Assembly: GCA_036001325.1 (NCBI GenBank)
Contig: DASYUK010000484.1
Span: forward strand, 1 to 52,988
Reading direction: 5' to 3'
Source: Thermoanaerobaculia bacterium
Lineage (GTDB): Bacteria > Acidobacteriota > Thermoanaerobaculia > Gp7-AA8
Length of the DNA stretch: 52,988 bases
Shown here: in pieces, positions 1 to 52,988 of the stretch
Layout of the letters: the number at the start of each line of letters is the position of its first letter
Position numbering within the stretch: the stretch's first letter is position 1
Program-made: the position numbers and the translations under genes
Notes under the pieces: model-generated
The model's database searches: none
Seen by the model: only the letters and a program-made list of their open reading frames with translations
Told to the model about the DNA's origin: nothing

Positions 1-75
1 CTGTTCGTCAGATTCGCCGATCAGAGTGCGCGTCTTGAAAGGACTCGCCCACTCGCGCGACGCAACCGTTCACTT

Positions 76-1155
76 TTAGTCGCGCGCGATCCATCCGCCG
101 CCGAGACAGAGGTCGTCCTGGTAGAAGACGACGGCCTGGCCGGGGGCGATGGCGCGCAGCTTATGCGCGAATGTGACTCGAGCGCGATCGCCGTCGAGCG
201 GTGTGACCGTCGCGGCAACATCCGCCTGACGCGAACGCACACGCGCCGCGACCTCGATCGGTCCGCGCGGCATTTCGCCGACGATCCAATGGACGCGCTC
301 GGCGATCAGCTCACTCTTCTCCAACGCTGATGCCGGACCGACGGTCACGCGCTTCGTAAACGGATTCACGTCGACGACGTACGTGCGCTCCACGGTTCCA
401 CCGATCTGGAGACCGCGGCGCTGGCCGATCGTGAAGTGGTAATAGCCGTCGTGACGACCGATGACGTTGCCGTCGACATCGACGATCTCGCCGGCGCCTT
501 CGCCAGGGGTGATGCCGGCCTCGCGCTCGACGATCGCCGGATAGCCGTCCCGCTGCGGCACAAAGCAGATCTCGTACGACTCTTTCTTGCGGGCCACCGA
601 CAGTCCGCCCTGCTCCGCGATCGCGCGCACTTCCGGCTTCGTCAGCTCGCCCAGCGGAAACATCGCATCGCGAAGCTGCTGCTGCGTCAGCTCGAAAAGA
701 AAGTACGACTGATCCTTCGCGAGGTCCTTCGCCTTGCGCAGCTCCAGCGTTCCGTTGTGACGCGTGATTCGCGCGTAGTGGCCGGTAGCGATTCGTTCTG
801 CGCCGATCGCCACAGCCTTCTGATGAAACAGATCGAACTTCACGTGCGTGTTGCAGAGGACGCACGGACTGGGAGTTGTCCCGCTGAGATAGGACTGCAC
901 GAACGGCTTGATCACCTTGTCGTGAAAGTTCGCCTCGAGATTGAGCGTGAAATGCGGGATGCCGAGCTTCCACGCCACCTGCTTCGCGTCGGCGAGGTCG
1001 TCGATGGTGCAGCATCCGCCATACGTCGAGTCCGCGGTCTTGAGGTTGTCGTACATCTGCATCGACAGACCGATGACCTCGTGTCCGGCGGACTTGAGCA
1101 TGTACGCGGCCGTCGAAGAATCGACGCCGCCCGACATCGCCACTGCAATCTTCAC
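76..1155 (-). CDS. mnmA: tRNA-specific 2-thiouridylase MnmA
   Basis: PP-loop AMSGGVDS, PCVLCN, IATGHYA, KDQSYFL, ESYEICF, TIGQRRGL and PGQAVVFY motifs. Start set at GTG 1155 (MKIAVAM); the ORF track TTG at 1167 is an alternative. Confidence 0.97.
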   Translation of the reverse strand: MKIAVAMSGGVDSSTAAYMLKSAGHEVIGLSMQMYDNLKTADSTYGGCCTIDDLADAKQVAWKLGIPHFTLNLEANFHDKVIKPFVQSYLSGTTPSPCVLCNTHVKFDLFHQKAVAIGAERIATGHYARITRHNGTLELRKAKDLAKDQSYFLFELTQQQLRDAMFPLGELTKPEVRAIAEQGGLSVARKKESYEICFVPQRDGYPAIVEREAGITPGEGAGEIVDVDGNVIGRHDGYYHFTIGQRRGLQIGGTVERTYVVDVNPFTKRVTVGPASALEKSELIAERVHWIVGEMPRGPIEVAARVRSRQADVAATVTPLDGDRARVTFAHKLRAIAPGQAVVFYQDDLCLGGGWIARD

Positions 1156-1203
1156 GGCTTCGAACAATGAAGGGAGGCAAAAGAGAATTCCCGTGTTCCG
1201 ACC

Positions 1204-1276
1204 TTGGTCGTTGGTCGTTAGTCGTTGGTCGCGACACGAAGCCGAACGACGAACGACCAGGGACTAACGACCAACG
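1204..1276. repeat. Palindromic intergenic repeat with tandem heptamer arms (family A, TTGGTCG variant)
   Basis: TTGGTCG-TTGGTCG-TTAGTCG-TTGGTCG at 1204-1231. Perfect 15-bp inverted repeat: CGTTGGTCGTTAGTC (1209-1223) / GACTAACGACCAACG (1262-1276). Confidence 0.85.
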
Positions 1277-1311
1277 TCGGGGCACTCGTTGTGCATGCCA
1301 AATCCGGCGAA

Positions 1312-1713
1312 GTGGTCCAGCAAACGCCAGCACCAACCCATGCACGCGCGAGCCGTGTCCTCGTCGTCGACGACGACCCGGCCATACGTCGGTTGATCAT
1401 CGCCGCGTTGAAGCGCGACGGCTACGGGTTCCTCGAAGCGGCGAACGGACGGGAGGCGCTCGATCTGATGCGCAGCGAGCAGCCCGCCATCGTCGTTCTC
1501 GATCTGATGATGCCGGTGGTCTCCGGTTGGGACGTCCTCCAGGAACGCCTCGGCGATCCGATGCTTTCGAAGATCCCGGTGATCATCGTCAGTGCGAATC
1601 GCGAGCCCGAGCTGGTGCACGCGATCGACAAAGGCATCTGCGCGTTTCTGCCGAAGCCGTTCGACATCACCGCGCTCACCGCGCTCGTGCGGGCGTGCGT
1701 AGCGCGGGGGTAA
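1312..1713 (+). CDS. Single-domain response regulator (CheY-like receiver)
   Basis: [15 protein letters not shown] (phosphoacceptor Asp), IIVSA and FLPKPF motifs; no output domain. The start is uncertain: the ORF track N-terminus runs through the repeat, so GTG 1312 was chosen. Confidence 0.88.
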
Positions 1714-3970
1714 AACCGGCCTCCTGCGCATCCAGCACGGCGATCGCCGCCATGTTGACGATGTCGTTGACATCGACACCGCGCTGCAGTACATGCACCG
1801 GCTTCGACAATCCCTGCAGGATCGGCCCGATCACTTCGGCTCCGGCAACGCGCCACAGCAATTTGTACGCGGCGTTCGCGGCGTCGAGATTGGGGAAGAC
1901 CAAAACGTTTGCGTCGCCTTGAATCGCGCTCCACGGATACTCATCCCGCGCGATCTCCGGATAGACCGCGGTGTCGGCCTGCATCTCCCCCTCCACGATC
2001 AGATCGGGACGTCGTTCCTTGAGAATCTGCACGGCGGCGGCGACCTTCTCCGCCTCCGGATGCTTGGTCGAGCCGAAATTCGAGAACGACACCATGGCGA
2101 TGCGCGGCTCGAGGTTGAAGCGCTTGGCCGTCTCCGCGGTCAGCAACGCGATCTCGGCGAGTTGCTCGGCCGTCGGATCGATGTTGACGGTCGTGTCGGC
2201 GAGCACGAGCATGCGATTCTTGAACATCAGCAGATAGGCGCCGGAGACATGCTTCACTCCCGGCTTTGTTTTCACGATTTGCAGCGCGGGGCGAATCGTC
2301 GCCGGATAGTACGCGCGCAATCCGGCGATCACGCCGTCGGCGTCGCCGCACTCGATCATCATCATGGCGAAGTAATTTCGACTTTTGACGACTCGCTTGG
2401 CGTCCGGAAGAGTGATGCCGTGGCGGCGGCGCAGATCGGCGAAGCGCTGCGCGTAGTCATCGAACTTCGGCGAACAGCTCACGTCGATGGTTGTGACTTT
2501 CGACGCGTCGATGTTGTATTCCTCGAGCAGGCCGGCGATCTCTTCACGACGCACGAGAAGAATCGGATGAGCGATGCCCTCTTCGATGAGGATCTTCGCC
2601 GCGCGGATGATCTTTTCCTGGTCACCTTCCGGAAAGACGATGCGCTTCGGGTTCTGGCGCGCCCGTGAGTAGATGTCGTGCATCAATCCGCGCGAGCGGC
2701 CGAGCATGTGCTCGAGCTTGTGGCGATATGCCTCGTAATCGGCGATCGGTTGCTGTGCGACGCCGCTTTCCGCTGCCGCTTTCGCTACCGCGACCGGCAC
2801 GGTCAGCAGGACGCGATAGTCGAACGGCTTCGGGATCAGATACTCGCGGCCGAACTCGAATCGCTCCTTCGCGTACGCGCGCAACACCGAGTCGGGCACA
2901 TCCTCTTTGGCGAGATCGGCGAGCGCCTTCGACGCGGCCAGTTTCATCTCCTCATTGATCGTCGTGGCCCGGCAATCGAGGGCGCCGCGGAAGATGAATG
3001 GAAATCCGAGGACGTTGTTGACCTGGTTCGGGTAATCGGAACGCCCCGTGGCCATGATCACATCCGGCCGAGCACTCACTGCGTCGTCGTACGTGATCTC
3101 CGGGTCGGGATTGGCCATGGCGAAGACGATCGGGTCTTTGGCCATCGAGCGGACCATGTCCGGCGTGACGATCCCGCCGACCGATAGACCGATCAAGATA
3201 TCCGCCCCTTTCACCGCATCGGCCAGCGTGCGCGCCTTCGTCTCGGCCGCGAATTCCTGCTTGTACGGCGTCATGTCCTCGACGCGGCCCTTGTAGATCA
3301 CGCCCTTGCGATCGACGAGGAGAACGTTCTCCTTCTTCAGGCCGAGCTTGATGTAGAGGCGCAGGCAGGCCAGCGCTGCGGCCCCGGCGCCGGAGATGAC
3401 TAGCTTTACTTTGCCGATCTTCTTGCCGGCGATCTCGAGAGCGTTTACGAGCGCCGCTGCGGAGATGATCGCCGTCCCGTGCTGATCGTCGTGGAAGACG
3501 GGGATGTTCATCTCCTTCCTCAGTCGCTCTTCGATGACGAAGCACTCCGGTGATGCGATGTCTTCGAGATTGATCCCGCCAAATGTCGGCTCGAGGAGCT
3601 TGACGCAGCGGATGAAATCTTCGGTGTCGTGCGTGTTGATCTCGATGTCGAAGACATCGATATCGGCGAAGCGCTTGAAGAGGACGCCCTTCCCCTCCAT
3701 CACCGGCTTTCCGGCGGCAGCGCCGATGTCGCCCAGGCCGAGAACGGCGGTGCCGTTCGTGATGACGGCGACGAGATTGCCCTTGGCGGTGTACTTGTAG
3801 ACGTCGGCGGGATTCTTCGCGATCTCGAGGCAGGGCCGCGCGACACCCGGCGTGTAGGCAAGCGAAAGGTCGCGCTGCGTGGCGGTCGGCTTACTGGGAA
3901 TGACTTCGATCTTTCCCGGCCGCCCGCCGGAGTGGTACTCGAGTGACTCGCTGCCGAAGTCTTTGGCCAT
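1676..3970 (-). CDS. maeB: NADP-dependent malic enzyme with C-terminal phosphotransacetylase-like domain
   Basis: [52 protein letters not shown], then RIVFPEG and [12 protein letters not shown]. Start ATG 3970 ([13 protein letters not shown]). Confidence 0.96.
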
Positions 3971-4002
3971 CGGGAGCGAATCGTATAGCAAACATCGGAG
4001 TG

Positions 4003-4112
4003 CCCTCTCCCGCCGGGAGAGGGTGGCCCCGAGCGCAGCGAGGGGCCGGGTGAGGGGCGAGCATCACGCCCCTCATCCGGCCTTCGGCCACCTTCTCCCG
4101 CGGGGAGAAGGG
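4003..4112. repeat. REP-like composite palindrome (family B)
   Basis: CCCTCTCCC-gcc-GGGAGAGGG hairpin, then GGGTGAGGGG...CCCCTCATCC, then CCTTCTCCC-gcg-GGGAGAAGG. Shares a 33-nt exact block with the copy at 38826-38915. Confidence 0.88.
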
Positions 4113-5315
4113 TTAGCTCGCTTTTCTCTTCCTCGCCGGCTGCGTCGCCTCGCGCATGTCGCTGCGCAGAGGCGAAGTCGCCACGGCGCGCTTCCGTCCC
4201 GTGAGTTTCTCCCACCACAGAGCCACGGCCGGAACGATCGAGATCGTCGAATACGTGCCGGAGACGACGCCGATCATCAGGATCCAGGCGAAGCCGCGAA
4301 TGACGTTGCCGCCGAACGCGATCAGCGCCACCAGGACGAGGAAGACCGTGCCGCTCGTCAGAATCGTTCGCGACAGCGTCTGGTTCATCGCCAGATTCAG
4401 CTCTTCGGCGAGCGTCATCGGCTTCTTGATCTTGCGGCGATTCTCGCGGACACGGTCATACATGACGACCGTGTCATTGATCGAGTAGCCGACGATCGTG
4501 AGCAGCGCAGCCACGATGTTCAGCGAAAACTCGAGCTTCATCATCATCAGGAACGCGAGCGATACGAGAACGTCATGGACGATGCAGGCCACTGCGCTGA
4601 CGCCGAACATCACGTCGAAGCGCAGACTGATGTACACGCCCATCGCGATCGCCGAAAGAACGATCGCCCACAGCGCTTTCTGCTGCAGCTCCTTGCCGAC
4701 TTGCGGTCCGACCGTCTCCTGATTGAGAACGTTGAAGCGGCCGAGGGTGCACTTCTGATTGAGAACGGCTGCATCGCGAGTGGTCGTGCCGGCGACGCTT
4801 GTCACCTGCTGCATCGACGTGAAGATGCCCAGCTCCGATCGCTTCGCGATGATCCGATCGGCGAGATCCCTGTAATAGCGCTGCGCATCGACGTTGGTCC
4901 CTTTGGCGTCGGGATCGGACTGTTGGAGCAGCCCAAACAATCGATCGCTGCCGTAGTAATTGATGTCGAGCTTCTCAGCGGATTCCGGATTGAGCTTCAT
5001 GTGAAGCTGCGCCACGACGTTGCCTGCGTAGTCGCCTTCGCGATGAAGCTGCGGCAACCGGATCAGCACGGAACGCTCTTCGGCCTTGCCGTACTGCTGG
5101 ATGGTCGCATCGGGAAGCTGCCCGCGAAGCGTCGGCAGAGGAACCTGATCGCGGAACTTCAGGATGATGTTCGCGCCGCCCGAGAAGTCGATGCCGAGAT
5201 CGATGCCCTTGGTGAAGAAGATGACGGCACCGACGGCGATGAACAGGACCGAGAAGGCGAACCAGTAGAGGCGCCAGCGGACGAAGTTGTAATTCGGATT
5301 GACAAAAATCTGCAT
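4113..5315 (-). CDS. secF: Protein translocase subunit SecF (with periplasmic insertion)
   Basis: LGIDFSGG, ETVGPQVGKEL, HDVLV, LTIVGYSINDTVVMYDRVREN and QTLSRTILTS motifs; lies directly downstream of secD. Confidence 0.96.
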   Translation of the reverse strand: MQIFVNPNYNFVRWRLYWFAFSVLFIAVGAVIFFTKGIDLGIDFSGGANIILKFRDQVPLPTLRGQLPDATIQQYGKAEERSVLIRLPQLHREGDYAGNVVAQLHMKLNPESAEKLDINYYGSDRLFGLLQQSDPDAKGTNVDAQRYYRDLADRIIAKRSELGIFTSMQQVTSVAGTTTRDAAVLNQKCTLGRFNVLNQETVGPQVGKELQQKALWAIVLSAIAMGVYISLRFDVMFGVSAVACIVHDVLVSLAFLMMMKLEFSLNIVAALLTIVGYSINDTVVMYDRVRENRRKIKKPMTLAEELNLAMNQTLSRTILTSGTVFLVLVALIAFGGNVIRGFAWILMIGVVSGTYSTISIVPAVALWWEKLTGRKRAVATSPLRSDMREATQPARKRKAS

Positions 5316-5323
5316 GGTGACTC

Positions 5324-6892
5324 CTAGATGCTGATCGCCTGCGGACGCTCGGTCGCGCTGTAAACGATGTCGAAGATCATCCGCGACACGAAGAACGCTG
5401 TGAAGACGGATGCGCCAAGACCGATGAGCAGCGTCACGGCGAAGCCTTTGATCGGTCCCGTTCCGAACTGAAAGAGGAAGAGGGCCGCGATGATCGTCGT
5501 GAGGTGCGTGTCGATGACCGTGGCGAACGCGCGCGAGAAGCCGTTCTCGATCGCGGCGCGCACGGTCTTTCCTTCGCGCAGCTCTTCCCGGATGCGCTCG
5601 AACACGAGAACGTTCGAGTCGACGGCCATACCGAGAGTCAGGATGATGCCGGCGATACCCGGCAACGTGAGCGTGGCTTTGAAGTACGCCATCATGCCCA
5701 GAAGGATCACGAGGTTCAGCAACAGTGCCAGCACAGCGTTGACACCGGCGCCCTTGTAGTAGAGCAGGACCGCGGCGATCAGCAGAACGAAGCCGATGAT
5801 CGACGCCATCACTCCCTGGCGGATGGAGTCGCGGCCGAGCGACGGTCCGACGGTTCTCTCTTCGAGAGTCGTCAACGACGCCGGGAGCGAGCCGCTGCGG
5901 AGAATCAGCGCGAGGTCGCTCGCTTGCTGATTCGTGAAGCTGCCTTCGATCACGCCCTGATCGGTGATCTGGCTGTTGATTCGAGGAGCGGAAACGACGC
6001 GGTTGTCGAGGACGATGGCCAGCCGGCGGCCGACGTTCGCTCCGGTGAGGGCACCGAACTTCGGCGCGCCGTCGGGAGTGAGCGAAAAGCCGATGACCGG
6101 CTCGCCGAGGCGCCCCTTCTGCACGCGCGCGGTCTTGAGATCGCGGCCGCTGACCGGAACGGTCTTGTTCACGGCGTAGTACTCGACGCCGGCGGCGCGG
6201 CCCAACTCATCCTCGCGAGTTCCGGCAAGGATGTCGACGTCGTTCTTCAAATTCGCCGGAAGCGAGCTCTCGATGGTCTTCGGATCGGCAGCGGGATTGC
6301 CTTCGACCATCCGGAACTGGAGTTGCGCCGTGGTCTTGATGATGTCTTTCACGCGCGCCGGATCGTCGACGCCGGGAAGCTGGATGACGATGCGATCCTC
6401 GCCCTGTGGAGCGATGATCGGCTCGGTCACACCGAGGGCGTTGACGCGATTGTCGATCGTCTCGACGGCCTGACTGACGGTGTCATGCCGGAGCTGTGTG
6501 ATCGCCGCGGGCTTCATCCTGAAGACGAGGGAGCCGTCGGCAGCGTGCGACTGATCGAACGTGACCAGATAGTCCTTGCCGATGCGTTCGTATTCCGCCG
6601 TGGAGACGCCCGCCGGCGGCACGGCGACGAATGACGAATCGCTCGTGCGGCGCACAGTCGGAGTCGGCAGCTTGTTGTTCACCGCTTGCGTCTTGAGCAT
6701 CTCCATCGCCTGATCGACTTCCAGACGCATGGCGTCACCGATGTTCACGCGCATGACCAGATGCGTCCCGCCCTTGAGGTCGAGACCGCGCCGGATCGGC
6801 TCGGGATTGTTCTTGGTCGGGATCAGGCCGGCCGAAAACAGCACCAGCACGGCGACGATGAGCCCAACTTTCCAAATGACACTTCTGTTCAA
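5324..6892 (-). CDS. secD: Protein translocase subunit SecD
   Basis: GLDLKGG, RVNALGVTEP, IQLPG, LAIVLD, LRSGSLP, LTLPGIAG, GMAVDSNVLVFERIREE and IKGFAVTL motifs; TTG start with GGAGG upstream. Confidence 0.97.
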   Translation of the reverse strand: MNRSVIWKVGLIVAVLVLFSAGLIPTKNNPEPIRRGLDLKGGTHLVMRVNIGDAMRLEVDQAMEMLKTQAVNNKLPTPTVRRTSDSSFVAVPPAGVSTAEYERIGKDYLVTFDQSHAADGSLVFRMKPAAITQLRHDTVSQAVETIDNRVNALGVTEPIIAPQGEDRIVIQLPGVDDPARVKDIIKTTAQLQFRMVEGNPAADPKTIESSLPANLKNDVDILAGTREDELGRAAGVEYYAVNKTVPVSGRDLKTARVQKGRLGEPVIGFSLTPDGAPKFGALTGANVGRRLAIVLDNRVVSAPRINSQITDQGVIEGSFTNQQASDLALILRSGSLPASLTTLEERTVGPSLGRDSIRQGVMASIIGFVLLIAAVLLYYKGAGVNAVLALLLNLVILLGMMAYFKATLTLPGIAGIILTLGMAVDSNVLVFERIREELREGKTVRAAIENGFSRAFATVIDTHLTTIIAALFLFQFGTGPIKGFAVTLLIGLGASVFTAFFVSRMIFDIVYSATERPQAISI

Positions 6893-6920
6893 GATTTCCT
6901 CCGGAGTAGCAGGCAGCGCT

Positions 6921-8359
<1,439 letters not shown>

Positions 8360-9040
8360 CTACTGAATCTTCATCTGCTCGACCTTCACGTTGGCCGGAA
8401 GGCTGAGCGTGAATCGCCCCTGCTCGATCGGCTGATTCACCTTGATTTTCGTGAACTCATAGCGGGTGATGTCGCCGTCGCTTTCGACATACTCGAATTT
8501 CGAAGTGAGGTAGGTGTCCTTCTCGATCCAAATCCGGATGTGCTTCACGCGCCTGGCCACGGCCCGGCTTTTCGGACTCAGATCGAGGACCCAATAGGGA
8601 CTCGTCGACGTGTCGGTGAAGGTGAAATCGAAGTAGCGCGACAGTTCATCGATCGCGCCGGAGGCGCCCATGTATTTGAAGATGCGATCCTCGAAGCGCT
8701 TGACGTCGATGCGCTCGACCTTGTTCAGGTCGGGGTAATACGTCGTCAGCACACCGCCGGAGATGAGCATCTGCACGCGCTTCGGAGCGTCGTACGACCA
8801 GAGCACATTGTTCGGCTTCGAAAACACGAACGTCCCCGTGGAAACCTCAGGCTTCGACAGGAGCGCCAATTCTTTCCCCTGCTTGAAGTCGGCCTGCAGT
8901 GTTTGCGTCTTCCGCTGCTGTTGCTGAACCCTCTTGATGACCGACTCGAGCGTGACCGGCGCCGGTTTGCTCGCCGCCGACAGAGACGTGGCGATCGCTG
9001 TAGCGCAAACCGCGGCCGTGATGAACTTCACTTTGGACAT
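8360..9040 (-). CDS. lolA: Outer-membrane lipoprotein carrier protein LolA family
   Basis: Signal peptide (MSKVKFITAAVCATAIATSLSA), LQADFKQ, GTFVFSKPNNVLWSY and a C-terminal FTLSLP pattern. Start ATG 9040. Confidence 0.8.
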   Translation of the reverse strand: MSKVKFITAAVCATAIATSLSAASKPAPVTLESVIKRVQQQQRKTQTLQADFKQGKELALLSKPEVSTGTFVFSKPNNVLWSYDAPKRVQMLISGGVLTTYYPDLNKVERIDVKRFEDRIFKYMGASGAIDELSRYFDFTFTDTSTSPYWVLDLSPKSRAVARRVKHIRIWIEKDTYLTSKFEYVESDGDITRYEFTKIKVNQPIEQGRFTLSLPANVKVEQMKIQ

Positions 9041-9117
9041 GGCTTGGGAAGAACGCCCTCCCTCAGGGCGAAATTTCGAGGAGAGCGTGTATACTCCAGA
9101 TAAAGCCGAGGTTAGCA

Positions 9118-9951
9118 ATGAAAAGAAACGTGATGGGCGGTGTGGCGGCGCTCCTGCTGACGGGGCATGCGGCCTTTGCGGCGGTTCAATACGAATACTT
9201 CCAGACGAGCCGGTCTGAACTTCAGGATGAGAAGTCGTCGGACTTCAATGCGCGCGCCGTGATCGATGGCTCGCGCTCGCGCGTCGAGTTCATCTCCGGT
9301 AATACCTATCCGCCGGGAACCTATGTCATCTCGACCGACGCCGCTCGCAAACTGTTGTTCGTCGATCCGACGCAGAAGACCTACACCGAAGTGAACAGCC
9401 TCGCCATCGCCAGCGCGGTCGGCACGAGCAACATCACCATCGGCGACCTCTTGTCGTCGGTGACGAAGCTGGACGATGCGAAAGTCATCGCCGGGATCCC
9501 CACGGATCACTACCGGCTGACGATGACCTACAACATCACGATCAATTTCCGGAACATGGCGCTCAAACAGTCGGTGCGGACGACGATCGACAAGTGGACG
9601 ACCGTGCGCTTTGGCGACGCGGCCGAGGCGGCGTTCTCGAACACCATCCAGACCGGCAACGCCAAGGTCGATGAATTAATCGCTGCAGAGACGACGAAGA
9701 TCAGAGGATTCCCGCTTCGGCAGACCATTCAAGTGGTGACCATCAACGAGACGGGACCGCAACCGGTCGGGACGAAACTGGCGCTCCCCGCTTCGCGCAC
9801 GATGAGCCGCGAGATGACCGTCACGGCCATCGGCGAAGCCAAAGCAGATGATTCGCTGTTCAGGATTCCCGCCGAGTATCGCAAGATCGATTTCGCCGAT
9901 CAGATCAACAAATCGCAGACCCAGGTCTTGACACCACCGTCGAATCAATGA
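9118..9951 (+). CDS. Exported protein, DUF4412-like
   Basis: Signal peptide; DPTQKTY and KVIAGIPTDHY patterns and a C-terminal LFRIPAEY resemble DUF4412 proteins; coupled to the next gene by an ATGA overlap. Confidence 0.6.
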   Translation: MKRNVMGGVAALLLTGHAAFAAVQYEYFQTSRSELQDEKSSDFNARAVIDGSRSRVEFISGNTYPPGTYVISTDAARKLLFVDPTQKTYTEVNSLAIASAVGTSNITIGDLLSSVTKLDDAKVIAGIPTDHYRLTMTYNITINFRNMALKQSVRTTIDKWTTVRFGDAAEAAFSNTIQTGNAKVDELIAAETTKIRGFPLRQTIQVVTINETGPQPVGTKLALPASRTMSREMTVTAIGEAKADDSLFRIPAEYRKIDFADQINKSQTQVLTPPSNQ

Positions 9952-11267
9952 AACGCCAGGGCGATCTCCGGCGTGAAGCGAGGCGGAAGCGGCGAACCAT
10001 TGTTGCCGCTGCTCTTCCGATCGCCATCCCACTGATCCTCGCCGCGGTCGCGATCGAGCCGTCATCGGCCCCGACGATCATGCGCGCATCGACCGTTGCG
10101 CCGTCGCTTCGATATGCCGATCTCGGTCCGCAGCGCGGCAGCGAACTGCCGCAGCATTCGGTGATCCTCACCATTGAAGAGGATGACACGCTCGACGACG
10201 TGCTCGTCGCGGGCGGATTGTCGCGGCGCGACAGCGCGCTTCTGACCATCGACTTCGGCCGTTCCATCGATCTCCGGCGGATCCGCCCTGGTAATCTCCT
10301 GCGCTTCCATTACGGGGAGCGCGGCGATGTCGACGCCGTGCAGTTGCGCGTGACCGGTTGGGGATCGGTCGACGCCGAGCGCCGCGATCACGGCACGTTC
10401 ATCGTCACTCCGCGCCCGGCGCGCCAGCTCTCGATCAACACGATCGTCTCGGCCGAGATCGATTCATCGCTCTACGAGGCGCTTCGCAACGCGGGTGAAC
10501 AGCCCCAGCTCGTGCAGCAGCTCGTCGACATTTTTCAATGGGACATCGATTTCTTCTCGCTGCAAAAACGCGACTCCTTCAGCGTCGTCGTACAGAAAAA
10601 GTTCTCGGGCCCCGATCTCGTCGGCTACGGACCGGTGTTGGCGGCCCGATTCATTCATGAGGGCAACACTTACGAAGCGTTCCGGCACGAGCTTCCCAAC
10701 GGCACGGCCGGCTACTACGCGCGCAACGCCACGCCGCTCCGCAAGCAATTCCTCAAAGCGCCACTGCAGTTCACGCGGATCACCTCGGGCTTCTCGAAGC
10801 GCCGCTTTCATCCCGTGCTCCACTACTTCAGGCCGCATCATGGCGTCGATTACGGCGCGCCCGTGGGAACGCCGGTGATGACGACCGCTGATGGCGTGGT
10901 CATTCAGACCGGCTACAGCCGCAGCGAGGGAAACTTCATCCGCATCCGTCACACGTCGCGCATCGAGACGATGTATCTGCACCTCTCGCGATTCGCGAAA
11001 ACGATTCGTCGCGGTGCACGCGTCACGCAGGGCAATGTGATCGGCTACGTCGGCGCAACGGGTCTCGTGACAGGACCGCATCTCGACTATCGCGTCAGCG
11101 ACGGCGGCAAATGGCTCGATCCGTTGAAGCTGAAGTCGATTACTCCCGATCCATTGCACGGCGAATCGCTTCACCGTTATAAAAACAGTGTCGCCGCGCT
11201 ACTTCCGCGACTATCATCCGGACCGCAGCAGCTCGCGCAGATGCATAAACGCCGGGCGCTGTTTTAG
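9948..11267 (+). CDS. M23 family metallopeptidase (MepM-like)
   Basis: N-terminal TM anchor; RITSGF, RPHHGVDYGAPVGTPV, YLHLS and TGPHLDYR motifs. Confidence 0.92.
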   Translation: MKRQGDLRREARRKRRTIVAAALPIAIPLILAAVAIEPSSAPTIMRASTVAPSLRYADLGPQRGSELPQHSVILTIEEDDTLDDVLVAGGLSRRDSALLTIDFGRSIDLRRIRPGNLLRFHYGERGDVDAVQLRVTGWGSVDAERRDHGTFIVTPRPARQLSINTIVSAEIDSSLYEALRNAGEQPQLVQQLVDIFQWDIDFFSLQKRDSFSVVVQKKFSGPDLVGYGPVLAARFIHEGNTYEAFRHELPNGTAGYYARNATPLRKQFLKAPLQFTRITSGFSKRRFHPVLHYFRPHHGVDYGAPVGTPVMTTADGVVIQTGYSRSEGNFIRIRHTSRIETMYLHLSRFAKTIRRGARVTQGNVIGYVGATGLVTGPHLDYRVSDGGKWLDPLKLKSITPDPLHGESLHRYKNSVAALLPRLSSGPQQLAQMHKRRALF

Positions 11268-11284
11268 CAGTCACGGGTCCCTAA

Positions 11285-13156
11285 ATGAACAAAGTCATCG
11301 TCCGGGCTCCGGTGCGCGCCGATCTCGCCGGAGGCACTCTCGACCTTTGGCCGCTGTATCTCTTCCATCCCGGCTCGCGGACGGTCAACGTCGCGGTCTC
11401 ACACTACGCGGAGTGCGAGGTTGCCGAGACCGGCGACGGCGCGATCGAGATTCACCTCACCGATCAGCAGTATCGCCAACGATACGAATCGATGCAGGAG
11501 CTTTCGGCGGATCCGAAAGCAGCGTTGATCTATCGGCTCGTCGAGCACTTCCATCTCAACGGGCTCTCCATCACCACTCGCACCGACGCTCCGCGCGGCT
11601 CGGGCCTCGGCGGTTCATCGGCGCTGAGCATCACGCTGGTGCGCGCTCTGTCGGAGCTGGCCGGCGCACCGCTGGACGGAGAAGATCTCATCTTTCTCGT
11701 CCGCGACCTCGAGACCCGGCTCCTCGGCGTCCCCGCTGGAATTCAGGATTATTACCCGCCGGTCTTCGGCGGTCTGGCCTCGCTGCGACTCGAGCCGGGC
11801 GCGCCGAAGCGACATCCGATCGGCATCCCGATTACCGATCTCGCGGCGCACATGCTGCTGCATTACAGCGGCGTCGCCCATTTCTCAGGCACGAACAACT
11901 GGGAGATGTACAAGCGCCAGATCGAAGGCAAGAAGAAAGTGCAGCGCGGATTCGACCGGATCGCGCAGACGTCGATCGACATGGAGAAGGCGCTCGAAGC
12001 GGGCGACTTCAAGAAGGCCGGAAAAGCGCTGGCGAAGGAGTGGGAACAGCGCAAAGTGCTGATCGCCGGCATCTCGACGCCGGAGATCGATGCGGCGATC
12101 GATGTCGCTCTCACCGCGGGGGCGTGGGGCGGGAAGGTGTGCGGGGCGGGGGGCGGGGGATGCATCGTCTTTCTCTTTCCGCCCGAGCAGCGTGACGCGA
12201 TCGTGCAGGCGCTCGGCACTGTCCCGGGTCGCGTTCTCGATGCAGTGCCGGTTGCGCACGGCCTCACGATCCAGCGTGGCGATGAAGCGCAAGCTGCCAT
12301 CACAACCGCTCGCGGGCGCGCGCCCGTCGCGCATCGCGATGGAGAGGTCGAGCAGCTCTATGTTCACAGCGATCGCGGCGAGTACAAGCCGTTCATCCTC
12401 GCTGAGGCTGTGGTGACGCACGTGGATGGCCGGAGTGGCACGCATCACAGCGTCGTCCGATCGTACGCGGCGCCAATCGAAGACATCGACGGCCGCGTGT
12501 TGTGGCATCTGGCGCGCGTCGTCGATCCGAATCGACTCGATCTGCGCACGGTACGCGATCCGGTGCGGCGAGTGGCCTCGAGCATCCGCGCGGAGACAGT
12601 CGTGCAGAGCGCGATGGAGTCGGAGGAATCGTTCCGTACGTTCCTCGAAGAGAACGAGCGGTTGCGCATCTTTCACGATCCGGCGTTCGCGTTGTACTCC
12701 GAGCCCGGCGAATCACGCGAGGCATTTCTGGAGCGTTGTACGGAGGAGGCGAATCGGCGCCTGGCCGTGGAGACCGAGCGGCTGGAGAGCACGTTCCGAC
12801 GTCGCATCGATCAGCTCCGCGAAAAGTCCGAGCGCGAACAGCGCGAGCGCGTCAAGGGCGACGAGACTCCGGCCGATCGCGCCGCGCAGGATGTGAACGT
12901 CGCCTGGGGTCAGGCGCTCTACAACATCACCAGCGGACGGCCGGCGGCCGTCGCGGAAGCGACACAATCCGCGCGCGAGGTCGACTATCTCGAGAACATC
13001 GCCCAGGTGCAGCGCGCCTGGGACAAGGAGCTGCAGGCGATCCGTGACGATCTGATGGCGAAGGCGAGTGAAGTCGAAGAGATTTCCATCGTGCCGTCGC
13101 CGAAGAACATCGAGATCACGCGATACCTCGTGCTGTGGGCGGGCGCGCAACCGTAG
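11285..13156 (+). CDS. GHMP kinase (heptose-7-phosphate kinase/HddA-like) with ~290 aa C-terminal extension
   Basis: RAPVRADLAGG, PRGSGLGGSS, GIQDYY and GGKVCGAGGGG motifs in the first ~330 aa; the reading frame stays open into an unrelated helical domain. Confidence 0.88.
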   Translation: MNKVIVRAPVRADLAGGTLDLWPLYLFHPGSRTVNVAVSHYAECEVAETGDGAIEIHLTDQQYRQRYESMQELSADPKAALIYRLVEHFHLNGLSITTRTDAPRGSGLGGSSALSITLVRALSELAGAPLDGEDLIFLVRDLETRLLGVPAGIQDYYPPVFGGLASLRLEPGAPKRHPIGIPITDLAAHMLLHYSGVAHFSGTNNWEMYKRQIEGKKKVQRGFDRIAQTSIDMEKALEAGDFKKAGKALAKEWEQRKVLIAGISTPEIDAAIDVALTAGAWGGKVCGAGGGGCIVFLFPPEQRDAIVQALGTVPGRVLDAVPVAHGLTIQRGDEAQAAITTARGRAPVAHRDGEVEQLYVHSDRGEYKPFILAEAVVTHVDGRSGTHHSVVRSYAAPIEDIDGRVLWHLARVVDPNRLDLRTVRDPVRRVASSIRAETVVQSAMESEESFRTFLEENERLRIFHDPAFALYSEPGESREAFLERCTEEANRRLAVETERLESTFRRRIDQLREKSEREQRERVKGDETPADRAAQDVNVAWGQALYNITSGRPAAVAEATQSAREVDYLENIAQVQRAWDKELQAIRDDLMAKASEVEEISIVPSPKNIEITRYLVLWAGAQP

Positions 13157-13191
13157 GCTCGGAATGATGGGGCGGTGCGTTCCCGTTAGCG

Positions 13192-13200
13192 TGCTAGCAT
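13192..13200 (+). promoter_or_regulatory. Candidate extended -10 promoter for tRNA-Pro
   Basis: TG-C-TAGCAT ending 16 nt before the tRNA 5' end. Confidence 0.4.
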
Positions 13201-13215
13201 CACCCACCACCGAGT

Positions 13216-13292
13216 CGGGCAGTAGCGCAGCCTGGTAGCGTACCTGAATGGGGTTCAGGTGGTCGCGGGTTCAAATCCCGCCTGCCCGACCA
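13216..13292 (+). tRNA. tRNA-Pro (GGG)
   Basis: Acceptor stem CGGGCAG/CTGCCCG, D arm TAGCGCAGCCTGGTAGCG, anticodon stem CCTGA/TCAGG with loop ATGGGGT, GGTTCAAATCC T arm, encoded CCA. Confidence 0.96.
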
Positions 13293-13317
13293 ATTTCGAA
13301 CTGCCGAGCCCTCACAC

Positions 13318-13620
13318 ATGGAACAGCAACCGCCAACACCGCAAACGATCCGCATCGAGCTGGACGACCAGACCGCGCAGGGCCAGTACGTCAACTTCGC
13401 GAATATCATTCATTCACCGAGTGAGTTCGTGATCGACCTGGGACGCATCGTTCCAGGGCGCACCGATGTGAAGGTGTACAGCCGCGTGATCATGACGCCG
13501 CTGCACGCCAAACAGCTCCTCGAAGCGCTGGCGCAGAACATCTCGCTGTTCGAGCAAAAGTTCGGCGAGATCCGCGTCGACGCCGCGACGCAGTACGCGG
13601 TGGACGAGAAAAGCAATTAG
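13318..13620 (+). CDS. DUF3467 family protein
   Basis: GQYVNFANIIHSPSEFVIDLG...SRVIMTPLHAKQLLEALAQNISLFEQKFGEI is the pattern typical of DUF3467. Confidence 0.8.
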   Translation: MEQQPPTPQTIRIELDDQTAQGQYVNFANIIHSPSEFVIDLGRIVPGRTDVKVYSRVIMTPLHAKQLLEALAQNISLFEQKFGEIRVDAATQYAVDEKSN

Positions 13621-13621
13621 G

Positions 13622-13700
13622 TAACAGGTCGTGGGTCGTAGGTGCCGTGGGCCTCAGCGCCATAAGGCCCCCGGTACCTACGACCTACGACCTACGACCC
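13622..13700. repeat. Palindromic intergenic repeat with tandem heptamer arms (family A)
   Basis: GGTCGTG/GGTCGTA left arm and ACCTACG x3 right arm. Shares 18-nt and 26-nt exact blocks with 28772-28864. Confidence 0.88.
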
Positions 13701-13703
13701 AAC

Positions 13704-15041
13704 ATGGCACGTATCAAAATCATTGGCGCCGGCTTGGCCGGATCCGAGTGCGCATTCCAACTCGCGCGCAATGGCCACGCGGTCGATCTGTTCGAGATGC
13801 GGCCGGTGAAGATGACTCCGGCACATCACACATCGAACCTCGCGGAGCTGGTGTGTTCGAACTCGTTCCGCTCATCCGCAATCACCAACGCCGTCGGACT
13901 GCTGAAACACGAGATGTCGCTCCTCGGATCGCTCGTCATCCGCTGCGCGGAAGAAGCGCGCGTTCCGGCGGGTGATGCGTTTGCGGTCGACCGTGAACGC
14001 TTTGCCGCGACCGTCACACAGACGATCGCGACCCAAAGTGGCATCACGACTCGCCGCGAAGAAGTGGCCTCACTCGATCGCGACGGCTACGACTTCATCG
14101 TCGTGGCCACGGGACCGCTGACATCACAGCCGCTGTTCGAGACGATCAACGACTTTCTCGGGCGCGACGGTCTGTATTTCTACGACGCCATCGCGCCCAT
14201 TCTCGCCGCCGACTCGCTGGACATGTCGAAGCTGTACTGGAAGTCGCGCTACGGAAAAGGCTCCGGCACCGACTATCTGAACGCTCCGATGAATCGCGAG
14301 CAATACGAGGCGTTCGTCAACGCATTGCTCGGCGCCGAGCTCTATCCGTTACACGACTTCGAGAACGCTGTGCACTTCGAAGGTTGCCTGCCGATCGAAG
14401 AAATCGCGAGCCGCGGCATCGATACGCTGCGCTTCGGTCCGATGAAACCGGTCGGCCTCGAGCATCCCGTGAGCGGCGAACGTCCCTACGCCGTCGTGCA
14501 GCTTCGCAAGGAAGATCTCTCCGACGAGTACTTGAACATCGTCGGCTTCCAGACGAAGATGAAAGTTCCCGAGCAAAAGCGCGTCATTCAGACGATCCCC
14601 GGTCTCGAGAACTGCACCTTTACGCGCTTTGGATCGATGCACCGCAACACCTTCATCAACGGACCGCGTCATCTCACGCCGGCATTTCAGACGAAGCGCG
14701 ACCCGCACATTTTCTTCGCCGGTCAGGTGACCGGTGTCGAAGGCTACGTCGAGTCGGCAGCCGTCGGTCTTCTCGTGGCGCGGTACATCGATGAGATGGC
14801 CAGCGGTGAATCGCCCAAGCCGCTGCCTTATCACACCGCGCTTGGCGCCCTCGGTCGTCATGTCGCCGAGTCCTCGCCCGATCGTTATCAACCATCCAAC
14901 GTCACCTGGGCGCTGATCGAAGACGCGATCGGAAAAGTAAAAAAGAGCGAGAAACGCGACAAGCAGGTCAAGCTGGCGATCGAGACCGTTGGCGCGCTCA
15001 GCGGCGCGATCCCACGACAGCACGCAACTGCCGCATCTTGA
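13704..15041 (+). CDS. trmFO: Methylenetetrahydrofolate--tRNA-(uracil-5-)-methyltransferase TrmFO
   Basis: IIGAGLAGSE, AELVCSNSF, FYDAIAP, FEGCLPIE, FGPMKPVGL, VQLRKE, FGSMHRNTF and AGQVTGVEGYVES motifs. Start ATG 13704. Confidence 0.96.
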   Translation: MARIKIIGAGLAGSECAFQLARNGHAVDLFEMRPVKMTPAHHTSNLAELVCSNSFRSSAITNAVGLLKHEMSLLGSLVIRCAEEARVPAGDAFAVDRERFAATVTQTIATQSGITTRREEVASLDRDGYDFIVVATGPLTSQPLFETINDFLGRDGLYFYDAIAPILAADSLDMSKLYWKSRYGKGSGTDYLNAPMNREQYEAFVNALLGAELYPLHDFENAVHFEGCLPIEEIASRGIDTLRFGPMKPVGLEHPVSGERPYAVVQLRKEDLSDEYLNIVGFQTKMKVPEQKRVIQTIPGLENCTFTRFGSMHRNTFINGPRHLTPAFQTKRDPHIFFAGQVTGVEGYVESAAVGLLVARYIDEMASGESPKPLPYHTALGALGRHVAESSPDRYQPSNVTWALIEDAIGKVKKSEKRDKQVKLAIETVGALSGAIPRQHATAAS

Positions 15042-16833
15042 GGTCGAGCTCTTCCGGCGTGATGTTCGCGTACTTCGGAGGCAAAAGTCGCCGGCTGGAG
15101 GCTTCGAAGACGGCGAGGAGCTCCATGTACTCGAGCAACTCGACGTCGCGGCTCGGGAAGTAATCGGCGGCGGCGCGGATGAACCGATCGGCGCTGACGC
15201 TCGCAGCTTCGTCGCGCGCGGCGTCATCCAGAGCCATCAACACGACCGCTTCGACGTCGGCGTTGCTGTAGCCGACCAGCTTCTGTGAAAACGCTTCGCG
15301 AATCGATGTGAAGTCGACGTCGGTGCTGATCTTGTTCTTTCTGACCAGCGCTCGGGCGACGTTCTCCACCTCTTGCGGAGTCTGCGAGTAGAGGAACGGG
15401 ATCTTCCGGTCGAGGCGTCCGGCGCGCTTGAGGTCGACGTCAAGCTTGTCGGGCCGGTTCGTCATCACGAGGAACAGAATCCGTCCGCGGTTGGACGTGT
15501 CGGACATGAACTCCTTGATCCGCGCGATCACTCGCGACGACGTCCCGCCGTCGCCCTCCGCATCGGTGTTTCCGAACGCGCGATCGCCTTCGTCGATGAT
15601 GACCACGACCTGACCGATGGCGCGGATCACATTGAGAATCTTCTCGAGATTCCCTTCCGTCGCTCCCACCCACTTCGATCGGAAGTTCTTGAGCTTGATT
15701 GTCGTCAGACCGCATTCGCGCGCGAACGCCTCGGCGACAAACGTCTTCCCGGTCCCCATCGGACCGGTGAAGAGAATGCCCATGGGGACGCGCGCGCTCT
15801 GACCGTCGCGGATGCTCTTCGCGATGACCATGAGGTCCTTCTTGACCTCGTCCATCCCACCGACGACGTCGAAGCCGTGCTGGGGCTCGACAAACTCGAT
15901 CAGGCCGAAGCATTCGCGCTCGAGAATCTCGCGCTTCCGTCGCGCGATGAGCGTGTCGATCTCCTGCCGAGCGCGCTCGGAGCGATCGATGTTCTCTGGA
16001 ATCGGACGCGCACCGGGCGCGAGCAACTTCGTGATCTCATCCTCATTCAATCCTGCCGTCAGCGCGGCCAACTTCTTCGCGCGTTGCGCGGCGTCGGGTC
16101 CGGCGAGCAGCCGCGCAATGAACGACTCCCGTTCGCGCGATTCCTCCTCCGTGGCTGGCGGCGGCGTGAGGATGGAGATGATCTGAATGGCCTTGAGTCC
16201 CGCGGTCACTTCCGCGTATCGCTCCGTCTCCTGATCGGAAAGCCGTTTGTCCGCAAGATGTGCGGCTGCTTTGCGCGCGTCCGCGTCGGGCATCGGTATC
16301 TCCACCACGGCCACTTTCGGATTCGAGACGAGCTTTCCGGCGAGCTCGGTCAGGTTCTCGGAGATGAGGACGACGACGTTGTCGCTGCGCTCGATCTCCG
16401 GCAGGAACGACCAGCGATGCAGTGTCACGATCGCGGCGCGATCAGCCTCACTCTGAAAATTCGGATCACCTGCGGGGGCGATCGCCTCCGCGTACTCCAG
16501 GACCACGGCCGTCCTCGTTCCGCCGATGAGCATCCGCTCGATTGCGCCGAGGACGCGCGGCTTCTCGGTGGAAAGGAGAAGCTCGTCGAGATTGCTCACG
16601 CCGTTGTTGCGTTTCGCGAAGCGCACACCGGCCGCGACGTTGTAGATAGCCACGGTGTCCTTGGTCTCCTTGAGGAGAACATGGGCCAGAAAATCGCTGA
16701 GCGTCACCGTCTGATTGCCGCTGATCACCGAGTCATACACGTTGCCATGCAAGACAAAGATCGATGCTTCGCCGCGCAGATAGCGTCTCCGCAGATCCTC
16801 GGCCCAGACCGGAAGGATTCGCGGCTCACTCAC
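14998..16833 (-). CDS. Classical-clade AAA+ ATPase (degenerate N-terminal AAA-like domain plus one intact AAA domain)
   Basis: Walker A GPMGTGKT, pore loop SKWVG, Walker B IIDEGD and [21 protein letters not shown]. The N-terminal ~200 aa has no Walker A. Confidence 0.9.
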
Positions 16834-17666
16834 GCTCTCACCTCCAGCGCGTTGAGGATTCTCTCCGTATCTCGCGCGGTCTCCTGAATCGATTGCACGC
16901 CGTCCAGCAGATCGTCGAGCTGACCCGACAGCTCACCGGGCGACTGCATCGTCACGATCTGATCGGAGATGAGCTGGAACGAGTTCTCGATGAGATCGAG
17001 CTGCCCACGAGCGACGCTGAGGTAGTTGCGGATGTCGCGCAACTTCTCGAGCCGCTTCTCGATCACCGCCACATTCTTCTTGGCGATCTCGCGCTCCTGC
17101 GCAGGCGTCCGATCCGACGCGGCTTTGGCCTGCCAACGGGCGCGGTCCTTCTCCAGTGTGTTGAAATCGACGCTCTTCAGGTATTGGTCGTATCGGTTGC
17201 ACGTCAGAGCCATCTCCAGGAAGGAATCGACGAGTTGCCGCGTCTTCACCAGCTCGCTGCGCAGGAGGTCGCCTGTGAAGGAGGGATTCTGGGCGGCCAG
17301 ACGATTGATGTTCTGTTCACGCATGACGAGAGTGCTCACGCGCCGTTGTTCCTCGACCGGCATGTCTTTCATCCGCTCCGACCGTTCCAGATCTTCGAGA
17401 GCGACCCGCATCTTCTCGAACTTAGGGTCCCATACAGTGCGGCGGAGGAATTTCGAGTCGGGAGCGTGCAGGAGCCAGATGGCTTCGCCGCCGAGTGCGA
17501 GCATCGCCGGAATCGGATTCACAGTCAGCACCGACGCGGCGATCCCGCCGAGAAGCAACGACAGGTTGTACGGATTCGCGAAGGCCATTTTCAGATACGG
17601 CCGCTGCCCGACACCGTCGCCGATGTCCCTCGGACCGAGCGGGCGCGGCTTTTCGGAGATACCCAC
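16830..17666 (-). CDS. Hypothetical membrane-anchored coiled-coil protein
   Basis: Hydrophobic hairpin (YNLSLLLGGIAASVLTVNPIPAMLALGG), then long helical E/K/R-rich segments; coupled to the AAA gene by a GTGA overlap. Confidence 0.8.
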   Translation of the reverse strand: MGISEKPRPLGPRDIGDGVGQRPYLKMAFANPYNLSLLLGGIAASVLTVNPIPAMLALGGEAIWLLHAPDSKFLRRTVWDPKFEKMRVALEDLERSERMKDMPVEEQRRVSTLVMREQNINRLAAQNPSFTGDLLRSELVKTRQLVDSFLEMALTCNRYDQYLKSVDFNTLEKDRARWQAKAASDRTPAQEREIAKKNVAVIEKRLEKLRDIRNYLSVARGQLDLIENSFQLISDQIVTMQSPGELSGQLDDLLDGVQSIQETARDTERILNALEVRA

Positions 17667-17675
17667 GGTGAAATT

Positions 17676-18548
17676 CTACGCAGCGGGAGCGTAGATGAGG
17701 TCGAGAAGCTTTTTCTCGACCGAACGGAATTCGTTCGACGACTTCAGGGCAATATCACGCGAGGTGAAGAACGGTATGTCGACGCGATGCAGTATCCGCG
17801 TCGGCCGTGGCGACAGAACATAGACCGTGTCACCGAGATAGACGGCCTCCGACACATCGTGCGTTACGAAGAGGATCGTGTTGTCCTCCGAGCGTGAGAT
17901 GTCGAGAAGGAGGCTCTGCATCCCCCAGCGCGTCTGCGGATCCAACGCCCCGAACGGCTCGTCCATCAGCACCAGCTTGGGCCCGTTGATCAACGTCCGC
18001 GCGATCGCGACGCGCTGCTTCATCCCGCCGGAAAGATCCTTTGGATAGCGATCGGCGAAGTCGCCCAGGCCGACCTGCTGGAGGTACTTCTCCGATTTCT
18101 TTTCGCGTTCGCTCCGCGTCACGCCACGCAGCTTCAGACCATATTCGACATTCTGCCGCACCGTCAGCCAGGCGAAGGAGGTGTATGCCTGAAAGACCAT
18201 GCCGCGTTCGCGGCTGACGCCGGTCACGGGCTCATCCTCGACAAGAATCTCGCCGCGCGTCGGCGGCAGCAGCCCGGCCACCGATTTCAGGATGGTCGAT
18301 TTGCCGCAGCCCGACGGCCCGAGGAACACCACGATCTCACCGCAATCGGGCTTGTCCGCGATGTCCAGCGTGATCTCGCGCACCGCCTCGGTGCGGTTAC
18401 CGCGCCGGTCGATGTACGTCACACCGAGATCGTTGATGCGCAGCTTCGGCGTCTGCTCGGTCGGTTTGGCGACATAGCTCGGCTGTGGTCCTTTCGGTTG
18501 TTCCGCGTCGATGGCGATCGTGCCGGGCTCGCCGGTCTTATTCGTCAT
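17676..18548 (-). CDS. ABC transporter ATP-binding protein, NitT/TauT family
   Basis: GPSGCGKST, MVFQ, LSGGMKQR, LMDEPFGALD and FVTHDVSEA motifs. Confidence 0.95.
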   Translation of the reverse strand: MTNKTGEPGTIAIDAEQPKGPQPSYVAKPTEQTPKLRINDLGVTYIDRRGNRTEAVREITLDIADKPDCGEIVVFLGPSGCGKSTILKSVAGLLPPTRGEILVEDEPVTGVSRERGMVFQAYTSFAWLTVRQNVEYGLKLRGVTRSEREKKSEKYLQQVGLGDFADRYPKDLSGGMKQRVAIARTLINGPKLVLMDEPFGALDPQTRWGMQSLLLDISRSEDNTILFVTHDVSEAVYLGDTVYVLSPRPTRILHRVDIPFFTSRDIALKSSNEFRSVEKKLLDLIYAPAA

Positions 18549-19354
18549 ATCTCGGCCTCACGCCAGCGGAAGAAGATTTTCGACAGCGTGCGGATGATCT
18601 GATCGGTGAGCAAACCGATACCACCGATGACGATGAGTCCAGCGAACGACCACGACGCCTTCTGATGCGTGCGCGCCAACTCGACCATGTACCCGAGGCC
18701 GTGCTCAGGGTTCACTGCCTCGGCGAGGATCACGTAAGTCCACGAGATCGCGTTCATAACGCGGAACGAGTCGAAAATCTCCGGCAGCGCCGCCGGCAGG
18801 AGAACGGTTCGGATGACCTGCCATTTTGAAGCTCCGAGCGTCAGCGCCGTCTGCACCAGCTCCTCCGGAACCACCCGGATCGCCGAGACGACGACCGGCA
18901 GCAGATAGACGAAGACGCCGAGAAATAGGAAGGCGATCTTCTGCTTCTCGTAGATGCCGAACCAGAGGATGAGCAGCGGGATGAATGCGGAGATCGGCAT
19001 GTAGCGCAGCGGCGCCATGATCGGATCGAAAATGTGATGAACGGGCGTGAAGGCTCCCATGATGATCCCGAGCGGCAGCGCCAGCGCGCTTGCCAGCAGG
19101 AAAGCGAGCACGATACGACGCGTGGAAACGATGATCGCGTCCATCAGGTCGTACTGAATGAAAAGCTGGAGCGTTCCGCGGATCGTCTCGGTCGGCGACG
19201 GAAGAAAGTCGGGCGGAGCAAAACCGCCGTACGTCAACACGCACCAGATCACGAGGACGAGCACGGGCATGACGAACGACAGCACGAACGCTGTGCTGCG
19301 CGGCACCGGCTGCCGGATCGACCACAGCGACGCCGTTCTCCCCTGTTGGGCCAT
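18545..19354 (-). CDS. ABC transporter permease, NitT/TauT family
   Basis: Multiple TM helices, FLPSP, PLRYMP and the EAA-loop region ALTLGASKWQVIRTVLLPAALP. Confidence 0.93.
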   Translation of the reverse strand: MAQQGRTASLWSIRQPVPRSTAFVLSFVMPVLVLVIWCVLTYGGFAPPDFLPSPTETIRGTLQLFIQYDLMDAIIVSTRRIVLAFLLASALALPLGIIMGAFTPVHHIFDPIMAPLRYMPISAFIPLLILWFGIYEKQKIAFLFLGVFVYLLPVVVSAIRVVPEELVQTALTLGASKWQVIRTVLLPAALPEIFDSFRVMNAISWTYVILAEAVNPEHGLGYMVELARTHQKASWSFAGLIVIGGIGLLTDQIIRTLSKIFFRWREAEI

Positions 19355-20988
19355 TAATGTGTCGTGAGCACGACCTTGATCTCGGTCCGGCGGTTCAGTT
19401 GACGGCCCGCTTCGGTGGCGTTATCGGCCACAGGGTTGGTCGAGCCGCGGCCGATGGTCTGGAACCGGTTGGCGTCGATGTTCGGAAAAGTCTGCACGAT
19501 GTAGTTCTTCACTGCCAGCGCGCGCCGCTCCGACAGCACCATGTTCCGTTGAGGAGTGCCGATCGCGTCGGTGTTTCCTTCGACTCGCAGATACGTGTTG
19601 CCGAACGATGTCATCGTGTCACCGAGGGCATCGAGGACGAAGAACGAGCCGGGCATGATCGAATCGCTTCCTGGCGTGAAGTGAATCTCGATCTGCTTGT
19701 TGATGATGGCGCGGTCGGATTTGGAAGGCGTCTTCGCCGCGAGCTTCGGCTCTTCGACTTTCTGCCCCGGGTACTGCGCAGCGAGCGAGGAGAGGAACCG
19801 CGTGTCCGCCCAATCCTTCGCGTCGACCGAGCGGGTCACGAGCCCTTTCTTCCGCCAGATCACGAAGGCCGTGTCGAAGAGCGTCTCGTAGTGCGCCTTT
19901 CCGCCGGTGAGTCCGTAGAACTGCGCGTTGTCGGCGTACGGGGTCAGTTTCAGACCGGAGAGCATGCCCGACACTGTGTCACTGTCGAGTTTCAGCGCTT
20001 TGCCGACGATCGCATACGAGCTGGCCGGATCCTTCTTCATCATTTCGATGCCCTGGAACCAGCCGTGGATGAAATTGCGGATCGTACCGGGCGCGCGATC
20101 GATCACGTCCTGCCGCGCGCACAGCGTGTCGGCGATGATGTTGGTCGCCGCGGTCGTTGAGATCAGCACGTGTGCTTCATCTCCTCGGGCCGTCACGGCG
20201 CCGGAAAGATCAGGCTCCCAGGTGACCGCCGCGTCGACCTGACGTGCTTTGAACATGGCCGCGGCCGCGGGCGCGTCCTGCGTGAAGATGATGTTTTTTT
20301 CCACGCCGGCGCGATCCTCCGGCGAAAGGCCGGACTGCGCGAGGAGGTAGAGCAGGAGGAAATGTGACGGCGTGAACTGCGTGCAGGCGATCTTGTGCCC
20401 TTTCAGGTCCTCGATCGCTTTCATCGAAGCGAGCGACACGATGCCGTCGCCCCCCCGCGACCAGTCCTGCATGACGACCGACTTCGCGCGCTGATTCTGT
20501 TCGGCCAGCACCGAGGCTTCCCGCGCCCAGTTGTCGACCGTGTTCCACATGACGTCGACGTCGCCATTGCGGAACGCGGCCAGCTTTGCCGCCGGATCCT
20601 CGATCAGGACGAACTTCACGTCCATGCCGAGCTGTCTGCGGTAATTCGAGCCGGCGTTCGGCTCCAGACCGTTGTTGTAGACGATGCCGGGCGAGTGGCC
20701 AGCCCAGGTGTTGATAGCCACGACGAGCGGCCGATCGAGAGAGCCGCTGCCGCCGAGGTTCACAGGCTGTACGCCGTTGGCGCCAGCGTCGCGACTGGGA
20801 TCGGCCGGTGCGTTCTTGAGTGCCGAGAAGTCGCTCGATGAGACTTCGCTGGAGCCTTGCCTCGCTTGTTTCTCGCCGCCAACGGCCCACTTCCGTACGT
20901 CCGCCCCCTTGTAGTGATAAACGGCATAGCCGACGACGGCCAGTACGACGACAGTGATGAAGAATTTTGCGAATGGAGTCAACCGCAT
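19354..20988 (-). CDS. Membrane-anchored ABC substrate-binding protein (NMT1/SsuA-like) fused to an OmpA-like C-terminal domain
   Basis: N-terminal TM; binding-domain motifs DWSRGGDGIV and DAAVTWEP; C-terminal IHFTPGS...RVEGNTD...LSERRALAVKNY...NRRTEI OmpA signature. Confidence 0.88.
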   Translation of the reverse strand: MRLTPFAKFFITVVVLAVVGYAVYHYKGADVRKWAVGGEKQARQGSSEVSSSDFSALKNAPADPSRDAGANGVQPVNLGGSGSLDRPLVVAINTWAGHSPGIVYNNGLEPNAGSNYRRQLGMDVKFVLIEDPAAKLAAFRNGDVDVMWNTVDNWAREASVLAEQNQRAKSVVMQDWSRGGDGIVSLASMKAIEDLKGHKIACTQFTPSHFLLLYLLAQSGLSPEDRAGVEKNIIFTQDAPAAAAMFKARQVDAAVTWEPDLSGAVTARGDEAHVLISTTAATNIIADTLCARQDVIDRAPGTIRNFIHGWFQGIEMMKKDPASSYAIVGKALKLDSDTVSGMLSGLKLTPYADNAQFYGLTGGKAHYETLFDTAFVIWRKKGLVTRSVDAKDWADTRFLSSLAAQYPGQKVEEPKLAAKTPSKSDRAIINKQIEIHFTPGSDSIMPGSFFVLDALGDTMTSFGNTYLRVEGNTDAIGTPQRNMVLSERRALAVKNYIVQTFPNIDANRFQTIGRGSTNPVADNATEAGRQLNRRTEIKVVLTTH

Positions 20989-21025
20989 TGGACACCTCTC
21001 TCGTCGCCCGGAGATGCGGAGACGG

Positions 21026-21082
21026 CGAAGGATCTCGACAGCGATCTAACGCCGAAGAGATCCTTCGCTCCGCTCAGGACGA
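21026..21082. repeat. Palindromic intergenic element (family C)
   Basis: Inverted repeat CGAAGGATCTC (21026-21036) / GAGATCCTTCG (21057-21067), followed by CTCCGCTCAGGACGAC. Confidence 0.65.
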
Positions 21083-21088
21083 CGTTGC

Positions 21089-21793
21089 TCACATGGTTTT
21101 TTGTCCCTGCGAAGCCTGCTGCGCCGCCTTGCGCGCCTTGAGATTGGCCAGTTCCTGCTTCGCCTGAACGTCGCCGGTCTGATTTCGCAGAGCCGCCAGC
21201 CGCGAGTCGAGCGACGAGTCCGACAGCTCCTTGGTCAGATTGGCCTCGGCGATCGTGTTCTTGATGTGGTTCCGGACCGTGTCGAGCGCTCTGACCTCAT
21301 CGTCGACCGAGAGCCCATCGAGTTGCTCCTGGATTCTCAATCGCGCCTGTGCCGACTGCATCTTGGCCATCATCACGTCGCGCTCGCCCTTCAGCTTCCG
21401 GATCTCCGACTGTACGGACACGAGCGATTGCTTCGCCGAGTTGGCATCCGAATGCGCCGACTCCATGTCCGTCTTCAGTTCGGCCAGATCAGCGGTGAGC
21501 TGATTCTTCTTCTGGATCAGGACGACCGCCAGATCGTCCTGATTGGTCTCCACAGCCGTGTTCAGCTCCCCGTCCGTTTGCGCCAGGTCGGCCGTTGTCC
21601 TTTTGTAACGCTCGTCGAGATCTTCCCGGCGCCGGATGATCGCCGCCGTAGCGCTCTTGAGCTTCGCGTACTTGCCGACCATCGAGTTGATGGCGTTCTC
21701 GTAAGCGATCTCCGGATGCTCTTTCTCGATGTCGGCGATCCACAGCGAGAGAAAACCCCTCCAGAGATTGCCGAGACGATTGATCAGACCCAT
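21089..21793 (-). CDS. pspA: PspA/IM30 (ESCRT-III-like) family protein
   Basis: Amphipathic N-terminal helix ([18 protein letters not shown]), [13 protein letters not shown], long coiled coils, and the C-terminal LDSRLAAL...ELANLKA pattern; strong RBS AGGAGG. Confidence 0.88.
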
Positions 21794-21804
21794 GGACCCC
21801 TCCT

Positions 21805-22461
21805 TCAGGAATGGTCACTGCTCTTCGGCTCATGAAGCTTGGGCGACTCACGGACGACCTTCGCCACTGCTTCCTGACCGAAGAATTCGAGCACTTTCTG
21901 CACTTCGAGCTTGCGTGAGTTGCAACTCTTCACGACGGCCTGCTGCTCCGTCACACGATCTTGCATGATCTGTCGAAGTTTTACGATTTCGTCCTCATAT
22001 TGTTTGATGCGCTGGTCGGCCTCGTCGGCCACTTTCTGTGTGTCGTCGGCGCCGGAGCGGATGTATGCCTCGAGTGCCTGAATCTGCTGAGCTCCCGCTT
22101 CGATGATGTTGTCGATCGGCACTCCGAAGGCTTTCAAGGACGCGAAGACGATCTGCTTCTTGACGTTGGCGTCCGTGTCGCCCGACAACGAATTCAGCAG
22201 GTCGAGCGTGCGCGTGACGCGCTCCCGCTGCTCGGCCCCAATTCCGGCGGCGTCGAAAACCTTTTCGAAATCGACGGTACCACCGGGAGCCGGCGGAGGC
22301 GCGCTGCTGAAGACGTTGAGGGGCTCGGTTGGAGCGCGGCGCCCACCGCCCCGCCGCTGCGTCTCTGGCGGTTGAGCGCCGGACGGAGTGGTGTCAGATG
22401 CAGGATCCTGCACGACGAACCAACCCATGACTGTTGATCCCCAACCCTTCTTGTCGGCCAT
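21805..22461 (-). CDS. Hypothetical protein (first gene of the PspA operon)
   Basis: N-terminal [14 protein letters not shown], a Pro/Gly-rich linker, a helical domain and a C-terminal coiled coil; 11 bp upstream of pspA. Confidence 0.8.
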
Positions 22462-22475
22462 CAGGCGAAACGAAA

Positions 22476-22484
22476 ATCATAGCA
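22476..22484 (-). promoter_or_regulatory. Candidate extended -10 promoter of the PspA operon
   Basis: TG-C-TATGAT on the minus strand, ending 15 nt before the ATG at 22461. Confidence 0.45.
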
Positions 22485-22568
22485 GAGGGCCGTACGACGG
22501 CCTTCGCCGGCGCATTGAAGCGCACCGCTACACCACTCTCCGGCGTTACCATTTCATCACTGAGTCGC

Positions 22569-23633
22569 GTGGCACTGAAACCGGGCGAGAAACCGACCAT
22601 CACCATCCTGTACGACGCGCAGGAAGAGAAGGAGCGCGAAGGTGCGCTCGCGCGCGGCGAGAAGTTTCCGACGCTCGTCTCACAGCAGATCGAAGAGGTG
22701 CTCACGAAGCGCGGCTACACCATCAAAAAGCTCGCCGCGAATCCGCCGATCAAGAAACTCGTCCGCCAGCTCGAAGACGACAACTCCGACCTCATCTTCA
22801 ACATCTGCGAATCCCTCGGCGGCGACGGTGAGGAAGAACGCCGCATCGCCTCGATGCTCGAGCTGCTCGACAAGCGCTTCACCGGCAACGCATCGCTGGG
22901 GATCACGCTGGCCGGCGACAAGTCGCTGGCGAAAAAACTCTTCGAGTTCCATGAAGTCTCTTCGCCCGACTTCACCATCGTTTCCCCCGGACATACCGAG
23001 GGGACGCAGAATCTCGACAAGTTCCCGCTGATCGTGAAGCCGATCGCCACCGACGCATCGATCGGCATCAACAAGAAATCGGTCGTCGGCACCGTTCATG
23101 AGTTGATGGATCAGATCTTCGCCGTTCATCAGGAGTTCAAGACTGCCGCCCTCGTCGAGGAGTACATCGATGGGCGCGAAATCTACATGGCACTCCTCGG
23201 CAATCCGCCGACGATGCTCACGCCGATCGAGTGGGATCTTTCGAAGCTTCCCGACGGCATGCCGAAAATCGCCGGCACGGAAGCGAAATGGGAAGAGTGG
23301 AAAAACCCGGAGCTGAAGGCGGCGAAGGAGTTCGTCCCTGAGGACATCGTCGCCAATGCGGCCATGATGTCCAAACTTCAGGCCGCTGCGACGGGCGCCT
23401 GGAAAGCATTACAGATCAGAGATTACGCCCGAATCGACATCCGCCTCCGCGCCGACGGCACGCCGTATGTACTGGAAGTCAATCCGAACCCATGGCTCGA
23501 CAAGTCGGCGGAATTCGCGATGGCGGCCCGAAAGTCGAAGCCGGAGATGTCGTACGGCGACTTGATCGAGAAGATCATCGAGATCGCCATGAGCCGGCCG
23601 ATGCGCGACCGGGTTTCGGCCAACGGCCGATAA
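22569..23633 (+). CDS. ATP-grasp protein, D-Ala-D-Ala ligase-like
   Basis: LIFNICE, FTGN, DKSLAK, PLIVKPIATDASIGI, LVEEYIDGRE, YARIDIR and LEVNPNP motifs. It lacks the canonical Ddl N-terminal GGxSxEH. Start placed at GTG 22569. Confidence 0.85.
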   Translation: MALKPGEKPTITILYDAQEEKEREGALARGEKFPTLVSQQIEEVLTKRGYTIKKLAANPPIKKLVRQLEDDNSDLIFNICESLGGDGEEERRIASMLELLDKRFTGNASLGITLAGDKSLAKKLFEFHEVSSPDFTIVSPGHTEGTQNLDKFPLIVKPIATDASIGINKKSVVGTVHELMDQIFAVHQEFKTAALVEEYIDGREIYMALLGNPPTMLTPIEWDLSKLPDGMPKIAGTEAKWEEWKNPELKAAKEFVPEDIVANAAMMSKLQAAATGAWKALQIRDYARIDIRLRADGTPYVLEVNPNPWLDKSAEFAMAARKSKPEMSYGDLIEKIIEIAMSRPMRDRVSANGR

Positions 23634-24649
23634 GCTGGCACGAGGAGCGCGAGACCCTCCTCCGTTCCCGCATCAGCGATCTCAATCTCAGGATCGAAGG
23701 AAGCGAGCTCGAGCCGCTCGTCCATCGACTCTACGAAGAGCTCGAAGGCGCCGGACTCCAATTCAAGCCACCGATTTATCTCAGCGACGAGTGGGGTTGC
23801 CCGGAGGGCGTACCGATCATCGGCGTGCCGTTCTATCTCGCGCATCCGAAGCTCGCGCGTCTGGAGCAGGAGATCGCCGAGAACCTGGAGACGGCCGAAG
23901 ACTCGATGATGTATCTGCGCCACGAAGCGGGCCACGCGTTCAACTATGCGTACGTGCTCTACGAAGACGAAGAGTGGCACCGCATCTTCGGTCCGTACTC
24001 GCGCCCGTACATGGAGAACTACAAGCCGAATCCATTCTCACGCGAGTTCGTGCGCCACATCGCCGGATGGTATGCGCAGAAGCATCCCGATGAAGATTTC
24101 GCGGAGACGTTCGCGGTGTGGCTCGACCCGAGCTCGAATTGGCGACAGGAGTACGCTGGCAGCCCGGCGCTGACGAAGCTCGAATATGTCGATCGGCTGG
24201 CACGCAGCATCGGCAAGCAGCCACCGAAAGTGCCACCGCGCGAGCGCGACGCGCCGGTCGAGGAGCTGCGCTACACACTCAGCGATTACTACGCGCATCG
24301 CGATGATGCGACACGGCTGCAGATTCCGCGCTGGTTCGATGGCGATCTGAAGCAGCTCTTCGAGACAGAGAAGGGTGACGGTCGCTCGCCGGCGGAGCCG
24401 CTGCTGCGGGAGAAGCGGCTCGACTTCATCGGTGAGGTCACGTACTGGACCGGCGTGCCCATGCGTGTCGTGCGCTCGCTCGTCGATCACCTGCTCGAGC
24501 GCATCGCCGCGCTGGAGTTGCAGGTGATCGAAAAGGAGCGCGACCGATACGTCATCTCATTCAGCGCGATGGTGACGACGCTGGCGACGAACTATCTGCG
24601 CCACGAGCAGTTCGTTCCGGAGAGTCGCGTTCGCAGAGAAGATCGGTGA
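23630..24649 (+). CDS. Putative zinc-binding metallopeptidase (Peptidase_Mx-like)
   Basis: HExxH in YLRHEAGHAFNY, plus SDEWGCP, PFYLAHP and AQKHPDEDFAETFAVW. The start is uncertain: ATA at 23630, or ATG at 23492 deep inside the upstream gene. Confidence 0.85.
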   Translation: MSWHEERETLLRSRISDLNLRIEGSELEPLVHRLYEELEGAGLQFKPPIYLSDEWGCPEGVPIIGVPFYLAHPKLARLEQEIAENLETAEDSMMYLRHEAGHAFNYAYVLYEDEEWHRIFGPYSRPYMENYKPNPFSREFVRHIAGWYAQKHPDEDFAETFAVWLDPSSNWRQEYAGSPALTKLEYVDRLARSIGKQPPKVPPRERDAPVEELRYTLSDYYAHRDDATRLQIPRWFDGDLKQLFETEKGDGRSPAEPLLREKRLDFIGEVTYWTGVPMRVVRSLVDHLLERIAALELQVIEKERDRYVISFSAMVTTLATNYLRHEQFVPESRVRREDR

Positions 24650-25292
24650 AGACGAAGCCGTCGCGTTCGACGGTTTCTCCGGTGCAGATGCTGATCGGTC
24701 GCTCGAACATCGGGCCGGCATGCGCGAATGTGTGAAACTCGCCGCGCTCGCCGCACGGGTCGACGGTCGCGGGAAGCTCGTCGAGCAGCGCATGATCAAA
24801 CTCGCGACCGGCAAAGCGCGGCGGAAGCACACGCGGGTCGATACAACTGATTCGCGCGCGCAATCCTCCGTCGATCATCTCCCGGGCCAGCGCATCGGTC
24901 GGCCGCTCCCACAGCGGGAAAACCGGCTCGATTCCCGAGCCGGCCAGCCGTTGCTCGCGATATTCGCGAATGTCGCGCAGAAAGAGATCACCGAATGCGA
25001 TGCACTCGATGTTCTCGGCGACCGCTCGTTGCACAGCAGCGAGCATCCGCGCGTCATAGTCGACGTTCGAGCACGGCGATGGGATCTCGATCTTCCATAG
25101 CGGCAATCCGGCGGCAGCGGCTTGCATCTCGAGCAACTCGCGCCGGACGCCGTGCATCGATACGCGGTCGAACTGTCGCGTGACCGTCGTCAGCAGCGCA
25201 ACGACTTCAAAGCGCGGATCGGAGCGAAGCAGGTGCAGTGACCACGCGGAATCCTTGCCGCTGCTCCACGAGAGAATCGTCCGTCGTTTCAT
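24561..25292 (-). CDS. PP-loop ATPase, diphthamide synthase (Dph6/MJ0570)-like
   Basis: LSWSSGKDS, SMHGVR, AFGDLFL, FPLW and DPCGERGEFHTF motifs. Start ATG 25292. Confidence 0.88.
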   Translation of the reverse strand: MKRRTILSWSSGKDSAWSLHLLRSDPRFEVVALLTTVTRQFDRVSMHGVRRELLEMQAAAAGLPLWKIEIPSPCSNVDYDARMLAAVQRAVAENIECIAFGDLFLRDIREYREQRLAGSGIEPVFPLWERPTDALAREMIDGGLRARISCIDPRVLPPRFAGREFDHALLDELPATVDPCGERGEFHTFAHAGPMFERPISICTGETVERDGFVFTDLLCERDSPERTARGADSSSPASSPSR

Positions 25293-26151
25293 CAAGAATC
25301 TCCGCAAGGATCTCCAGGCTCTCGACGATTCGAGGACCGGGCCGGTTGAAATATTGATTGCCGTCAGCAACAAACACATTGCCCATTCGAACGGCCCGAA
25401 GCTCGTGCCACGCCGCTTGCGAAGTGAGCAGCGGCATATCGGCGAGCGTGCGATCGATCGAGAATCCGCACGGGAACACGACGATCACATCAGGATCCGC
25501 GCGGATGAACGTCTCCAGATCGATCCACGGTGAGTGTTCTCCGGCTCGGCCGAAGAGATTCTCGCCACCGGCCATTTCGATCAGCTCCGGGATCCAGTTG
25601 CCGGCAGCCATCAGCGGCGAGAGCCACTCGATCGTCGCCACGCGAGGCCGCGGGCCGGCTCGGTGAGGGCGCACAGTGATCGCCTCCATGCGGCTGCGCA
25701 TCGACGATACGACCTCGCACGGATCGCGGCCGATCGCGTGTGCCACCGACGCAACATCGTCGAGGATGCCGTCGATCGTGCCCGGATTCAGGGCCACGAT
25801 GCGTGGACGGCCCTCGACGCCCATCCAACTGGCGATGCTCGCCTCGACGTCACGCAGGCTCACCGCGCAGACATCGCACTGCACCTGCGTCACGATGACG
25901 TCGGGCCGCAGCTCACGAAGCAGCTCCGAATGAACGCGGTAAACGCTGATGTCGTTGCGGAGAATCTCCGTGACGCTCGCGTGAATCTCGTTCGAATCGC
26001 CGTCGACGCGTACCTTCGGCTCGGTGCACGCCGGAAGGCTCGCCACCGACGCCGGAAAATCGCACTCGTGCGAGCGGCCAACCAGATCACCGGCTGCTCC
26101 GAGCGCGCAGACGATCTCCGTCGCGCTCGGCAGCAGGGAGACGATCCTCAT
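25207..26151 (-). CDS. BtuF-like (Peripla_BP_2) cobalamin-binding protein, no signal peptide
   Basis: MRIVSLLPSATEIVCALG, VGRSHECDFP, LRPDVIVTQ, WIPELIEMAGG and FNRPGPRIVESLE motifs; ATG overlaps the upstream TGA (ATGA at 26148-26151). Confidence 0.85.
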   Translation of the reverse strand: MRIVSLLPSATEIVCALGAAGDLVGRSHECDFPASVASLPACTEPKVRVDGDSNEIHASVTEILRNDISVYRVHSELLRELRPDVIVTQVQCDVCAVSLRDVEASIASWMGVEGRPRIVALNPGTIDGILDDVASVAHAIGRDPCEVVSSMRSRMEAITVRPHRAGPRPRVATIEWLSPLMAAGNWIPELIEMAGGENLFGRAGEHSPWIDLETFIRADPDVIVVFPCGFSIDRTLADMPLLTSQAAWHELRAVRMGNVFVADGNQYFNRPGPRIVESLEILAEILDETTDDSLVEQRQGFRVVTAPASLRSAL

Positions 26152-26678
26152 CGGGAGCTCGCCGCGAAGATCGGCACTCGGCGCTCGGCCCAGACGAACG
26201 CTCCGAAGAGCAGCGCCGAATACAGAAGGTCGCCGATCAGCATCGTGCCGTAGAACGGAATCGCCGCCACGTAACATGCGATCAGGCCGGCGAGAGTCTT
26301 CGGATACAACGTGCTGATCGTCCACATCGCAAAGTTCGTGACGATGTAGAAGATCGTTGCCGACGCCACTGCGCCGCCGGCCACATAACCCGGCGATCGC
26401 CGCCGCTCGCGCAACAGCATTCCGAGAACGACGATCAGCGCGAAGGTCGCGTAGATCACGGGCATCAGCGAGTGATAGCCGATCACACTGTCGCTGATGA
26501 ACATCGCCGTCAGTGGAACGATGAAGGCCCAACGCCTCCGATCGAAGCAGGCGCCGGAGAAGAGCGACACCGCTCCGACCGGTGTGAGATTCCATGGATG
26601 CGGCAACTGGCGCATCACCGTGCAGAAGACCACGAGAGCGATTCCGAGGATGAGGCGTGCGTTTGTGCGTTGATTCAT
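26148..26678 (-). CDS. DUF6580-like integral membrane protein (putative transporter)
   Basis: About six TM segments; PHPWNLTPVGAVSLFSGA, ISDSVIG and IFYIVTNFAMW...YP...GLIACYVAAIPF motifs; RBS AGGAG before ATG 26678. Confidence 0.78.
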   Translation of the reverse strand: MNQRTNARLILGIALVVFCTVMRQLPHPWNLTPVGAVSLFSGACFDRRRWAFIVPLTAMFISDSVIGYHSLMPVIYATFALIVVLGMLLRERRRSPGYVAGGAVASATIFYIVTNFAMWTISTLYPKTLAGLIACYVAAIPFYGTMLIGDLLYSALLFGAFVWAERRVPIFAASSR

Positions 26679-26688
26679 GGCTGTGCTC

Positions 26689-28518
26689 CTAACGCAATGA
26701 ATACCGAATGCCGGCAATGAGGCGCCTCGTCGCCGACGGATATCCGAAGACCTCGTCGTAACGCCGATTCGTGGCGTTCTCCACTTTCACGAAGGGCGTG
26801 AACGCGCCGGCGTTGTAGCGGAGCGTCACGTCCGCGGTCGTATACGCAGCGTTGATCACCGCGCCGAACGGCGCCAGATCGGTAACGTCAGGACGCTCGC
26901 CGGAGTGAATGACGACAAGTTCCGCCGACACCGGATTGAAGTCATAGCCCAGAGACAATGAGCCTGAATTTTTCGGCCTTCGCGCGAGCTGCTTTTCCGT
27001 GTCGGCATCGATCGCTTTCAACCACGTGTAGCTGACCGCGCCCGAGAAATTGCCGAGCCGCCGCGATGCTGATCCCTCGACACCATGTGCACGAGCCCGG
27101 GCGATGTTGCCGAAGCGATTCGCCGCAACGTCGTAAACGATCAGATCGTCGTATTCGCTTCGAAATGCGGTGAGCGAGATCGTCGCTTGCCGGATGTAGC
27201 GATCGAATCCGATCTCAACGTTTCGCGAGCGCTCGGCATCGAGTTGTGGATTGCCGAAGAAAGGCGCGTACAGCTCCCCGATCGCCGGAGCACGGAAACC
27301 CGCGCCGTATGCCGCTCGCCATTTCGAATTGCCTGCGATCCACGCAATCGCGACTCGAGGCGAGACCTGACTGCCGAACGTATCGAAACGATCGTACCGG
27401 GCACCCACCGCCAATTCGAGCGCACCGCTGTTGAGCTGTTTCGAGAAACGGTCTTCTGCGAAGAACGAACGGCTGTCGCGCGACCGATGACGAACGTCCA
27501 GTCCGAACGAGTCGGTGTGATCAACGCTGGCGCGCTCCACTTCGACGCCGATCGTGATCACGCCCGCGACGCTGCGCCGCGACTGTGCCGTCAGACGTGC
27601 CGTGCGGCTCGACGCATCGGTATTGCCGAACTCCGCCCCGAAGGGAGCGTCCGGATCGCCGAACTTCTCGCTCCGCTCGCTGTCGGATAAGCGCAGGTCG
27701 TACTGAATGTCCGCCGCTCTGAAGCGAATCGGCAGAGCGATCTGTGATTCGGAACCTTTCTCGCGCCGATGCAGCGTCGGCACGAATGCGGTGAACGTGC
27801 GGTTCACGTTGCGCGGGATGCCGAGGTCATAGCGGTTGTTTCGGGCGACGAGAGCGAGAGACAGATTTGGTTGCGGCGTTGCCTGCACTCCGGCCACGAC
27901 CGTGTCGGCAGTGAAATCATCATTCGGCGCAAAACCGTCATCATCGCGATGCTCGATGGCGCCGTGCATCGTCCAGATGCCTTTCACCAGCGCACCCGAC
28001 ACGAGACCGTTTCTCAAGCCATTTCCGCCGCCGGCCACATCGACGCGCAATTCGCTCTGCGTCGGGGTCGTCAGGACGTTCACCACACCGCTGACCGCTT
28101 CTGAACCATAGAGTGCCGAGTAAGGTCCGCGAATGATCTCGATCTTCTCGACGCCGGCGGTCGAAAGCTGGCCGAAGTTGTAGCCGGAGAGATAGGGATT
28201 GTTCATCTGCACGCCGTTCCATAGAACGAGCGCCTGCTTGGAGCTGCCGCCGCGGATGAAGAGACTGGTGAACTTCCCCGGCGATCCGGTGCGCGCGATG
28301 GCGAGGCCCGGCACTTCGCGAAGAACGTCGGCGACGTCGCGCGCCTGCTGCTTGTCGATGTCTTCGCGGGTGATCACGCTGACCGCCGCCGGCGTCGATT
28401 CGAGGCTCTCCGGAATCGATGACGCGGTGACGACGATCCGCTCGCCGACGCTCGGCGTCTGTGCGGCGAGCGAAACACTGGTGATGAAGATGAGAACGGC
28501 GACGAGAAACGGCTTCAT
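26689..28518 (-). CDS. btuB: TonB-dependent cobalamin receptor
   Basis: Signal peptide, plug motifs (IVVTAS, DVLREVPG, IEIIRGPYSALYGSEAVSGVVN) and a beta-barrel C-terminus; lies directly downstream of a cobalamin riboswitch. Confidence 0.88.
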   Translation of the reverse strand: MKPFLVAVLIFITSVSLAAQTPSVGERIVVTASSIPESLESTPAAVSVITREDIDKQQARDVADVLREVPGLAIARTGSPGKFTSLFIRGGSSKQALVLWNGVQMNNPYLSGYNFGQLSTAGVEKIEIIRGPYSALYGSEAVSGVVNVLTTPTQSELRVDVAGGGNGLRNGLVSGALVKGIWTMHGAIEHRDDDGFAPNDDFTADTVVAGVQATPQPNLSLALVARNNRYDLGIPRNVNRTFTAFVPTLHRREKGSESQIALPIRFRAADIQYDLRLSDSERSEKFGDPDAPFGAEFGNTDASSRTARLTAQSRRSVAGVITIGVEVERASVDHTDSFGLDVRHRSRDSRSFFAEDRFSKQLNSGALELAVGARYDRFDTFGSQVSPRVAIAWIAGNSKWRAAYGAGFRAPAIGELYAPFFGNPQLDAERSRNVEIGFDRYIRQATISLTAFRSEYDDLIVYDVAANRFGNIARARAHGVEGSASRRLGNFSGAVSYTWLKAIDADTEKQLARRPKNSGSLSLGYDFNPVSAELVVIHSGERPDVTDLAPFGAVINAAYTTADVTLRYNAGAFTPFVKVENATNRRYDEVFGYPSATRRLIAGIRYSLR

Positions 28519-28559
28519 GGCAACTCCTTCCCTCCGAAGAGGCCAGATTGAGGTGAAGC

Positions 28560-28745
28560 GTCTGAAGCAGCCGGTCTCCTGGCTTCCGGGTCATCCTCAC
28601 CACGCTCCCTTCCCGCTTTCGCAGTGGGGGTCGATCGCGACCGTGCGTGGATCGTCTCCGGTTACAGTGGCGGGGGCCGCGCCGGCATCACACCGGCTTC
28701 CCTCGAGCGAACGCACCCGCGTCCGCTCATGCCGCATCAGAACTC
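28560..28745 (-). promoter_or_regulatory. Cobalamin (AdoCbl-class) riboswitch
   Basis: Minus strand reads GGGAAGCCGGTGTGATGCCGGCGCGGCCCCCGCCACTGTAA ... CCCACTGCGAAAGCGGGAAGG ... AAGCCAGGAGACCGGC. A CCTC-TTCG-GAGG hairpin sits next to the btuB RBS. Confidence 0.95.
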
Positions 28746-28767
28746 AGTTGTGAAAGAACGAGCATGG

Positions 28768-28776
28768 ATCATAACA
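28768..28776 (-). promoter_or_regulatory. Candidate extended -10 promoter of the B12 operon
   Basis: TG-T-TATGAT on the minus strand, about 20 nt upstream of the riboswitch. Confidence 0.5.
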
Positions 28777-28864
28777 GGTCGTGGGTCGTGGGTCGTCGGT
28801 ACCGGGGGCCTCGTCGCCTGAGGCGCTGCAGCCCCCGGTACCTACGACCTACGACCCACGACCC
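28772..28864. repeat. Palindromic intergenic repeat with tandem heptamer arms (family A)
   Basis: GGTCGTG repeats on the left and ACCTACG/ACCCACG repeats on the right; inner perfect inverted repeat GGTACCGGGGGC/GCCCCCGGTACC. Confidence 0.88.
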
Positions 28865-28921
28865 ATCACTGTTTGACACTGTCGGACCTCGTCGCTACTC
28901 TCGTTTTGCGGCGGCAACACG

Positions 28922-30004
28922 ATGGTCCTCTTCAACTACGCGACCAAAGAGATCACTGCAAAGATCGTCTATTACGGACCCGGCTTGTGCGGGAAGACGA
29001 CGAATCTGCAGTTCATCTACGAGTCGTTGCCATCGACCAGCAAGAGCAAGATGCTGTCGCTGGCCACGAAGACCGACCGCACGCTCTTCTTCGACTTCCT
29101 CCCTCTCGACCTGGGCAAGATCCGCGGGATGCGCACGAAGCTGCAGCTCTACACGGTGCCCGGACAGGTCTACTACAACTCGACGCGCCAGCTCGTGCTC
29201 AAAGGTGCCGACGGCATCGTATTCGTCGCTGACAGCCAGGAGGGCGCGCTGGAGGCGAATCGTGAGAGCCTGCAGAACCTCGAGGACAACCTGAAGCGGC
29301 AGGGCATCCGCATCCGCGAAATTCCAGTCGTCATTCAATACAACAAGCGCGATCTGCCGGGCGCGCTGCCGGTCGCCGTTCTGGAGCGCGACCTGAACAG
29401 GCTCAGCGCGCCGCATTTTGAATCCGTCGCTACGACCGGCATCGGCGTCGAGGAAACGCTGAAAGGGATCACGCATCTCGTCATCGCCCACCTCGTGAAG
29501 AAGTACGGGCTGGAAGGATCGGAGCCGCTCGCCGGCGAGATCCAGATCCTCAACGCGACCGTCGGACAGGCAACGCCGGAGGAGTCTTTGTGGGAAGTCA
29601 GCGGCAACGAGACACTGCCGCTTTCCGCGCAGCGGCCATCGTCGCCTGAAGGTGAACAGGAGTTCGATTTCGACGACACCGGCGGCGCCGAGAACATCCC
29701 GTTGATCCCGACGGAGCTCGTCGGCGCGGACCAGACCGATCAGCAGCGCGGACCGTTCGACGACGTGATGGAAGTGCCAAGCGTATCCATCGAGATTCCG
29801 ATTCCGCAGAGCATCGCGGAGTCACTTCCGGAGCTCGATGCGCGCCGCACGGTTTCGACGGTCGCGACACCGCCGCCGGAGCGTCGCGTGTCGGACGGCC
29901 TTGTTAAAGAGGTCAGCATCCCGCTGAATCTCTCCATGAGCGAGCTGCGCGAACATCGACGGCTGCGGCTGAAGATCACGCTCGATATCAACGTGCTTCC
30001 GTAG
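28922..30004 (+). CDS. MglA-like small GTPase with long C-terminal extension
   Basis: KIVYYGPGLCGKTTNL, RTLFFDFLPL, LYTVPGQVYY and QYNKRDLP motifs, followed by a ~165 aa acidic/Pro-rich tail. Confidence 0.9.
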   Translation: MVLFNYATKEITAKIVYYGPGLCGKTTNLQFIYESLPSTSKSKMLSLATKTDRTLFFDFLPLDLGKIRGMRTKLQLYTVPGQVYYNSTRQLVLKGADGIVFVADSQEGALEANRESLQNLEDNLKRQGIRIREIPVVIQYNKRDLPGALPVAVLERDLNRLSAPHFESVATTGIGVEETLKGITHLVIAHLVKKYGLEGSEPLAGEIQILNATVGQATPEESLWEVSGNETLPLSAQRPSSPEGEQEFDFDDTGGAENIPLIPTELVGADQTDQQRGPFDDVMEVPSVSIEIPIPQSIAESLPELDARRTVSTVATPPPERRVSDGLVKEVSIPLNLSMSELREHRRLRLKITLDINVLP

Positions 30005-30041
30005 AAATTCACATCCGCGCTCACCTGTTGGAAATCGCTCC

Positions 30042-30131
30042 GGAGGAGTGGCCGAGTGGTTGAAGGCAGCGGTCTTGAAAACCGCCGTACGGGAAACCGT
30101 ACCGTGGGTTCGAATCCCACCTCCTCCGCCA
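30042..30131 (+). tRNA. tRNA-Ser (TGA)
   Basis: GGAGGAG/CTCCTCC acceptor stem, anticodon loop CTTGAAA, long variable arm, GGTTCGAATCC, encoded CCA. Confidence 0.96.
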
Positions 30132-30189
30132 CCGGCCGCGTGAAATACAATTCGCGCGCAGTACCTTTTGGCAGTTCCGCAGAGGCCAC

Positions 30190-30283
30190 GGAGAGATGGG
30201 TGAGTGGCTGAAACCAGCGGTTTGCTAAACCGCCGTACGGGCTCAAACCTGTACCGAGGGTTCGAATCCCTCTCTCTCCGCCA
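30190..30283 (+). tRNA. tRNA-Ser (GCT)
   Basis: GGAGAGA/TCTCTCC acceptor stem, anticodon loop TTGCTAA, long variable arm, GGTTCGAATCC, encoded CCA. Confidence 0.96.
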
Positions 30284-30432
30284 GATTCTCGCGCTAATCC
30301 CTCAAATCACGATCGAATCGCCCACCGAAAAGTGCTTGATGCGAATGGCACATTTCATGAAGCGGTTTTCTTGGCTCACACAGGTGCACAGCAGTTCGCG
30401 CAGTACCCAATTTGAACTCCTAAGGAGACAAC

Positions 30433-30861
30433 ATGGCCAATACCAGCAAGCGCGGTTTTGCGTCGATGGATCCGTCGAAACAGCGTGAGATCGCAAGCAA
30501 GGGCGGGAAGGCGGCGCACGCCAAAGGTACCGCTCACGAATTCACATCGGACGAGGCTCGGGTCGCCGGCCGGAAGGGCGGCGAGGCGGTCAGTCGGGAC
30601 AGAGCGCACATGTCGGCCATCGGTCGGGAGGGTGGTCACAGCCGCGGCGCGCGCGCCCGCGCATCGCAATCACCGGGCAGCAGCAATACCACCAGCGACT
30701 TTGTTCGCTCTTCGGGAAGCCAGTCGTTCGAGCGACAGGTGAATGCGGAACGGAGCGGGTTTGAAGGCGGCAACCGTCCCGGCAATCAACAGCGCAGTGG
30801 CGAGCGCGATCGCGGCCTGAACGCGTCCGAACGGCCGTTCGCCCGCCGCGAAGAGATTTAA
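30433..30861 (+). CDS. KGG-repeat stress-induced protein (GsiB/YciG-like)
   Basis: RGFASMDPSKQREIASKGG, AHEFTSDEARVAGRKGG and HMSAIGREGG repeats; RBS AAGGAG. Confidence 0.9.
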   Translation: MANTSKRGFASMDPSKQREIASKGGKAAHAKGTAHEFTSDEARVAGRKGGEAVSRDRAHMSAIGREGGHSRGARARASQSPGSSNTTSDFVRSSGSQSFERQVNAERSGFEGGNRPGNQQRSGERDRGLNASERPFARREEI

Positions 30862-33821
30862 TGCAGCGTCCTCTCCCCGCGCAGCGGGGAGAGGCCGAGC
30901 TTCAGCACCTCCGCGAGATGCAATGGTTGTCGTCCAGTCGCCTGAGCGATCTGCTCGCGGCAACTGAATCCATCGGCGATGATCAGCGTGTCCTCGCTCG
31001 CTTCACGAACCGCAGGCAGAATCACCCGCTCACCCACCCGCATCGCCACGTCGTAATGCTCGCGCTGAAATCCGAAGGCGCCCGCCATCCCGCAGCATCC
31101 GGAATCGGGATGCTCCAGATCGAGCCCGATCTTCCTCAGCACCGCTTCCTCGGCATCGAAGCGCATGATCGACTTGTGATGGCAGTGCGCCTGAACGAGA
31201 GCCTTGCGCCGGAGCTGCGGTAATGGAAAGCGATCGCCTTCGCGCTGAATGAATTCGGACAAGGTCATCGCCGAGCGGGCCAGCTTCGCCGCGTACTCGT
31301 CACGCGGAAAAAGATTCAGCAGCTCGTCGCGAAAGACCGAGACGCAGCTCGGCTCGAGACCGACGATCGACAATCCCTCATCGAGCACCGGCCGCAGCGC
31401 GTCGAGCGTCTCGCGCAACAGGCGCTTGGCCATTCCGAGAAATCCCCAGTCGTAAAGCGGGCGTCCGCAGCAGAGGCTCTCCTTCGGCAGGACCACTTCG
31501 TAGCCTGCGCTTTCGAGAATTTCGGTCGCAGCGCGCGCGGTCTCCGGCGTGAAGTAGTTGTTGAACGTGTCGGGCCACAGGAAGACGCGTTTGCGCGCGA
31601 GATCCGAAGTTTGAGGTTCGAACTTCGAAGTGAACGTTTCGCGTGCAAATTGCGGCATGCGACGCTGCGGTGCGATCCCGGCGAGATGTTTGAGCAGCGG
31701 TAAGCGCATCAGCGCGTTAGCGATGTCAGGCGCCGCTCGCGACGCACGCGCCCACCAATAGATCCAACCCATCGCATAAGCGGCCGGCGGCCGGATTCGA
31801 CCTTTGTAGTAGTGCGACAGGAACTCCGCCTTGTAGGTCGCGACGTCGACACCGGTCGGGCACTCGCCCTTGCAACCTTTGCACGCCAGGCAGAGGTCGA
31901 GTGCATCTTTTACCGCCTCGTTGCGCCACGTGCTGGGGACGGCCTGGCCGTTGAACATCTCGAAGAGAAGACGTGCGCGACCCCGCGTGGAATGCTCTTC
32001 CTCGCGTGTGACCTGGTAGCTCGGACACATCGTTCCGCCGTCGAGACGCCGGCAGCGCCCGACGCCGACGCAGCGCAATACCGCGCGACTGATCCGCCCT
32101 TCATCTTCGGCGAACGCGAAATGCGTCTCCGGGCTCCACGGATCGAAGTTCGCGCCGAGTCGAAGATTCTCATCGGGTTCATAGGGGGTGATCAGTTTGC
32201 CGGGATTCATCTTCCAGTCGGGATCCCACGCCGACTTGAATTCACGGAACGCGGCGATCAGCTCCGGGCCGAACATCTTCTCGAGCAGCGCACCGCGCGC
32301 CTGACCGTCGCCATGCTCGCCGGAGAATGAGCCGCCGTAGGAAGCGACAAGATCGGCCGCGGCGTCGAGAAATGCGCGGAACTTCGCGATCCCCTCTTTC
32401 GACATCAGATCGAAGTTCGTGCGCGTGTGGACGCAGCCCTGACCGAAGTGACCGTATAGGTCGCCGAAATAGCCGTAGCTCTCCAGCAGCTTACGAAGGT
32501 CGCGCAGATATCTGCCGAGCTTCTCCGGAGCGACGGCGGCATCCTCCCACCCTTCCCACATGAGCGGCCTGCCGGGAACGTGCGCGGTCGCGCCGAGACC
32601 TGATTCGCGCACAGCCCAGATCATCTGCTCCTGACGCTTGTCCGCGGCGAGGAACATCGACGGCGCGGCAGCCGCGCCAGAAAGCGCAACCATCAACCGT
32701 CGTGCGTTCGCGTCAGCTTCGCTCTGCGTTTGGCCACCGAACTCGAGGAGGAGCCATCCACCGCCCGGCGGCAGCAGCGCGATGCCTCCCGGATTCAATC
32801 CCTTCGACTTCATGTCGCGCACGAGGAGGTCATCGAATCCTTCCAGGCCGATCGGGCCGAACTCGAGGAGTCGCGGCACGTCGTCCGCGGCGTCGTACAC
32901 GGACGGATATCCGAGGACGAGAAGGGAGCGGGCGGGAGGGGAGTCGACGAGGCGACATTTCGCCTCGAGCACGATCGCGCATGTGCATTCGCTGCCGACG
33001 AGAGATCGCGCAACGTGAAAACCGTTCTCGGGAAGCAGCTCGTCGAGGTTGTAGCCCGAGACGCGCCGCGGGATCTTTGGATAGCGCGCGCGAACGAGAT
33101 CGCCGTACGTGTCGCGAATCTTCTTTAGTCGCGAATAGATGTCTGCGACTCTTCCGCTTGCGCGCTGAATCTGATCGTCGCTCGTTGCGCCGACGCGCAT
33201 TCGGGTGCCGTCGTAGAGAAGCACATCGAGCTCCTCGATGTTATCGACGGTCTTCCCCGCCATCAGCGCGTGGACGCCGCACGAGTTGTTGCCGATCATT
33301 CCCCCGATCGTGCAGTGCGAATGCGTGGCGGGATCGGGACCGAACGTGAGCTTGTGCTGTTCGGCGCGCACGCGCAGATCGTCGAGGACGATGCCGGGCT
33401 CGACGCGCGCGAACTTCCGGCCGGCATCGAGCTCGATGACCCGATTCATGTACTTCGAGAAATCGAGGACGACCGCGACGTTGCAGCATTGCCCGGCCAG
33501 ACTCGTCCCCGCTCCACGCGCGAGGATCGGCGCGCCGAATTTGCGCGCCAGCTCGATCGTGGCGATCACATCGTCAGCTCGTTTCGGCACGACGACACCG
33601 ATCGGCACCTGTCGATAGTTCGACGCGTCCGTCGAGTAGAGCGCGCGCGCGCCATCATCGAAGCGCACCTCTCCTTCGATCGTGCGCGTGAGCGCAGCAG
33701 CGAGCGCTGCGGCATCGACATTCAGATTCTGCAGCCGGTCGCGATGCTCGACGCGGTTGCGCACCGGCCGCTCAGGATGAGGGAACGCCAACGGATCGTA
33801 GCGGTTGATCTCCCGACTCAT
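30858..33821 (-). CDS. FAD-binding and 4Fe-4S-binding oxidoreductase (GlcD/YdiJ-like)
   Basis: YSTDASNY, RGAGTSLAGQ, FGPDPAT, GGMIGNNSCG, SGEHGDG, CVGVGRC, CLACKGCKGECP and CCG motifs. Confidence 0.93.
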   Translation of the reverse strand: MSREINRYDPLAFPHPERPVRNRVEHRDRLQNLNVDAAALAAALTRTIEGEVRFDDGARALYSTDASNYRQVPIGVVVPKRADDVIATIELARKFGAPILARGAGTSLAGQCCNVAVVLDFSKYMNRVIELDAGRKFARVEPGIVLDDLRVRAEQHKLTFGPDPATHSHCTIGGMIGNNSCGVHALMAGKTVDNIEELDVLLYDGTRMRVGATSDDQIQRASGRVADIYSRLKKIRDTYGDLVRARYPKIPRRVSGYNLDELLPENGFHVARSLVGSECTCAIVLEAKCRLVDSPPARSLLVLGYPSVYDAADDVPRLLEFGPIGLEGFDDLLVRDMKSKGLNPGGIALLPPGGGWLLLEFGGQTQSEADANARRLMVALSGAAAAPSMFLAADKRQEQMIWAVRESGLGATAHVPGRPLMWEGWEDAAVAPEKLGRYLRDLRKLLESYGYFGDLYGHFGQGCVHTRTNFDLMSKEGIAKFRAFLDAAADLVASYGGSFSGEHGDGQARGALLEKMFGPELIAAFREFKSAWDPDWKMNPGKLITPYEPDENLRLGANFDPWSPETHFAFAEDEGRISRAVLRCVGVGRCRRLDGGTMCPSYQVTREEEHSTRGRARLLFEMFNGQAVPSTWRNEAVKDALDLCLACKGCKGECPTGVDVATYKAEFLSHYYKGRIRPPAAYAMGWIYWWARASRAAPDIANALMRLPLLKHLAGIAPQRRMPQFARETFTSKFEPQTSDLARKRVFLWPDTFNNYFTPETARAATEILESAGYEVVLPKESLCCGRPLYDWGFLGMAKRLLRETLDALRPVLDEGLSIVGLEPSCVSVFRDELLNLFPRDEYAAKLARSAMTLSEFIQREGDRFPLPQLRRKALVQAHCHHKSIMRFDAEEAVLRKIGLDLEHPDSGCCGMAGAFGFQREHYDVAMRVGERVILPAVREASEDTLIIADGFSCREQIAQATGRQPLHLAEVLKLGLSPLRGERTLH
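30870..30894. repeat. Family-B-like hairpin inside the 3' end of the oxidoreductase CDS
   Basis: CCTCTCCCCGC-GCA-GCGGGGAGAGG perfect hairpin; encodes part of LSPLRGER on the minus strand. Confidence 0.55.
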
Positions 33822-33855
33822 CGCTCGTCATCCTAGCTTGATAGCATCGCTCGCT

Positions 33856-34785
33856 GTGAATCGTCTTCTCGCCCTGATCGTGCGCTTCGGCACTCCTCTG
33901 GTGTGGCTCAACGTGTTCGTCGAGCAGATCGGCGTTCCGATTCCCGCGGTGCCCACTCTCGTCATCGCCGGAGCGTTGTCGCGCGATGGCAAGTTGTCGT
34001 CGACACTCATTCTCACGGGCTCAGTCATCGCTTCGGTCGCCGCCGACTGGATCTGGTTCCTTCTCGGCCGCCGTCTGGGCTATCGCGTTCTGCGAACTCT
34101 CTGCCGCATCTCTCTCTCGCCCGACTCGTGCGTTCGCGACACCGAGGCTCGATTCGAGCGCTGGGGAATGCCGTCGCTGCTGTTCGCGAAATTCGTACCG
34201 GGATTCGCGACGATCGCCCCACCGCTCGCCGGGGCGACGAATCATTCCACGATCGAGTTCCTGATTTACGACGCCGCGGGAGCATTTCTGTGGGCCGGTG
34301 CCGCCGTCGCCGCCGGCCACATTTTTCACGGCGCGGTCGAACGCGTCCTGCGCGCGCTGGAGAACCTCGGCGCGTGGGCCGTGCTCTTCGTCGTCTGTGT
34401 GCTCGCGATCGTCATCGTGGTCAAGTGGTGGCAGCGCCGTCAATTCATGCTGCGCATGCGCCTGGCCCGCGTCACGCCGCAAGAGGTCATGCAGATGCTC
34501 GAGAACAGTCAGCCACCGGTGATCATCGACGCGCGCTCGGCAACAGCGCGCAAACGCGACCCGCGCCGGATCGCGCGCGCCGTGGTGATTCCTGTCGACT
34601 CGATGACCGAAAATCTCGCGGACATCGCGCGCGATCGCGAGATCGTCGTCTATTGCACGTGACCGAACGAAGCGTCAGCGGCCCGTGTGGCCGCACGACT
34701 CATCGAACAGGGCTTTGAAATCGTGCGGCCCCTCGCCGGAGGGCTCGACGCCTGGGCGGATGCGGGCTACCCGCTGGAAAGTTAG
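33856..34785 (+). CDS. DedA(VTT)-rhodanese fusion, probable selenoprotein (in-frame TGA at 34660-34662)
   Basis: DedA motifs (EQIGVPIPA, FAKFVPG) and a rhodanese domain (IIDARS...IVVYCT-TGA-PNEASAARVA...VRPLAGGLDAW). The frame stays open to TAG at 34783-34785. Start GTG 33856. Confidence 0.85.
34678..34694 (+). promoter_or_regulatory. Candidate bacterial SECIS hairpin
   Basis: GCGGCC-CGTGT-GGCCGC stem-loop starting 15 nt after the TGA, with GT in the apical loop; extendable by CGT/ACG pairs across a CA bulge. Confidence 0.6.
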
Positions 34786-36020
34786 TCCTTCAGCACTTCC
34801 ATGAGGTAGTTGGAGACCTCATCCGATCGAATCAACGCCAGCTTCGAGATGATGTCGCGCTTGAGCTCCGGATTCTTTTCCTTGCGCGCGAGACCGATGA
34901 GGGCCTTCGCGTTCTGCTGCAGGAACAGACCCTGGATCACGGAGTGACGCACTTCGAGACTCGAGTCACTCTCGTACAGCGAGACGAGAAGGTCGCCCGT
35001 ACGAGCATTGCCCATCAGGCCGAGGTTGCGGATCGCCGTTGCGCGCAGCTCAGGCACTTTCTCGTTGCGGGCGATATCGGCGAGCTTGTCGGCGCTGCCG
35101 CCGATGAACATCGCCTGGATGATGCGTTTGCGGATCTCCACCGACGTTTCCGTGTTGTAGAGATCGGCCAGCTCATTGCGCGCGCCGATGATTCCGAGCT
35201 GGCGCACGGCATCGCCGCGCAGCTCGACGATCGGCTCCCCTTTTGCCAGCGCGAGCAGACGGGAGCGGTCGCCGGCGATCATGTACGACTTCAAAATGCT
35301 CCTTTTGATCTTTATATCGTTCGTTGAAGCGTAGACATCGGCGAGGACCTTGCGCGATTCTTCCCCACCCATGATGCCGAGATAGCGAACCGCTTTCTGC
35401 TGCAGGTCGGGACGCGCGCTGTCGCGAGCGACGCGACCGAGGACCTCTATCGCACGCGGGGAGTGCGACTGACTGAGGACGAAGATGGCGCGCTCCTTCA
35501 CGCGCGGCGAGCCGTTGCCGGAGATGATCTTCTCCAGGATCGGCAGCGCCTTCTCGGGATCGGATCCCATCAGTCCGTTGAGCGCCATCAGCTTCACGTC
35601 TTCGTCGGTGAATTGCTCCGGCTCGACATGCTGACCCGATGACTGGCGGATCTCCACTTCCAGCGCCTTGCCGTCCTCGGCCCAGTGACTCTTGGGAAAT
35701 GCCTTCTCGAGCTCGAGCAGTGTGGCCAGCGCTTCGGCGCGCTGCCCCAACTCGTTCTGCGCGCGACTGAGCCAGTACAGCGACGCATCAGCGTGCTCTC
35801 CCTGGAGACGTGCAACCTGCCGGAAAAGCCGCGCCGCCCGCGTCCAGTCCTTTTCGTCGAGAGCGTCGGTCCCCTCGTCATAGAGATCGGCTTCGCGCTC
35901 CATCGACTTCGCTTTGCGCTCTTTCTCTTTATGCTTCTCCGGCGCGCCGGCGACGGCAAATGCTGGTGATGTCACCAGCATCAGGACCAGCACACTAGAT
36001 GCGATTCGATTCACGATCAT
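34782..36020 (-). CDS. Exported TPR/HEAT-repeat protein
   Basis: Signal peptide (MIVNRIASSVLVLMLVTSPAFA), TPR-like ASLYWLSRAQNELG, and repeated HEAT-like helices (ALPILEKII, KERAIFVLSQ, AIRNLGLMG). Start ATG 36020; the longer ORF-track call overlaps the anti-sigma gene. Confidence 0.85.
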   Translation of the reverse strand: MIVNRIASSVLVLMLVTSPAFAVAGAPEKHKEKERKAKSMEREADLYDEGTDALDEKDWTRAARLFRQVARLQGEHADASLYWLSRAQNELGQRAEALATLLELEKAFPKSHWAEDGKALEVEIRQSSGQHVEPEQFTDEDVKLMALNGLMGSDPEKALPILEKIISGNGSPRVKERAIFVLSQSHSPRAIEVLGRVARDSARPDLQQKAVRYLGIMGGEESRKVLADVYASTNDIKIKRSILKSYMIAGDRSRLLALAKGEPIVELRGDAVRQLGIIGARNELADLYNTETSVEIRKRIIQAMFIGGSADKLADIARNEKVPELRATAIRNLGLMGNARTGDLLVSLYESDSSLEVRHSVIQGLFLQQNAKALIGLARKEKNPELKRDIISKLALIRSDEVSNYLMEVLKD

Positions 36021-36750
36021 TGTCTTTCCTCGGTGTTGGATTCGATGTTTCGGCGCTGATGACGCGCACTTTGAACAGGAGCCCTTTCGCTTCGATCCGT
36101 TTCTGAAGCTCGGCGAGCTCATTGCTGCTGAGTGTTGTCCCCGCATGCGAGATCTCGATGAGCACCGGCTCGAGATCGGCGAGCACGCTGGCGATGCGCT
36201 CGTTGCCATTCTGCGTTGCGGTCTGACGATAGATTCGATTGGTGGCGACAAGCTCTCCGGCGCGCCGGCGCTCGTTCTCGATGTCGAGGTTCTTCTGCGG
36301 ATCAGCGTTCGCGACTTCGAGTAGCACGCTCTCCGTGCTGTCGAGATGATCGCCGACGACGAGAAGGAGAATGCGATCACTGTGGTCACGCGGTAGGGCA
36401 GTTACGGAGGGTGGCGTGGTCGCGATCGGCACGACCTCGTGTTTTGCGCGCCAGAAATGTCCGGCGAAGAATGCCACGGCCAGTGCGGCTGCAACGGCGA
36501 GACCGGAGATCCAACCGGCTTTGCGTCGTCGATCGCTCCCGAGTTTCCACCGAAGGCGATTCCAGATCTGCGTTCCGTAATCATCGCTGCGCTCCGGAAC
36601 AGGAGCTTCCGCGACGAGCATGAGCACGCGCCGGATCGTCTCGTACTGTGCGAAGCAGTCGGCGCATGCACCGAGATGTTCGGGAACACCCTTCGGCTCA
36701 TCGTCCTGGTAGTAGTGCGATACGAGTTGTTCTTCTGTCAGGTGCGGCAT
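35995..36750 (-). CDS. Zinc-finger (ZAS-type) transmembrane anti-sigma factor
   Basis: EHLGACADC (HxxxCxxC), one TM helix (GLAVAAALAVAFFAG), and position directly downstream of the ECF sigma. Confidence 0.85.
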   Translation of the reverse strand: MPHLTEEQLVSHYYQDDEPKGVPEHLGACADCFAQYETIRRVLMLVAEAPVPERSDDYGTQIWNRLRWKLGSDRRRKAGWISGLAVAAALAVAFFAGHFWRAKHEVVPIATTPPSVTALPRDHSDRILLLVVGDHLDSTESVLLEVANADPQKNLDIENERRRAGELVATNRIYRQTATQNGNERIASVLADLEPVLIEISHAGTTLSSNELAELQKRIEAKGLLFKVRVISAETSNPTPRKDNDRESNRI

Positions 36751-37319
36751 GGCGTCGACCTCACAAATGGTTCCAACGACTCGCGAAGCTTCCGCACCGC
36801 GCGGAAGATCGTATGCTTGGCGGCATTGACTTGAATGCCGAGCGTCCTGCCGATCTCTTCGACCGGCATTCCTTCGAAATGGCGGAGCATGAACGCTGTA
36901 CGCTCATTCCCGCTGAGGCGATCGAGCGCGGAGACGACGTGCTGCTGCAACTCCGCGCTCAAGAGCAGGCGATCGGGTTGCGGATCGGTGGACTCGAATT
37001 CGCGGATCATCTCGCCATCCTCACTGTCGTTGACGCGATGCTTTTCGTGACGTCCGCGGGAGCGGAGGAGATCGAGCGAGCAGTTGATCGCGATTCGGTG
37101 CACCCATGTGCCGAAGTTCGCGCGCTCCTCGAACCTGTCGATCTGTCGATACGCCCGAAGAAATGTCTCCTGCACCACATCGTCGGCATCGTGTTCGTTC
37201 CCGGTCATGCGATACGCCACTCGGAAGATGGCCCGACTGTGCCGCTCGACGAGAGTTCGGAAGGCATCCGCATCGCCGCCTCTGGCCCGGCTCACGGCCG
37301 CGAGATCGGTCAATTCCAT
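36738..37319 (-). CDS. ECF RNA polymerase sigma factor
   Basis: AFRTLVERH, DADDVVQETFLRAY, FGTWVHRIAINCSLD and region-4 ERTAFMLRHFEGMPVEEIG...IFRAVRKLR. Start ATG 37319. Confidence 0.93.
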   Translation of the reverse strand: MELTDLAAVSRARGGDADAFRTLVERHSRAIFRVAYRMTGNEHDADDVVQETFLRAYRQIDRFEERANFGTWVHRIAINCSLDLLRSRGRHEKHRVNDSEDGEMIREFESTDPQPDRLLLSAELQQHVVSALDRLSGNERTAFMLRHFEGMPVEEIGRTLGIQVNAAKHTIFRAVRKLRESLEPFVRSTPCRT

Positions 37320-37329
37320 CTCGGACAGG

Positions 37330-37357
37330 TTAGACTCGGAAACTCCTAAGCGGTTAG
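37330..37357 (-). promoter_or_regulatory. Candidate ECF-type autoregulatory promoter
   Basis: Minus strand reads CTAAC-N17-GTCTAA, ending 11 nt before the sigma ATG. Confidence 0.45.
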
Positions 37358-37359
37358 CC

Positions 37360-37569
37360 ATGCGTGATTTCGGCCGCATTCTCATCATCTGCGGGATCGT
37401 GTTCATCGTCCTCGGACTCGTCCTCACGGCGGCGCCGCGCCTCGGCATCGGACGCCTTCCCGGCGACTTCGTCTATCGCCGCGGCAGTTTCACGTTCTAC
37501 TTCCCGCTGATGACATCCGTTCTTCTCTCGCTTGCACTTACGCTGGTTCTCTGGCTTTTTCGCAGATAA
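37360..37569 (+). CDS. DUF2905 family small membrane protein
   Basis: GRILIICG...LGIGRLPGDF...FTFYFPLMTSVLLSL pattern. Confidence 0.85.
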   Translation: MRDFGRILIICGIVFIVLGLVLTAAPRLGIGRLPGDFVYRRGSFTFYFPLMTSVLLSLALTLVLWLFRR

Positions 37570-37582
37570 TCGTCACGCTTGC

Positions 37583-37608
37583 GAAACCTATCCTTCGCTG
37601 CTTCGTAA
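37583..37608 (+). promoter_or_regulatory. Candidate ECF-type promoter upstream of the DUF4097-like gene
   Basis: GAAAC-N16-CGTAA, matching the SigW-type TGAAAC-N16-CGTA spacing. Confidence 0.5.
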
Positions 37609-37636
37609 CGTCTTTATAGGCAGGCAACGGAGGTCG

Positions 37637-38473
37637 ATGATGAGACGGTCTGCTCTGCTCGTTGCCGTCGTGGCAATGACATGGTCGACGAGCGGCTTCG
37701 CGGCGACGCAGCGGCCGCTCATCGTGACGGCACAAGACCATTCTCTCGTCGACAGCGACGACTGCGCGACGTTCTATACGCAAAACACCACGTCGCTGCC
37801 GTCACAGGTGACTTCCGAAGAGCAGCGACGGATTAGCCTCCTCGGAGTCGAGCTCCTGCACGTGCGCACCGCAAACGCCGGCGGTGTCTCCGTCCGCGGC
37901 TGGGAAAAGCCGTTTGCCCGACTCACGATCTGCAAATACGCGGCGGCGCTCAATGAGTCACAGGCCCAACGCGCATTGCAGAGCGTCGGAGTCGCCGTTC
38001 GTCCCGGCGAGATCGCTGTCCACGGCCCTGATCTGAACGAGACGCAAGCGTGGTGGGTGCACATGATCCTCCGCGTTCCGAAGAGCGCGAACGTCGATGT
38101 CGCGGCTGCAAACGGCGGCATCGCGATACGAAACATGGCCGGCCGGATCACTGCGCGAGCGACGAACGGCGGGATCTCGCTCGCGTCGTGCACAGGCGTG
38201 AACCGCATCGAAACCGAAAACGGCGGCATCTCACTCGATCACATCGATCGCGTCGATGCTACGACCCAGAACGGACCAATCGCGCTCAAGCTTCGCGACA
38301 CGCTCGTGCCGCCACTCGAGGCGCGCACCGATGACGAGATCGTGTGCAAGCTGAAGATATGTACCGAGAATTGGGCGGCGGCCGATCGCAAGCGACTCCG
38401 CATCGGCGGCTCCAGTCCGCAGATCCGCCTGATTTCGAGCTCCGCGCCGATCCTCATCGAACAGGTGCGTTGA
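37637..38473 (+). CDS. Exported beta-strand-repeat protein (DUF4097/adhesin-like)
   Basis: Signal peptide; repeated ANGGIAI / TNGGISL / ENGGISL / QNGPIAL motifs; RBS GGAGG. Confidence 0.78.
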   Translation: MMRRSALLVAVVAMTWSTSGFAATQRPLIVTAQDHSLVDSDDCATFYTQNTTSLPSQVTSEEQRRISLLGVELLHVRTANAGGVSVRGWEKPFARLTICKYAAALNESQAQRALQSVGVAVRPGEIAVHGPDLNETQAWWVHMILRVPKSANVDVAAANGGIAIRNMAGRITARATNGGISLASCTGVNRIETENGGISLDHIDRVDATTQNGPIALKLRDTLVPPLEARTDDEIVCKLKICTENWAAADRKRLRIGGSSPQIRLISSSAPILIEQVR

Positions 38474-38819
38474 GATTTCGGCTCACCAGAACCGCCGCTC
38501 CCGACATCACCGCATAGACTCCGATCCAGATCGGCGGAACCCATCGCGCGAGCAAGACCGTCACGATCGTCCAGATGAAATACGCGACGATCGCCGAGGC
38601 GATGCTCCAGATGAAGATCCGAGCGGCACCGATGCCGCGGCCGAAGAACTTCACGGCCAGCCCGACGACGATGCCCACACTAGCGATCGCGCAGCCCATC
38701 GCCACGACAAACGCAGTGCGCACGCCTCCTGAACCAAAGCGCGCTCCGACATGCGCCGCGATGTATGAGGCGACTGCGGCGACGAACCACGTTCCCATCC
38801 ACCCCCGGTCGCTCATCAA
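38454..38819 (-). CDS. Hypothetical membrane protein (about 4 TM)
   Basis: 121-aa hydrophobic ORF filling the gap between the DUF4097-like gene and a repeat; no family recognised. Confidence 0.55.
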   Translation of the reverse strand: MMSDRGWMGTWFVAAVASYIAAHVGARFGSGGVRTAFVVAMGCAIASVGIVVGLAVKFFGRGIGAARIFIWSIASAIVAYFIWTIVTVLLARWVPPIWIGVYAVMSGAAVLVSRNLNAPVR

Positions 38820-38825
38820 CAGAGT

Positions 38826-38915
38826 CCCTCTCCCACCGGGAGAGGGTGGCTCAAAGCGCCGGGTGAGGGGCGCCCCTCATCCGGCCTTCGGCCACCTTCT
38901 CCCATCGGGAGAAGG
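38826..38915. repeat. REP-like composite palindrome (family B)
   Basis: CCCTCTCCC-acc-GGGAGAGGG ... CGCCCCTCATCCGGCCTTCGGCCACCTTCTCCC-atc-GGGAGAAGG. Confidence 0.88.
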
Positions 38916-38930
38916 CTCTAATATCCAATC

Positions 38931-39743
38931 ATGACCTACATCCACGGCACGAGCCCGGAGGAGCAGCGCCGTTTGTCGCTGATGAACGATGTGCTGCTCA
39001 ATACCGCGGAGCTGCGCGAGCTCAGTCTTCGGAGCGACGAGAAGATCATCGACTTCGGCTCGGGCCTCGGACAATTCACCCGCGCGATGGCGCGAGCGGT
39101 TCCGCGCGGACACGTCGTCGGGATCGAGCGTGATGAGAAACAGCTCGAAGGCTCGAAGCGGCTGGCTCGCGACGAAGGCGAGCCCGACCTCGTCGACTTC
39201 CGCCGCGGCGATGTCCTGCAACTCGATCTGCCACAATCGGAATGGGGAACGTACGACGTCGCACACGCGCGCTTCGTGCTCGAGCACGTTCCCGATCCGC
39301 TGCGCGTAGTGCGCAATATGGTGCGCGCGGTTCGCTCGGGCGGGCGCGTCGTCCTCGCCGACGACGATCACGAAGTCCTGCGCCTGTGGCCAGAACCGTC
39401 GGGAGTCACCGAGCTGTGGCGCGCGTACATGCGCACGTACGACCGCAACGGAAACGATCCGTTCATCGGACGGCGGCTGGTTTCGCTGCTCCATGCCGCG
39501 GGAGCGCGTCCGGCGCGCAACACCTGGATCTTTTTCGGCGGATGCGCAGGGATGGAGAGCTTCGAGGTGCTCGCCGCCAACATGCTCGGTGTCGTCAAGA
39601 CAGCGCGTCAGGCGATGGTCAATGCCGATCTGATCGAAGAATCGGCCTTCGACGCCGCGGTGCGGAACTACGAGGCGTGGGCGCGCCGCCCCGACGCATC
39701 GCTCTGGTTCTCGATGTGCTGGGCCGAAGGAACGAAGCGCTGA
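38931..39743 (+). CDS. Class I SAM-dependent methyltransferase
   Basis: MTYIHG N-terminus, IIDFGSGLG, VVGIE, GDV, YDVAHARFVLEH and RSGGRVVL motifs. Confidence 0.9.
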   Translation: MTYIHGTSPEEQRRLSLMNDVLLNTAELRELSLRSDEKIIDFGSGLGQFTRAMARAVPRGHVVGIERDEKQLEGSKRLARDEGEPDLVDFRRGDVLQLDLPQSEWGTYDVAHARFVLEHVPDPLRVVRNMVRAVRSGGRVVLADDDHEVLRLWPEPSGVTELWRAYMRTYDRNGNDPFIGRRLVSLLHAAGARPARNTWIFFGGCAGMESFEVLAANMLGVVKTARQAMVNADLIEESAFDAAVRNYEAWARRPDASLWFSMCWAEGTKR

Positions 39744-39767
39744 CGTGGTACCGGCCGTGCAACTGTC

Positions 39768-40589
39768 GTGTCCGATATGGGCGCGGCAGCGACGGCCACC
39801 GTGATCGATCCGCGGGCGCGTGAGTTCTATGTGCGTGCGCTCGGAAAGCTCGACGAAAACAAGCTTCCCTATCTCGTCGGCGGCGCGTACGCTTTCGCGC
39901 GCTACACAGGGATCGCGCGGCACACCAAAGACTTCGACATCTTCATCAGGCGCACTGATTTCGATCGCGCCGCGGACACTCTCGCGAAGGCCGGCTACAA
40001 GACCGAGCTGACCTTTCCGCACTGGATCGGCAAGGCGTACGACGGCGACGACTTCATCGATCTGATCTTCAGCGCCGGAAACGCAGTGGCGGAAGTCGAT
40101 GAGGTCTGGTTCCAAAATTCCGTTCCTGAAATCGTCCTCGGTCTCGACGTGCGGCTCATTCCAGCGGAAGAGATGCTGTGGTCGAAAGGCCTGATCATGG
40201 AGCGCGAGCGTTACGACGGTGGCGATGTTGCGCACATCCTCCTCGCACTCGGTCCGGAGCTCGACTGGCGGCGCCTCATCGATCGCTACGGCAAGTACTG
40301 GCGCGCGCTCTTCGCCCATCTGATCCTTTTCGGATTCATCTATCCGTCGGATCGCTCGCGGATCCCGAAGTGGGTGATGGACGAGCTCGGAAGCCGGCTG
40401 GCCCGCGAGCTCAAAGAACCTGATGGGAAAGAGAAGATCTGCTACGGCACGATCGTCTCGCGGCAGCAGTACCTCAAAGACATCATGGATTGGGGATACA
40501 GAGATGCCCGCCTTCAGCCGCTCGGCAACATGAGCGCCGAGGACATCGCGGTATGGACGAAGGGCATCGAGATCGATGGAGCGAAGTGA
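39768..40589 (+). CDS. Nucleotidyltransferase family protein (Pol-beta fold)
   Basis: LVGGAYAF...RHTKDFDIF (GG...DxD) and FIDLIF motifs. Start may be GTG 39768 or the ATG three codons later. Confidence 0.82.
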   Translation: MSDMGAAATATVIDPRAREFYVRALGKLDENKLPYLVGGAYAFARYTGIARHTKDFDIFIRRTDFDRAADTLAKAGYKTELTFPHWIGKAYDGDDFIDLIFSAGNAVAEVDEVWFQNSVPEIVLGLDVRLIPAEEMLWSKGLIMERERYDGGDVAHILLALGPELDWRRLIDRYGKYWRALFAHLILFGFIYPSDRSRIPKWVMDELGSRLARELKEPDGKEKICYGTIVSRQQYLKDIMDWGYRDARLQPLGNMSAEDIAVWTKGIEIDGAK

Positions 40590-41338
40590 ACGAAGAAACG
40601 ATTCGGATCGCGGCAGTCGGTGACCTGCACACGCAGAAGGGTGCTCAAGGCGTGTTTCAGTCTCTATTCAAGGAGATGAGTGAGCGCGCGGACGTCGCGT
40701 TGCTCTGCGGTGATCTGACGGACAACGGGGCGATTGAAGAAGGGGAAGTGCTCGCCCACGACATCAGCTCCTCGCTGCGCATTCCGGCGATCGCGGTTCT
40801 TGGCAACCACGACTTCGAGGCCGCGCAGGAGGCGCAGTTGGTCCGGATGCTCACGCAAGCGGGAGTGGTGGTGCTCGACGGCGGCGCACACGAAATGAAC
40901 GGCGTCGGCTTCGTCGGCGCGAAGGGCTTCATCGGCGGCTTCGGCCGGCGACAACTCGGCGCCTGGGGCGAGCAGAGCATCAAGGCTCTCGTTCACGAAT
41001 CGCTGGAGGAAGCGCTGAAGCTCGAGGCCGCGCTCGCGCGCTTACGAACGCCGCAGAAAATCGCCGTGCTCCACTACGCCCCGATTCAGGCGACGGTCGA
41101 AGGCGAGCCGCCGGAGATCGTTCCGTTCTGCGGCTCCAGCCGGCTGGAAGAGCCGCTCGACCGATATCGAGTCACCGCCGTTTTCCACGGACACGCACAT
41201 CACGGAACCCTCGAAGGACACACGCGCGGCAACGCGCCGGTGTTCAATGTGGCCATGCCGCTGCTGAAGCGAACGTTTCCCGATCGCCAGCCATACAAGC
41301 TGTACGAAGTTCGGATCGGCGTAGAATCGCCGGTCTGA
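40586..41338 (+). CDS. Calcineurin-like metallophosphoesterase
   Basis: AVGDLH, LCGDLTD, VLGNHD, VLHYAP and FHGHAH motifs; GTGA overlap with the nucleotidyltransferase stop. Confidence 0.92.
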   Translation: MNEETIRIAAVGDLHTQKGAQGVFQSLFKEMSERADVALLCGDLTDNGAIEEGEVLAHDISSSLRIPAIAVLGNHDFEAAQEAQLVRMLTQAGVVVLDGGAHEMNGVGFVGAKGFIGGFGRRQLGAWGEQSIKALVHESLEEALKLEAALARLRTPQKIAVLHYAPIQATVEGEPPEIVPFCGSSRLEEPLDRYRVTAVFHGHAHHGTLEGHTRGNAPVFNVAMPLLKRTFPDRQPYKLYEVRIGVESPV

Positions 41339-42612
41339 TGAGGCATCCCGCTTTCAATGGCGGCGTCACGCGCGACCAGCTCCTCGATTGGTATCGCTCG
41401 ACGCGCGCGCGAACGCGGAAGCTGTTCGACATTCCGCGTCCCGAGTATTACTACGAGCGCCCGATCGCACTGCGCAATCCCATCGTCTTTTACGAGGGCC
41501 ACCTCCCCGCGTTCTCTGTGAACACGCTGATCAAGCTCGCGCTGAAGAAGCAGGGCGTCGACAGCGAATACGAGCGGCTCTTCGAGCGGGGCATCGATCC
41601 TGAGGACGAGACGGCTGTGCGGAACGGCTCATCGCTCTGGCCATCTCGCGATAAGGTCCAAGCCTACGGAGCCGCCGCCGACGCCGCGATCGAGCATGCG
41701 CTGCGCTGCGATCGTATCGTCGACGAAAACGTTCCGCAGCTCCGCGGCGGCGAAGCCGCACTCTGCCTGCCCGAACACGAATTAATGCATCAAGAAACAT
41801 TGCTCTATATGTTTCACAATATGGAGTACGATAAGAAAATACGACCTCAGTGGAGCGCCGGTGTCCTCACCGGCGCCGCTGAGGACAGCGGCGCCCCACC
41901 GAGCGTACGCATCCCTGCCGGAATCGCGACGCTCGGTAGCGACCACGACTTCGGTTGGGACAACGAGTTCCCCGCGCATACCGTCGAGGTCGATGCCTTC
42001 ACCGTCGACCGCTACAACGCCACGAATGGCGAATTCCTCGACTACATGAACGCCACCGGCGCGTCTCCGCCGCACTTCTGGCTTCGCAAAGATGGCCAGT
42101 GGTTCTGGCGCGGCATGTTCGAGCTCATCCCTCTGCCACTCGACTGGCCGGTATATGCGATGCACGACGAAGCTGAGGCATTCGCCAGGTGGAAAGGAAA
42201 GCGCCTGCCGAGCGAAGCGGAGTATCACCGCGCCGCGTTCGGCACATCTTCGGGTGAAGAGCGTCAGTTCCCATGGGGCGATGAGCTACCTGACCACAGC
42301 CGTGGCAACTTCGACTTCGCGCACTGGGATCCCGTTCCGGTCGGCTCGTATCCGAACGGCGCGAGCGCATGGGGTGTTCACGACCTCGTCGGTAACGGTT
42401 GGGAGTGGACATCGACCGTCTTCGACGGATTCAGCGGATTTGAACCGATGGCATCGTATCCGATTTATTCGACCGATTTTTTCGATGGCCAGCACTACGT
42501 CTTGAAAGGCGGATCGCCGGCTACCGGGCGCGAGCTCATCCGCCGGAGTTTTCGCAACTGGTTCCGCCCGAACTATCCCTATCTCTACGCGACCTTCCGG
42601 TGCGCTTCATAA
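41338..42612 (+). CDS. DinB_2 + FGE-sulfatase non-heme iron enzyme (EgtB/OvoA sulfoxide synthase family)
   Basis: RPIALRNPIVFYEGHLPAF, HELMHQE (HxxxHxE), FGWDNE, LPSEAEY and DLVGNGWEWT motifs. Confidence 0.85.
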   Translation: MRHPAFNGGVTRDQLLDWYRSTRARTRKLFDIPRPEYYYERPIALRNPIVFYEGHLPAFSVNTLIKLALKKQGVDSEYERLFERGIDPEDETAVRNGSSLWPSRDKVQAYGAAADAAIEHALRCDRIVDENVPQLRGGEAALCLPEHELMHQETLLYMFHNMEYDKKIRPQWSAGVLTGAAEDSGAPPSVRIPAGIATLGSDHDFGWDNEFPAHTVEVDAFTVDRYNATNGEFLDYMNATGASPPHFWLRKDGQWFWRGMFELIPLPLDWPVYAMHDEAEAFARWKGKRLPSEAEYHRAAFGTSSGEERQFPWGDELPDHSRGNFDFAHWDPVPVGSYPNGASAWGVHDLVGNGWEWTSTVFDGFSGFEPMASYPIYSTDFFDGQHYVLKGGSPATGRELIRRSFRNWFRPNYPYLYATFRCAS

Positions 42613-42640
42613 TGGTTCGCGTTATGCACTTTCGGGGTGC

Positions 42641-43267
42641 ATGGAAACGAAAATCTACAAACCGAAAACATTCAATCTCTCCGGGCTGGAAGGCATCTCC
42701 GACAAAACGCTGGAGATGCATTTCAAACTCTACGAAGGCTACGTCACCAACACGAATACGCTGACGGAAAAAATCGCTGCGATCCTCGCCGACGGCCAAG
42801 TCGATCAGGAGGAAATGCCGGAGTACTCCGAGCTCACCCGCAGACTCGGATTCGAATACAACGGCATGGTCCTGCACGAGTACTACTTCGGCAACATGAA
42901 GAAGGGCGGCGGCGGTGTCGCACCGCGCGGCGACTTCCGGTCAGCGGTCGAGAACAGCTTCCCGACCTATGCGATCTGGAAGGCTGACTTCGCCAGTGTC
43001 GGCAAGATGCGCGGCGTCGGTTGGGCCATCTGTTATCTCAACCCCGCAAACGGACGCGTCTCGAACCACTGGATCAACGAGCATGAGAACGGCAACGTCG
43101 CCGGATTCGTCCCTGTGCTCGTGATGGATGTGTGGGAGCACGCGTACCTGCTCGACTACAAACCGGCCGATCGCCCGAAGTACATCGAAGCGTTCATGGC
43201 CAATATCGATTGGGACGTCGTCGGGCAGCGGATGCAGGCGGTGCAGGTCACAGCCGCGGCGCAGTAG
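42641..43267 (+). CDS. Fe/Mn superoxide dismutase family protein
   Basis: EMHFKLYEGYV, NGMVLHEYYF and LVMDVWEHAY motifs. Confidence 0.88.
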   Translation: METKIYKPKTFNLSGLEGISDKTLEMHFKLYEGYVTNTNTLTEKIAAILADGQVDQEEMPEYSELTRRLGFEYNGMVLHEYYFGNMKKGGGGVAPRGDFRSAVENSFPTYAIWKADFASVGKMRGVGWAICYLNPANGRVSNHWINEHENGNVAGFVPVLVMDVWEHAYLLDYKPADRPKYIEAFMANIDWDVVGQRMQAVQVTAAAQ

Positions 43268-46200
43268 GTAGAAACTCGACCGTTCCTTTTCGCTCGAGCT
43301 TGCCCCATCCCGTGCGCATGCCGGAGATCGCTGTCTTGATCGACTTCAGCAGCACGGCGTACATGAGCTGTCGATAGAGGAAGCGCTGCCAGAAGAGCCA
43401 GACGAGCATCCGTCCGTCCTCACGATCGAGCTTGAACGCAACTGCTGCTCCGATCAGCTCGACGACGAAGAAGAACGCGTACATGAATCCGACGACGTAG
43501 AGCGAGTTGAGCGTCGCCGGCAGCGGTTGCCAGTCGTGCGTCAACCGCCCTCGCAGAGTCGAATGCACAACGGTGCCGAGGGTCCAGGCGATCTGCAGAT
43601 CGACGACCGGCGAGAGCGCCTGATAGATGACCTGGAACAGCCACAGCGACGGCAGCATCACGCGACCGAACCAGCCGTGGCGTCCCAAAGCCTCGCGGTG
43701 CTTCCACAACGATTGCAGCGTGCCGAACGCCCATCGAAATCGCTGCGTGAAAAGATTGCGAAACGTATCGGGCGCCTCGGTGAAACCGATGGCGTCGGAG
43801 TCGGTCTCGATCTGCCATCCATTGCGGCGGATCCTCCACGTCAGATCCATGTCCTCGGCCATCGTGTCGGTGGTGTAGGCGCCGGCATCAACGATTGCCG
43901 TTCGCCGCCACGCACCGACCGCGCCCGGCACGACAGACACTGAGTTGATCGCTGCGTATGCGCGCCGATCGAGGTTCTGACTCGTGATGTATTCGATCGC
44001 CTGCCAGTAGGTCAGAGGGTTGATGCGATTGCCGACCTTCACATTCCCCGCGACCGCGCCAACCTGCGGATTCTCGAATCGGCGGACGAGTTTCTCGATC
44101 GTGTCCTGACGAAAGACGGTGTCGGCATCGAGCGCGACGATGATCTCGCCGCGCGCAGCGCCGATGCCGCGATTGAGCGCCGCGGCCTTGCCTGCGTTCT
44201 CCTGCCGCAGCAGGTGTACGCGTTCGCCGAAATGGCGCATCACTTCGCCCGACGTGTCGTCGTTCGATCCATCGTCGACGACGACGACTTCGAGGTCGGG
44301 ATAACGACTGGCCAGCACGGCCTCGATCGTCCGAGCAATGATTCTCTCTTCGTTGAACGCCGCGATGACGACGCTCACCGACGGCCGGAAGGCCGGATCG
44401 AAGCGCGCGCGCTTTTCGCGGTGTTTCGCGATCAAGGCGAGGATCGTGACGAATACGACGCGCGCTGCGCCGAGCCCGATCGCCGAAATGAACGCCACCG
44501 TGAGAAAGAGCTCGCTGATGTACATCACCTCAAACACGATCCGGTCATTGGCGAGCATGAGCGACTCGTTCGATCGCACGGGCGGGTTGACCTGATCGCG
44601 CGTGGCGCCGACGAGCTGCGAGACCGTCACGAACTTGTACCCGCGCTTCGTCAGCTCCTCGATCAGGAGCGGGATCAATCGCACGGTCTCTCGACGATCG
44701 CCGCCGCCGTCGTGCAGAAGGACGCAGCTTCCCTTCTCGACATCGAGCTGCGCCAGCGTCGACTGCAGCATCTCTTCGGCGTTGCGATGATGCAGCGACC
44801 CATCGGGCATCCGCTGTTCGGTGTCCCAATCCTGAGGGTCGATGTACTCGCCGACGACGATGTACTTCTGCGATGACGCCAGCGCGACCGGCCGGACTTC
44901 TTCTCCGCTCGTCGGCTCCGCGTCGGCGTTGTAAGGCGGACGGAAGAGCAGCGTCGAGCGGCCGATGAGACTCTGGATCACGCGCTGCGTGGCGTTGATC
45001 TCCGCACGAGCGCGCGACTCTGGAATCGCGCCGATGTTCGGATGGGTGTACGTGTGGTTGCCGATCTCATGACCTTCGCGCCACATGCGGCGCACGAGAT
45101 TCGGATAACGCTCTGCGTTCTCACCGATGAGGAAGAAAGTCGCCGGAACTTTGTACTTCTTCAACTCGTCGAGAATCTGCGCGCTGTACGGATCGGCCGG
45201 CCCGTCATCGATCGTCAGCGCGATCATCTTCGGGTGATAGCCGGAGCGATCGATGACATACGACGTCGGGAACTTGTGGTAGACCTCGTCGACGATCAGA
45301 CCTGATTCGGGATCGCGTTCGAGTGAGCGCGATCCATCGGTCGGATCGGCGCGTACGTGGAGGATTTCTCCTTCACCGACAAACTCGACGTCGTATGGGA
45401 ATTTAACCTTCCCCAATACGCCGGGGTTCGGAGGCATGTTCAACGTGTGCCGGCCGAGGAACGTCCAGATCGACGGATCGGTGGAGCCGAGGACCCAGAC
45501 GGCGGCGCCGCGCGGGGCATAGTTCTGCGCGATCAGCCACTGGTTCGCGACAGTGACGGCATCGAGCATCCATACCTCGTGATCCTTGCCCGCTTCATCG
45601 ACGTACCAGAAGGTCGGGTTGAGGTAATTCGGATCGAAGTCGATCAGCTTCTCCACCGCCTCGTCGGGACGGTAATCCTGCACGCGAACCAGCGCTTCCT
45701 GATATGTGAGCGGCTCGGCTTCTTTCTCGCCTTCGGCCCAGTCGTAACCGTAGTTGGCTAATCCGATGACGAGCTTGTCGCGCGGGATTTCCCGCGACGC
45801 GCGCTCCAAAACGCCTCGATACCACGACATCGACGAGATCGGCCCGGGCTCTGTCGACGATGAGTGCTCGTCATACGCCATGACGATCACGAAGTCGCAG
45901 ATCGCCGACGCGCGCTTCCAGTCGATCGGAGCGGCCGCCTCGAGATCGAGCGATACGATCAGATGATTCGGCGCGAAGATCGCGCGCACTCTCTCGAGGA
46001 ATGGGATCAGAAGTTTCTCGTCGCCCGGCGCGAAGTTCTCGAAGTCGATGTTGATGCCCTGGAAATGATTCGCCAGCACCCACGTGCGGAGTTGACGGAT
46101 GACCTGATCCTGAAGCTCCGGCGCGGTGAGCAGTCGATGGAGACGCTCCTTATCGAAGTCAGAGAGCTGCGCATTGCTGAACACCGGCAGAATCGTCAGG

Positions 46201-46721
46201 TTGTTGGTTCTGGCGACATCTAGTACATCGATGTTGTGTGGCGTGAGCTCCGGATCCCAATCGTGGAAATCGAGACCGCCGCCATCAGCGGTGAGATGGA
46301 CCCATGACGGGAGCAGATGCGTCATCTTCGGCGCGTAGGCTCGCAGTGAATGGAGACCGGTTTCCTGCCACGGCGCGTAGAAGGCGGCGACGATTCCCGG
46401 TCCTTTCACTGCCGTACGTGCCTTCTGGATCGACTTCTGCCTTCGCTCTTTGGCCATTTCGGCGAAGAGCTTTTCGCGCTCACGCTTCAACTCGTATTGC
46501 CGCAGTTTCGTCCGGCGCCGCGGTAGATGAAGTGAAGTGCGCAGCGTTTTCTTGATGACGCTGGTGATCCCCGGCATGTCCGGCAAAAGCGGCGCGGAGA
46601 AGATGCTCAGCAGAAAGACGCTGACGATGATGACCGAGAGCAGGCCGAGGAACGTGCTGATCCTCTTGACCCACCACCATCGCTTGCGCGAAGGATCGAA
46701 GAAAACGGCATAATCGGACAT
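43248..46721 (-). CDS. GH18-like + polysaccharide deacetylase (CE4) + GT2 glycosyltransferase fusion
   Basis: GINIDFE and MAYDEH (GH18-like); TIDDGP, HEIGNHTYTH, FRPPY and LLHDGGG (NodB); DDGS, LDADT, AEDMD and QRFRW (processive GT2); C-terminal TM helices. Confidence 0.9.
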   Translation of the reverse strand: MSDYAVFFDPSRKRWWWVKRISTFLGLLSVIIVSVFLLSIFSAPLLPDMPGITSVIKKTLRTSLHLPRRRTKLRQYELKREREKLFAEMAKERRQKSIQKARTAVKGPGIVAAFYAPWQETGLHSLRAYAPKMTHLLPSWVHLTADGGGLDFHDWDPELTPHNIDVLDVARTNNLTILPVFSNAQLSDFDKERLHRLLTAPELQDQVIRQLRTWVLANHFQGINIDFENFAPGDEKLLIPFLERVRAIFAPNHLIVSLDLEAAAPIDWKRASAICDFVIVMAYDEHSSSTEPGPISSMSWYRGVLERASREIPRDKLVIGLANYGYDWAEGEKEAEPLTYQEALVRVQDYRPDEAVEKLIDFDPNYLNPTFWYVDEAGKDHEVWMLDAVTVANQWLIAQNYAPRGAAVWVLGSTDPSIWTFLGRHTLNMPPNPGVLGKVKFPYDVEFVGEGEILHVRADPTDGSRSLERDPESGLIVDEVYHKFPTSYVIDRSGYHPKMIALTIDDGPADPYSAQILDELKKYKVPATFFLIGENAERYPNLVRRMWREGHEIGNHTYTHPNIGAIPESRARAEINATQRVIQSLIGRSTLLFRPPYNADAEPTSGEEVRPVALASSQKYIVVGEYIDPQDWDTEQRMPDGSLHHRNAEEMLQSTLAQLDVEKGSCVLLHDGGGDRRETVRLIPLLIEELTKRGYKFVTVSQLVGATRDQVNPPVRSNESLMLANDRIVFEVMYISELFLTVAFISAIGLGAARVVFVTILALIAKHREKRARFDPAFRPSVSVVIAAFNEERIIARTIEAVLASRYPDLEVVVVDDGSNDDTSGEVMRHFGERVHLLRQENAGKAAALNRGIGAARGEIIVALDADTVFRQDTIEKLVRRFENPQVGAVAGNVKVGNRINPLTYWQAIEYITSQNLDRRAYAAINSVSVVPGAVGAWRRTAIVDAGAYTTDTMAEDMDLTWRIRRNGWQIETDSDAIGFTEAPDTFRNLFTQRFRWAFGTLQSLWKHREALGRHGWFGRVMLPSLWLFQVIYQALSPVVDLQIAWTLGTVVHSTLRGRLTHDWQPLPATLNSLYVVGFMYAFFFVVELIGAAVAFKLDREDGRMLVWLFWQRFLYRQLMYAVLLKSIKTAISGMRTGWGKLERKGTVEFLPTAPRL

Positions 46722-46776
46722 CGCTGGCGTGAGGTTGAGAACGCCACGATCGCGGATTCAATTCTGCCTCGCAGCA

Positions 46777-46810
46777 CCCTCTCCCGGCGGGAGAGGGCCG
46801 GGGTGAGGGG
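46777..46810. repeat. Family B half-element
   Basis: CCCTCTCCC-ggc-GGGAGAGGG followed by CCGGGGTGAGGGG. Confidence 0.8.
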
Positions 46811-46854
46811 CACGCAACCCGGAGACGTCATCCACCGTACAACGTAGGACGGTC

Positions 46855-47772
46855 ATGGACCCAGCGATCGAAGTCAGCGGACTCAGGAAGGTGTATGGCC
46901 GGCGAATCACTGCGCTCGACGGCATTGACTTCACCGTCCGTCCCGGAGAGCTTTTCGGCCTTCTCGGACCGAACGGCGCGGGAAAGACCACTGCGGTCAA
47001 GATCCTCCTCGGACTCACGCCCGCCACCGCCGGCCGAGCGCTCGTGAGCGGTCTGCCGGTCTCGAATCCCGAGTCGCGACGGCGCGTCGGCTATCTGCCG
47101 GAGGGACACAGGATCCCCGGCTATCTGACCGCGAGGCAGGCGTTGTCGATCTTCGGCCGGATGTCGGAGATGGACAGCGTCGCGATCAAACGCCGCACCG
47201 CTGAGCTTCTCGAGAAGGTGCGGCTGTCGGGTTGGGCGGATGTGCGCGTGCGAAAGTTCTCGAAAGGCATGACGCAGCGCCTCGGGCTGGCCGCGGCGCT
47301 GATTCACGCACCGAACGTTCTGCTGCTCGATGAGCCGACCGATGGCGTCGATCCGGTCGGCCGCCGCGAGATCCGCGATCTCTTGCGCGATGAAGCGAAG
47401 AACGGCACGGCGGTGCTGCTCAATTCACATCTGCTGTCGGAGATCGAGCTGACGTGCGATCGCGTCGCCGTCTTGCGCAATGGAAAAGTAGCGGCCGCGG
47501 GAACGATCGATGAGCTGACGCGGAAATCGGCGAAGTACAAGATGGTCGCGACGCCGATCGACGACTCGCTCGTGGCTACCTTCCGCGACAGCGGCGCGGG
47601 CGTCGAGCGTGTCAACGGCCACCTCGTGTTGTCCGTTTCCGATCTTCAGCATTTGAACTCGCTCGTCGATGCGGCACGTTCGCAAGGAGCGGTGCTGTCG
47701 GAGCTCGCCCCTGTGCGGTCGACTCTCGAGGATGTCTTTGTCGATCTCATCCGCATGGAGCCCGGCCAATGA
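46855..47772 (+). CDS. ABC transporter ATP-binding protein (ABC-2 type exporter)
   Basis: GPNGAGKTT, FSKGMTQR, LLDEPTDGVD and LNSHLLSE motifs. Confidence 0.93.
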   Translation: MDPAIEVSGLRKVYGRRITALDGIDFTVRPGELFGLLGPNGAGKTTAVKILLGLTPATAGRALVSGLPVSNPESRRRVGYLPEGHRIPGYLTARQALSIFGRMSEMDSVAIKRRTAELLEKVRLSGWADVRVRKFSKGMTQRLGLAAALIHAPNVLLLDEPTDGVDPVGRREIRDLLRDEAKNGTAVLLNSHLLSEIELTCDRVAVLRNGKVAAAGTIDELTRKSAKYKMVATPIDDSLVATFRDSGAGVERVNGHLVLSVSDLQHLNSLVDAARSQGAVLSELAPVRSTLEDVFVDLIRMEPGQ

Positions 47773-48623
47773 AGGTGCTCATCGCAAATATCGAAGATGT
47801 CATGCGCGAGGCGGCTGCTCGCTGGACGTTAATCGCTTACTTCTTCTTGTCATCAATATTCATTCTGATATTCGCTTCCGCTATTAATCTCGATATTGTG
47901 GACGGCACACTCGCCGGAGCGAAGCTCTTCGGCAACGAAGTTCACATGCGCGGCAACAGCGATATCAGCATCGAGCGGCTCGTCCTCGGATTCGAGTCGG
48001 GCTTTTCGGCCATCCTCTACTTCCTCTGCACGTTTCTGGCGATCTTCGCCACCGCCCACCTCGTGCCGCGCCTTCAGGAGAAGGGGACGATCGATCTCTA
48101 TCTCTCCCGGCCGGTCAGCCGCGTGAAACTTCTGATGTCGCGCTACGTCGCCGGCATGCTCCTCGCCGCGAGCAATGTCGTCTATCTGCTCGGATCGATC
48201 TGGCTGATCGTCATGTGGAAGACACATGTCGTCCACCCACGCTTCTTCCTCGGCGGCGCGATCATCCTCTTCGTCATCGCCGTGCTGCTGGCGTTCGCGT
48301 TCCTCATCGGCGTGATCACATCATCCACGGCAGTGTCGATCATGGTCACGTACGGAACGTTCTTCTTCGCGGCGATGCTCGTCGGGCACGAGCGTTTCGA
48401 AGCCATGGTCTCGTCGGAATGGCAGGCGCGGTTGATCAAGACGATGTACTGGGTTCTGCCGAAGACGGCCGAGCTCGGGCGCGCCGTCGTCGCTTACGTC
48501 GCCGGCGATCAGATGCCGGCGCAATTCCGGGAGATCTCGCCGATGCTCTATGTCTCCACCGCCGCTTTCGGCGTGGGATGCTTGGTTCTCGCTTCCTGGT
48601 TCTTTCACCGAAAGGAGTTTTGA
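47769..48623 (+). CDS. ABC-2 type permease
   Basis: Multiple TM helices; EKGTIDLYLSRPVSR motif; ATGA-coupled to the ATPase gene. Confidence 0.88.
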   Translation: MKVLIANIEDVMREAAARWTLIAYFFLSSIFILIFASAINLDIVDGTLAGAKLFGNEVHMRGNSDISIERLVLGFESGFSAILYFLCTFLAIFATAHLVPRLQEKGTIDLYLSRPVSRVKLLMSRYVAGMLLAASNVVYLLGSIWLIVMWKTHVVHPRFFLGGAIILFVIAVLLAFAFLIGVITSSTAVSIMVTYGTFFFAAMLVGHERFEAMVSSEWQARLIKTMYWVLPKTAELGRAVVAYVAGDQMPAQFREISPMLYVSTAAFGVGCLVLASWFFHRKEF

Positions 48624-48624
48624 A

Positions 48625-49575
48625 ATGAAGAGAGTCGCAATCGCAGCAGCGCTGATCCTGGCCGCTTCGACCGCCATGGCCATCTCGAAGATCGACGCGC
48701 TGTCGCTCGTTCCGAACGATGCCGTAACGATCGGCGTCGTCCATATCAATCAGATCCGCACCAGCCCGCTCTCAGCGATGCTGTTCGAGCACACCGACAA
48801 CATCAGCAGCAACGGCGAGGCCGACAAGTTCCTGACCGAAGCCGGCCTCGACCCGGCGAAGGACGTCGATGTCGTCGTGGTGGCGACCTCGCCACGTACG
48901 AACCTCGGCCGTGAAGCCGATGTCGTCGTGCTCGCGGACGGCCGATTCAACATCGAACGGCTCAGCAGTGCATTGGTGAGCCGCGGCGCCGTCAAGAAGA
49001 ATGGATATCTCATCCTGCCCGATTCGGACAGCAAAGGCGCGGTCGCGTTTCCTGACTCGCACCTGGCGATCATGGGCACCGAGACTGCGGTGACCGAGGC
49101 GCTGGCGACTCGTGCGTCCGGCGGGAACACGTTTGCGACGGCGAGCTTCCTCGGCGGCTATCTGTCGCGCGTCGATGCGAATGCGACCGCGTGGGCGCTT
49201 GTCGACGTCGCGCGCGCGTCGCGTCTCACCGGCGCACCTCATGTGCCGCGCGGCCGCGATATGTCGGGTGAGGCGCTCGCCGCGGCCGTGCGCAACATCT
49301 CGACCGTTGGCCTGTGGGCCACCGACACCGGCAACGCGCTCAAGCTCGGCGCATTCGGTATGGCGAACGACGCGGAGACGCTCGAGCTCCTCGAGGACAC
49401 GCTGCGCGGCGTTCTGTCGGCCATGCGTCTGGCCGTGAAGGACACGCAGCCCGATCTCGTCTCCGTGCTGCGGCGTTTCGATGTCGAGCGCACGAAGGAC
49501 TCCGTGACGATCAACGGGACGATTCCAGAGGAGTCGTTGCGTAAGGTGATGACGAGACATCGAGCAGAGAAGTAA
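48625..49575 (+). CDS. Exported hypothetical protein (possibly DUF3352-like)
   Basis: Signal peptide MKRVAIAAALILAASTAMA, then LSLVPNDA and GLDPAKDVD; starts 1 bp after the permease stop. Confidence 0.65.
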   Translation: MKRVAIAAALILAASTAMAISKIDALSLVPNDAVTIGVVHINQIRTSPLSAMLFEHTDNISSNGEADKFLTEAGLDPAKDVDVVVVATSPRTNLGREADVVVLADGRFNIERLSSALVSRGAVKKNGYLILPDSDSKGAVAFPDSHLAIMGTETAVTEALATRASGGNTFATASFLGGYLSRVDANATAWALVDVARASRLTGAPHVPRGRDMSGEALAAAVRNISTVGLWATDTGNALKLGAFGMANDAETLELLEDTLRGVLSAMRLAVKDTQPDLVSVLRRFDVERTKDSVTINGTIPEESLRKVMTRHRAEK

Positions 49576-49583
49576 CCGCAGTT

Positions 49584-49674
49584 CCTTCTTCCCGCGGGAG
49601 AAGGTGCCGCGGAGCGGCGGATGAGGGGCGGCCCCTCACCCGGCCTTCGGCCACCCTCTCCCGGTGGGAGAGGG
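49584..49674. repeat. REP-like composite palindrome (family B, inverted orientation)
   Basis: The reverse complement begins CCCTCTCCCACCGGGAGAGGGTGGC, identical to the start of the 38826 copy. It lies between two convergent stops and could serve as a bidirectional terminator. Confidence 0.88.
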
Positions 49675-49680
49675 CCTTGA

Positions 49681-50388
49681 TCACACAAACCTCCGCAAGT
49701 GCTCTCTCCACCACGGCCAGTCGTGGCCGAAGACCCCGCCCCAGATCTCGAGGTGGTTGGGGATCCCTTTCCACGAGAGCATCGCCGAGAAATCGCGGTT
49801 CTGCTGGACGATCGAATCGTATTCGCCGGTGGCGATGACCCATCCGACGCGCGCAAGCTTCGTCGCCCACTCGCCGCTCATGTTCGGGATGTACGACGTC
49901 GGGTTGTGGAAGTAGCAGTTGTCGTCCCAGTAGCCATCGAGATACGGGTGGATGTCGTAAACGCCGGAGAAGCAGACGGCGCGGCTGACGACATCGGGAT
50001 AACGTGCCGCAAAGTTCGACGCGTGATACGCGCCGAAGCTCGCGCCATAGACGACGAGATCCCCGCGCTGCGCGCGATTGAAGATGTACGGCACCATCTC
50101 GTTGCGCAGATAGGAGTCGTACTGCACGTGCCGCGCAGCGCGCACCGCCGGATGAACGGACTTGTTGTACCAGCTCTCGTTGTTCACGGTGTCGACGAGC
50201 ACGAGCTGGATCTCTCCGGCATCGACTTTGTCGGCGAGCGACGAAGTCAATCCGAAATCTTCGTTCTCGTGGAAGCGGCCCGATGACGTCGGGAAGAGCA
50301 GCACCGGACGCCCGAACTTTCCGAACCAGAGAAACTCCATCGGACGATCCAGCGATGGGCTCCACCAGTTGACGTATTCACGGTACAT
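49681..50388 (-). CDS. Alpha/beta-hydrolase (putative esterase)
   Basis: WWSPSL, GRPVLLFPTS, nucleophile elbow GASFG, FSGVYD and GHDWPWW motifs. Start ATG 50388. Confidence 0.88.
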   Translation of the reverse strand: MYREYVNWWSPSLDRPMEFLWFGKFGRPVLLFPTSSGRFHENEDFGLTSSLADKVDAGEIQLVLVDTVNNESWYNKSVHPAVRAARHVQYDSYLRNEMVPYIFNRAQRGDLVVYGASFGAYHASNFAARYPDVVSRAVCFSGVYDIHPYLDGYWDDNCYFHNPTSYIPNMSGEWATKLARVGWVIATGEYDSIVQQNRDFSAMLSWKGIPNHLEIWGGVFGHDWPWWREHLRRFV

Positions 50389-50449
50389 GGCCGCATTGCC
50401 GAAGGCGCGCGCGATTCTATACGATGCCTCTCCCTCCGGAGGTCGCACG

Positions 50450-51412
50450 ATGCGCAAGAAAAGAGTCGGCTTGCTGTTCGGAATGGAAGACACGTTTCCG
50501 TGGGCGCTGATCAATGAGATCAACAATCGCGGCGGCGATCGAGTCGAAGCAGGCGCTGTCGAGATCTCCTATCTCAAAGACGACGGTGTGTTCCCCTACG
50601 ACGTCATCCTCGATCGCATCAGCCACGAAGTGCCCTTTTATCGCACGTATCTGAAGTGCGCGGTCGCATCGGGCGTCAAGATCGTCAACAACCCGATCTG
50701 GTGGTCCGCCGACGACAAGTTCTTCGACAACCTCGTGGCCAAGGCGGTGGGCGTGGCCGTGCCGCGAACGATTCTTCTTCCACACAAGCAATATCCGCCG
50801 AACACGGAAGCGAAATCATTTCGCAACATGAAGTGGGTGAACTGGGACGAAGTCTTCAGCTATCTGCGCTGGCCGATCTTCATGAAGCCTGCTTACGGCG
50901 GCGGATGGAGGGACGTGTACAAGGTGCACGACCCGACGGAGTTTTTCGCCGCGTACGATCAGACGCGCGACCTGGCGATGATGGCGCAGGAAGCGATCGA
51001 GTTCGATTCGTACTATCGCTGCTATGTTCTCGGCCGCAAGCGCGTGCGCATCATGCAATACAACCCCAAACAGCCGCATCACCTGCGCTACGCCGCCGAT
51101 TACCACACGCCGACGGAGCTCGAGCAACGCATGCATCGCGACGCCATCGCGCTGTGTGAAGGTCTCGGTTATGACATGAACACCGTCGAGTTCGCCGTGC
51201 GCGACGGCGTGCCGTATGCGATCGACTTCATGAACGCGGCGCCCGATGCGGACCTCTACTCGGTCGGTCAGGCCAACTTCGATTGGATGGTCAACAACAT
51301 GGCCGACGTGCTGATCGAGATCGTGACCGGCGGGAAGCCGCTCGAGCTGACCGGCAATTGGCCCCAGGTGATGAAGACGAACAAGCCGGCCGATCAACCG
51401 ATCGGTCGATGA
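50450..51412 (+). CDS. ATP-grasp protein (RimK/glutathione synthetase-like)
   Basis: YDVILDRISH, IVNNP, ADDKFF, PIFMKPAYGGG, MAQEAI, NTVEFA and IDFMN motifs; RBS GGAGG before ATG 50450. Confidence 0.88.
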   Translation: MRKKRVGLLFGMEDTFPWALINEINNRGGDRVEAGAVEISYLKDDGVFPYDVILDRISHEVPFYRTYLKCAVASGVKIVNNPIWWSADDKFFDNLVAKAVGVAVPRTILLPHKQYPPNTEAKSFRNMKWVNWDEVFSYLRWPIFMKPAYGGGWRDVYKVHDPTEFFAAYDQTRDLAMMAQEAIEFDSYYRCYVLGRKRVRIMQYNPKQPHHLRYAADYHTPTELEQRMHRDAIALCEGLGYDMNTVEFAVRDGVPYAIDFMNAAPDADLYSVGQANFDWMVNNMADVLIEIVTGGKPLELTGNWPQVMKTNKPADQPIGR

Positions 51413-51849
51413 GCTGCGCCGAAGTCCGCCGCAGACTCGATCGCTACGGCCTTCTGTTGCTTCAGGACAAGAAGCTGCCGAGCGTCGCGACGATCTTCGC
51501 CGGAGAGCCGATGTCTCGATCGTGGTGGAGTCACCCGCGTTCGCACGAGATGTTCCGATGTCTACGGAGCATCGAACACGAAGTGTTGACGACGCGACTG
51601 ATCAACGGCAAGGTGACGTACGTGCACAAGCGTCTTTGGCCCGCGCTTGCCGCAACCGGCACGCCCGTGACCGATGAGGTTCATACGGAGTCAGGGCGAC
51701 ACGAAAGGCGCGTCGAGACCTCGGAGTCGTGGGCGAAGCGATTGAAGGTGAAGCCGCTCGCCTCGGCCGCAGCAGGGCGCATGGAAATCGAAGCGGCCGC
51801 GGCCGCGCTCGGTGCGCCTCCGCGCTCGCTCCCGTGGCACTCACGATAG
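51409..51849 (+). CDS. Hypothetical protein, possible AlkZ-related winged-helix domain
   Basis: ATGA-coupled to the ATP-grasp gene; SWWSHP and RLINGKVTYVHKRLWPAL motifs. The family call is tentative. Confidence 0.6.
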   Translation: MSCAEVRRRLDRYGLLLLQDKKLPSVATIFAGEPMSRSWWSHPRSHEMFRCLRSIEHEVLTTRLINGKVTYVHKRLWPALAATGTPVTDEVHTESGRHERRVETSESWAKRLKVKPLASAAAGRMEIEAAAAALGAPPRSLPWHSR

Positions 51850-51860
51850 ACTTCGGCGCG

Positions 51861-52967
51861 ATGCCCGCTCAGCCCTCCTTCACTCTCGGGATCGAAGAGG
51901 AGTTCCAGGTCGTCGACCCGCAGACGCGCGAGCTCAAGTCGCACATCCAGGAGATGTTCGCCGAGGGCGAGAAGCGGCTGAAGGACGAGATCAAGCGAGA
52001 GATGCACGACGCCGTCATCGAGGTGGGAACGCCGATCTGCCAGAACGTCGATCACGCGCGGCGGGAAGTGGCGCGGCTGCGCGGCGAGATCATCAAGCTG
52101 ACGAAAGAAAACGGACTGCGCATCGCCGCGGCCGGAACGCATCCGATCACGCATTGGTCCAACGTACCGATCACGTCGCACGCACGGTATGACCAGATCG
52201 TGTACGACCTGCAGATGGTCGCGCGCGCGAATCTGATCTTCGGTCTGCACGTGCACGTGGCCATCGAGGATCACGAGACGCGCATCCAGATCATGAACGC
52301 GGCGCGCTACTTTCTGCCGCACATTTTCGCGCTCTCGGTGAACTCGCCGTTCTGGTGCGGGCACAACACCGGCTGGAAGAGCTATCGCGCGAAAGTCTTC
52401 GAGCGATTTCCGCGCACCGGCCTGCCCGACTCCTTCCGCTCATCGGGCGAGTTCGACGAATACGTGCAGGTGCTCATCCAGACCAAGTGCATCGACAACG
52501 CGAAGAAGATCTGGTGGGACGTGCGGCCGCATCCCTTCTTCCCCACTCTGGAGTACCGCATCTGCGACGTGCCGCTGCGCATCGATGAAACGATCTGCTT
52601 CGCCGCGCTGTTTCAGGCGGTGACTGTGAAACTCTGGCGCGTCTACAACAAGAACATGTCGTGGCGGCTCTACCGGCGCTCGCTGCTCAACGAGAACAAA
52701 TCGCGCGCCGCGCGCTTTGGCGTCGACGGCAAGCTGATCGACTTCGGCAAGCGCGAGGAGGTCCCGTTCGAAGTGCTGCTCGACGAGCTCCTCGAATTCG
52801 TCGATGATGTCGTCGACGACCTCGGCTCGCGCAAGGATGTGTATTACGCGCGCGAGATCGTCCGGCATCGACCGGGCGCCGATCGTCAGCTTGCCGCGTA
52901 CGAGCAGCGTCACGACATACGCGATGTGGTCGACTACATCATCTCCGAAACGGAGCACGGAATTTGA
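51861..52967 (+). CDS. Carboxylate-amine ligase, YbdK/GCS2 family (glutamate--cysteine ligase-like)
   Basis: FTLGIEEEFQVVD, IEVGT, AGTHP, IFGLHVHV, SVNSPFW, IWWDVRPHP, TLEYRICD and ENKSRAARFG motifs. Confidence 0.93.
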   Translation: MPAQPSFTLGIEEEFQVVDPQTRELKSHIQEMFAEGEKRLKDEIKREMHDAVIEVGTPICQNVDHARREVARLRGEIIKLTKENGLRIAAAGTHPITHWSNVPITSHARYDQIVYDLQMVARANLIFGLHVHVAIEDHETRIQIMNAARYFLPHIFALSVNSPFWCGHNTGWKSYRAKVFERFPRTGLPDSFRSSGEFDEYVQVLIQTKCIDNAKKIWWDVRPHPFFPTLEYRICDVPLRIDETICFAALFQAVTVKLWRVYNKNMSWRLYRRSLLNENKSRAARFGVDGKLIDFGKREEVPFEVLLDELLEFVDDVVDDLGSRKDVYYAREIVRHRPGADRQLAAYEQRHDIRDVVDYIISETEHGI

Positions 52968-52988
52968 ACCGACGCGACATCCACGCTT

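Follow-up and report, generated by a model that had tools for sequence, protein, structure and literature searches.

D-glycero-D-manno-heptose phosphate kinases of the HddA/WcbL type (3k85, 4usk/4ut4 and 4n3o) are single-domain enzymes of 342-357 aa, expected within an operon of the GmhA/HddC type. HerA/FtsK-type motors are a class commonly acting on nucleic acids. We analyzed a stretch of 52,988 nucleotides of Thermoanaerobaculia DNA (the window, in what follows) with a gene that touches on both: in one Acidobacteriota family, a sugar kinase and a tail domain are permanently joined. The fusion kinase has the fold and motif set of the HddA/WcbL enzymes, but differs from them by an extension of ~290 aa and by lying outside any such operon.

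The open reading frame at 11285-13156 on the forward strand is one frame of 623 aa, made up of kinase, linker and conserved tail (Table 1). The original prediction, that the kinase runs on into an extra domain of ~290 aa, was correct, and the fused frame is conserved. The interval it had marked, 12280-13156, corresponds to residues ~332-623, the linker and tail, and the strings it had quoted lie in frame (VAHGLTIQRG at 323-332, YKPFILAEAVV at 367-377, and EEISIVPSPKNIEITRYLVLW ending at 618).

Table 1. Positions of the fusion gene, its parts and the co-directional cluster around it, in window coordinates.
Feature	Positions	Strand	Evidence or remark
DUF4412-like gene, first in co-directional cluster	9118..9951	+	Pfam DUF4412, weak (22.3 bits; cut-off 21.6 bits)
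M23 metallopeptidase with Csd3_N2 domain	9948..11267	+	Pfam Peptidase_M23 3.3e-27, Csd3_N2 2e-11
GHMP sugar-kinase domain, HddA/WcbL-like, residues 1-332	11285..12280	+	PF00288, PF08544, solved relatives
Variable linker, residues ~333-355	12281..12349	+	Conservation 0.55, the protein minimum; low pLDDT
Unnamed tail domain, residues 356-623 and stop codon	12350..13156	+	Alpha/beta base and long helical hairpin (AF2)
Conserved loop L-Y-S-x-P-G-E-S-x-x-x-F-x-x-R-C, residues 470-485	12692..12739	+	Family-wide; runs into long helix
Helical hairpin, residues 478-594 (helices 478-525, 531-550, 563-594)	12716..13066	+	DSSP, both AF2 models
Motif W-G-Q-x-L-Y-N-I-T-S-G-R-P, residues 541-553, hairpin tip	12905..12943	+	Conservation in kinase-fused clade
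tRNA-Pro(GGG), cluster end	13216..13292	+	ARAGORN; 60 nt 3' of fusion gene

The fused frame was unbroken in 13 of the 14 genomes sampled from the window's family (f1) and in one genome of the sister family f2 (G107), where it was confirmed base by base. Full-length homologues, on whose presence in independent genomes the original prediction had staked the fusion, were found in 14 genomes and as more than 100 proteins on independent metagenome contigs (NCBI, JGI, ENA and Logan assemblies). The tail matched 505 proteins, and the best 120 of these 505 were nearly all GHMP fusions of ~620 aa on Thermoanaerobaculia contigs. A long frame of this kind could also arise from a chimeric contig that joins the kinase to a separate downstream gene, from a frameshift or from the loss of a stop codon. 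We found no point in favor of such an artefact. The linker varied in sequence among the homologues and never contained a stop codon, and no separate tail-only gene was found elsewhere in the window's genome. The recurrence of the identical frame in 14 separately assembled genomes, together with the full-length proteins, makes a lost stop or a misjoin very unlikely. On these comparative data an artefact is vanishingly improbable and already refuted, and the fusion is evidently genuine.

The mean frequency of the majority residue across 112 full-length homologues was 0.71-0.82 in the tail, 0.84 in the kinase and 0.55 in the linker, and by this conservation the tail is under selection. In the full-length AF2 model, pLDDT was below 50 at residues 321-353. 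The pTM of this model was 0.43, compared with 0.64 for the tail alone, but it was built on a shallow alignment (48 sequences, each of at least 65% identity), so that an intramolecular interface is still compatible with the low value. With a disordered linker and a low full-length pTM, kinase and tail are predicted to be independent modules.

The N-terminal module matched PF00288 (GHMP_kinases_N) at residues 83-163 with 58.1 bits against a cut-off of 22.3, and PF08544 (GHMP_kinases_C) at residues 233-310 with 58.4 bits against a cut-off of 21. GHMP motif II (P-x-G-S-G-L-G-S-S-A) is present as PRGSGLGGSSA at residues 103-113, invariant in 48 homologues, and the glycine-rich motif III as a conserved KVCGAGGGG at residues 284-292. 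Along with these two, RAPVRADLAGGTLD and GIQDYYPPVFGG were invariant or nearly so in the 48 homologues. With both domain tests positive, we assign the module to the GHMP kinase superfamily. Residues 4-319 aligned end to end with solved heptose kinases (E 8.5e-48 to 7.7e-35), the best being 3k85 (8.5e-48), followed by 4usk (WcbL) and 4n3o, and the solved enzymes stop where the linker begins in the fusion protein. Because fold and motifs are common to both, the chemistry is probably that of HddA/WcbL, the ATP-dependent phosphorylation of a sugar hydroxyl. The kinase module is catalytically intact by its invariant motifs and end-to-end alignment, and presumably active.

The original prediction had spoken of a heptose-phosphate-type kinase, which holds for the fold relatives but not for an HddA identity. 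The fusion kinase scored 145.8 bits with the NCBIfam HddA model NF049969, below its equivalog threshold of 600. No GmhA, GmhB or HddC-type nucleotidyltransferase gene lies beside the fusion gene; the neighbors are LolA, DUF4412, M23, tRNA-Pro, DUF3467 and TrmFO genes. The locus likewise has no sugar-nucleotide genes and no nucleotidyltransferase of its own. Another GHMP paralogue in the same genome, HddA-like (contig C440), is encoded in an operon with transaldolase, nucleotidyltransferase and epimerase genes, close to a GmhA-like gene, and a GT9 heptosyltransferase gene has an RfaE-like kinase gene next to it. The fusion kinase is a third sugar-kinase paralogue, distinct from the RfaE-type and the operon-embedded HddA-like kinases. 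Since these other genes appear to fill the heptose-kinase roles in the genome, the HddA label should not be transferred to the fusion protein, which by all indications is not a canonical HddA.

The tail had no match in Pfam, NCBIfam or PADLOC. Against PDB sequences it gave noise, the best match being a CdvB/Vps2-like ESCRT-III protein (E 0.044) in the helical region; this identity was rejected and the match put down to coiled-coil bias. Titles and abstracts on HerA-like ATPases, YjgR and DUF853 suggested no work bearing on the domain. A search of a 1.84 billion-protein library with the tail profile returned 737 cluster representatives, with matches spanning positions ~7-275 of 278, in three architectures: kinase-fused, free-standing at ~280-300 aa, and at the C-terminus of HerA-like ATPases. 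In the third, the profile matched the C-terminal ~270 residues of proteins of 760-860 aa (E 4e-17 to 1e-9), which have a GMTGSGKT Walker A motif near residue 42 and Pfam DUF87/HerA_C in their N-terminal part.

Comparison by hhalign, with sets that had been chosen with the tail profile itself, aligned the kinase tails with the HerA tails at 99.95% probability (E 1.4e-38, 268 columns) and with the standalone proteins at 100% (E 1.7e-41, 270 columns). All alignments were full length (268-280 columns against a threshold of at least 250, E 1e-38 to 1e-54). Pairwise, a single HerA-like protein was 26% identical to the window tail (E 7e-16), and tblastn between tail and standalone proteins gave E 1e-15 to 1e-17. 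The likeness to the non-catalytic C-terminal part of DUF87/HerA-like ATPases, which the original prediction had put forward, was therefore recovered by profile search, Pfam and hhalign. The homology stands, but the closeness does not: in the tree, the kinase tails were sister to free-standing acidobacterial proteins of ~290 aa (SH-like support 0.965). As far as sequence can tell, these hypothetical proteins, rather than the HerA tails, are the nearest relatives.

The AF2 model of the tail (mean pLDDT 77) consists of an alpha/beta base and a long helical hairpin, which accounts for ~40% of the domain and is highly charged (24 D+E and 21 K+R in 117 residues). The hairpin-tip segment (residues ~526-565) has pLDDT largely below 50. 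Foldseek against PDB and BFVD gave no usable fold match (best E ~0.02, TM-scores up to 0.23), in alignments dominated by the hairpin, so that a known fold could have escaped. The domain lacks a database name, with no entry in the family databases above or in PDB and no Foldseek match. The tail has no transmembrane segment (maximum 19-residue hydropathy 0.57). Anchoring by a transmembrane helix is thereby rejected, and with it this form of the membrane docking that had been suggested; from the evidence as a whole we infer that docking or assembly fits.

Eight positions only, mostly P/W/F/L, are common to all clades. The family-wide invariants, each the majority residue in all four clades, include P369, W407 and W618 as well as S472, E476, F481 and R484, and all are present in the window protein. 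C485 is conserved only in the kinase tails and in one type of standalone protein (P0142). The polar trio S472/E476/R484 with C485 could form a ligand or active site. W541, Q543, I548 and S550 were found in 100% of kinase tails, and the other clades do not conserve them. Both the kinase tails and the standalone proteins are acidic, with a mean pI of 5.2-5.7 and a net charge of about -10 to -12.

The tail might make the protein a bifunctional sugar-activating enzyme in the manner of HldE or Fkp, in which a kinase is combined with the following step. Bifunctional sugar kinases are established, Fkp is among the family and PDB matches, and a nucleotidyltransferase is missing from the locus. The tail, however, is unlike nucleotidyltransferases, phosphatases or any enzyme family, its invariant polar residues are few and form no recognizable catalytic constellation, and a domain with so large a hairpin also sits on a motor ATPase; we regard a second enzyme as very unlikely. 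Because the shared positions are few and mostly P/W/F/L, the hairpin takes up so much of the domain, and the domain occurs on two unrelated enzymes or alone, we infer a tail without catalysis.

The tail could also be an intramolecular sensor or regulator, which on binding a small ligand would turn kinase activity on or off. The fusion is permanent, the tail is conserved as much as the kinase, a polar loop (YS-PGES-F-RC) is retained, and some motifs are invariant only in the kinase-fused clade, which suggests co-adaptation with the kinase. Against this, AlphaFold gave no confident arrangement of the two domains (pTM 0.43, disordered linker), the same domain occurs alone and on an unrelated ATPase, and no known ligand-binding fold was matched. 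A regulatory tail is, in our judgment, unlikely.

Upstream of the kinase, the stop codon of the DUF4412-like gene overlaps the M23 start by 4 bases, and 17 nt separate the M23 gene from the kinase start. The DUF4412-like gene was kept upstream of M23 and kinase in four other fusion-bearing genomes. The order of M23 then kinase was kept in families f1 and f2, and also beside a non-fused kinase orthologue in a third family (f6, G119); the M23-kinase pairing is older than the fusion.

The standalone relatives have other neighbors. In ~10 of 20 acidobacterial loci, members of one clade immediately precede mnmA, the tRNA 2-thiouridylase gene, in the same orientation, and an ECF sigma gene is usually adjacent. 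A role as anti-sigma factors was rejected: the mnmA linkage is constant, whereas in several loci the sigma gene runs divergently or convergently, and inspection of the standalone N-termini by eye showed no anti-sigma domain signature. In three genomes the other clade (P0154 type) comes after paired RDD and NFACT (RqcH-like) genes; a second ORF of 284 aa beside P0154 is not a paralogue of the tail domain. HerA-like and standalone members have no neighbor in common, and conserved partner genes are lacking around the HerA-like genes. Nor did the fusion, the tail or the standalone proteins match any PADLOC defence model; in the HerA-like relatives the ATPase part gave weak matches, to the generic HerA and mad8 models only. 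A defence-system reading was rejected on the lack of PADLOC support and of conserved partners for the HerA-like genes.

These neighborhoods bear on whether the tail associates with tRNA, the ribosome or nucleic acid and so ties the kinase to translation or tRNA-modification machinery. The two standalone settings and the HerA/FtsK-type motor of the third architecture speak for it, as does the window, where mnmA, tgt, trmFO and tRNA-Pro all lie within 12 kb. Yet the fusion gene is 10 kb from mnmA, no NFACT gene was detectable in the window's genome, and the mnmA neighborhood could be inherited gene order within one phylum. The acidity of kinase tails and standalone proteins would be unusual for direct RNA binding, and no RNA-binding fold or family was among the matches. 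We therefore consider such an association improbable. A further idea is that the tail is a shared address domain, which brings to one common cellular target either itself alone or enzymes as different as a HerA-type ring motor and a GHMP kinase, both users of NTPs. The mnmA and NFACT/RqcH neighborhoods hint that this target would be linked to tRNA modification or ribosome rescue, and the substrate of the kinase would in that case belong to this machinery or its surroundings and not be a free sugar of envelope synthesis. We hold this to be a long shot.

The explanation we favor, and consider reasonably probable as a whole, is a two-module kinase of single-origin fusion with a docking or assembly tail. 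The product is a cytoplasmic protein with a GHMP sugar kinase of the HddA/WcbL type as its first module and, on a flexible linker of ~25-30 residues, an autonomous domain of ~270 residues as its second. This domain belongs to a family found free-standing, as proteins of ~290 aa, and C-terminally tethered to HerA/FtsK-type ATPases. A single event in the ancestor of two sister Thermoanaerobaculia families joined a tail from the free-standing lineage to a kinase gene that by then had an M23 cell-wall peptidase gene as its partner. The tail would act as a non-catalytic module that positions the enzyme it carries, the kinase here and a ring ATPase in other proteins, by docking on a partner or assembling into an oligomer, and the hairpin-tip motif peculiar to the kinase clade would be its likely contact surface. 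Taken jointly, the domain boundaries, the fusion itself and its age, the homology, phylogenetic origin and synteny are close to certain; for docking or assembly as the function of the tail, we see the scales as evenly poised.

This result leaves current understanding standing and is a solid annotation finding. It provides a domain family to define, with three architectures and no fewer than 737 cluster representatives, which is now concealed under 'hypothetical protein', 'ATP-binding protein' or the misleading 'heptose-7-phosphate kinase'. The clean, single-origin fusion offers a handle on function, as one module occurs both free and on a tether, attached either to a kinase or to a HerA-type motor, which suggests a portable role in docking or assembly.

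Among known systems, the DUF87/HerA_C 'ATP-binding proteins' (for example P0148, P0152, P0211 and P0249) are homologous to the whole tail over their C-terminal ~270 residues. There the domain follows a low-complexity Ala/Pro-rich linker, and the linker in the fusion is flexible too. Their tails are ~20-26% identical to the fusion tail, fall outside the kinase-plus-standalone clade, and extend beyond Acidobacteriota, for example to Chloroflexota; the window's genome has no such ATPase. Their N-terminal P-loop ring-ATPase module is absent from the fusion protein, which has no DUF87, HerA_C or AAA match and no G-x-x-G-x-G-K-T motif. As only the accessory C-terminal domain is held in common with HerA/FtsK-type ATPases, the fusion protein is not a member of the HerA family. 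In the standalone acidobacterial proteins, both the P0142 type by mnmA and the P0154 type, the tail domain is the entire protein. They are acidic like the kinase tails, and the P0142 type also has C485, but they are unfused, have other conserved neighborhoods and lack the hairpin-tip motif W541-P553. In Fkp (fucokinase/GDP-fucose pyrophosphorylase) and HldE the partner module is a recognizable nucleotidyltransferase, whereas the fusion tail has no enzymatic signature or known fold. Both are nevertheless precedents for a sugar kinase permanently joined to a second module, and relationship to the fusion kinase is detectable in the GHMP domain of Fkp.

The kinase-tail gene was read, in the ORF listing and in translation, as one unbroken 623-aa ORF. 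Pfam placed GHMP_kinases_N at residues 83-163 and GHMP_kinases_C at residues 233-310, and gave no credible match past residue 310. The top NCBIfam model was the HddA heptose-7-phosphate kinase, with 145.8 bits against a 600-bit cut-off. The nearest solved structures, the heptose kinases 3k85, 4usk (WcbL), and 4n3o (342-357 aa), covered residues 4-319 of the fusion protein and then stopped, so that the kinase fold finishes near residue 330. Both this end point and the ~290 in-frame residues that follow it agreed with the original prediction.

A search with residues 335-623 alone matched 505 proteins. Among the best 120, almost all were 614-633-aa GHMP fusions on Thermoanaerobaculia contigs (NCBI, JGI, ENA, and Logan), and the remainder are shorter, probably partial sequences. 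When reference genomes from the same class were scanned, 13 of the 14 from the window's family had the kinase inside a 623-803-aa stop-to-stop frame, as did the only one from the sister family (G107), where kinase and tail were confirmed to share one frame. Full-length fused homologues are thus present in independent genomes, and this comparative evidence makes an assembly artefact very unlikely. Across 112 full-length homologues, the mean majority-residue frequency was 0.84 for the kinase, 0.71-0.82 for the tail, and 0.55 for the linker (335-360); the tail comes close to the kinase in conservation.

The tail had no match in Pfam, NCBIfam, PADLOC, or a PDB sequence search. With a profile built from 18 tails we searched 1.84 billion cluster representatives, and 737 proteins matched at E ≤ 0.001, among them a handful of GHMP fusions and two further architectures. 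Proteins of the first (760-860 aa) carried the domain as their last ~270 residues and a Walker A motif (GMTGSGKT) near residue 42. Pfam recognised DUF87/HerA_C/TrwB in the N-terminal portion of these proteins, and NCBIfam and PADLOC gave weak hits to HerA, CedB, and TraD. Proteins of the second (~280-300 aa, with a Met start) consisted of the domain alone. Many mid-length matches were fragments of the long ATPases. Local hhalign paired the kinase tails with the HerA tails at 99.95% probability (E 1.4e-38, 268 columns) and with the standalone proteins at 100% (E 1.7e-41, 270 columns). In single-sequence comparisons with the window's tail, a long HerA-like protein (P0148) showed 26% identity (E 7e-16) and three standalone proteins gave E 1e-15 to 1e-17. 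These comparisons agree with the profile results, and the originally proposed likeness to the C-terminal region of HerA-like ATPases is therefore supported.

When 87 near-full-length domains were placed in a FastTree phylogeny, the kinase tails formed one clade (support 0.90), with the clade of true standalone proteins as its sister (0.92); the two together had a support of 0.965 and the HerA tails fell outside. The domain was present in 63 of 401 sampled genomes of the phylum. In this sample, the fusion occurred only in the window's family (8/8) and its sister family, while other families of the class had the HerA-like version or none, and other classes had the standalone version, the HerA-like version, or both. 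The window's genome held a single copy of the tail domain, and no HerA-like ATPase of the tail's family was found there. Non-fused kinase orthologues in other families of the class (34-47% identity) occupied ~340-400-aa frames. The most economical history has the fusion occur once, in the ancestor shared by both sister families. At the sister-family locus (L033; G107:C47, 8874-10703), the kinase was 58% identical to that of the window and the tail just 31%, showing that the tail has diverged much faster since the fusion.

The tail-only model, built with the 18-tail alignment, had a mean pLDDT of 77 and a pTM of 0.64. Its strands (tail positions 11-15, 22-36, 41-53, 115-120, 253-257, and 264-274) and short helices are predicted to form an alpha/beta base built from both ends of the domain, and helices 133-180, 186-205, and 218-250 formed a long hairpin. 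Foldseek searches with this model against PDB and BFVD gave no usable match (best E ~0.02, TM-scores ≤ 0.23). The full-length model, made from a shallow alignment, had a pTM of 0.43 with residues 321-353 below pLDDT 50, which fits a flexible tether between two modules that fold independently. No hydrophobic segment was found in the tail (maximum 19-residue Kyte-Doolittle mean 0.57).

Only P369, W407, L454, S472, E476, F481, R484, and W618 were the majority residue in each of the four clades, and C485 was conserved only in kinase tails and one type of standalone protein (P0142 type). R505, W541, Q543, I548, and S550 (100%) and W579 (88%) were conserved among eight kinase-clade sequences in the clade-wide alignment, and all six were invariant among 48 closer homologues; none was conserved in other clades. 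W541-S550 lie within the hairpin-tip motif WGQ-LYNITSGRP, a segment largely of low confidence in the models. An invariant but unstructured tip is the typical look of a partner-binding surface, and we infer that the tip may act as one. Non-catalytic docking or assembly is the most likely function of the tail, a reading we hold at about even confidence; the alternatives are that the tail is regulatory, that it is associated with RNA, or that it is a second enzyme.

Gene order around the fusion gene in the window
Feature	Position	Strand
mnmA	79-1152	-
malic enzyme/PTA		-
secF		-
secD		-
tgt	7223-8359	-
lolA		-
DUF4412		+
M23 peptidase		+
kinase-tail fusion	11285-13156	+
tRNA-Pro	13216-13292	+
DUF3467		+
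trmFO	13647-15041	+

DUF4412 and M23 overlapped by 4 bases, and 17 nt separated M23 from the kinase. All fused loci examined had M23 followed by the kinase, and so did the locus of a non-fused orthologue in another family of the class (f6); the pairing therefore predates the fusion. That non-fused locus (L032; G119:C57, 8826-12715) carried ECF sigma, redoxin, M23 peptidase, kinase, and PEGA-domain protein genes in that order on one strand, again with an ECF sigma gene near the M23/kinase set. The trmFO ORF and a 611-aa AAA-ATPase ORF (-) converged with a 44-base overlap as called (14998-15041), and one end may be over-extended.

A second GHMP kinase in the window's genome (G000:C440:12445-18656; L037:4445-10656), ~30% identical to the fused one, lay in an operon with transaldolase-like, flavin amine-oxidase-like, GT2 glycosyltransferase, nucleotidyltransferase, and epimerase/dehydratase genes, with a GmhA-like gene ~2 kb past the epimerase on the same contig; this operon is probably the genome's GDP-heptose-type pathway. 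An RfaE-type kinase gene adjoined a GT9 heptosyltransferase gene. With both also present, the fused kinase is a third paralogue, and its substrate is not readable from gene context.

HerA-like members had no conserved neighbours. At ~10 of 20 loci, one standalone clade (P0142 type) lay immediately upstream of mnmA and was mostly flanked by an ECF sigma gene; it forms a conserved pair with mnmA. These Acidobacteriota loci (L042:1723-3728, L043, L044, L048, L052, L053, and L057-L060) had both genes on the same strand, with the ECF sigma gene usually on the side opposite mnmA; in L042 the stop codon overlapped the mnmA start codon. In three genomes (L002:5163-8855, L041:3692-7876, and L054:7808-11728), the other standalone clade (P0154 type) came after an RDD-NFACT (RqcH-like) gene pair, and no NFACT homologue was detectable in the window's genome. 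This adjacency hints that the tail family is linked to tRNA or ribosome biology. However, kinase tails and standalone proteins alike have an acidic mean pI (5.2-5.7), the family has no RNA-binding signature, and the fusion gene lacks these neighbours of its standalone kin, and we therefore keep the link as a rival to docking or assembly. Three tRNA-modification genes (mnmA, tgt, and trmFO) and tRNA-Pro lay within ~12 kb of the fusion gene. In view of the tie between standalone proteins and mnmA, this closeness may be chance or may be left over from an older gene order.

The window protein is a GHMP sugar kinase joined to a portable domain. The main value of this result is that it defines an unnamed domain family and corrects 'HddA' annotations. 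HerA-like ATPases share this C-terminal domain but carry an ATPase part at the N-terminus, where the window protein has its kinase, and the free-standing ~280-300-aa proteins are closer kin of the tail than the HerA-like ATPases are.

Follow-up and report, generated by a model that had tools for sequence, protein, structure and literature searches.

Does the tightly packed run of seven genes found in a Thermoanaerobaculia bacterium (Acidobacteriota) encode one machine, in which an AAA ATPase acts on PspA beside an ABC importer, or separate modules that are expressed together? The genes occupy positions 14998-22461 on the minus strand of the window (the whole stretch of DNA analysed, 52,988 nt) and follow the order X - PspA - SBP::OmpA - permease - ABC ATPase - TMcc - AAA ATPase. 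Junctions recomputed from the coordinates were, in this order, +11, +100, -1, -4, +9 and -4 nt, so that the permease gene shares 1 nt with the SBP gene and 4 nt with that of the ABC ATPase. All seven open reading frames and their spacing were as an earlier note on this DNA had described them. Its statement that pspB/C/F and liaRS are missing also held, no gene of these types being present among the ten flanking genes tested. The flanks were composed of housekeeping genes.

An identical gene order was catalogued by Ravi et al. in 2024 (mSystems 9:e00847-23, PMC11237479; Table S3 and Text S2.2) as X - PspA - PBPB+OmpA - permease - ABC ATPase - TM+Snf7 - (inactive AAA + AAA), exemplified by OGG56892.1 from Candidatus Handelsmanbacteria, and a Vps4-like, ATP-dependent PspA/membrane remodelling linked to solute transport was proposed there. 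Judged by its gene order, the present operon is a Thermoanaerobaculia copy of this type and the system is already known; the suspicion of the earlier note that surveys may have seen PspA+AAA neighbourhoods was thus justified, while the novelty it implied was not. That note knew of no functional characterisation, and the literature likewise yielded no functional study of this operon type. The features considered here are listed below.

14998..16833, minus strand: AAA ATPase, 611 aa (PF00004 at 4e-26, residues 353-480)
16830..17666, minus strand: TMcc, two-helix membrane protein, 278 aa (open reading frame without family match)
17676..18548, minus strand: ABC importer ATPase, TauB/SaoA-like (PF00005 at 5e-33)
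18545..19354, minus strand: ABC importer permease, BPD_transp_1, TauC/SsuC/SaoP-like (Pfam and NCBIfam)
19354..20988, minus strand: SBP::OmpA, envelope protein, 544 aa (Pfam OmpA and NMT1/Phosphonate-bd)
20989..21088, minus strand: pspA-SBP spacer, 100 nt, with a long stem-loop (perfect 12-bp core at 21025-21068, no U-tract)
21089..21793, minus strand: PspA/IM30 of the bacterial ESCRT-III superfamily, 234 aa (PF04012)
21805..22461, minus strand: X, 218 aa, family without name (open reading frame, first gene of the operon)
22476..22484, minus strand: extended -10 promoter-like motif tgctatgat (TGnTATGAT), read from the sequence and starting 23 nt before the X ATG

Transcription unit and modular variants

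The full seven-gene order was kept in 49 out of 59 evaluable Acidobacteriota loci representing three classes, while their flanks were unrelated. Such an arrangement is far beyond chance, and by this comparison the seven genes are supported as one conserved transcription unit. With identities of 65-85% across the three classes, conservation looks vertical and core-genome-like. PspA and AAA were both present in 56 of the 59 loci. The AAA gene immediately followed TMcc in 74 of 74 Acidobacteriota loci (4-nt overlap here), including two without PspA within 10 kb upstream (L008, L019) and one probably without a nearby PspA, of which just 4.8 kb of upstream flank was checkable (L079).

A further clade displayed the order X-SBP::OmpA-permease-ABC-TMcc, from which PspA and AAA were both absent; this five-gene order was found in 7/7 loci with enough flank, and AAA followed TMcc in 0/20. 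The full set recurred in L087 and, at 38-73% identity but without detectable X, in a MAG labelled Pseudomonadota (L123). Other variants included X-PspA-TMcc-AAA loci that missed the ABC genes (for example L046, L056, L060, L073) and loci with an inverted and diverged ABC module (for example L018, L019), and the PspA and AAA genes were adjacent in L121. PspA-TMcc dyads missing every other module (L124, L125) argue for a direct relation between these two proteins. By gene content, the modules are separable. All related loci were retrieved with TMcc as bait, and its apparent hub position is therefore partly an ascertainment effect.

A generic two-hexamer (-35/-10) scan detected no full sigma-70 promoter. 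The candidate promoter proposed in the earlier note was nevertheless supported by recurrence: in 34 of the 61 related loci, the 60 nt preceding X contained the pattern TGn[T/C]Ann[A/T]T, whereas only 0.9% of random stretches of 60 nt did so. Its positions clustered at -18 to -27, and the same motif class occurred only 0-2 times before each internal gene. Its location in the present operon implies a very short leader.

The 100-nt spacer contained the palindrome previously reported, a perfect 12-bp inverted repeat (21025-21036 / 21057-21068) whose arms enclose 20 nt. Perfect stems of at least 11 bp are rare in the window, numbering four with this one included. The spacer RNA was predicted to fold at -53.6 kcal/mol (z = -4.9; 0/200 shuffles folded equally well), no U-tract followed the stem-loop and no Rfam family matched the spacer. 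Many orthologous spacers carried long, non-homologous hairpins, and others were just 9-13 nt long. We infer that the stem-loop probably is an intra-operon RNA stabiliser or attenuator setting PspA dosage.

Protein components

PspA was a bona fide PspA/IM30 protein, as first identified, with a full-length match to PF04012 (3e-19, 70 bits, cutoff 33.9; residues 3-222 aligned to profile positions 2-218 of 220) and an amphipathic N-terminal helix (helical hydrophobic moment 0.49 over residues 2-19). How bacterial PspA polymers disassemble is an open question in the field (PMC11746142).

The C-terminal part of the AAA ATPase displayed Walker A (357-364), the pore loop KWVG (387-390), Walker B (~412-417), sensor-1 N459 and Arg fingers within 469-476. 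These catalytic and pore-loop motifs were invariant or near-invariant in 67 orthologues, variants of Walker B and of the Arg fingers being conservative. To judge from these motifs the C-terminal cassette belongs to the classical AAA type, in agreement with the initial reading, and is active. Its best PDB relatives were Cdc48/p97 D2 domains. Orthology to Vps4 was rejected, since no MIT domain was present and the CdvC model scored only 59 bits (cutoff 650). Residues 1-316 formed a conserved N-domain without P-loop (FVLHGNVYD at 26-34). Neither Pfam nor a profile search of the PDB nor hhalign reproduced the published label "inactive AAA" for it.

In TMcc, residues of about 32-48 and 52-70 formed two short hydrophobic helices, with conserved intramembrane residues N31/N34/E61. 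Its AF2 model reached pLDDT 91.8 and pTM 0.82, and the all-helical C-terminal domain is probably cytoplasmic. A word-indexed search gathered 2304 homologues, forming 575 clusters at 50% identity. Ravi et al. labelled this protein a membrane-anchored divergent Snf7 (PMC11237479), a designation that was not reproduced here: no link to ESCRT-III emerged from Pfam (0 of 56 members matched Snf7 or PspA), PDB or Foldseek (no ESCRT-III chain among the top 50), and hhalign gave a probability of 2.6%.

At its N-terminus SBP::OmpA carried a helix serving as signal or anchor (6-24, by hydropathy), to which it added a periplasmic domain of the NMT1/SsuA/TauA type for solute binding (NMT1/Phosphonate-bd/SsuA-like, 118-398) and a C-terminal OmpA-like peptidoglycan-binding domain (437-533; Pfam OmpA, 59 bits) with the motifs GNTD (471-474) and LSERRA (485-490). 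NCBIfam matches to SsuA_fam and to YiaD-type OmpA were all under the equivalog cutoffs, and the ABC ATPase scored 213 bits with the taurine ATPase model, below its cutoff of 357.

X matched no Pfam, NCBIfam or PADLOC model, and all 2712 homologues gathered by profile search were annotated as hypothetical. Its N-terminal peptide (W7 G8 T10 V11 G13 W14 F15) was invariant, and the remainder comprised a disordered linker rich in Pro and Ala, a small helical domain and a helix of ~79 residues; the AF2 model (pLDDT 72.6) displayed disorder over residues 1-60 and helices at 65-111 and 116-194, and had no Foldseek match. X led the operon both in Acidobacteriota and in the clade without PspA and AAA.

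A candidate mechanism and its alternatives

The reading tentatively preferred here, at somewhat less than even chances, is a modular envelope-maintenance machine expressed from one promoter before X, in which AAA turns over PspA. Which genes are present and in what order, how well they are conserved, the motifs of the promoter and of catalysis, and the co-variation of the modules were observed directly; for the protein-protein contacts, the AAA substrate, the ligand and the physiological trigger, we infer the following scheme. TMcc would form a two-helix hairpin in the inner membrane, and its helical cytoplasmic domain would recruit PspA, a role taken elsewhere by LiaI or PspB/C. AAA, presumably translationally coupled to TMcc, would dock on it via the P-loop-less N-domain and, using its substrate-threading pore loop, spend ATP on pulling out PspA subunits or turning them over, as a functional analogue, not an orthologue, of Vps4/CdvC. 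The ABC importer and its exported, peptidoglycan-tied binding protein may, under the same stress, import a small solute, or else may report the state of the wall, X may be a cytoplasmic partner accompanying the importer, and the stem-loop after pspA probably would permit an excess of PspA over the downstream proteins. Vps4-like remodelling of PspA by AAA is reasonable because the unit is conserved, PspA is bona fide, the AAA motifs are intact and the two proteins co-vary. To this extent the earlier proposal that AAA acts on PspA is partly supported, TMcc being a candidate for the adaptor.

Since all modules were also found apart, co-location may reflect shared regulation instead of one machine. 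A NitT/TauT-type importer, for example of a sulfonate-, taurine- or nitrate-like solute, and an independent PspA stress module would then share a promoter because one condition, for instance osmotic stress or stress on the envelope, calls for both, without contact between them. The X-ABC-TMcc and X-PspA-TMcc-AAA loci and the inverted ABC modules are consistent with this, as are transporter parts typical of type-I importers. It is nevertheless considered unlikely: PspA precedes and AAA follows the transporter, an interleaving kept in most Acidobacteriota loci and at 38-73% identity beyond the three classes, TMcc and X remain with the transporter where PspA and AAA are absent, and relatives of TMcc are repeatedly encoded beside periplasmic proteins with OmpA or LysM domains, suggestive of a specific link.

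Alternatively, AAA could extract or control the quality of TMcc, X or other membrane proteins, as Cdc48, Msp1 or FtsH-like enzymes do, with PspA as a membrane stabiliser and not a substrate. The constant adjacency and overlap of the TMcc and AAA genes, even in loci lacking a nearby PspA, the kinship with Cdc48/p97 D2 domains and the long disordered N-terminus of modelled X, which would suit threading initiation, all favour such a function. Against it, AAA-PspA dyads without TMcc were recorded in Firmicutes (Ravi et al., Table S3, PMC11237479), PspA and AAA co-vary in presence, and the N-terminal motif of X is retained in the AAA-lacking clade; roughly a one-in-five prospect is assigned to it.

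Still less probable is a transporter module that mainly senses, the SBP, held between inner membrane and peptidoglycan, passing a cue from the wall or periplasm to PspA/AAA by way of permease and TMcc, while net import would be small. The fusion to an OmpA-like peptidoglycan-binding domain, the conserved polar residues within the membrane hairpin of TMcc and distant TMcc relatives located beside SBP_bac_3+LysM or OmpA proteins in the absence of permease and ATPase (L084, L086) would fit, but permease and ATPase display normal importer features and scores, and the operon lacks a kinase or transcription factor to take the signal. The anti-phage or toxin-resistance role envisaged in the earlier note is highly improbable, its sole link being the name "phage shock" and weak generic matches (AAA to IetA/IteA models, the OmpA domain to ZorB), against PADLOC matches at domain level only, no relative in IMG/VR viral contigs, housekeeping flanks and apparently vertical conservation.

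Comparison with known systems

Like ESCRT-III with Vps4 or CdvB-CdvC, the envelope-maintenance operon proposed here combines a polymer-former of the ESCRT-III superfamily, a classical AAA with a threading pore loop and extra membrane-associated helical proteins; archaeal ESCRT loci sometimes include the solute-binding protein ProX (PMC10936438), to be compared with the present SBP. In contrast to Vps4/CdvC, AAA lacks the MIT domain, has different N-terminal 316 residues and is nearest to Cdc48 D2, while PspA is without a demonstrated MIM-type tail and ESCRT-I/II genes are absent. In E. coli PspF-PspABC, too, PspA has an AAA+ protein and small membrane proteins as partners, and the setting is again envelope stress. 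However, PspF is a PspA-inhibited, NtrC-type sigma-54 activator with HTH, whereas the present AAA is classical, without sigma-54 or HTH domain; pspB/C are missing and the promoter motif is sigma-70-like. The PspA-TMcc dyads resemble LiaI-LiaH of Bacillus and other anchor-PspA pairs, in which a small membrane protein adjoins a PspA homologue, but TMcc shows no sequence relationship with LiaI, LiaF or PspC (no Pfam match) and no two-component system accompanies it.

Permease, ATPase and SBP folds and the canonical OmpA-like peptidoglycan-binding motif were shared with TauABC/SsuABC/NitT importers and YiaD/Pal anchors, whereas equivalog scores were all below cutoffs and the characterised TauABC/SsuABC/NitT transporters do not have their SBP fused with a domain of the OmpA-like kind. 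Closest is the operon of Ravi et al., with the same gene order and the same proposed role; its example host is Candidatus Handelsmanbacteria, while the present one belongs to Acidobacteriota, class Thermoanaerobaculia. X, the promoter, the spacer hairpin and the PspA/AAA-less and PspA-TMcc variants, on which that survey was silent, are described here.

Gene content of the operon

Seven minus-strand open reading frames were recovered at 14998-22461, at exactly the positions given in the earlier note. Pfam and NCBIfam assigned five of the seven products; the 218-aa protein X and the membrane protein TMcc fell into no family. Successive genes were separated by +11, +100, -1, -4, +9 and -4 nt, and the nearest database proteins came from Thermoanaerobaculia MAGs (phylum Acidobacteriota).

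Genes of the operon, in operon order (coordinates, strand, product)
21805-22461, minus, X, 218 aa, no family
21089-21793, minus, PspA/IM30, full-length match to PF04012 (70 bits)
19354-20988, minus, SBP::OmpA, 544 aa, NMT1/SsuA-type solute-binding domain with C-terminal OmpA-like domain
18545-19354, minus, permease, BPD_transp_1
17676-18548, minus, ABC ATPase, TauB/SaoA-like
16830-17666, minus, TMcc, 278 aa, membrane and helical protein, no family
14998-16833, minus, AAA, 611 aa, residues 353-480 match classical AAA (PF00004)

PspA scored well above the gathering score of PF04012 (33.9), residues 3-222 covering positions 2-218 of the 220 in the profile, and its N-terminal helix alpha0 (residues 2-19) was predicted from sequence to be amphipathic, with a helical hydrophobic moment of 0.49. 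The models for the E. coli-type equivalog, TIGR02977 and NF007974, gave 49 bits (cutoff 243) and 31 bits (cutoff 336). Judged by these profile scores, it is a member of the PspA family and not the enterobacterial equivalog.

A BPD_transp_1 permease, an ABC_tran ATPase and a periplasmic binding protein together displayed the composition of a type-I ABC importer of the NitT/TauT group, while every score against the taurine, sulfonate and SaoAP equivalog models was below cutoff. The OmpA-like domain of the binding protein was clear (PF00691, 59 bits versus a gathering score of 27.2), its TD...N..LS..RA motif being present as GNTD at 471-474 and LSERRA at 485-490.

TMcc was composed of a pair of short hydrophobic helices (residues about 32-48 and 52-70) followed by an all-helical domain. 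From the basic residues on either side of this hairpin, both termini are predicted to be cytoplasmic. The family is only about 25 % identical overall; N31, N34 and E61 were near-invariant inside the hydrophobic helices and could provide a helix-helix contact or a charge- or proton-sensing site. The AF2 model was of high quality (pLDDT 91.8, pTM 0.82), and Foldseek returned nothing better than E 0.1 for it, with no ESCRT-III chain among the top 50. None of the 56 family members matched Snf7 or PspA_IM30 at E<=1 (HMMER, Pfam), a TMcc profile search against the PDB returned nothing, and hhalign gave no support for a relation to PspA. Against a small alignment of PDB-verified CHMP4B, Shrub and Snf7 sequences, hhalign gave TMcc a probability of 2.6 %; the control comparison of PspA with Snf7 also failed (0.7 %), so this test is insensitive. 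Ravi et al. (2024) labelled TMcc a divergent Snf7, a label that these comparisons neither support nor contradict.

The X family comprised 2712 matches, every one annotated as hypothetical. In its members an invariant peptide at the N terminus precedes a disordered linker rich in Pro and Ala, which is followed by a small helical domain and a single helix of about 79 residues. No family (Pfam, NCBIfam), fold match or hhalign relation to PspA or TMcc was found for X. With a hydrophobic moment of 0.16, its N-terminal peptide does not qualify as a classic amphipathic helix.

The C-terminal cassette of the AAA protein displayed the complete motif set of a classical, unfoldase-type AAA ATPase.

Motifs of the AAA cassette (residues, motif)
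357-364, Walker A, GPMGTGKT
387-390, pore loop, KWVG
about 412-417, Walker B, IIDEGD
458-459, TN, with sensor-1 N459
470-476, Arg fingers, RAGRLDR

Among 67 orthologues, Walker A and the surroundings of the pore loop were invariant, and Walker B, the Arg-finger segment and sensor-1 showed only conservative substitutions. The protein should hydrolyse ATP and thread a substrate.

A candidate promoter had been proposed at 22476-22484, which reads TGCTATGAT on the coding strand, an extended -10 element starting 23 nt before the ATG. A generic sigma-70 two-hexamer scan found no promoter at the operon start; a comparative motif search then backed the candidate. The motif TGn[T/C]Ann[A/T]T occurred within 60 nt upstream of X in 34 of 61 related loci, clustering at -18 to -27, against 0.9 % of random 60-nt windows and zero to two occurrences upstream of each internal gene. 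This recurrence before X, with near-absence before internal genes, supports a single transcription unit whose start lies immediately ahead of X, leaving a very short leader.

The 100-nt spacer between pspA and the SBP::OmpA gene contained a perfect 12-bp inverted repeat (21025-21068) and, as RNA, folded at -53.6 kcal/mol (z -4.9) without a U-tract. A known RNA element was rejected for this hairpin, as Rfam held no matching family. Hairpins were common in orthologous pspA-SBP spacers with no conservation of sequence, and other spacers were just 9-13 nt long. In eight related loci (L004, L017, L022, L024, L025, L063, L067 and, at about 6230-6419, L009) they were often very long, reaching a perfect stem of 31 bp, and their arms consisted of short tandem units (e.g. 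AGTGCTGAGTACTGAGTGCTGAGTACTGAGT) whose sequence varied between genomes. From their sequences, the post-pspA hairpins appear to form a class of palindromic intergenic elements that have repeatedly occupied that site. Elsewhere in the window, perfect inverted repeats of at least 11 bp were confined to 24483-24531 and 28798-28842 (12-bp stems, loops of 25 and 21 nt) and 30870-30894 (11-bp stem, 3-nt loop).

Conservation and variants of the locus

Among GTDB species representatives, 80 loci were gathered with TMcc as bait; as every locus described here was retrieved through TMcc, its ubiquity is by construction. All but one (79/80) were labelled Acidobacteriota (Thermoanaerobaculia, Vicinamibacteria and Blastocatellia/Pyrinomonadaceae), the remaining one (L069) Pseudomonadota. 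The AAA gene directly followed TMcc in all 74 loci with enough downstream sequence, and the seven-gene order was intact in 49 of the 59 loci with sufficient flank on both sides. Seven of these 59, four of them compact, displayed X-PspA-TMcc-AAA without the transporter. The SBP::OmpA-permease-ABC set was inverted and diverged in two loci (L018 and L019), and one (L008) displayed only TMcc-AAA.

Outside the phylum, the full set was encountered at L087, and a MAG labelled Pseudomonadota (L123) carried it without detectable X, at 38-73 % identity. In one clade of TMcc proteins, which share about 40 % identity with that of the window, the order was X-SBP::OmpA-permease-ABC-TMcc without PspA and AAA (seven of seven loci with enough flank); AAA followed TMcc in none of its 20 loci, the next gene being convergent. 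Since the N-terminal peptide of X is kept in this AAA-less clade, it is not simply a tag for the AAA protein. PspA-TMcc dyads with nothing else were found at L124 and L125, L121 displayed X-TMcc, then a transporter, then PspA-AAA, and in Myxococcota relatives TMcc adjoined OmpA-, LysM- or SBP-bearing proteins. Judging from gene order across these variants, the operon parts behave as modules, of which PspA and AAA tend to be present or absent jointly.

Several peculiarities accompanied these loci. At L026 a flavin amine oxidase gene (911 aa, 7000-9735, minus) lay on the opposite strand between pspA and TMcc and the ABC module was missing; four loci of the same sub-lineage (L028, L029, L037 and L076) displayed a similar-sized gap and also lacked the ABC module. 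In the clade devoid of both AAA and PspA, TMcc was often followed just downstream by a separate, convergent gene of the OmpA family. It was found at L095 (8901-10082, minus), where it also carries TSP_3 repeats and DUF4398, and at L090, L096, L100, L104, L106 and L110. One acidobacterial MAG (JAFAOU01) contained two TMcc loci (L007 and L048), and the system may thus be present as paralogues in some genomes.

The flanks of the operon were common to only the two closest relatives, and the unit is thus considered to extend from X to AAA; flanking ATP-grasp, Peptidase_Mx and TrmFO genes were rejected as parts of the system on the same ground. Two overlapping frames are transcribed away from the operon (22434-24649, plus), an ATP-grasp gene of the D-Ala-D-Ala-ligase type and a Peptidase_Mx frame for a putative zinc metallopeptidase, a pair not conserved beside the operon in other loci. 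The TTG listed as start at 22434 overlaps the X gene, and the true start is therefore probably further downstream. On the far side of the operon, a convergent gene of the trmFO type (GIDA family, 13647-15041) shares 44 nt (14998-15041) with the 3' end of the AAA gene, which leaves no room for a terminator; the same overlap was seen at L038. A further gene (11285-13156, plus), kept beside trmFO in the closest relatives (L027 and L038), encodes a 623-aa protein with GHMP-kinase domains confined to its first ~320 residues; its last 300 residues, charged and apparently helical, gave no family match.

A possible mechanism and its alternatives

The best reading, which we hold tentatively, is that TMcc would anchor PspA and recruit it to the inner membrane, and that the AAA protein, made in step with TMcc, would dock there and turn over PspA polymers with ATP. 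The wall-tethered importer and X would form a solute-uptake or wall-sensing arm, and the post-pspA hairpin would raise the dosage of PspA over that of the downstream genes.

Two alternatives are unlikely to a similar degree: that the modules are independent and merely co-regulated, and that the AAA protein acts on TMcc, X or membrane proteins instead of PspA. That the transporter serves as a sensor only is more improbable still. An anti-phage role, which the earlier note had entertained, is hardly credible, as PADLOC-DB 2.0 returned only generic P-loop, MotB and AAA similarities (X and TMcc without match), IMG/VR viral contigs contained no relative and flanking gene content gave no support.

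This operon type bears on a wider question, namely how bacterial ESCRT-III proteins (PspA, Vipp1) are disassembled and recycled. It offers a compact, widely conserved candidate in which PspA, a partner in the membrane and an AAA protein competent for threading are predicted to stand under one promoter, which renders the question directly testable in vitro. The variants indicate which components can be dropped, and thereby the smallest combinations worth reconstituting: PspA+TMcc, PspA+TMcc+AAA and X+TMcc+ABC.

Comparison with known systems

Reviews of 2024-2025 state that Vps4-like regulation is absent from bacteria (PMC7619361, PMC10936438), and structural work proposed that chaperones or PspF might disassemble bacterial ESCRT-III (PMC11746142). 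It is possible, if rather doubtful, that many bacteria hold a true ATP-driven ESCRT-III machine composed of PspA, TMcc as its membrane-anchored partner and a dedicated classical AAA disassemblase whose origin is independent of Vps4, coupled to a peptidoglycan-tethered ABC importer via TMcc and X in Acidobacteriota and some other lineages. Such a machine would contradict the review-level statement, and the importer wiring would couple the state of the wall or periplasm to membrane remodelling.

The AAA protein may act like Vps4 and is, by its profile scores, outside the Vps4 family: the CdvC model NF041006 gave 58.9 bits against a cutoff of 650, and CDC48, PAN and FtsH models scored higher. Residues 1-316 matched neither an MIT nor another relevant Pfam model, also when eight orthologues were scanned, and no PDB sequence resembled them. 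The best PDB relatives of the cassette were Cdc48/p97 D2 domains, but the protein differs from that family, which has a double-psi-barrel N domain and two active cassettes (TIGR01243, 91 bits versus a cutoff of 803). It also differs from PspF, whose sigma-54 interaction domain and HTH occurred neither in the protein nor in flanking genes (no Sigma54_activat or HTH match).

The 316-residue N-domain was highly conserved and devoid of a P-loop (FVLHGNVYD). Ravi et al. (2024) labelled it an inactive AAA; an hhalign comparison of the protein's N and C halves yielded a probability of 0.2 %, and no AAA match emerged from a Pfam scan of eight orthologues or a PDB profile search. By eye, three strand-like segments, FVLHG, VVLEYAE and VVVLISEN, fall at the positions expected for the strands of Walker A, Walker B and sensor-1.

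No functional study of the operon was found in the literature, and Popp et al. (2022) do not mention it. It is listed gene for gene in the survey of Ravi et al. (2024) (PMC11237479), who inferred a remodelling that depends on ATP, resembles that by Snf7/Vps4 and is tied to solute transport; the earlier note drew the same inference. The operon described in that note was confirmed, and the note's interpretation of it was partly supported. The system is not a new discovery, since comparative genomics had already described it and put forward this hypothesis; with the idea in print, the present value lies in confirmation in a further phylum, a clearer parts list and a catalogue of variants. Reading frames and domains of the window match the Table S3 string of Ravi et al. 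(2024), which places the operon in their type PspA-ABC-(TM-Snf7)-AAA.

What the first reader, a model, noticed from the sequence alone, without database searches (positions are those of the whole stretch)
24561..28745. Cobalamin-riboswitch operon without BtuCD but with a DUF6580-like membrane protein and a diphthamide-synthase-like amidase/ligase
Seen: riboswitch - btuB - DUF6580-like - BtuF-like - PP-loop ATPase, tightly linked, with no ABC permease or ATPase. Established: Dph6-type enzymes amidate a carboxylate using ATP and ammonia, and bacteria lack diphthamide; corrinoid side chains are amidated carboxylates. Inference: an alternative B12 uptake route (solitary S-component-like inner-membrane carrier) plus a salvage enzyme that repairs or amidates incomplete corrinoids.
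Basis: partly seen in the sequence, partly recalled or inferred. Interest (0 to 1): 0.62.

Follow-up and report, generated by a model that had tools for sequence, protein, structure and literature searches.

The report
B12 uptake operon without BtuCD
A vitamin-B12-sensing RNA switch controls four genes that let a B12-dependent soil bacterium lacking the classical BtuCD pump take up the vitamin, most likely through DUF6580, a small unstudied membrane protein that is physically tied to an ATP-using enzyme already predicted in 2012 to act on B12.

Summary
On the minus strand lie a cobalamin riboswitch (Rfam, 90.9 bits), a BtuB-like receptor, a DUF6580 membrane protein, a BtuF-fold protein with no signal peptide, and a DUF71-B12 PP-loop ATPase.

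The 97.6%-complete genome has MetH, a B12-binding mutase subunit and two PduO adenosyltransferases. It has no FecCD/BtuC permease, no ECF-T, no CobS and no CbiB, and this is its only B12 riboswitch. It can therefore use only complete cobamides and needs a non-BtuCD inner-membrane route.

- **Fold:** DUF6580 models confidently as a six-helix protein. Its only real fold matches are ECF S-components.
- **Phyletic pattern:** in 301 Acidobacteriota genomes DUF6580 complements FecCD. 20 of the 26 genomes without FecCD carry it (odds ratio 40).
- **Fusions:** DUF71 is fused to DUF6580, in both orders, and to BtuF-like proteins in several protein clusters.

Two points limit novelty. The DUF71-B12 link was published as a prediction in 2012, and the CbiZ-like role proposed there does not fit a genome without CobS and CbiB. 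I found no paper on DUF6580. The carrier role is well supported but only computationally. Side-chain re-amidation by DUF71 is plausible and untested.

The parts
28552..28751 (-). Cobalamin riboswitch aptamer. It is the only one in the genome.
   Evidence: RF00174, 90.9 bits, E 2.8e-21, model positions 1-189. It is the single match in the whole genome.
28519..28551 (-). Short expression platform with a purine-rich ribosome-binding site (GGAGGGAAGGAG) just before the btuB ATG. Control is probably at the level of translation.
   Evidence: Read from the sequence. Pairing of the aptamer's 3' tail (CUUCACCUC) with the ribosome-binding site is my inference. No terminator-like site lies here.
26689..28518 (-). 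BtuB-like TonB-dependent outer-membrane receptor, 609 aa, with a signal peptide.
   Evidence: Plug 102.9 bits and barrel 158 bits. Best NCBIfam match is TIGR01779 TonB-B12 at 282.8 bits, below the cut-off.
26148..26678 (-). DUF6580 six-helix membrane protein, 176 aa: the proposed solitary S-component-like inner-membrane corrinoid carrier. His27 (PHPxN motif) and Cys135 are invariant.
   Evidence: PF20221, 185 bits. AF2 model pLDDT 92.2. The Foldseek matches with TM 0.46-0.58 are all ECF S-components. H27 and C135 are invariant in 80/80 sequences. It complements FecCD across genomes.
25207..26151 (-). Leaderless (cytoplasmic) BtuF/ShuT-fold binding protein, 314 aa, with invariant HECD, CxxC and PCG motifs. 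It is the proposed cytoplasmic acceptor of the corrinoid.
   Evidence: PF01497, 48.8 bits. All 23 aligned homologues start at M-x-RIVSLLPSATE without a signal peptide, and H28, C30, C92, C95 and C228 are invariant. AF2 pLDDT 89.5. Top Foldseek match is V. cholerae BtuF 5ysc, E 3.5e-15; E. coli BtuF 1n4a gives a target TM of 0.82.
24561..25292 (-). DUF71-B12 subgroup PP-loop ATP pyrophosphatase (Dph6-like), 243 aa.
   Evidence: PF01902, 89.4 bits. Matches PDB 3rjz/3rk1 (P. furiosus PF0828) at E 1.4e-11. PP-loop SSGKDS and signature ERGEFH at residue 182, which fits the ENGEF/YH signature of the DUF71-B12 subgroup.

Best explanation
This is a B12-repressed operon for acquiring complete cobamides, in an acidobacterium that needs B12 and cannot make or rebuild it.

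**Proposed mechanism**
1. When cellular B12 is low, the riboswitch allows expression.
2. The BtuB-like receptor brings the corrinoid across the outer membrane.
3. DUF6580 carries it across the inner membrane. DUF6580 is a six-helix protein with the fold of an ECF S-component, and it works without an ECF module or a BtuCD pump. Invariant His27 and/or Cys135 are the likely cobalt or corrin contacts.
4. On the cytoplasmic face the cargo passes to a leaderless, cysteine-rich BtuF-fold protein.
5. The DUF71-B12 PP-loop ATPase acts on it there, and probably docks on both partners.
6. The enzyme most likely adenylates a corrin side-chain carboxylate and re-amidates it, repairing deamidated cobamides. 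This ATP-consuming step, together with the internal binding protein, would make uptake one-directional (metabolic trapping).

**Status of each step**
- Shown by computation: the parts and their order, riboswitch control, the absence of FecCD, ECF-T, CobS and CbiB, the folds, the phyletic complementarity, and the fusions.
- Inferred: the substrate, the direction of transport, the hand-over, and the chemistry of DUF71.

My confidence is about 0.75 for the carrier role of DUF6580 and about 0.3 for re-amidation as the DUF71 reaction.
For: **1. The organism needs B12 and cannot make or rebuild it.**
- It has MetH (1118+ aa, contig C396) and a B12-binding mutase subunit (C18), plus two PduO-type adenosyltransferases.
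- It has no CobS and no CbiB.
- MetE gives only a 24-bit partial match.

**2. It has no known ABC route for B12.**
- No FecCD permease and no ECF-T in a genome that is 97.6% complete.
- The only B12 riboswitch in the genome is the one on this operon.

**3. DUF6580 has the fold of an S-component.**
- The model has pLDDT 92.2.
- The only Foldseek PDB matches with TM of at least 0.46 are S-components: ThiT 3rlb (probability 0.97), 5edl, PanT, FolT (TM 0.55/0.58) and RibU.

**4. DUF6580 complements FecCD across 301 Acidobacteriota genomes.**
- DUF6580 is in 41 genomes; 26 genomes have no FecCD.
- 20 of those 26 carry DUF6580: odds ratio 40, Fisher p = 5e-15.
- Three of the six exceptions have CobS, so they are probably producers.
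- In family f38, all 18 CobS-negative genomes have DUF6580 and no real FecCD, against 2 of 7 CobS-positive genomes.
- A relative in the same order, with no FecCD and no DUF71, has only riboswitch-BtuB-DUF6580.

**5. DUF6580 belongs to the B12 regulon across phyla.**
- Rfam finds a cobalamin riboswitch upstream on the same strand in 12 of 18 loci tested.
- An nhmmer profile finds one in 35 of 47 loci with full flanks.

**6. DUF71 is physically coupled to its neighbours.**
- DUF71::DUF6580 fusions exist in both orders, in five protein clusters only 45-51% identical to each other: P0121-P0125; Pfam confirms both domains in the four I scanned, P0121-P0123 and P0125.
- DUF71::BtuF-like fusions: P0139 and P0192.
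- DUF71 is directly adjacent to DUF6580 in 28 of 47 loci.

**7. The DUF71 here is the B12 subgroup and keeps its ATP site.**
- 42 of 43 copies next to DUF6580 carry E[NR]GEFH, and 40 of 43 carry S[GS]GKDS (signature).

**8. The BtuF-like protein is leaderless in all 23 homologues aligned and has the fold of tetrapyrrole-binding proteins.**
Against: - There is no experimental evidence for any step.
- The Foldseek E-values for DUF6580 are weak (0.2-3) and TM is only about 0.5. BtuM itself was not among the top 50 matches.
- DUF6580 co-occurs with a complete BtuFCD in the same locus in 24 of 47 loci, and 15 of 41 DUF6580-positive Acidobacteriota have FecCD. It is therefore not simply a replacement.
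- The complementarity is phylogenetically clustered: 16 of the 20 genomes belong to one family, with five families in all.
- About half of the DUF6580 genomes lack DUF71 (20 of 41), and most DUF71 genomes lack DUF6580 (56 of 77). The pair is facultative.
- A complete cobamide has no free carboxylate. The re-amidation substrate assumes that damaged cobamides are available in the environment.
- I could not test whether the genome encodes BtuM or a BacA/Rv1819c-type B12 transporter.
Confidence: 0.6

Rival explanations
1. DUF71-B12 is a functional analogue of bacterial CbiZ, as proposed by de Crecy-Lagard et al. in 2012. It would cleave pseudo-B12 or other cobamides to cobyric acid, so that the cell can rebuild them with its preferred lower ligand. 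The operon would then be a remodelling locus.
For: The published analysis found anti-correlation with CbiZ, and clustering with cbiB and B12 transporters in 2012-era genomes. A DUF71::CobT fusion exists (P0151). In one relative (G067) DUF71 lies near BtuC and CobS.
Against: This genome has no CbiB and no CobS, so cobyric acid would be a dead end. In the Acidobacteriota sample, 71 of 77 DUF71-positive genomes lack CobS. The intact PP-loop points to ATP-dependent carboxyl activation rather than hydrolysis.
Confidence: 0.07
2. DUF6580 is not the transporter. It is a membrane anchor or accessory partner for DUF71 or for the BtuF-like protein, and B12 crosses the inner membrane through an unidentified system.
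For: DUF6580 is fused to DUF71. It coexists with a full BtuFCD in 24 of 47 loci. The fold match is weak in statistical terms.
Against: 20 of 41 DUF6580-positive genomes have no DUF71. Minimal riboswitch-BtuB-DUF6580 operons occur in genomes without FecCD. DUF6580 complements FecCD strongly. Its fold is that of substrate-binding S-components.
Confidence: 0.1
3. DUF6580 imports a different B12-related solute: cobalt, dimethylbenzimidazole, alpha-ribazole or cobinamide.
For: A weak sub-threshold Pfam match to the HupE/UreJ Ni/Co transporters (E 0.0021, 18 bits against a cut-off of 23). From my own knowledge, S-component-like CblT proteins carry alpha-ribazole.
Against: Without CobS and CbiB none of these solutes can be turned into a cofactor in this genome. 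Only 2 of 41 DUF6580-positive Acidobacteriota have CobS. The gene sits between a BtuB-like receptor and a BtuF-fold protein.
Confidence: 0.04
4. DUF71 makes no lasting chemical change to the corrinoid. It acts as the energy-coupling or release factor of the carrier, using ATP hydrolysis to AMP and PPi to reset DUF6580 or unload its cargo, in the way the ECF ATPases do for ordinary S-components.
For: Fusions to the carrier in both orders. There is no ECF module. The ATP site is intact.
Against: From my own knowledge, PP-loop enzymes are known as substrate-adenylating enzymes and not as motors. Half of the DUF6580 genomes lack DUF71. DUF71 also occurs with BtuFCD and without DUF6580.
Confidence: 0.12

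Closest known systems
BtuM of Thiobacillus denitrificans (PDB 6FFV; Rempel et al. 2018, PMC6072759)
   Same: Both are small six-helix inner-membrane proteins with an S-component-like fold, found in Gram-negative bacteria that have BtuB but no ECF module. Both sit next to btuB. Both have an invariant cysteine. Both sit next to a cytoplasmic B12-processing enzyme that could trap the cargo: btuR for BtuM, DUF71 here.
   Different: No sequence relationship is detectable. Neither phmmer nor a family profile finds any PDB chain at E up to 10. The invariant Cys135 lies in the last helix, not in loop L3, and there is an additional invariant His27 in a PHPxN motif. The partners differ (DUF71 and a leaderless BtuF-like protein). 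The family is far larger and spans many more phyla: 6259 clusters at 50% identity, against the 131 homologues reported for BtuM.
DUF71-B12 subgroup of DUF71/COG2102 (de Crecy-Lagard et al. 2012, PMC3541065)
   Same: The Pfam family is the same. The PP-loop is conserved. The signature has His in place of the Dph6 catalytic Glu (ERGEFH here, ENGEF/YH in the paper). The gene clusters with B12 transport genes.
   Different: The paper's proposed role (a CbiZ-like route feeding CbiB) cannot work in this genome, which lacks CbiB and CobS. In the passages I read, the paper does not describe the DUF6580 partner, the leaderless BtuF-like partner or the fusions.
BtuCD-BtuF ABC importer of E. coli
   Same: Both follow a TonB-dependent BtuB step and use a class III binding protein with the BtuF fold.
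   Different: There is no permease or ATPase anywhere in the genome. The binding protein has no signal peptide, so it should sit on the cytoplasmic side. It also carries four invariant cysteines.
ECF-CbrT cobalamin transporter and other ECF S-components (ThiT, FolT, PanT, RibU)
   Same: These are the best structural matches of the DUF6580 model.
   Different: There is no EcfT in the genome and no sequence similarity.
Dph6 diphthine-ammonia ligase (archaea and eukaryotes)
   Same: Same fold and same ATP-binding PP-loop. The closest solved structure is P. furiosus PF0828.
   Different: The catalytic Glu of the EGGE/DxE motif is replaced by His. The protein scores 66 bits against the 197.3 cut-off of TIGR03679. 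Bacteria have no diphthamide.

Membership tests
Cobalamin riboswitch (RF00174) | Covariance-model score above the Rfam gathering threshold over the full aptamer | tested here: met
   90.9 bits against 31.5, model positions 1-189
BtuB (TonB-dependent B12 receptor) | Plug domain plus 22-strand barrel domain | tested here: met
   PF07715 102.9 bits, PF00593 158 bits
BtuB (TonB-dependent B12 receptor) | Reaches the NCBIfam equivalog cut-off (TIGR01779 / NF007926) | tested here: not met
   282.8 bits against 599.7, and 240.6 against 836. It is nevertheless the best-scoring receptor family.
DUF6580 (PF20221) | Pfam score above the gathering threshold over the full profile | tested here: met
   185 bits against 27, profile positions 3-160 of 162
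BtuM family | Detectable sequence homology to BtuM_Td (the paper defined the family by jackhmmer) | tested here: not met
   No PDB chain, 6FFV included, at E up to 10 with phmmer or with a 32-sequence profile
BtuM family | Six-helix S-component-like fold in an organism without an ECF module | tested here: met
   AF2 model with pLDDT 92. The best real fold matches are S-components at TM 0.46-0.58. No EcfT in the genome. The Foldseek E-values are weak.
BtuM family | Invariant cysteine in loop L3 that ligates cobalt | tested here: inconclusive
   Cys135 is invariant (80/80), but by the model's helix boundaries it lies in the last helix. The L3-loop residue His69 is His in 65 and Tyr in 15 of 80. 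Ligation cannot be tested here.
Canonical ECF transporter S-component | Works with an EcfT/EcfA module encoded in the genome | tested here: not met
   PF02361 is absent from the genome, while the control genomes ring
DUF71-B12 subgroup | PF01902 domain with an intact PP-loop | tested here: met
   89.4 bits; SSGKDS at residues 10-15
DUF71-B12 subgroup | ENGEF/YH signature (His in place of the Dph6 Glu188) | tested here: met
   ERGEFH at residue 182. 42 of 43 copies next to DUF6580 have E[NR]GEFH (signature defined).
DUF71-B12 subgroup | Physical clustering with B12 transport genes | tested here: met
   Same riboswitch-controlled operon as the BtuB-like and BtuF-like genes
DUF71-B12 subgroup | Occurs in genomes that encode CbiB, which is the basis of the CbiZ-analogue hypothesis | tested here: not met
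   PF03186 and PF02654 are absent from the genome. 71 of 77 DUF71-positive Acidobacteriota lack CobS.
Dph6 (diphthine-ammonia ligase) | EGGE/DxE catalytic motif and the equivalog score | tested here: not met
   His replaces the final Glu. TIGR03679 scores 66 bits against 197.3.
BtuF (periplasmic B12-binding protein) | Class III (TroA-like) two-lobe fold of the tetrapyrrole-binding group | tested here: met
   Foldseek: 5ysc at E 3.5e-15, 1n4a at target TM 0.82, also ShuT and PhuT. phmmer matches 5ysc at 6.2e-9.
BtuF (periplasmic B12-binding protein) | N-terminal signal peptide and periplasmic location | tested here: not met
   The protein starts MRIVSLLPSATE. All 23 homologues are leaderless. 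The upstream in-frame sequence lies inside the DUF6580 gene and is not hydrophobic.
BtuF (periplasmic B12-binding protein) | Partner BtuC/BtuD permease and ATPase | tested here: not met
   No FecCD family member in the genome
BtuF (periplasmic B12-binding protein) | Binds cobalamin | not testable with these tools
   Needs purified protein. NCBI labels homologues 'cobalamin-binding protein', which is an annotation and not a test.

The most novel reading that the evidence does not exclude
DUF6580, DUF71-B12 and the leaderless BtuF-fold protein together form a new kind of vitamin importer. An S-component-like carrier would be driven by a PP-loop ATP pyrophosphatase docked on its cytoplasmic face, not by an ABC/ECF module. 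That enzyme would adenylate or amidate the corrinoid as it emerges, and an internal, cysteine-rich binding protein would strip it off. This would amount to group translocation of vitamin B12 and would also repair damaged cobamides. DUF6580 would then be the long-sought inner-membrane B12 route of many of the auxotrophic Gram-negative bacteria that lack BtuCD.
Probability: 0.25. Interest if true: 0.85.

Novelty: new variant of a known kind. Interest (0 to 1): 0.6.

Why it matters
According to the BtuM paper, BtuCDF is predicted in only about half of B12-auxotrophic bacteria, and which protein carries the vitamin across their inner membrane is an open question. DUF6580 is a large family: 6259 clusters at 50% identity, found in at least 592 species across many phyla, including an Akkermansia muciniphila metagenome-assembled genome (L070). 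I found no paper on it.

This genome is a clean test case. It depends on B12, it cannot make or rebuild the cofactor, it has no FecCD and no ECF module, and its only B12 riboswitch sits on this operon.

The work also gives a 14-year-old prediction about DUF71 a sharper form that can be tested. The proposed CbiZ-like role does not fit here. The fusions to the carrier and to a cytoplasmic BtuF-like protein suggest instead that the enzyme acts on incoming complete cobamides at the membrane. If confirmed, this would change how B12 uptake and cross-feeding are predicted from soil and gut genomes.

Tried and rejected
- **DUF71 as a new adenosyltransferase:** rejected. The genome already has two PduO-type enzymes.
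- **DUF6580 as a HupE/UreJ-type cobalt transporter:** rejected. The Pfam match is below threshold (18 bits against 23), and a genome without CobS and CbiB has no use for cobalt in B12 synthesis.
- **A 1032-aa open frame around DUF6580 in G004 (L084):** this looked like a fusion. It is only an arginine-rich, out-of-frame read-through of GC-rich DNA upstream of a normal DUF6580 gene.
- **Sequence search of DUF6580 against the PDB:** nothing found with the single sequence or with a profile.
- **Promoter and terminator consensus scans:** uninformative. No promoter-like site, and the two terminator-like sites are within the number expected by chance.
- **Literature searches:** DUF6580, PF20221, COG2102 with cobamide, and leaderless BtuF-like proteins returned nothing beyond the 2012 paper and papers citing it.
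- **BtuM or a BacA/Rv1819c-type transporter in this genome:** I could not test for these.


Full report
**1. What is there**

The minus strand of 24561-28751 carries a compact operon.
- The Rfam cobalamin aptamer matches at 28751-28552 over its full length (90.9 bits; gathering score 31.5).
- Thirty-three bases downstream, after a purine-rich ribosome-binding site, a 609-aa TonB-dependent receptor begins (28518-26689). It has Plug and barrel domains. Its best NCBIfam match is the B12 receptor TIGR01779, although below the equivalog cut-off (282.8 against 599.7).
- Ten bases after its stop codon comes a 176-aa DUF6580 protein (26678-26148; PF20221, 185 bits).
- The stop codon of DUF6580 overlaps, as ATGA, the start of a 314-aa Peripla_BP_2 protein (26151-25207).
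- A 243-aa PF01902 'diphthamide synthase' PP-loop protein (25292-24561) overlaps the end of that gene.

The operon is bounded by a divergent GTPase gene upstream and a convergent peptidase gene downstream. Only the right-hand edge should move, from 28745 to 28751.

**2. Genome context**

The window lies in a 4.5-Mb acidobacterial genome that is 97.6% complete (phylum).

The genome contains:
- a cobalamin-dependent methionine synthase (1118+ aa, cut by a contig end) and a B12-binding mutase subunit with the DxHxxG motif;
- two PduO-type adenosyltransferases.

The genome lacks:
- CobS and CbiB;
- a convincing MetE, which gives only a 24-bit partial match;
- any FecCD-family permease;
- any ECF T-component.

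The positive controls rang in every one of these searches. This operon's riboswitch is the only cobalamin riboswitch in the genome.

The organism therefore needs both methyl- and adenosyl-cobalamin. It cannot make or re-assemble the cofactor, so it can use only complete cobamides. It has an outer-membrane B12 receptor but neither of the ABC-type inner-membrane routes. Some other inner-membrane carrier must exist.

**3. DUF6580**
- **Size of the family.** A profile of 32 family members finds 6259 clusters at 50% identity (4403 at E up to 1e-10). Relatives occur in at least 592 species of Acidobacteriota, Verrucomicrobiota (including an Akkermansia muciniphila metagenome-assembled genome, L070), Planctomycetota, Ignavibacteriota/Bacteroidota, Alpha-, Gamma- and 'Delta'-proteobacteria, Binatia, Methylomirabilota and others.
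- **Literature and annotation.** No paper in the searchable library mentions DUF6580 or PF20221. NCBI calls it a 'putative transport protein'.
- **Structure.** It has no sequence relative in the PDB, even with a profile at E up to 10. The AlphaFold model is confident (pLDDT 92.2, pTM 0.87). It shows a helix bundle with basic cytoplasmic loops and both ends inside.
- **Fold matches.** The only Foldseek PDB matches with a meaningful TM-score are ECF S-components: ThiT 3rlb (TM 0.52, probability 0.97), 5edl, PanT, FolT (0.55/0.58) and RibU. Their E-values are weak.
- **Conserved residues.** Across 80 sequences from many phyla, His27 (PHPxN motif after helix 1), Asn30, Asp63, Tyr76, Asn115, Tyr125 and Cys135 are invariant. 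His69 in the third loop is His in 65 and Tyr in 15.

**4. Evidence that DUF6580 is the inner-membrane B12 carrier**

(a) Regulon membership.
- Rfam finds a cobalamin riboswitch upstream on the same strand in 12 of 18 loci from different phyla, and a divergent one in two more.
- An nhmmer profile built from those hits finds one upstream in 35 of 47 loci with full flanks. A TonB receptor is next to DUF6580 in 35 of the 47.

(b) Phyletic complementarity in an even sample of 301 Acidobacteriota genomes that are at least 90% complete.
- DUF6580 is present in 41. FecCD is absent from 26 and gives only spurious-looking matches in 10 more.
- 20 of the 26 genomes without FecCD carry DUF6580, against 21 of the other 275. 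The odds ratio is 40 (Fisher p = 5e-15), and 43 if the weak matches count as absent.
- Three of the six exceptions have CobS, so they are probably producers.
- In family f38, all 18 genomes without CobS have DUF6580 and no real FecCD, whereas only 2 of the 7 CobS-positive genomes have it.
- All six sampled relatives in the window's own family have FecCD and no DUF6580. This points to a recent displacement in this lineage.
- The pattern occurs in five families. Sixteen of the twenty genomes belong to one family, so the p-value overstates independence.

(c) A minimal operon. A genome of the same order, with no FecCD and no DUF71, has just riboswitch-BtuB-DUF6580.

(d) Exclusion of other substrates. 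Without CobS and CbiB, the genome cannot use cobalt, DMB, alpha-ribazole or cobinamide to make a cofactor.

**5. The enzyme**

The PP-loop protein belongs to the DUF71-B12 subgroup defined by de Crecy-Lagard et al. in 2012 (PMC3541065).
- It keeps the ATP-binding loop (SSGKDS).
- It carries ERGEFH where the subgroup signature is ENGEF/YH and true Dph6 has EGGE/DxE.
- 42 of 43 copies next to DUF6580 carry this signature.

The link of this family to B12 salvage is thus already published, as a prediction. That paper proposed a CbiZ-like amidohydrolase feeding CbiB. That role cannot hold here. The genome has neither CbiB nor CobS, and 71 of 77 DUF71-positive genomes in the sample lack CobS. The enzyme must therefore act on complete cobamides or on something else.

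From general knowledge of the family (Dph6, NAD synthetase, QueC and others), PP-loop enzymes activate a carboxyl or carbonyl group by adenylation. The most economical chemistry is ATP-dependent re-amidation of cobamides that have lost a side-chain amide. It is inference only.

**6. Physical coupling**

A search with a 685-aa open frame from a Planctomycetia genome (L013) showed that DUF6580 and DUF71 are fused in five protein clusters that are only 45-51% identical to each other.
- The order is DUF6580-DUF71 in P0121 and DUF71-DUF6580 in P0122, P0123 and P0125; the precomputed domain list shows P0124 has both domains, but I did not determine their order.
- Fusion in both orders fits a carrier whose two ends are both cytoplasmic.
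- DUF71 is also fused to BtuF-like binding-protein domains (P0139, P0192) and to CobT (P0151).
- In the loci, DUF71 is directly adjacent to DUF6580 in 28 of 47.
- In the genome sample the two co-occur more often than chance (21 of 41; odds ratio 3.8; p = 1.6e-4), but neither requires the other.

**7. The BtuF-like protein**
- All 23 aligned homologues begin M-x-RIVSLLPSATE with no signal peptide. They share invariant His28-Glu-Cys30-Asp, Cys92-x-x-Cys95 and Pro-Cys228-Gly.
- The model (pLDDT 89.5) matches V. cholerae BtuF best (E 3.5e-15). It also matches the heme-binding proteins ShuT and PhuT, and E. coli BtuF at a target TM of 0.82.
- This leaderless form appears mostly in loci without BtuCD (5 of 6).
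- In a gammaproteobacterial locus it is fused to Cys_rich_CWC and DUF5522 domains. In a Blastocatellia locus those domains form the next gene.
- A cytoplasmic tetrapyrrole-binding fold next to a carrier suggests an internal acceptor. This is inference.

**8. What does not fit neatly**

In 24 of the 47 loci, mainly Terriglobia-like Acidobacteriota and Verrucomicrobiia, the layout is riboswitch-BtuF-BtuC-BtuD followed by riboswitch-receptor-DUF71-DUF6580. There DUF6580 coexists with the classical pump. Either the two routes take different corrinoids, for example damaged ones through receptor-DUF6580-DUF71, or they are redundant. I cannot tell which. This is the main reason for keeping alive the rival reading that DUF6580 is an accessory of DUF71.

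**9. Comparison with what is known, and verdict**

The system works most like BtuM with BtuR: a solitary S-component-like B12 carrier next to a cytoplasmic enzyme that could trap the cargo. DUF6580 is not a BtuM family member by sequence, its conserved residues sit elsewhere, and its partners differ. The DUF71 half is a known prediction, now narrowed.

Earlier notes of this scan have raised the DUF6580-importer idea in many genomes. I treated them as leads only.
- the genome-wide absence of FecCD, ECF-T, CobS and CbiB;
- the quantified complementarity with FecCD;
- the recurrent fusions;
- the argument against the CbiZ-like role.

I rate it a new variant of a known kind, of real interest to B12 specialists, and entirely untested at the bench.

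Noticed in passing
L082:4340-6748 (-) and L083:4185-6560 (-): In two genomes of the same class (G264, G023), DUF6580 and the BtuB-like receptor lie in one open frame with no stop codon between them. The receptor's signal peptide sits between the two parts. Either a single polyprotein is cut by signal peptidase, or there is an unusual translational arrangement. Pfam confirms both parts in one frame.
   Followed up: partly
L017:8555-9784 and L044:9459-9881: The leaderless BtuF-like protein is fused at its C-terminus to Cys_rich_CWC and DUF5522 domains in a gammaproteobacterial genome. In a Blastocatellia genome the same two small cysteine-rich domains form a separate gene just downstream. This may be a redox or metal partner of the module.
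   Followed up: partly
L070:5593-7290 and L049:5552-7285: In loci assigned to Akkermansia muciniphila and Pedosphaera, a secreted protein of 565-577 aa with no Pfam match lies between the riboswitch and DUF71-DUF6580-BtuF-like, where other loci have the TonB receptor. It could be an unrecognised corrinoid-capture protein.
   Followed up: partly
proteins P0126-P0191: DUF71 proteins are also fused to GNAT acetyltransferase domains (dozens of clusters), CYTH, cytidine deaminase-like, AraC HTH and prepilin-type domains. The family is not monofunctional.
   Followed up: no
window 28770-28885: A long GC-rich palindromic repeat (GGGTCGT... units flanking a hairpin) fills the divergent promoter region between the riboswitch and the MglA-like GTPase gene.
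   Followed up: no
window 25207-25292 and 24561-24649: The DUF71 start lies 86 nt inside the 3' end of the BtuF-like gene. The DUF71 3' end overlaps the convergent peptidase-like ORF by 89 nt. Close relatives (L004) show the same kind of overlap.
   Followed up: partly
genome G175: One genome of the same class carries nine PF01902 (DUF71) matches, reminiscent of the five copies the 2012 paper reported in Dehalococcoides.
   Followed up: no
protein P0386: A 473-aa protein has DUF6580 at residues 1-190 and about 280 further residues of unknown nature. This is another fusion that I did not examine.
   Followed up: no

What the first reader, a model, noticed from the sequence alone, without database searches (positions are those of the whole stretch)
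33856..34785. Hidden selenoprotein: DedA-rhodanese fusion with a CxU active-site loop
Seen: the ORF track stops at VYCT-TGA (34660-34662), but the frame continues 40 codons as PNEASAARVAARLIEQGFEIVRPLAGGLDAWADAGYPLES, completing the rhodanese fold (GGLDAW signature). It ends at TAG 34783-34785, overlapping the convergent gene's stop by the usual few bases. A GC-rich hairpin with a GT-containing loop begins 15 nt after the TGA. Established: DedA/rhodanese fusions typically read YCxCPNE here; bacterial Sec insertion needs UGA plus an immediately downstream SECIS. Inference: Sec replaces the second Cys, giving a membrane-bound seleno-sulfurtransferase. Standard pipelines would truncate it or call it a pseudogene.
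Basis: partly seen in the sequence, partly recalled or inferred. Interest (0 to 1): 0.85.

Follow-up and report, generated by a model that had tools for sequence, protein, structure and literature searches.

The report
Overlooked DedA–rhodanese selenoprotein gene
The apparent stop codon inside this membrane-protein gene is almost certainly read as selenocysteine, so it encodes a full-length selenium-containing enzyme that annotation pipelines cut short in more than a hundred related soil-bacterial sequences.

Summary
The + strand gene 33856-34785 encodes a 309-residue DedA/VTT membrane domain fused to a rhodanese domain. It is interrupted only by TGA 34660-34662 in the motif VYC-T-TGA-PNE.

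- **TGA conservation:** the same codon is TGA in all 83 sequences examined, 80 of them species-level genomes, mostly Thermoanaerobaculia/Acidobacteriota.
- **Downstream coding:** the codons after the TGA evolve like coding sequence.
- **Cys homologues:** these read C-x-C-P-N-E at this spot.
- **TGA as a stop:** TGA is otherwise the commonest true stop in the window.
- **SECIS hairpin:** the hairpin 15 nt downstream meets all four published bacterial SECIS criteria. It shows suppressed synonymous change and one covarying pair built from two third-codon positions.
- **selD link:** in seven related contigs the gene sits about 1 kb from a selD that itself has TGA at the classical Sec position.

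Not shown: selA, selB or tRNA-Sec in any genome, and the biochemical function.

Rhodanese selenoproteins with a CxU motif are already catalogued (NCBIfam NF041203), and Cys-type DedA–rhodanese fusions are known. The Sec-containing fusion is absent from the 2026 inventory and from NCBIfam, so I rate it a new variant of a known kind.

The parts
33856..34785 (+). Complete DedA–rhodanese selenoprotein gene: 309 codons including Sec-UGA, GTG start, TAG stop.
   Evidence: The start at 33856 agrees with the N-termini of homologues. tblastn of the read-through protein spans all or nearly all of residues 1-309, across the TGA, in the 80 genomes.
33856..34440 (+). DedA/VTT membrane domain, residues 1 to about 195. 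The Pfam VTT_dom match covers residues 29-155 (33940-34320). The last transmembrane helix is followed by the basic linker KWWQRRQFMLRMRLAR.
   Evidence: PF09335, 46.8 bits. (DedA and UptA models hit below their cut-offs). (the AF2 model of the Cys-form P0158 is all-helical up to residue 201). (alignment to E. coli YghB).
34102..34131 (+). Subfamily-specific motif LCRISLSPDSCVR with the invariant Cys83 (34102-34104) and Cys92 (34129-34131) in a loop of the DedA domain. This is a possible second redox pair.
   Evidence: Invariant in alignment A1. At least 90% conserved in the Cys-form fusions of alignment A3. Absent from E. coli YghB. The role is inferred only.
34474..34761 (+). Rhodanese domain, residues 207-302. 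It is complete only if the TGA is read through.
   Evidence: PF00581, 45.8 bits. (PDB rhodaneses). (AF2 model of the Cys-form; Foldseek hits to single-domain rhodaneses).
34654..34662 (+). Active-site triplet: Cys267 (TGC 34654-56), Thr268 (ACG), Sec269 (TGA 34660-62).
   Evidence: TGA in 83/83 sequences. Aligned to the second Cys of CxCPNE in Cys-form homologues. In the AF2 model of the Cys-form, the triplet is the 3-residue loop between strand 264-267 and the helix that starts at Pro271.
34674..34699 (+). Bacterial SECIS-like hairpin. The core stem is 34678-34683 with 34689-34694, the apical loop is CGUGU 34684-34688, and the lower stem is GUC with GAC.
   Evidence: MFE -17.3 kcal/mol for the 46-nt stretch. 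(96.7% of cells paired in 75 sequences; pair 24-36 is GC 28, CG 26, GU 13, AU 1). (reduced synonymous variation). (CGT, or rarely CGG, at the loop). (criteria).
34663..34782 (+). The 40 codons after the Sec codon, forming the C-terminal third of the rhodanese fold and including the GGLDAW motif.
   Evidence: Mean pairwise differences at codon positions 1, 2 and 3 are 0.125, 0.137 and 0.475 in 82 sequences. No in-frame stop occurs for 39-68 codons in any relative.

Best explanation
Window 33856-34785 (+) is one gene for a 309-residue selenoprotein of an uncultured Thermoanaerobaculia bacterium (Acidobacteriota).

**Recoding.** UGA 34660-34662 is most likely recoded as selenocysteine. The mRNA hairpin 15 nt downstream (core 34678-34694, loop CGUGU) acts as a bacterial SECIS. 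It would recruit SelB·GTP·Sec-tRNA(Sec) to the ribosome paused at the UGA (inferred from the standard bacterial mechanism).

**Product.** An N-terminal DedA/VTT polytopic membrane domain carries a C-terminal rhodanese domain. The basic linker suggests the rhodanese domain is cytoplasmic. The active-site segment reads Cys267-Thr-Sec269-Pro-Asn-Glu. Cys267 sits right after the central beta-strand, which is the canonical rhodanese catalytic position. Sec269 caps the N-terminus of the following helix.

**Chemistry (inferred, not tested).** The Cys/Sec pair is a redox-active, chalcogen-carrying centre. It could cycle between selenol/thiol and selenenylsulfide, or carry a persulfide or perselenide. 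It would act on a sulfur or selenium species handled at the membrane by the DedA domain.

Sec coding is shown by comparative evidence. The substrate and physiological role are not.
For: 1. All 120 best homologues (59-95% identical) are about 268 aa and end in ..YCT.
2. The codon is TGA in 83/83 sequences: the window, 80 species-level genomes, and P0048's two contigs L001 and L002. The downstream peptide PNEA[ST]AARVAR...RPLxGG[LF][DE][AG]W is conserved.
3. Downstream codon-position diversity is 0.125/0.137/0.475, which is the pattern of translated sequence.
4. Cys homologues have Cys at this spot. Examples are YCTCPNEASAA in stand-alone rhodaneses and C-x-C-P-N-E in 53 full-length DedA–rhodanese cluster representatives. 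Another 32 representatives end exactly before the codon.
5. TGA is a normal stop here. It ends 18 of 39 window genes and is the true terminal stop of this gene in 46 of 82 sequences.
6. The hairpin meets the four bSECIS constraints in PMC13188914:
   - a 5-nt loop and a 6-bp stem;
   - G at loop position 2, followed by U;
   - 21 nt between the UGA and the loop;
   - MFE of -17.3 kcal/mol.
7. The stem is paired in 96.7% of cells. One pair covaries (GC 28, CG 26, GU 13, AU 1), and both of its partners are third positions of Ala codons.
8. The loop Arg codon is CGT in 76 of 80 distinct sequences, although CGT is only 4.7% of Arg codons in this gene family. The only alternative seen is CGG, which matches the consensus G[G|U].
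9. Third-position diversity is 0.246 in the hairpin codons against 0.531 in the rest of the extension.
10. A selD homologue lies about 1 kb downstream on the same strand in L022, L023 and L027, and next to the gene in L085, L086, L089 and L117. It has TGA at the position of E. coli Cys17, the classical Sec site. 78 of the 80 metagenomic loci carrying a relative of this SelD have TGA there; a TGT match was seen once.
11. Selenoproteins have been reported in Acidobacteria: 3 families and 4 proteins in PMC1794560.
Against: - No selA, selB or tRNA-Sec gene was found in the window or in about 2 Mb of flanks of relatives. The only 'selB' hits are LepA.
- The source genome is not in the accessible collections, so the Sec machinery of this organism is unverified.
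- The hairpin is not thermodynamically exceptional. The z-score is -1.6 in the window and about 0 in five relatives, whose MFE structures differ.
- Only one stem pair covaries. The others are invariant and so say nothing either way.
- Sequence alignments disagree on which of the two residues corresponds to the canonical catalytic Cys.
- No experimental data exist on selenium incorporation or on activity.
Confidence: 0.88

Rival explanations
1. The UGA is read through, but the inserted residue is not selenocysteine. Candidates are Cys carried by a tRNA(Sec)-like tRNA through SelB, or Ser, Cys or Trp from a suppressor or 'allo-' tRNA.
For: PMC5389517 reports tRNA(Sec)-like allo-tRNAs in Acidobacteria that may act as nonsense suppressors. 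It also reports selC* tRNA(Cys) species in other phyla that could insert Cys at UGA. The comparative data here prove translation through the codon, not the identity of the residue.
Against: - The conserved SECIS-type hairpin with the G[U/G] loop is the signature of SelB-dependent decoding.
- A Sec-type selD is linked to the gene in seven contigs.
- If Cys were the product, a TGC or TGT codon would be simpler. The many Cys-form relatives use one.
- TGA ends 18 of 39 window genes, so general suppression would be costly.
Confidence: 0.06
2. Translation really stops at the TGA. The product would be a 268-residue DedA protein with a truncated, non-functional rhodanese stub. The downstream conservation would then reflect something else, such as a separate small ORF or a regulatory RNA.
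For: Gene callers and NCBI annotate it this way. Sec insertion is never fully efficient, so some truncated product probably exists.
Against: - The 36 codons after the TGA are more conserved at positions 1 and 2 (0.125, 0.137) than the 36 codons before it (0.41, 0.31). Position 3 is free (0.475). They always stay in the same frame as the upstream part, with no indels at the junction.
- These codons supply the GGLDAW part, without which the Pfam rhodanese match (207-302) is incomplete.
- Full-length Cys-form orthologues are colinear across the site.
Confidence: 0.04
3. The TGA is a sequencing or assembly error, or a recent nonsense mutation (pseudogene). Alternatively, TGA is reassigned genome-wide to a sense codon.
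For: None beyond the bare presence of an in-frame stop.
Against: - TGA is identical in 83/83 independent assemblies at 50-95% protein identity.
- TGA is the commonest ordinary stop in the window (18/39). It is also the true stop of this gene in 46 of 82 sequences, which excludes reassignment.
Confidence: 0.01

Closest known systems
Rhodanese-related (seleno)protein, 'LYCAU' family. [quoted passage not shown]
   Same: - It has a single rhodanese domain with Sec two residues after a conserved Cys (CxU).
- Relatives of the window gene read LYCTU or LYCAU.
- It is the best NCBIfam hit, covering residues 197-308.
- Cys-containing counterparts exist.
   Different: - The score of 77.7 bits is below the family cut-off of 115.
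- The known family is modelled as a protein of about 126 aa. Here the domain is the C-terminus of a 309-aa membrane protein.
- The loop continues as an invariant PNE[AS], and the DedA part carries its own invariant Cys pair.
Cys-type DedA–rhodanese fusion proteins of the COG0586 DedA subfamily, for example P. aeruginosa PA1209 (PMC10127716, PMC12893004).
   Same: - Same architecture: an N-terminal PF09335 domain and a C-terminal PF00581 domain.
- 53 of the 150 best cluster representatives are full-length fusions of about 300-390 aa reading C-x-C-P-N-E, colinear with the window protein at 32-45% identity.
   Different: - They use Cys where this gene has UGA/Sec.
- Their function is itself unknown. 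PMC10127716 says the connection of the rhodanese domain to UndP 'is unclear'.
DedA-family undecaprenyl-phosphate flippases (E. coli YghB/YqjA, UptA).
   Same: Same VTT/DedA fold family. The Glu equivalent to YghB Glu39 is retained, as are the two re-entrant-loop Pro/Gly motifs.
   Different: - In the alignment, YghB Asp51 corresponds to Val, Arg130 to Lys, and Arg136 to Ala or Ser.
- Scores against the UptA and DedA equivalog models are far below their cut-offs.
- No rhodanese domain is present in those proteins.
Sec-containing selenophosphate synthetase SelD.
   Same: It is a second gene with a conserved in-frame TGA at a Cys/Sec position in the same bacterial lineage. It lies physically adjacent in seven contigs.
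   Different: It is an unrelated protein family. It serves here only as evidence that this lineage decodes UGA as Sec, and as a possible functional partner.

Membership tests
Bacterial selenoprotein gene (Sec-UGA plus bSECIS) | In-frame UGA conserved among orthologues from different species | tested here: met
   TGA in 83/83 sequences, including 80 species-level genomes. All 120 best database hits end at the same residue.
Bacterial selenoprotein gene (Sec-UGA plus bSECIS) | UGA aligns with a conserved Cys in homologues (Sec/Cys pair) | tested here: met
   YCTCPNEASAA in stand-alone rhodaneses. C-x-C-P-N-E in 53 full-length fusion representatives. Cys268 and Cys270 are invariant in alignment A3.
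Bacterial selenoprotein gene (Sec-UGA plus bSECIS) | Sequence downstream of the UGA evolves as coding sequence in the same frame | tested here: met
   Codon-position diversity is 0.125/0.137/0.475 over 36 codons in 82 sequences. The frame stays open for 39-68 codons in all of them.
Bacterial selenoprotein gene (Sec-UGA plus bSECIS) | bSECIS consensus: apical loop of 3-9 nt, upper stem of 4-16 bp, G in the first two loop positions (G[G|U]), 16-37 nt between UGA and loop, MFE <= -7.5 kcal/mol (PMC13188914) | tested here: met
   The loop is CGUGU (5 nt), the stem is 6 bp, the spacing is 21 nt, and the MFE is -17.3 kcal/mol (criteria). The element is conserved, with one covarying pair. Caveat: folding energy is no better than that of shuffled sequence.
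Bacterial selenoprotein gene (Sec-UGA plus bSECIS) | selA, selB, selC and selD present in the same genome | tested here: inconclusive
   selD with its own Sec-TGA is adjacent to the gene in L022, L023, L027, L085, L086, L089 and L117. selA, selB and tRNA-Sec were not found in the window or in any fetched flank. Whole genomes could not be read, and the source contig is not in the collection.
Bacterial selenoprotein gene (Sec-UGA plus bSECIS) | Selenium demonstrably incorporated (75Se labelling or mass spectrometry) | not testable with these tools
   Experimental test only.
NCBIfam NF041203 rhodanese_LYCAU (CxU rhodanese selenoprotein) | Whole-protein score at or above the curated cut-off of 115 bits | tested here: not met
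   77.7 bits, covering residues 197-308. The Cys-type stand-alone relative P0123 scores 77.1.
NCBIfam NF041203 rhodanese_LYCAU (CxU rhodanese selenoprotein) | LYC-x-U motif at the rhodanese active site | tested here: met
   The window reads VYCTU. Relatives read LYCTU, and LYCAU in L036 and L055.
Rhodanese homology domain (PF00581) | Pfam gathering score, the alpha/beta fold, and a Cys immediately after the central beta-strand | tested here: met
   45.8 bits against a cut-off of 22.2. The AF2 model of the Cys-form has pLDDT 90.7, with strand 264-267 followed by Cys268. Foldseek hits to single-domain rhodaneses have TM(target) of 0.7-0.87. hhalign places the first Cys on GlpE Cys65.
DedA/VTT family (PF09335) | Pfam gathering score | tested here: met
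   46.8 bits against a cut-off of 33.9, covering residues 29-155.
COG0586 DedA undecaprenyl-phosphate flippases (YghB/YqjA/UptA type) | The membrane-embedded charged residues Glu39, Asp51, Arg130 and Arg136 (YghB numbering). PMC10127716 names Arg130 and Arg136 as essential. Glu39 and Asp51 are taken from my own knowledge of the YghB/YqjA mutagenesis literature. | tested here: not met
   In the MAFFT alignment to E. coli YghB, Glu is kept, Asp51 corresponds to Val, Arg130 to Lys, and Arg136 to Ala or Ser. Identity is only 21-28%, so the column assignment is moderately reliable. UptA and DedA equivalog scores are far below their cut-offs.

The most novel reading that the evidence does not exclude
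The DedA–rhodanese(Sec) protein could be the membrane entry point of a dedicated chalcogen-trafficking route. The DedA domain would bring a selenium or sulfur species to the inner face of the membrane. The Cys-x-Sec centre would capture it as a selenenylsulfide, perselenide or persulfide. It would then hand it on, either to SelD or to the EgtB/OvoA/SenA-like C–S/C–Se bond-forming enzyme.

Genomic links:
- SelD is adjacent in one sublineage.
- In about 22 related genomes the gene heads an operon-like cluster. The first cluster gene starts -8 to +190 nt after its stop. The cluster is made of a SAM methyltransferase, a metallophosphoesterase and the EgtB/OvoA/SenA-like enzyme, and the enzyme is present in most of them.

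If true, it would be a candidate for the specific prokaryotic selenium uptake and delivery system that reviews say has not been identified.
Probability: 0.1. Interest if true: 0.85.

Novelty: new variant of a known kind. Interest (0 to 1): 0.55.

Why it matters
- **Annotation.** More than a hundred Thermoanaerobaculia/Acidobacteriota sequences in public databases carry this gene as a truncated 'VTT domain-containing protein'. Recognising the Sec codon corrects them. It also adds a membrane-integral member to the prokaryotic selenoproteome, which consists mostly of soluble thioredoxin-fold proteins.
- **DedA–rhodanese function.** Sec is used almost only at redox-catalytic positions. Its presence therefore says that the C-x-C/U site of the functionally unexplained DedA–rhodanese fusions, such as PA1209-type proteins, is a catalytic redox or chalcogen-transfer centre. 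That gives a concrete handle for experiments on that subfamily.
- **Selenium use in soil.** Together with the widespread Sec-type SelD, it shows that soil Thermoanaerobaculia are regular selenium users.

Tried and rejected
- **Thermodynamics of the hairpin.** Folding 46-76 nt gave z-scores of -2.0 and -1.6 for the window and about 0 for five relatives, whose MFE structures differ. Energy alone does not support the element. Only the comparative signal does.
- **Extended lower stem.** Columns 19-23 with 42-46 pair in 85% of cells, but with no two-sided covariation and with 17-24 broken pairs at two positions. It is left open and is not claimed.
- **RNAalifold.** On its own it recovered only the 4-bp core plus a spurious 2-bp helix.
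- **Rfam.** A gathering-threshold scan of the window matched only a cobalamin riboswitch and three tRNAs, so nothing was called at the hairpin.
- **Search for selA, selB and tRNA-Sec.** I ran tblastn with E. coli SelA, SelB and SelD, plus ARAGORN, on the window, the 82 DedA loci and the 80 selD loci. Only selD was found. The weak 'selB' hits are LepA/EF4.
- **Source contig.** It is not on record, so walking outward was impossible.
- **Membership in NF041203.** Rejected on score.
- **Full-length query.** The truncated window ORF was used instead.
- **Neighbour clustering.** A first attempt with raw ORFs was swamped by spurious high-GC ORFs. It was redone with a GC3 filter.
- **selD adjacency as a general rule.** Rejected. 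It holds in 3 of 80 genomes and in 4 of 80 selD loci, all from one sublineage.
- **Second recoding event.** The methyltransferase ORF 38931-39743 ends in TGA and its frame stays open. This is simply the next gene (F20 family) lying in the same frame, not a second recoding event.
Full report
**Observation.** The + strand ORF starting at GTG 33856 (an upstream TTG 33805 is also possible) ends ...DREIVVYCT at TGA 34660-34662. The same frame then runs 40 more codons (PNEASAARVAARLIEQGFEIVRPLAGGLDAWADAGYPLES) to TAG 34783-34785. That TAG overlaps by 2 nt the stop of the convergent - strand ORF 34782-36389. With Cys placed at the TGA, the 309-residue product matches Pfam VTT_dom (residues 29-155, 46.8 bits) and Rhodanese (207-302, 45.8 bits). 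The rhodanese match needs the residues after the TGA. The stem is GCGGCC 34678-83 with GGCCGC 34689-94. The loop is CGUGU, and it starts 15 nt after the TGA.

**The stop is conserved, and it is TGA.** A search of 5.8 billion proteins returned 6955 hits. All 120 best hits (59-95% identity, Thermoanaerobaculia/Acidobacteriota MAGs where named) are about 268 aa and end in ..YCT. In other words, every gene caller stopped at the same codon. A scan of one genome per species returned 80 loci in which tblastn spans all or nearly all of residues 1-309, across the stop. The codon is TGA in all 83 sequences, counting the window and P0048's two contigs L001 and L002. It is followed by the highly conserved PNEA[ST]AARVAR...RPLxGG[LF][DE][AG]W. 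Error, recent pseudogenisation and an assembly artefact are therefore excluded.

**It is translated.**
- Over the 36 codons after the TGA, mean pairwise differences at codon positions 1, 2 and 3 are 0.125, 0.137 and 0.475 (82 sequences).
- That is stronger protein-level constraint than in the 36 codons before it (0.41, 0.31, 0.51).
- The frame stays open for 39-68 codons in every relative.
- TGA is not reassigned genome-wide. It ends 18 of 39 window genes. It is also the real terminal stop of this same gene in 46 of 82 sequences.

**Sec/Cys pair.** Stand-alone rhodaneses about 50% identical to the C-terminal domain read YCTCPNEASAA. An exhaustive HMMER search of 1.84 billion cluster representatives, using the truncated window ORF, listed the 150 best. 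Of these, 53 are full-length DedA–rhodanese fusions with C-x-C-P-N-E and 32 end exactly at ..YC[TSA]. The two Cys and the Pro are invariant in an alignment of 32 Cys-form fusions. The TGA thus replaces the second Cys of a conserved CxC motif.

**SECIS.** PMC13188914 gives four constraints for the bacterial consensus. The window element meets all four:

| Constraint | Window element |
|---|---|
| Loop of 3-9 nt, stem of 4-16 bp | 5-nt loop, 6-bp stem |
| G in the first two loop positions, usually followed by G or U | Loop C-G-U-G-U |
| 16-37 nt from UGA to the loop | 21 nt |
| MFE <= -7.5 kcal/mol | -17.3 kcal/mol |

Comparative evidence adds to this:
- In 75 distinct sequences the stem is paired in 96.7% of cells, against 21-50% when the 3' partners are slid by 1-3 columns.
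- Pair 24-36 covaries (GC 28, CG 26, GU 13, AU 1). No shuffle out of 500 reached the observed covariation score.
- Both partners of that pair are third positions of Ala codons, so the covariation cannot be protein-driven.
- The loop Arg codon is CGT in 76 of 80 distinct sequences, although CGT is only 4.7% of Arg codons in these genes. The only alternative seen is CGG, exactly the G[G|U] of the consensus.
- Third-position diversity is 0.246 within the hairpin codons against 0.531 in the rest of the extension.

There are honest caveats. Folding energies are no better than those of shuffled sequence, and MFE structures differ between relatives. The other stem pairs are invariant and therefore uninformative. 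A possible lower stem is not supported by covariation.

**Sec machinery.**
- The window has no tRNA-Sec and no selA, selB or selD. Its contig is not in the accessible collection.
- In L022, L023 and L027 a selD homologue (38% identical to E. coli SelD) lies about 1 kb downstream on the same strand. It reads ..TTGG-TGA-ACK.. where E. coli has GAGCGCK, which is the classical Sec/Cys17 site.
- Of the 80 metagenomic loci carrying a relative of this SelD, 78 have TGA there. Four of those loci also carry the DedA–rhodanese TGA gene just upstream.
- This lineage therefore has a second, textbook selenoprotein gene. Selenoproteins have been reported in Acidobacteria.
- selA, selB and selC were not found in any flank. 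The weak 'selB' hits are LepA. This remains the main untested point.

**Protein anatomy.**
- An AF2 model of a Cys-form fusion (P0158, 43% identical) has pLDDT 90.7. It shows an all-helical membrane part up to residue 201, then a rhodanese alpha/beta domain.
- That domain matches single-domain rhodaneses in the PDB.
- Strand 264-267 is followed by a three-residue loop, C268-T-C270, and a helix starting at Pro271. In the window numbering, Cys267 occupies the canonical position right after the strand and Sec269 caps the helix.
- hhalign to E. coli GlpE puts the first Cys on catalytic Cys65, with a 2-residue insertion, as do two PDB alignments. The best phmmer hit, 3iwh, aligns the Sec position with the catalytic Cys without gaps. 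Which residue is the primary nucleophile is unresolved.
- The DedA part keeps the Glu equivalent to YghB Glu39. It has Val, Lys and Ala/Ser at the positions of Asp51, Arg130 and Arg136. PMC10127716 describes Arg130 and Arg136 as essential for the proposed undecaprenyl-phosphate flipping. The DedA part also has a subfamily-specific invariant motif, LCRxSLSPDxCVR, containing two Cys. A different substrate from UndP is therefore plausible (inference).

**Context.**
- In the relatives closest to the window, the gene is flanked by an ECF sigma / anti-sigma / HEAT-repeat cassette.
- In about 22 genomes it is followed directly (-8 to +190 nt) by the first gene of a cluster. The cluster is made of a SAM methyltransferase, an unknown 275-aa protein, a metallophosphoesterase, an EgtB/OvoA/SenA-superfamily sulfoxide synthase and a superoxide dismutase. 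Gene content varies between genomes, and the synthase is present in most of them.
- The window has the same cluster at 38931-43267, separated from the gene by the inverted sigma cassette.
- More distant relatives have unrelated neighbours (kpsF, pyrG). The linkage is therefore lineage-specific and only suggestive.

**Comparison with what is known.**
- Rhodanese selenoproteins with a CxU motif are already catalogued, as NF041203 'rhodanese_LYCAU' and as form 3 in PMC13188914. That model is the best NCBIfam hit, but at 77.7 bits it falls below the cut-off of 115.
- DedA–rhodanese fusions with Cys are known and functionally unexplained.
- No DedA, VTT or SNARE-associated selenoprotein appears in the 2026 inventory or in the literature searches. 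NCBIfam release 20 has no model that captures it. Public annotations truncate it.
- I therefore classify it as a new variant of a known kind: a Sec-containing, membrane-anchored version of the CxC DedA–rhodanese fusion.

**Mechanism and confidence.**
- Shown: UGA is conserved and translated, it sits at a Cys position, and it is followed by a conserved SECIS-type element.
- Inferred from the established bacterial pathway: SelB/tRNA(Sec)-dependent insertion.
- Inferred from the fold and from the general rule that Sec occupies redox-active sites: a Cys-x-Sec redox or chalcogen-transfer centre on the (probably cytoplasmic) face of a DedA transporter-like domain.
- Confidence that this is a genuine Sec-encoding gene is about 0.88. 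Confidence in any specific substrate is low.

Noticed in passing
window 38931-43267 (+); also L010-L038 directly downstream of the DedA–rhodanese gene: There is a conserved cluster of four genes:
- a SAM methyltransferase (38931-39743);
- a metallophosphoesterase (40490-41338);
- an EgtB/OvoA/SenA-superfamily sulfoxide synthase (41338-42612; OvoA_Nterm 232 bits, EgtB 198, SenA 186, all below their cut-offs);
- an Fe/Mn superoxide dismutase (42641-43267).

In about 22 related genomes the first gene of this cluster starts -8 to +190 nt after the selenoprotein gene's stop. That suggests an operon for a thio- or seleno-histidine-type metabolite.
   Followed up: partly
L022 11851-12948, L023, L027; L085-L164: The selenophosphate synthetase gene has an in-frame TGA at the E. 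coli Cys17 position (..TTGG-U-ACK..). TGA is found there in 78 of the 80 metagenomic loci carrying a relative. Gene callers start these genes downstream of the TGA, so they are N-terminally truncated in databases. A SECIS-like hairpin, GGUCA-GGA-UGACC, begins 12 nt after the TGA.
   Followed up: partly
L022 about 11250-11440 (+), between the selenoprotein gene and selD: A small ORF (MTVDSALALHPSARWVFAAYHIGGCDGCSEATDE...) matches TIGR03980, the 'hybrid cluster protein-associated redox disulfide domain'. It scores 43.6 bits, just under the cut-off of 44.95. It is a CxxC protein sandwiched between two selenoprotein genes.
   Followed up: no
window 34102-34131: An invariant Cys pair (Cys83, Cys92) lies in the motif LCRISLSPDSCVR of the DedA domain. 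It is conserved in both Sec-form and Cys-form fusions and is absent from E. coli YghB. It may be a relay partner of the C-x-U site.
   Followed up: partly
window 28552-28751 (-): A cobalamin riboswitch (Rfam RF00174, 90.9 bits) lies upstream of a - strand ORF (26689-28518) that is probably an outer-membrane receptor.
   Followed up: no
window 30042-30131 and 30190-30283 (+); 13216-13292 (+): There are two tRNA-Ser genes (anticodons UGA and GCU) about 3.6 kb upstream of the selenoprotein gene, and a tRNA-Pro (GGG). The tRNA-Ser pair plus a YdiJ-like 987-aa FAD/Fe-S oxidoreductase (30858-33821, -) are syntenic in L004-L006, the closest relatives (L003 retains the oxidoreductase and one tRNA-Ser).
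   Followed up: partly
window 34782-37448 (-): An ECF sigma factor, an anti-sigma factor and a HEAT-repeat protein form a cassette adjacent to the selenoprotein gene. The same cassette neighbours the gene in 25-32 of the related loci, usually upstream and divergent. In the window's clade it lies downstream and convergent.
   Followed up: partly
window 39741-39743: The methyltransferase ORF ends in TGA and its frame stays open for more than 200 codons. The continuation is the next gene (a conserved 275-aa protein of unknown function), which has its own ATG about 12 codons later. This is a coincidental shared frame, not recoding.
   Followed up: partly
L034 and L066: Two carriers of the TGA-form gene are labelled Rokubacteriota and Planctomycetota MAGs, whereas all the others are Acidobacteriota. 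This could be mis-binning or horizontal transfer.
   Followed up: no
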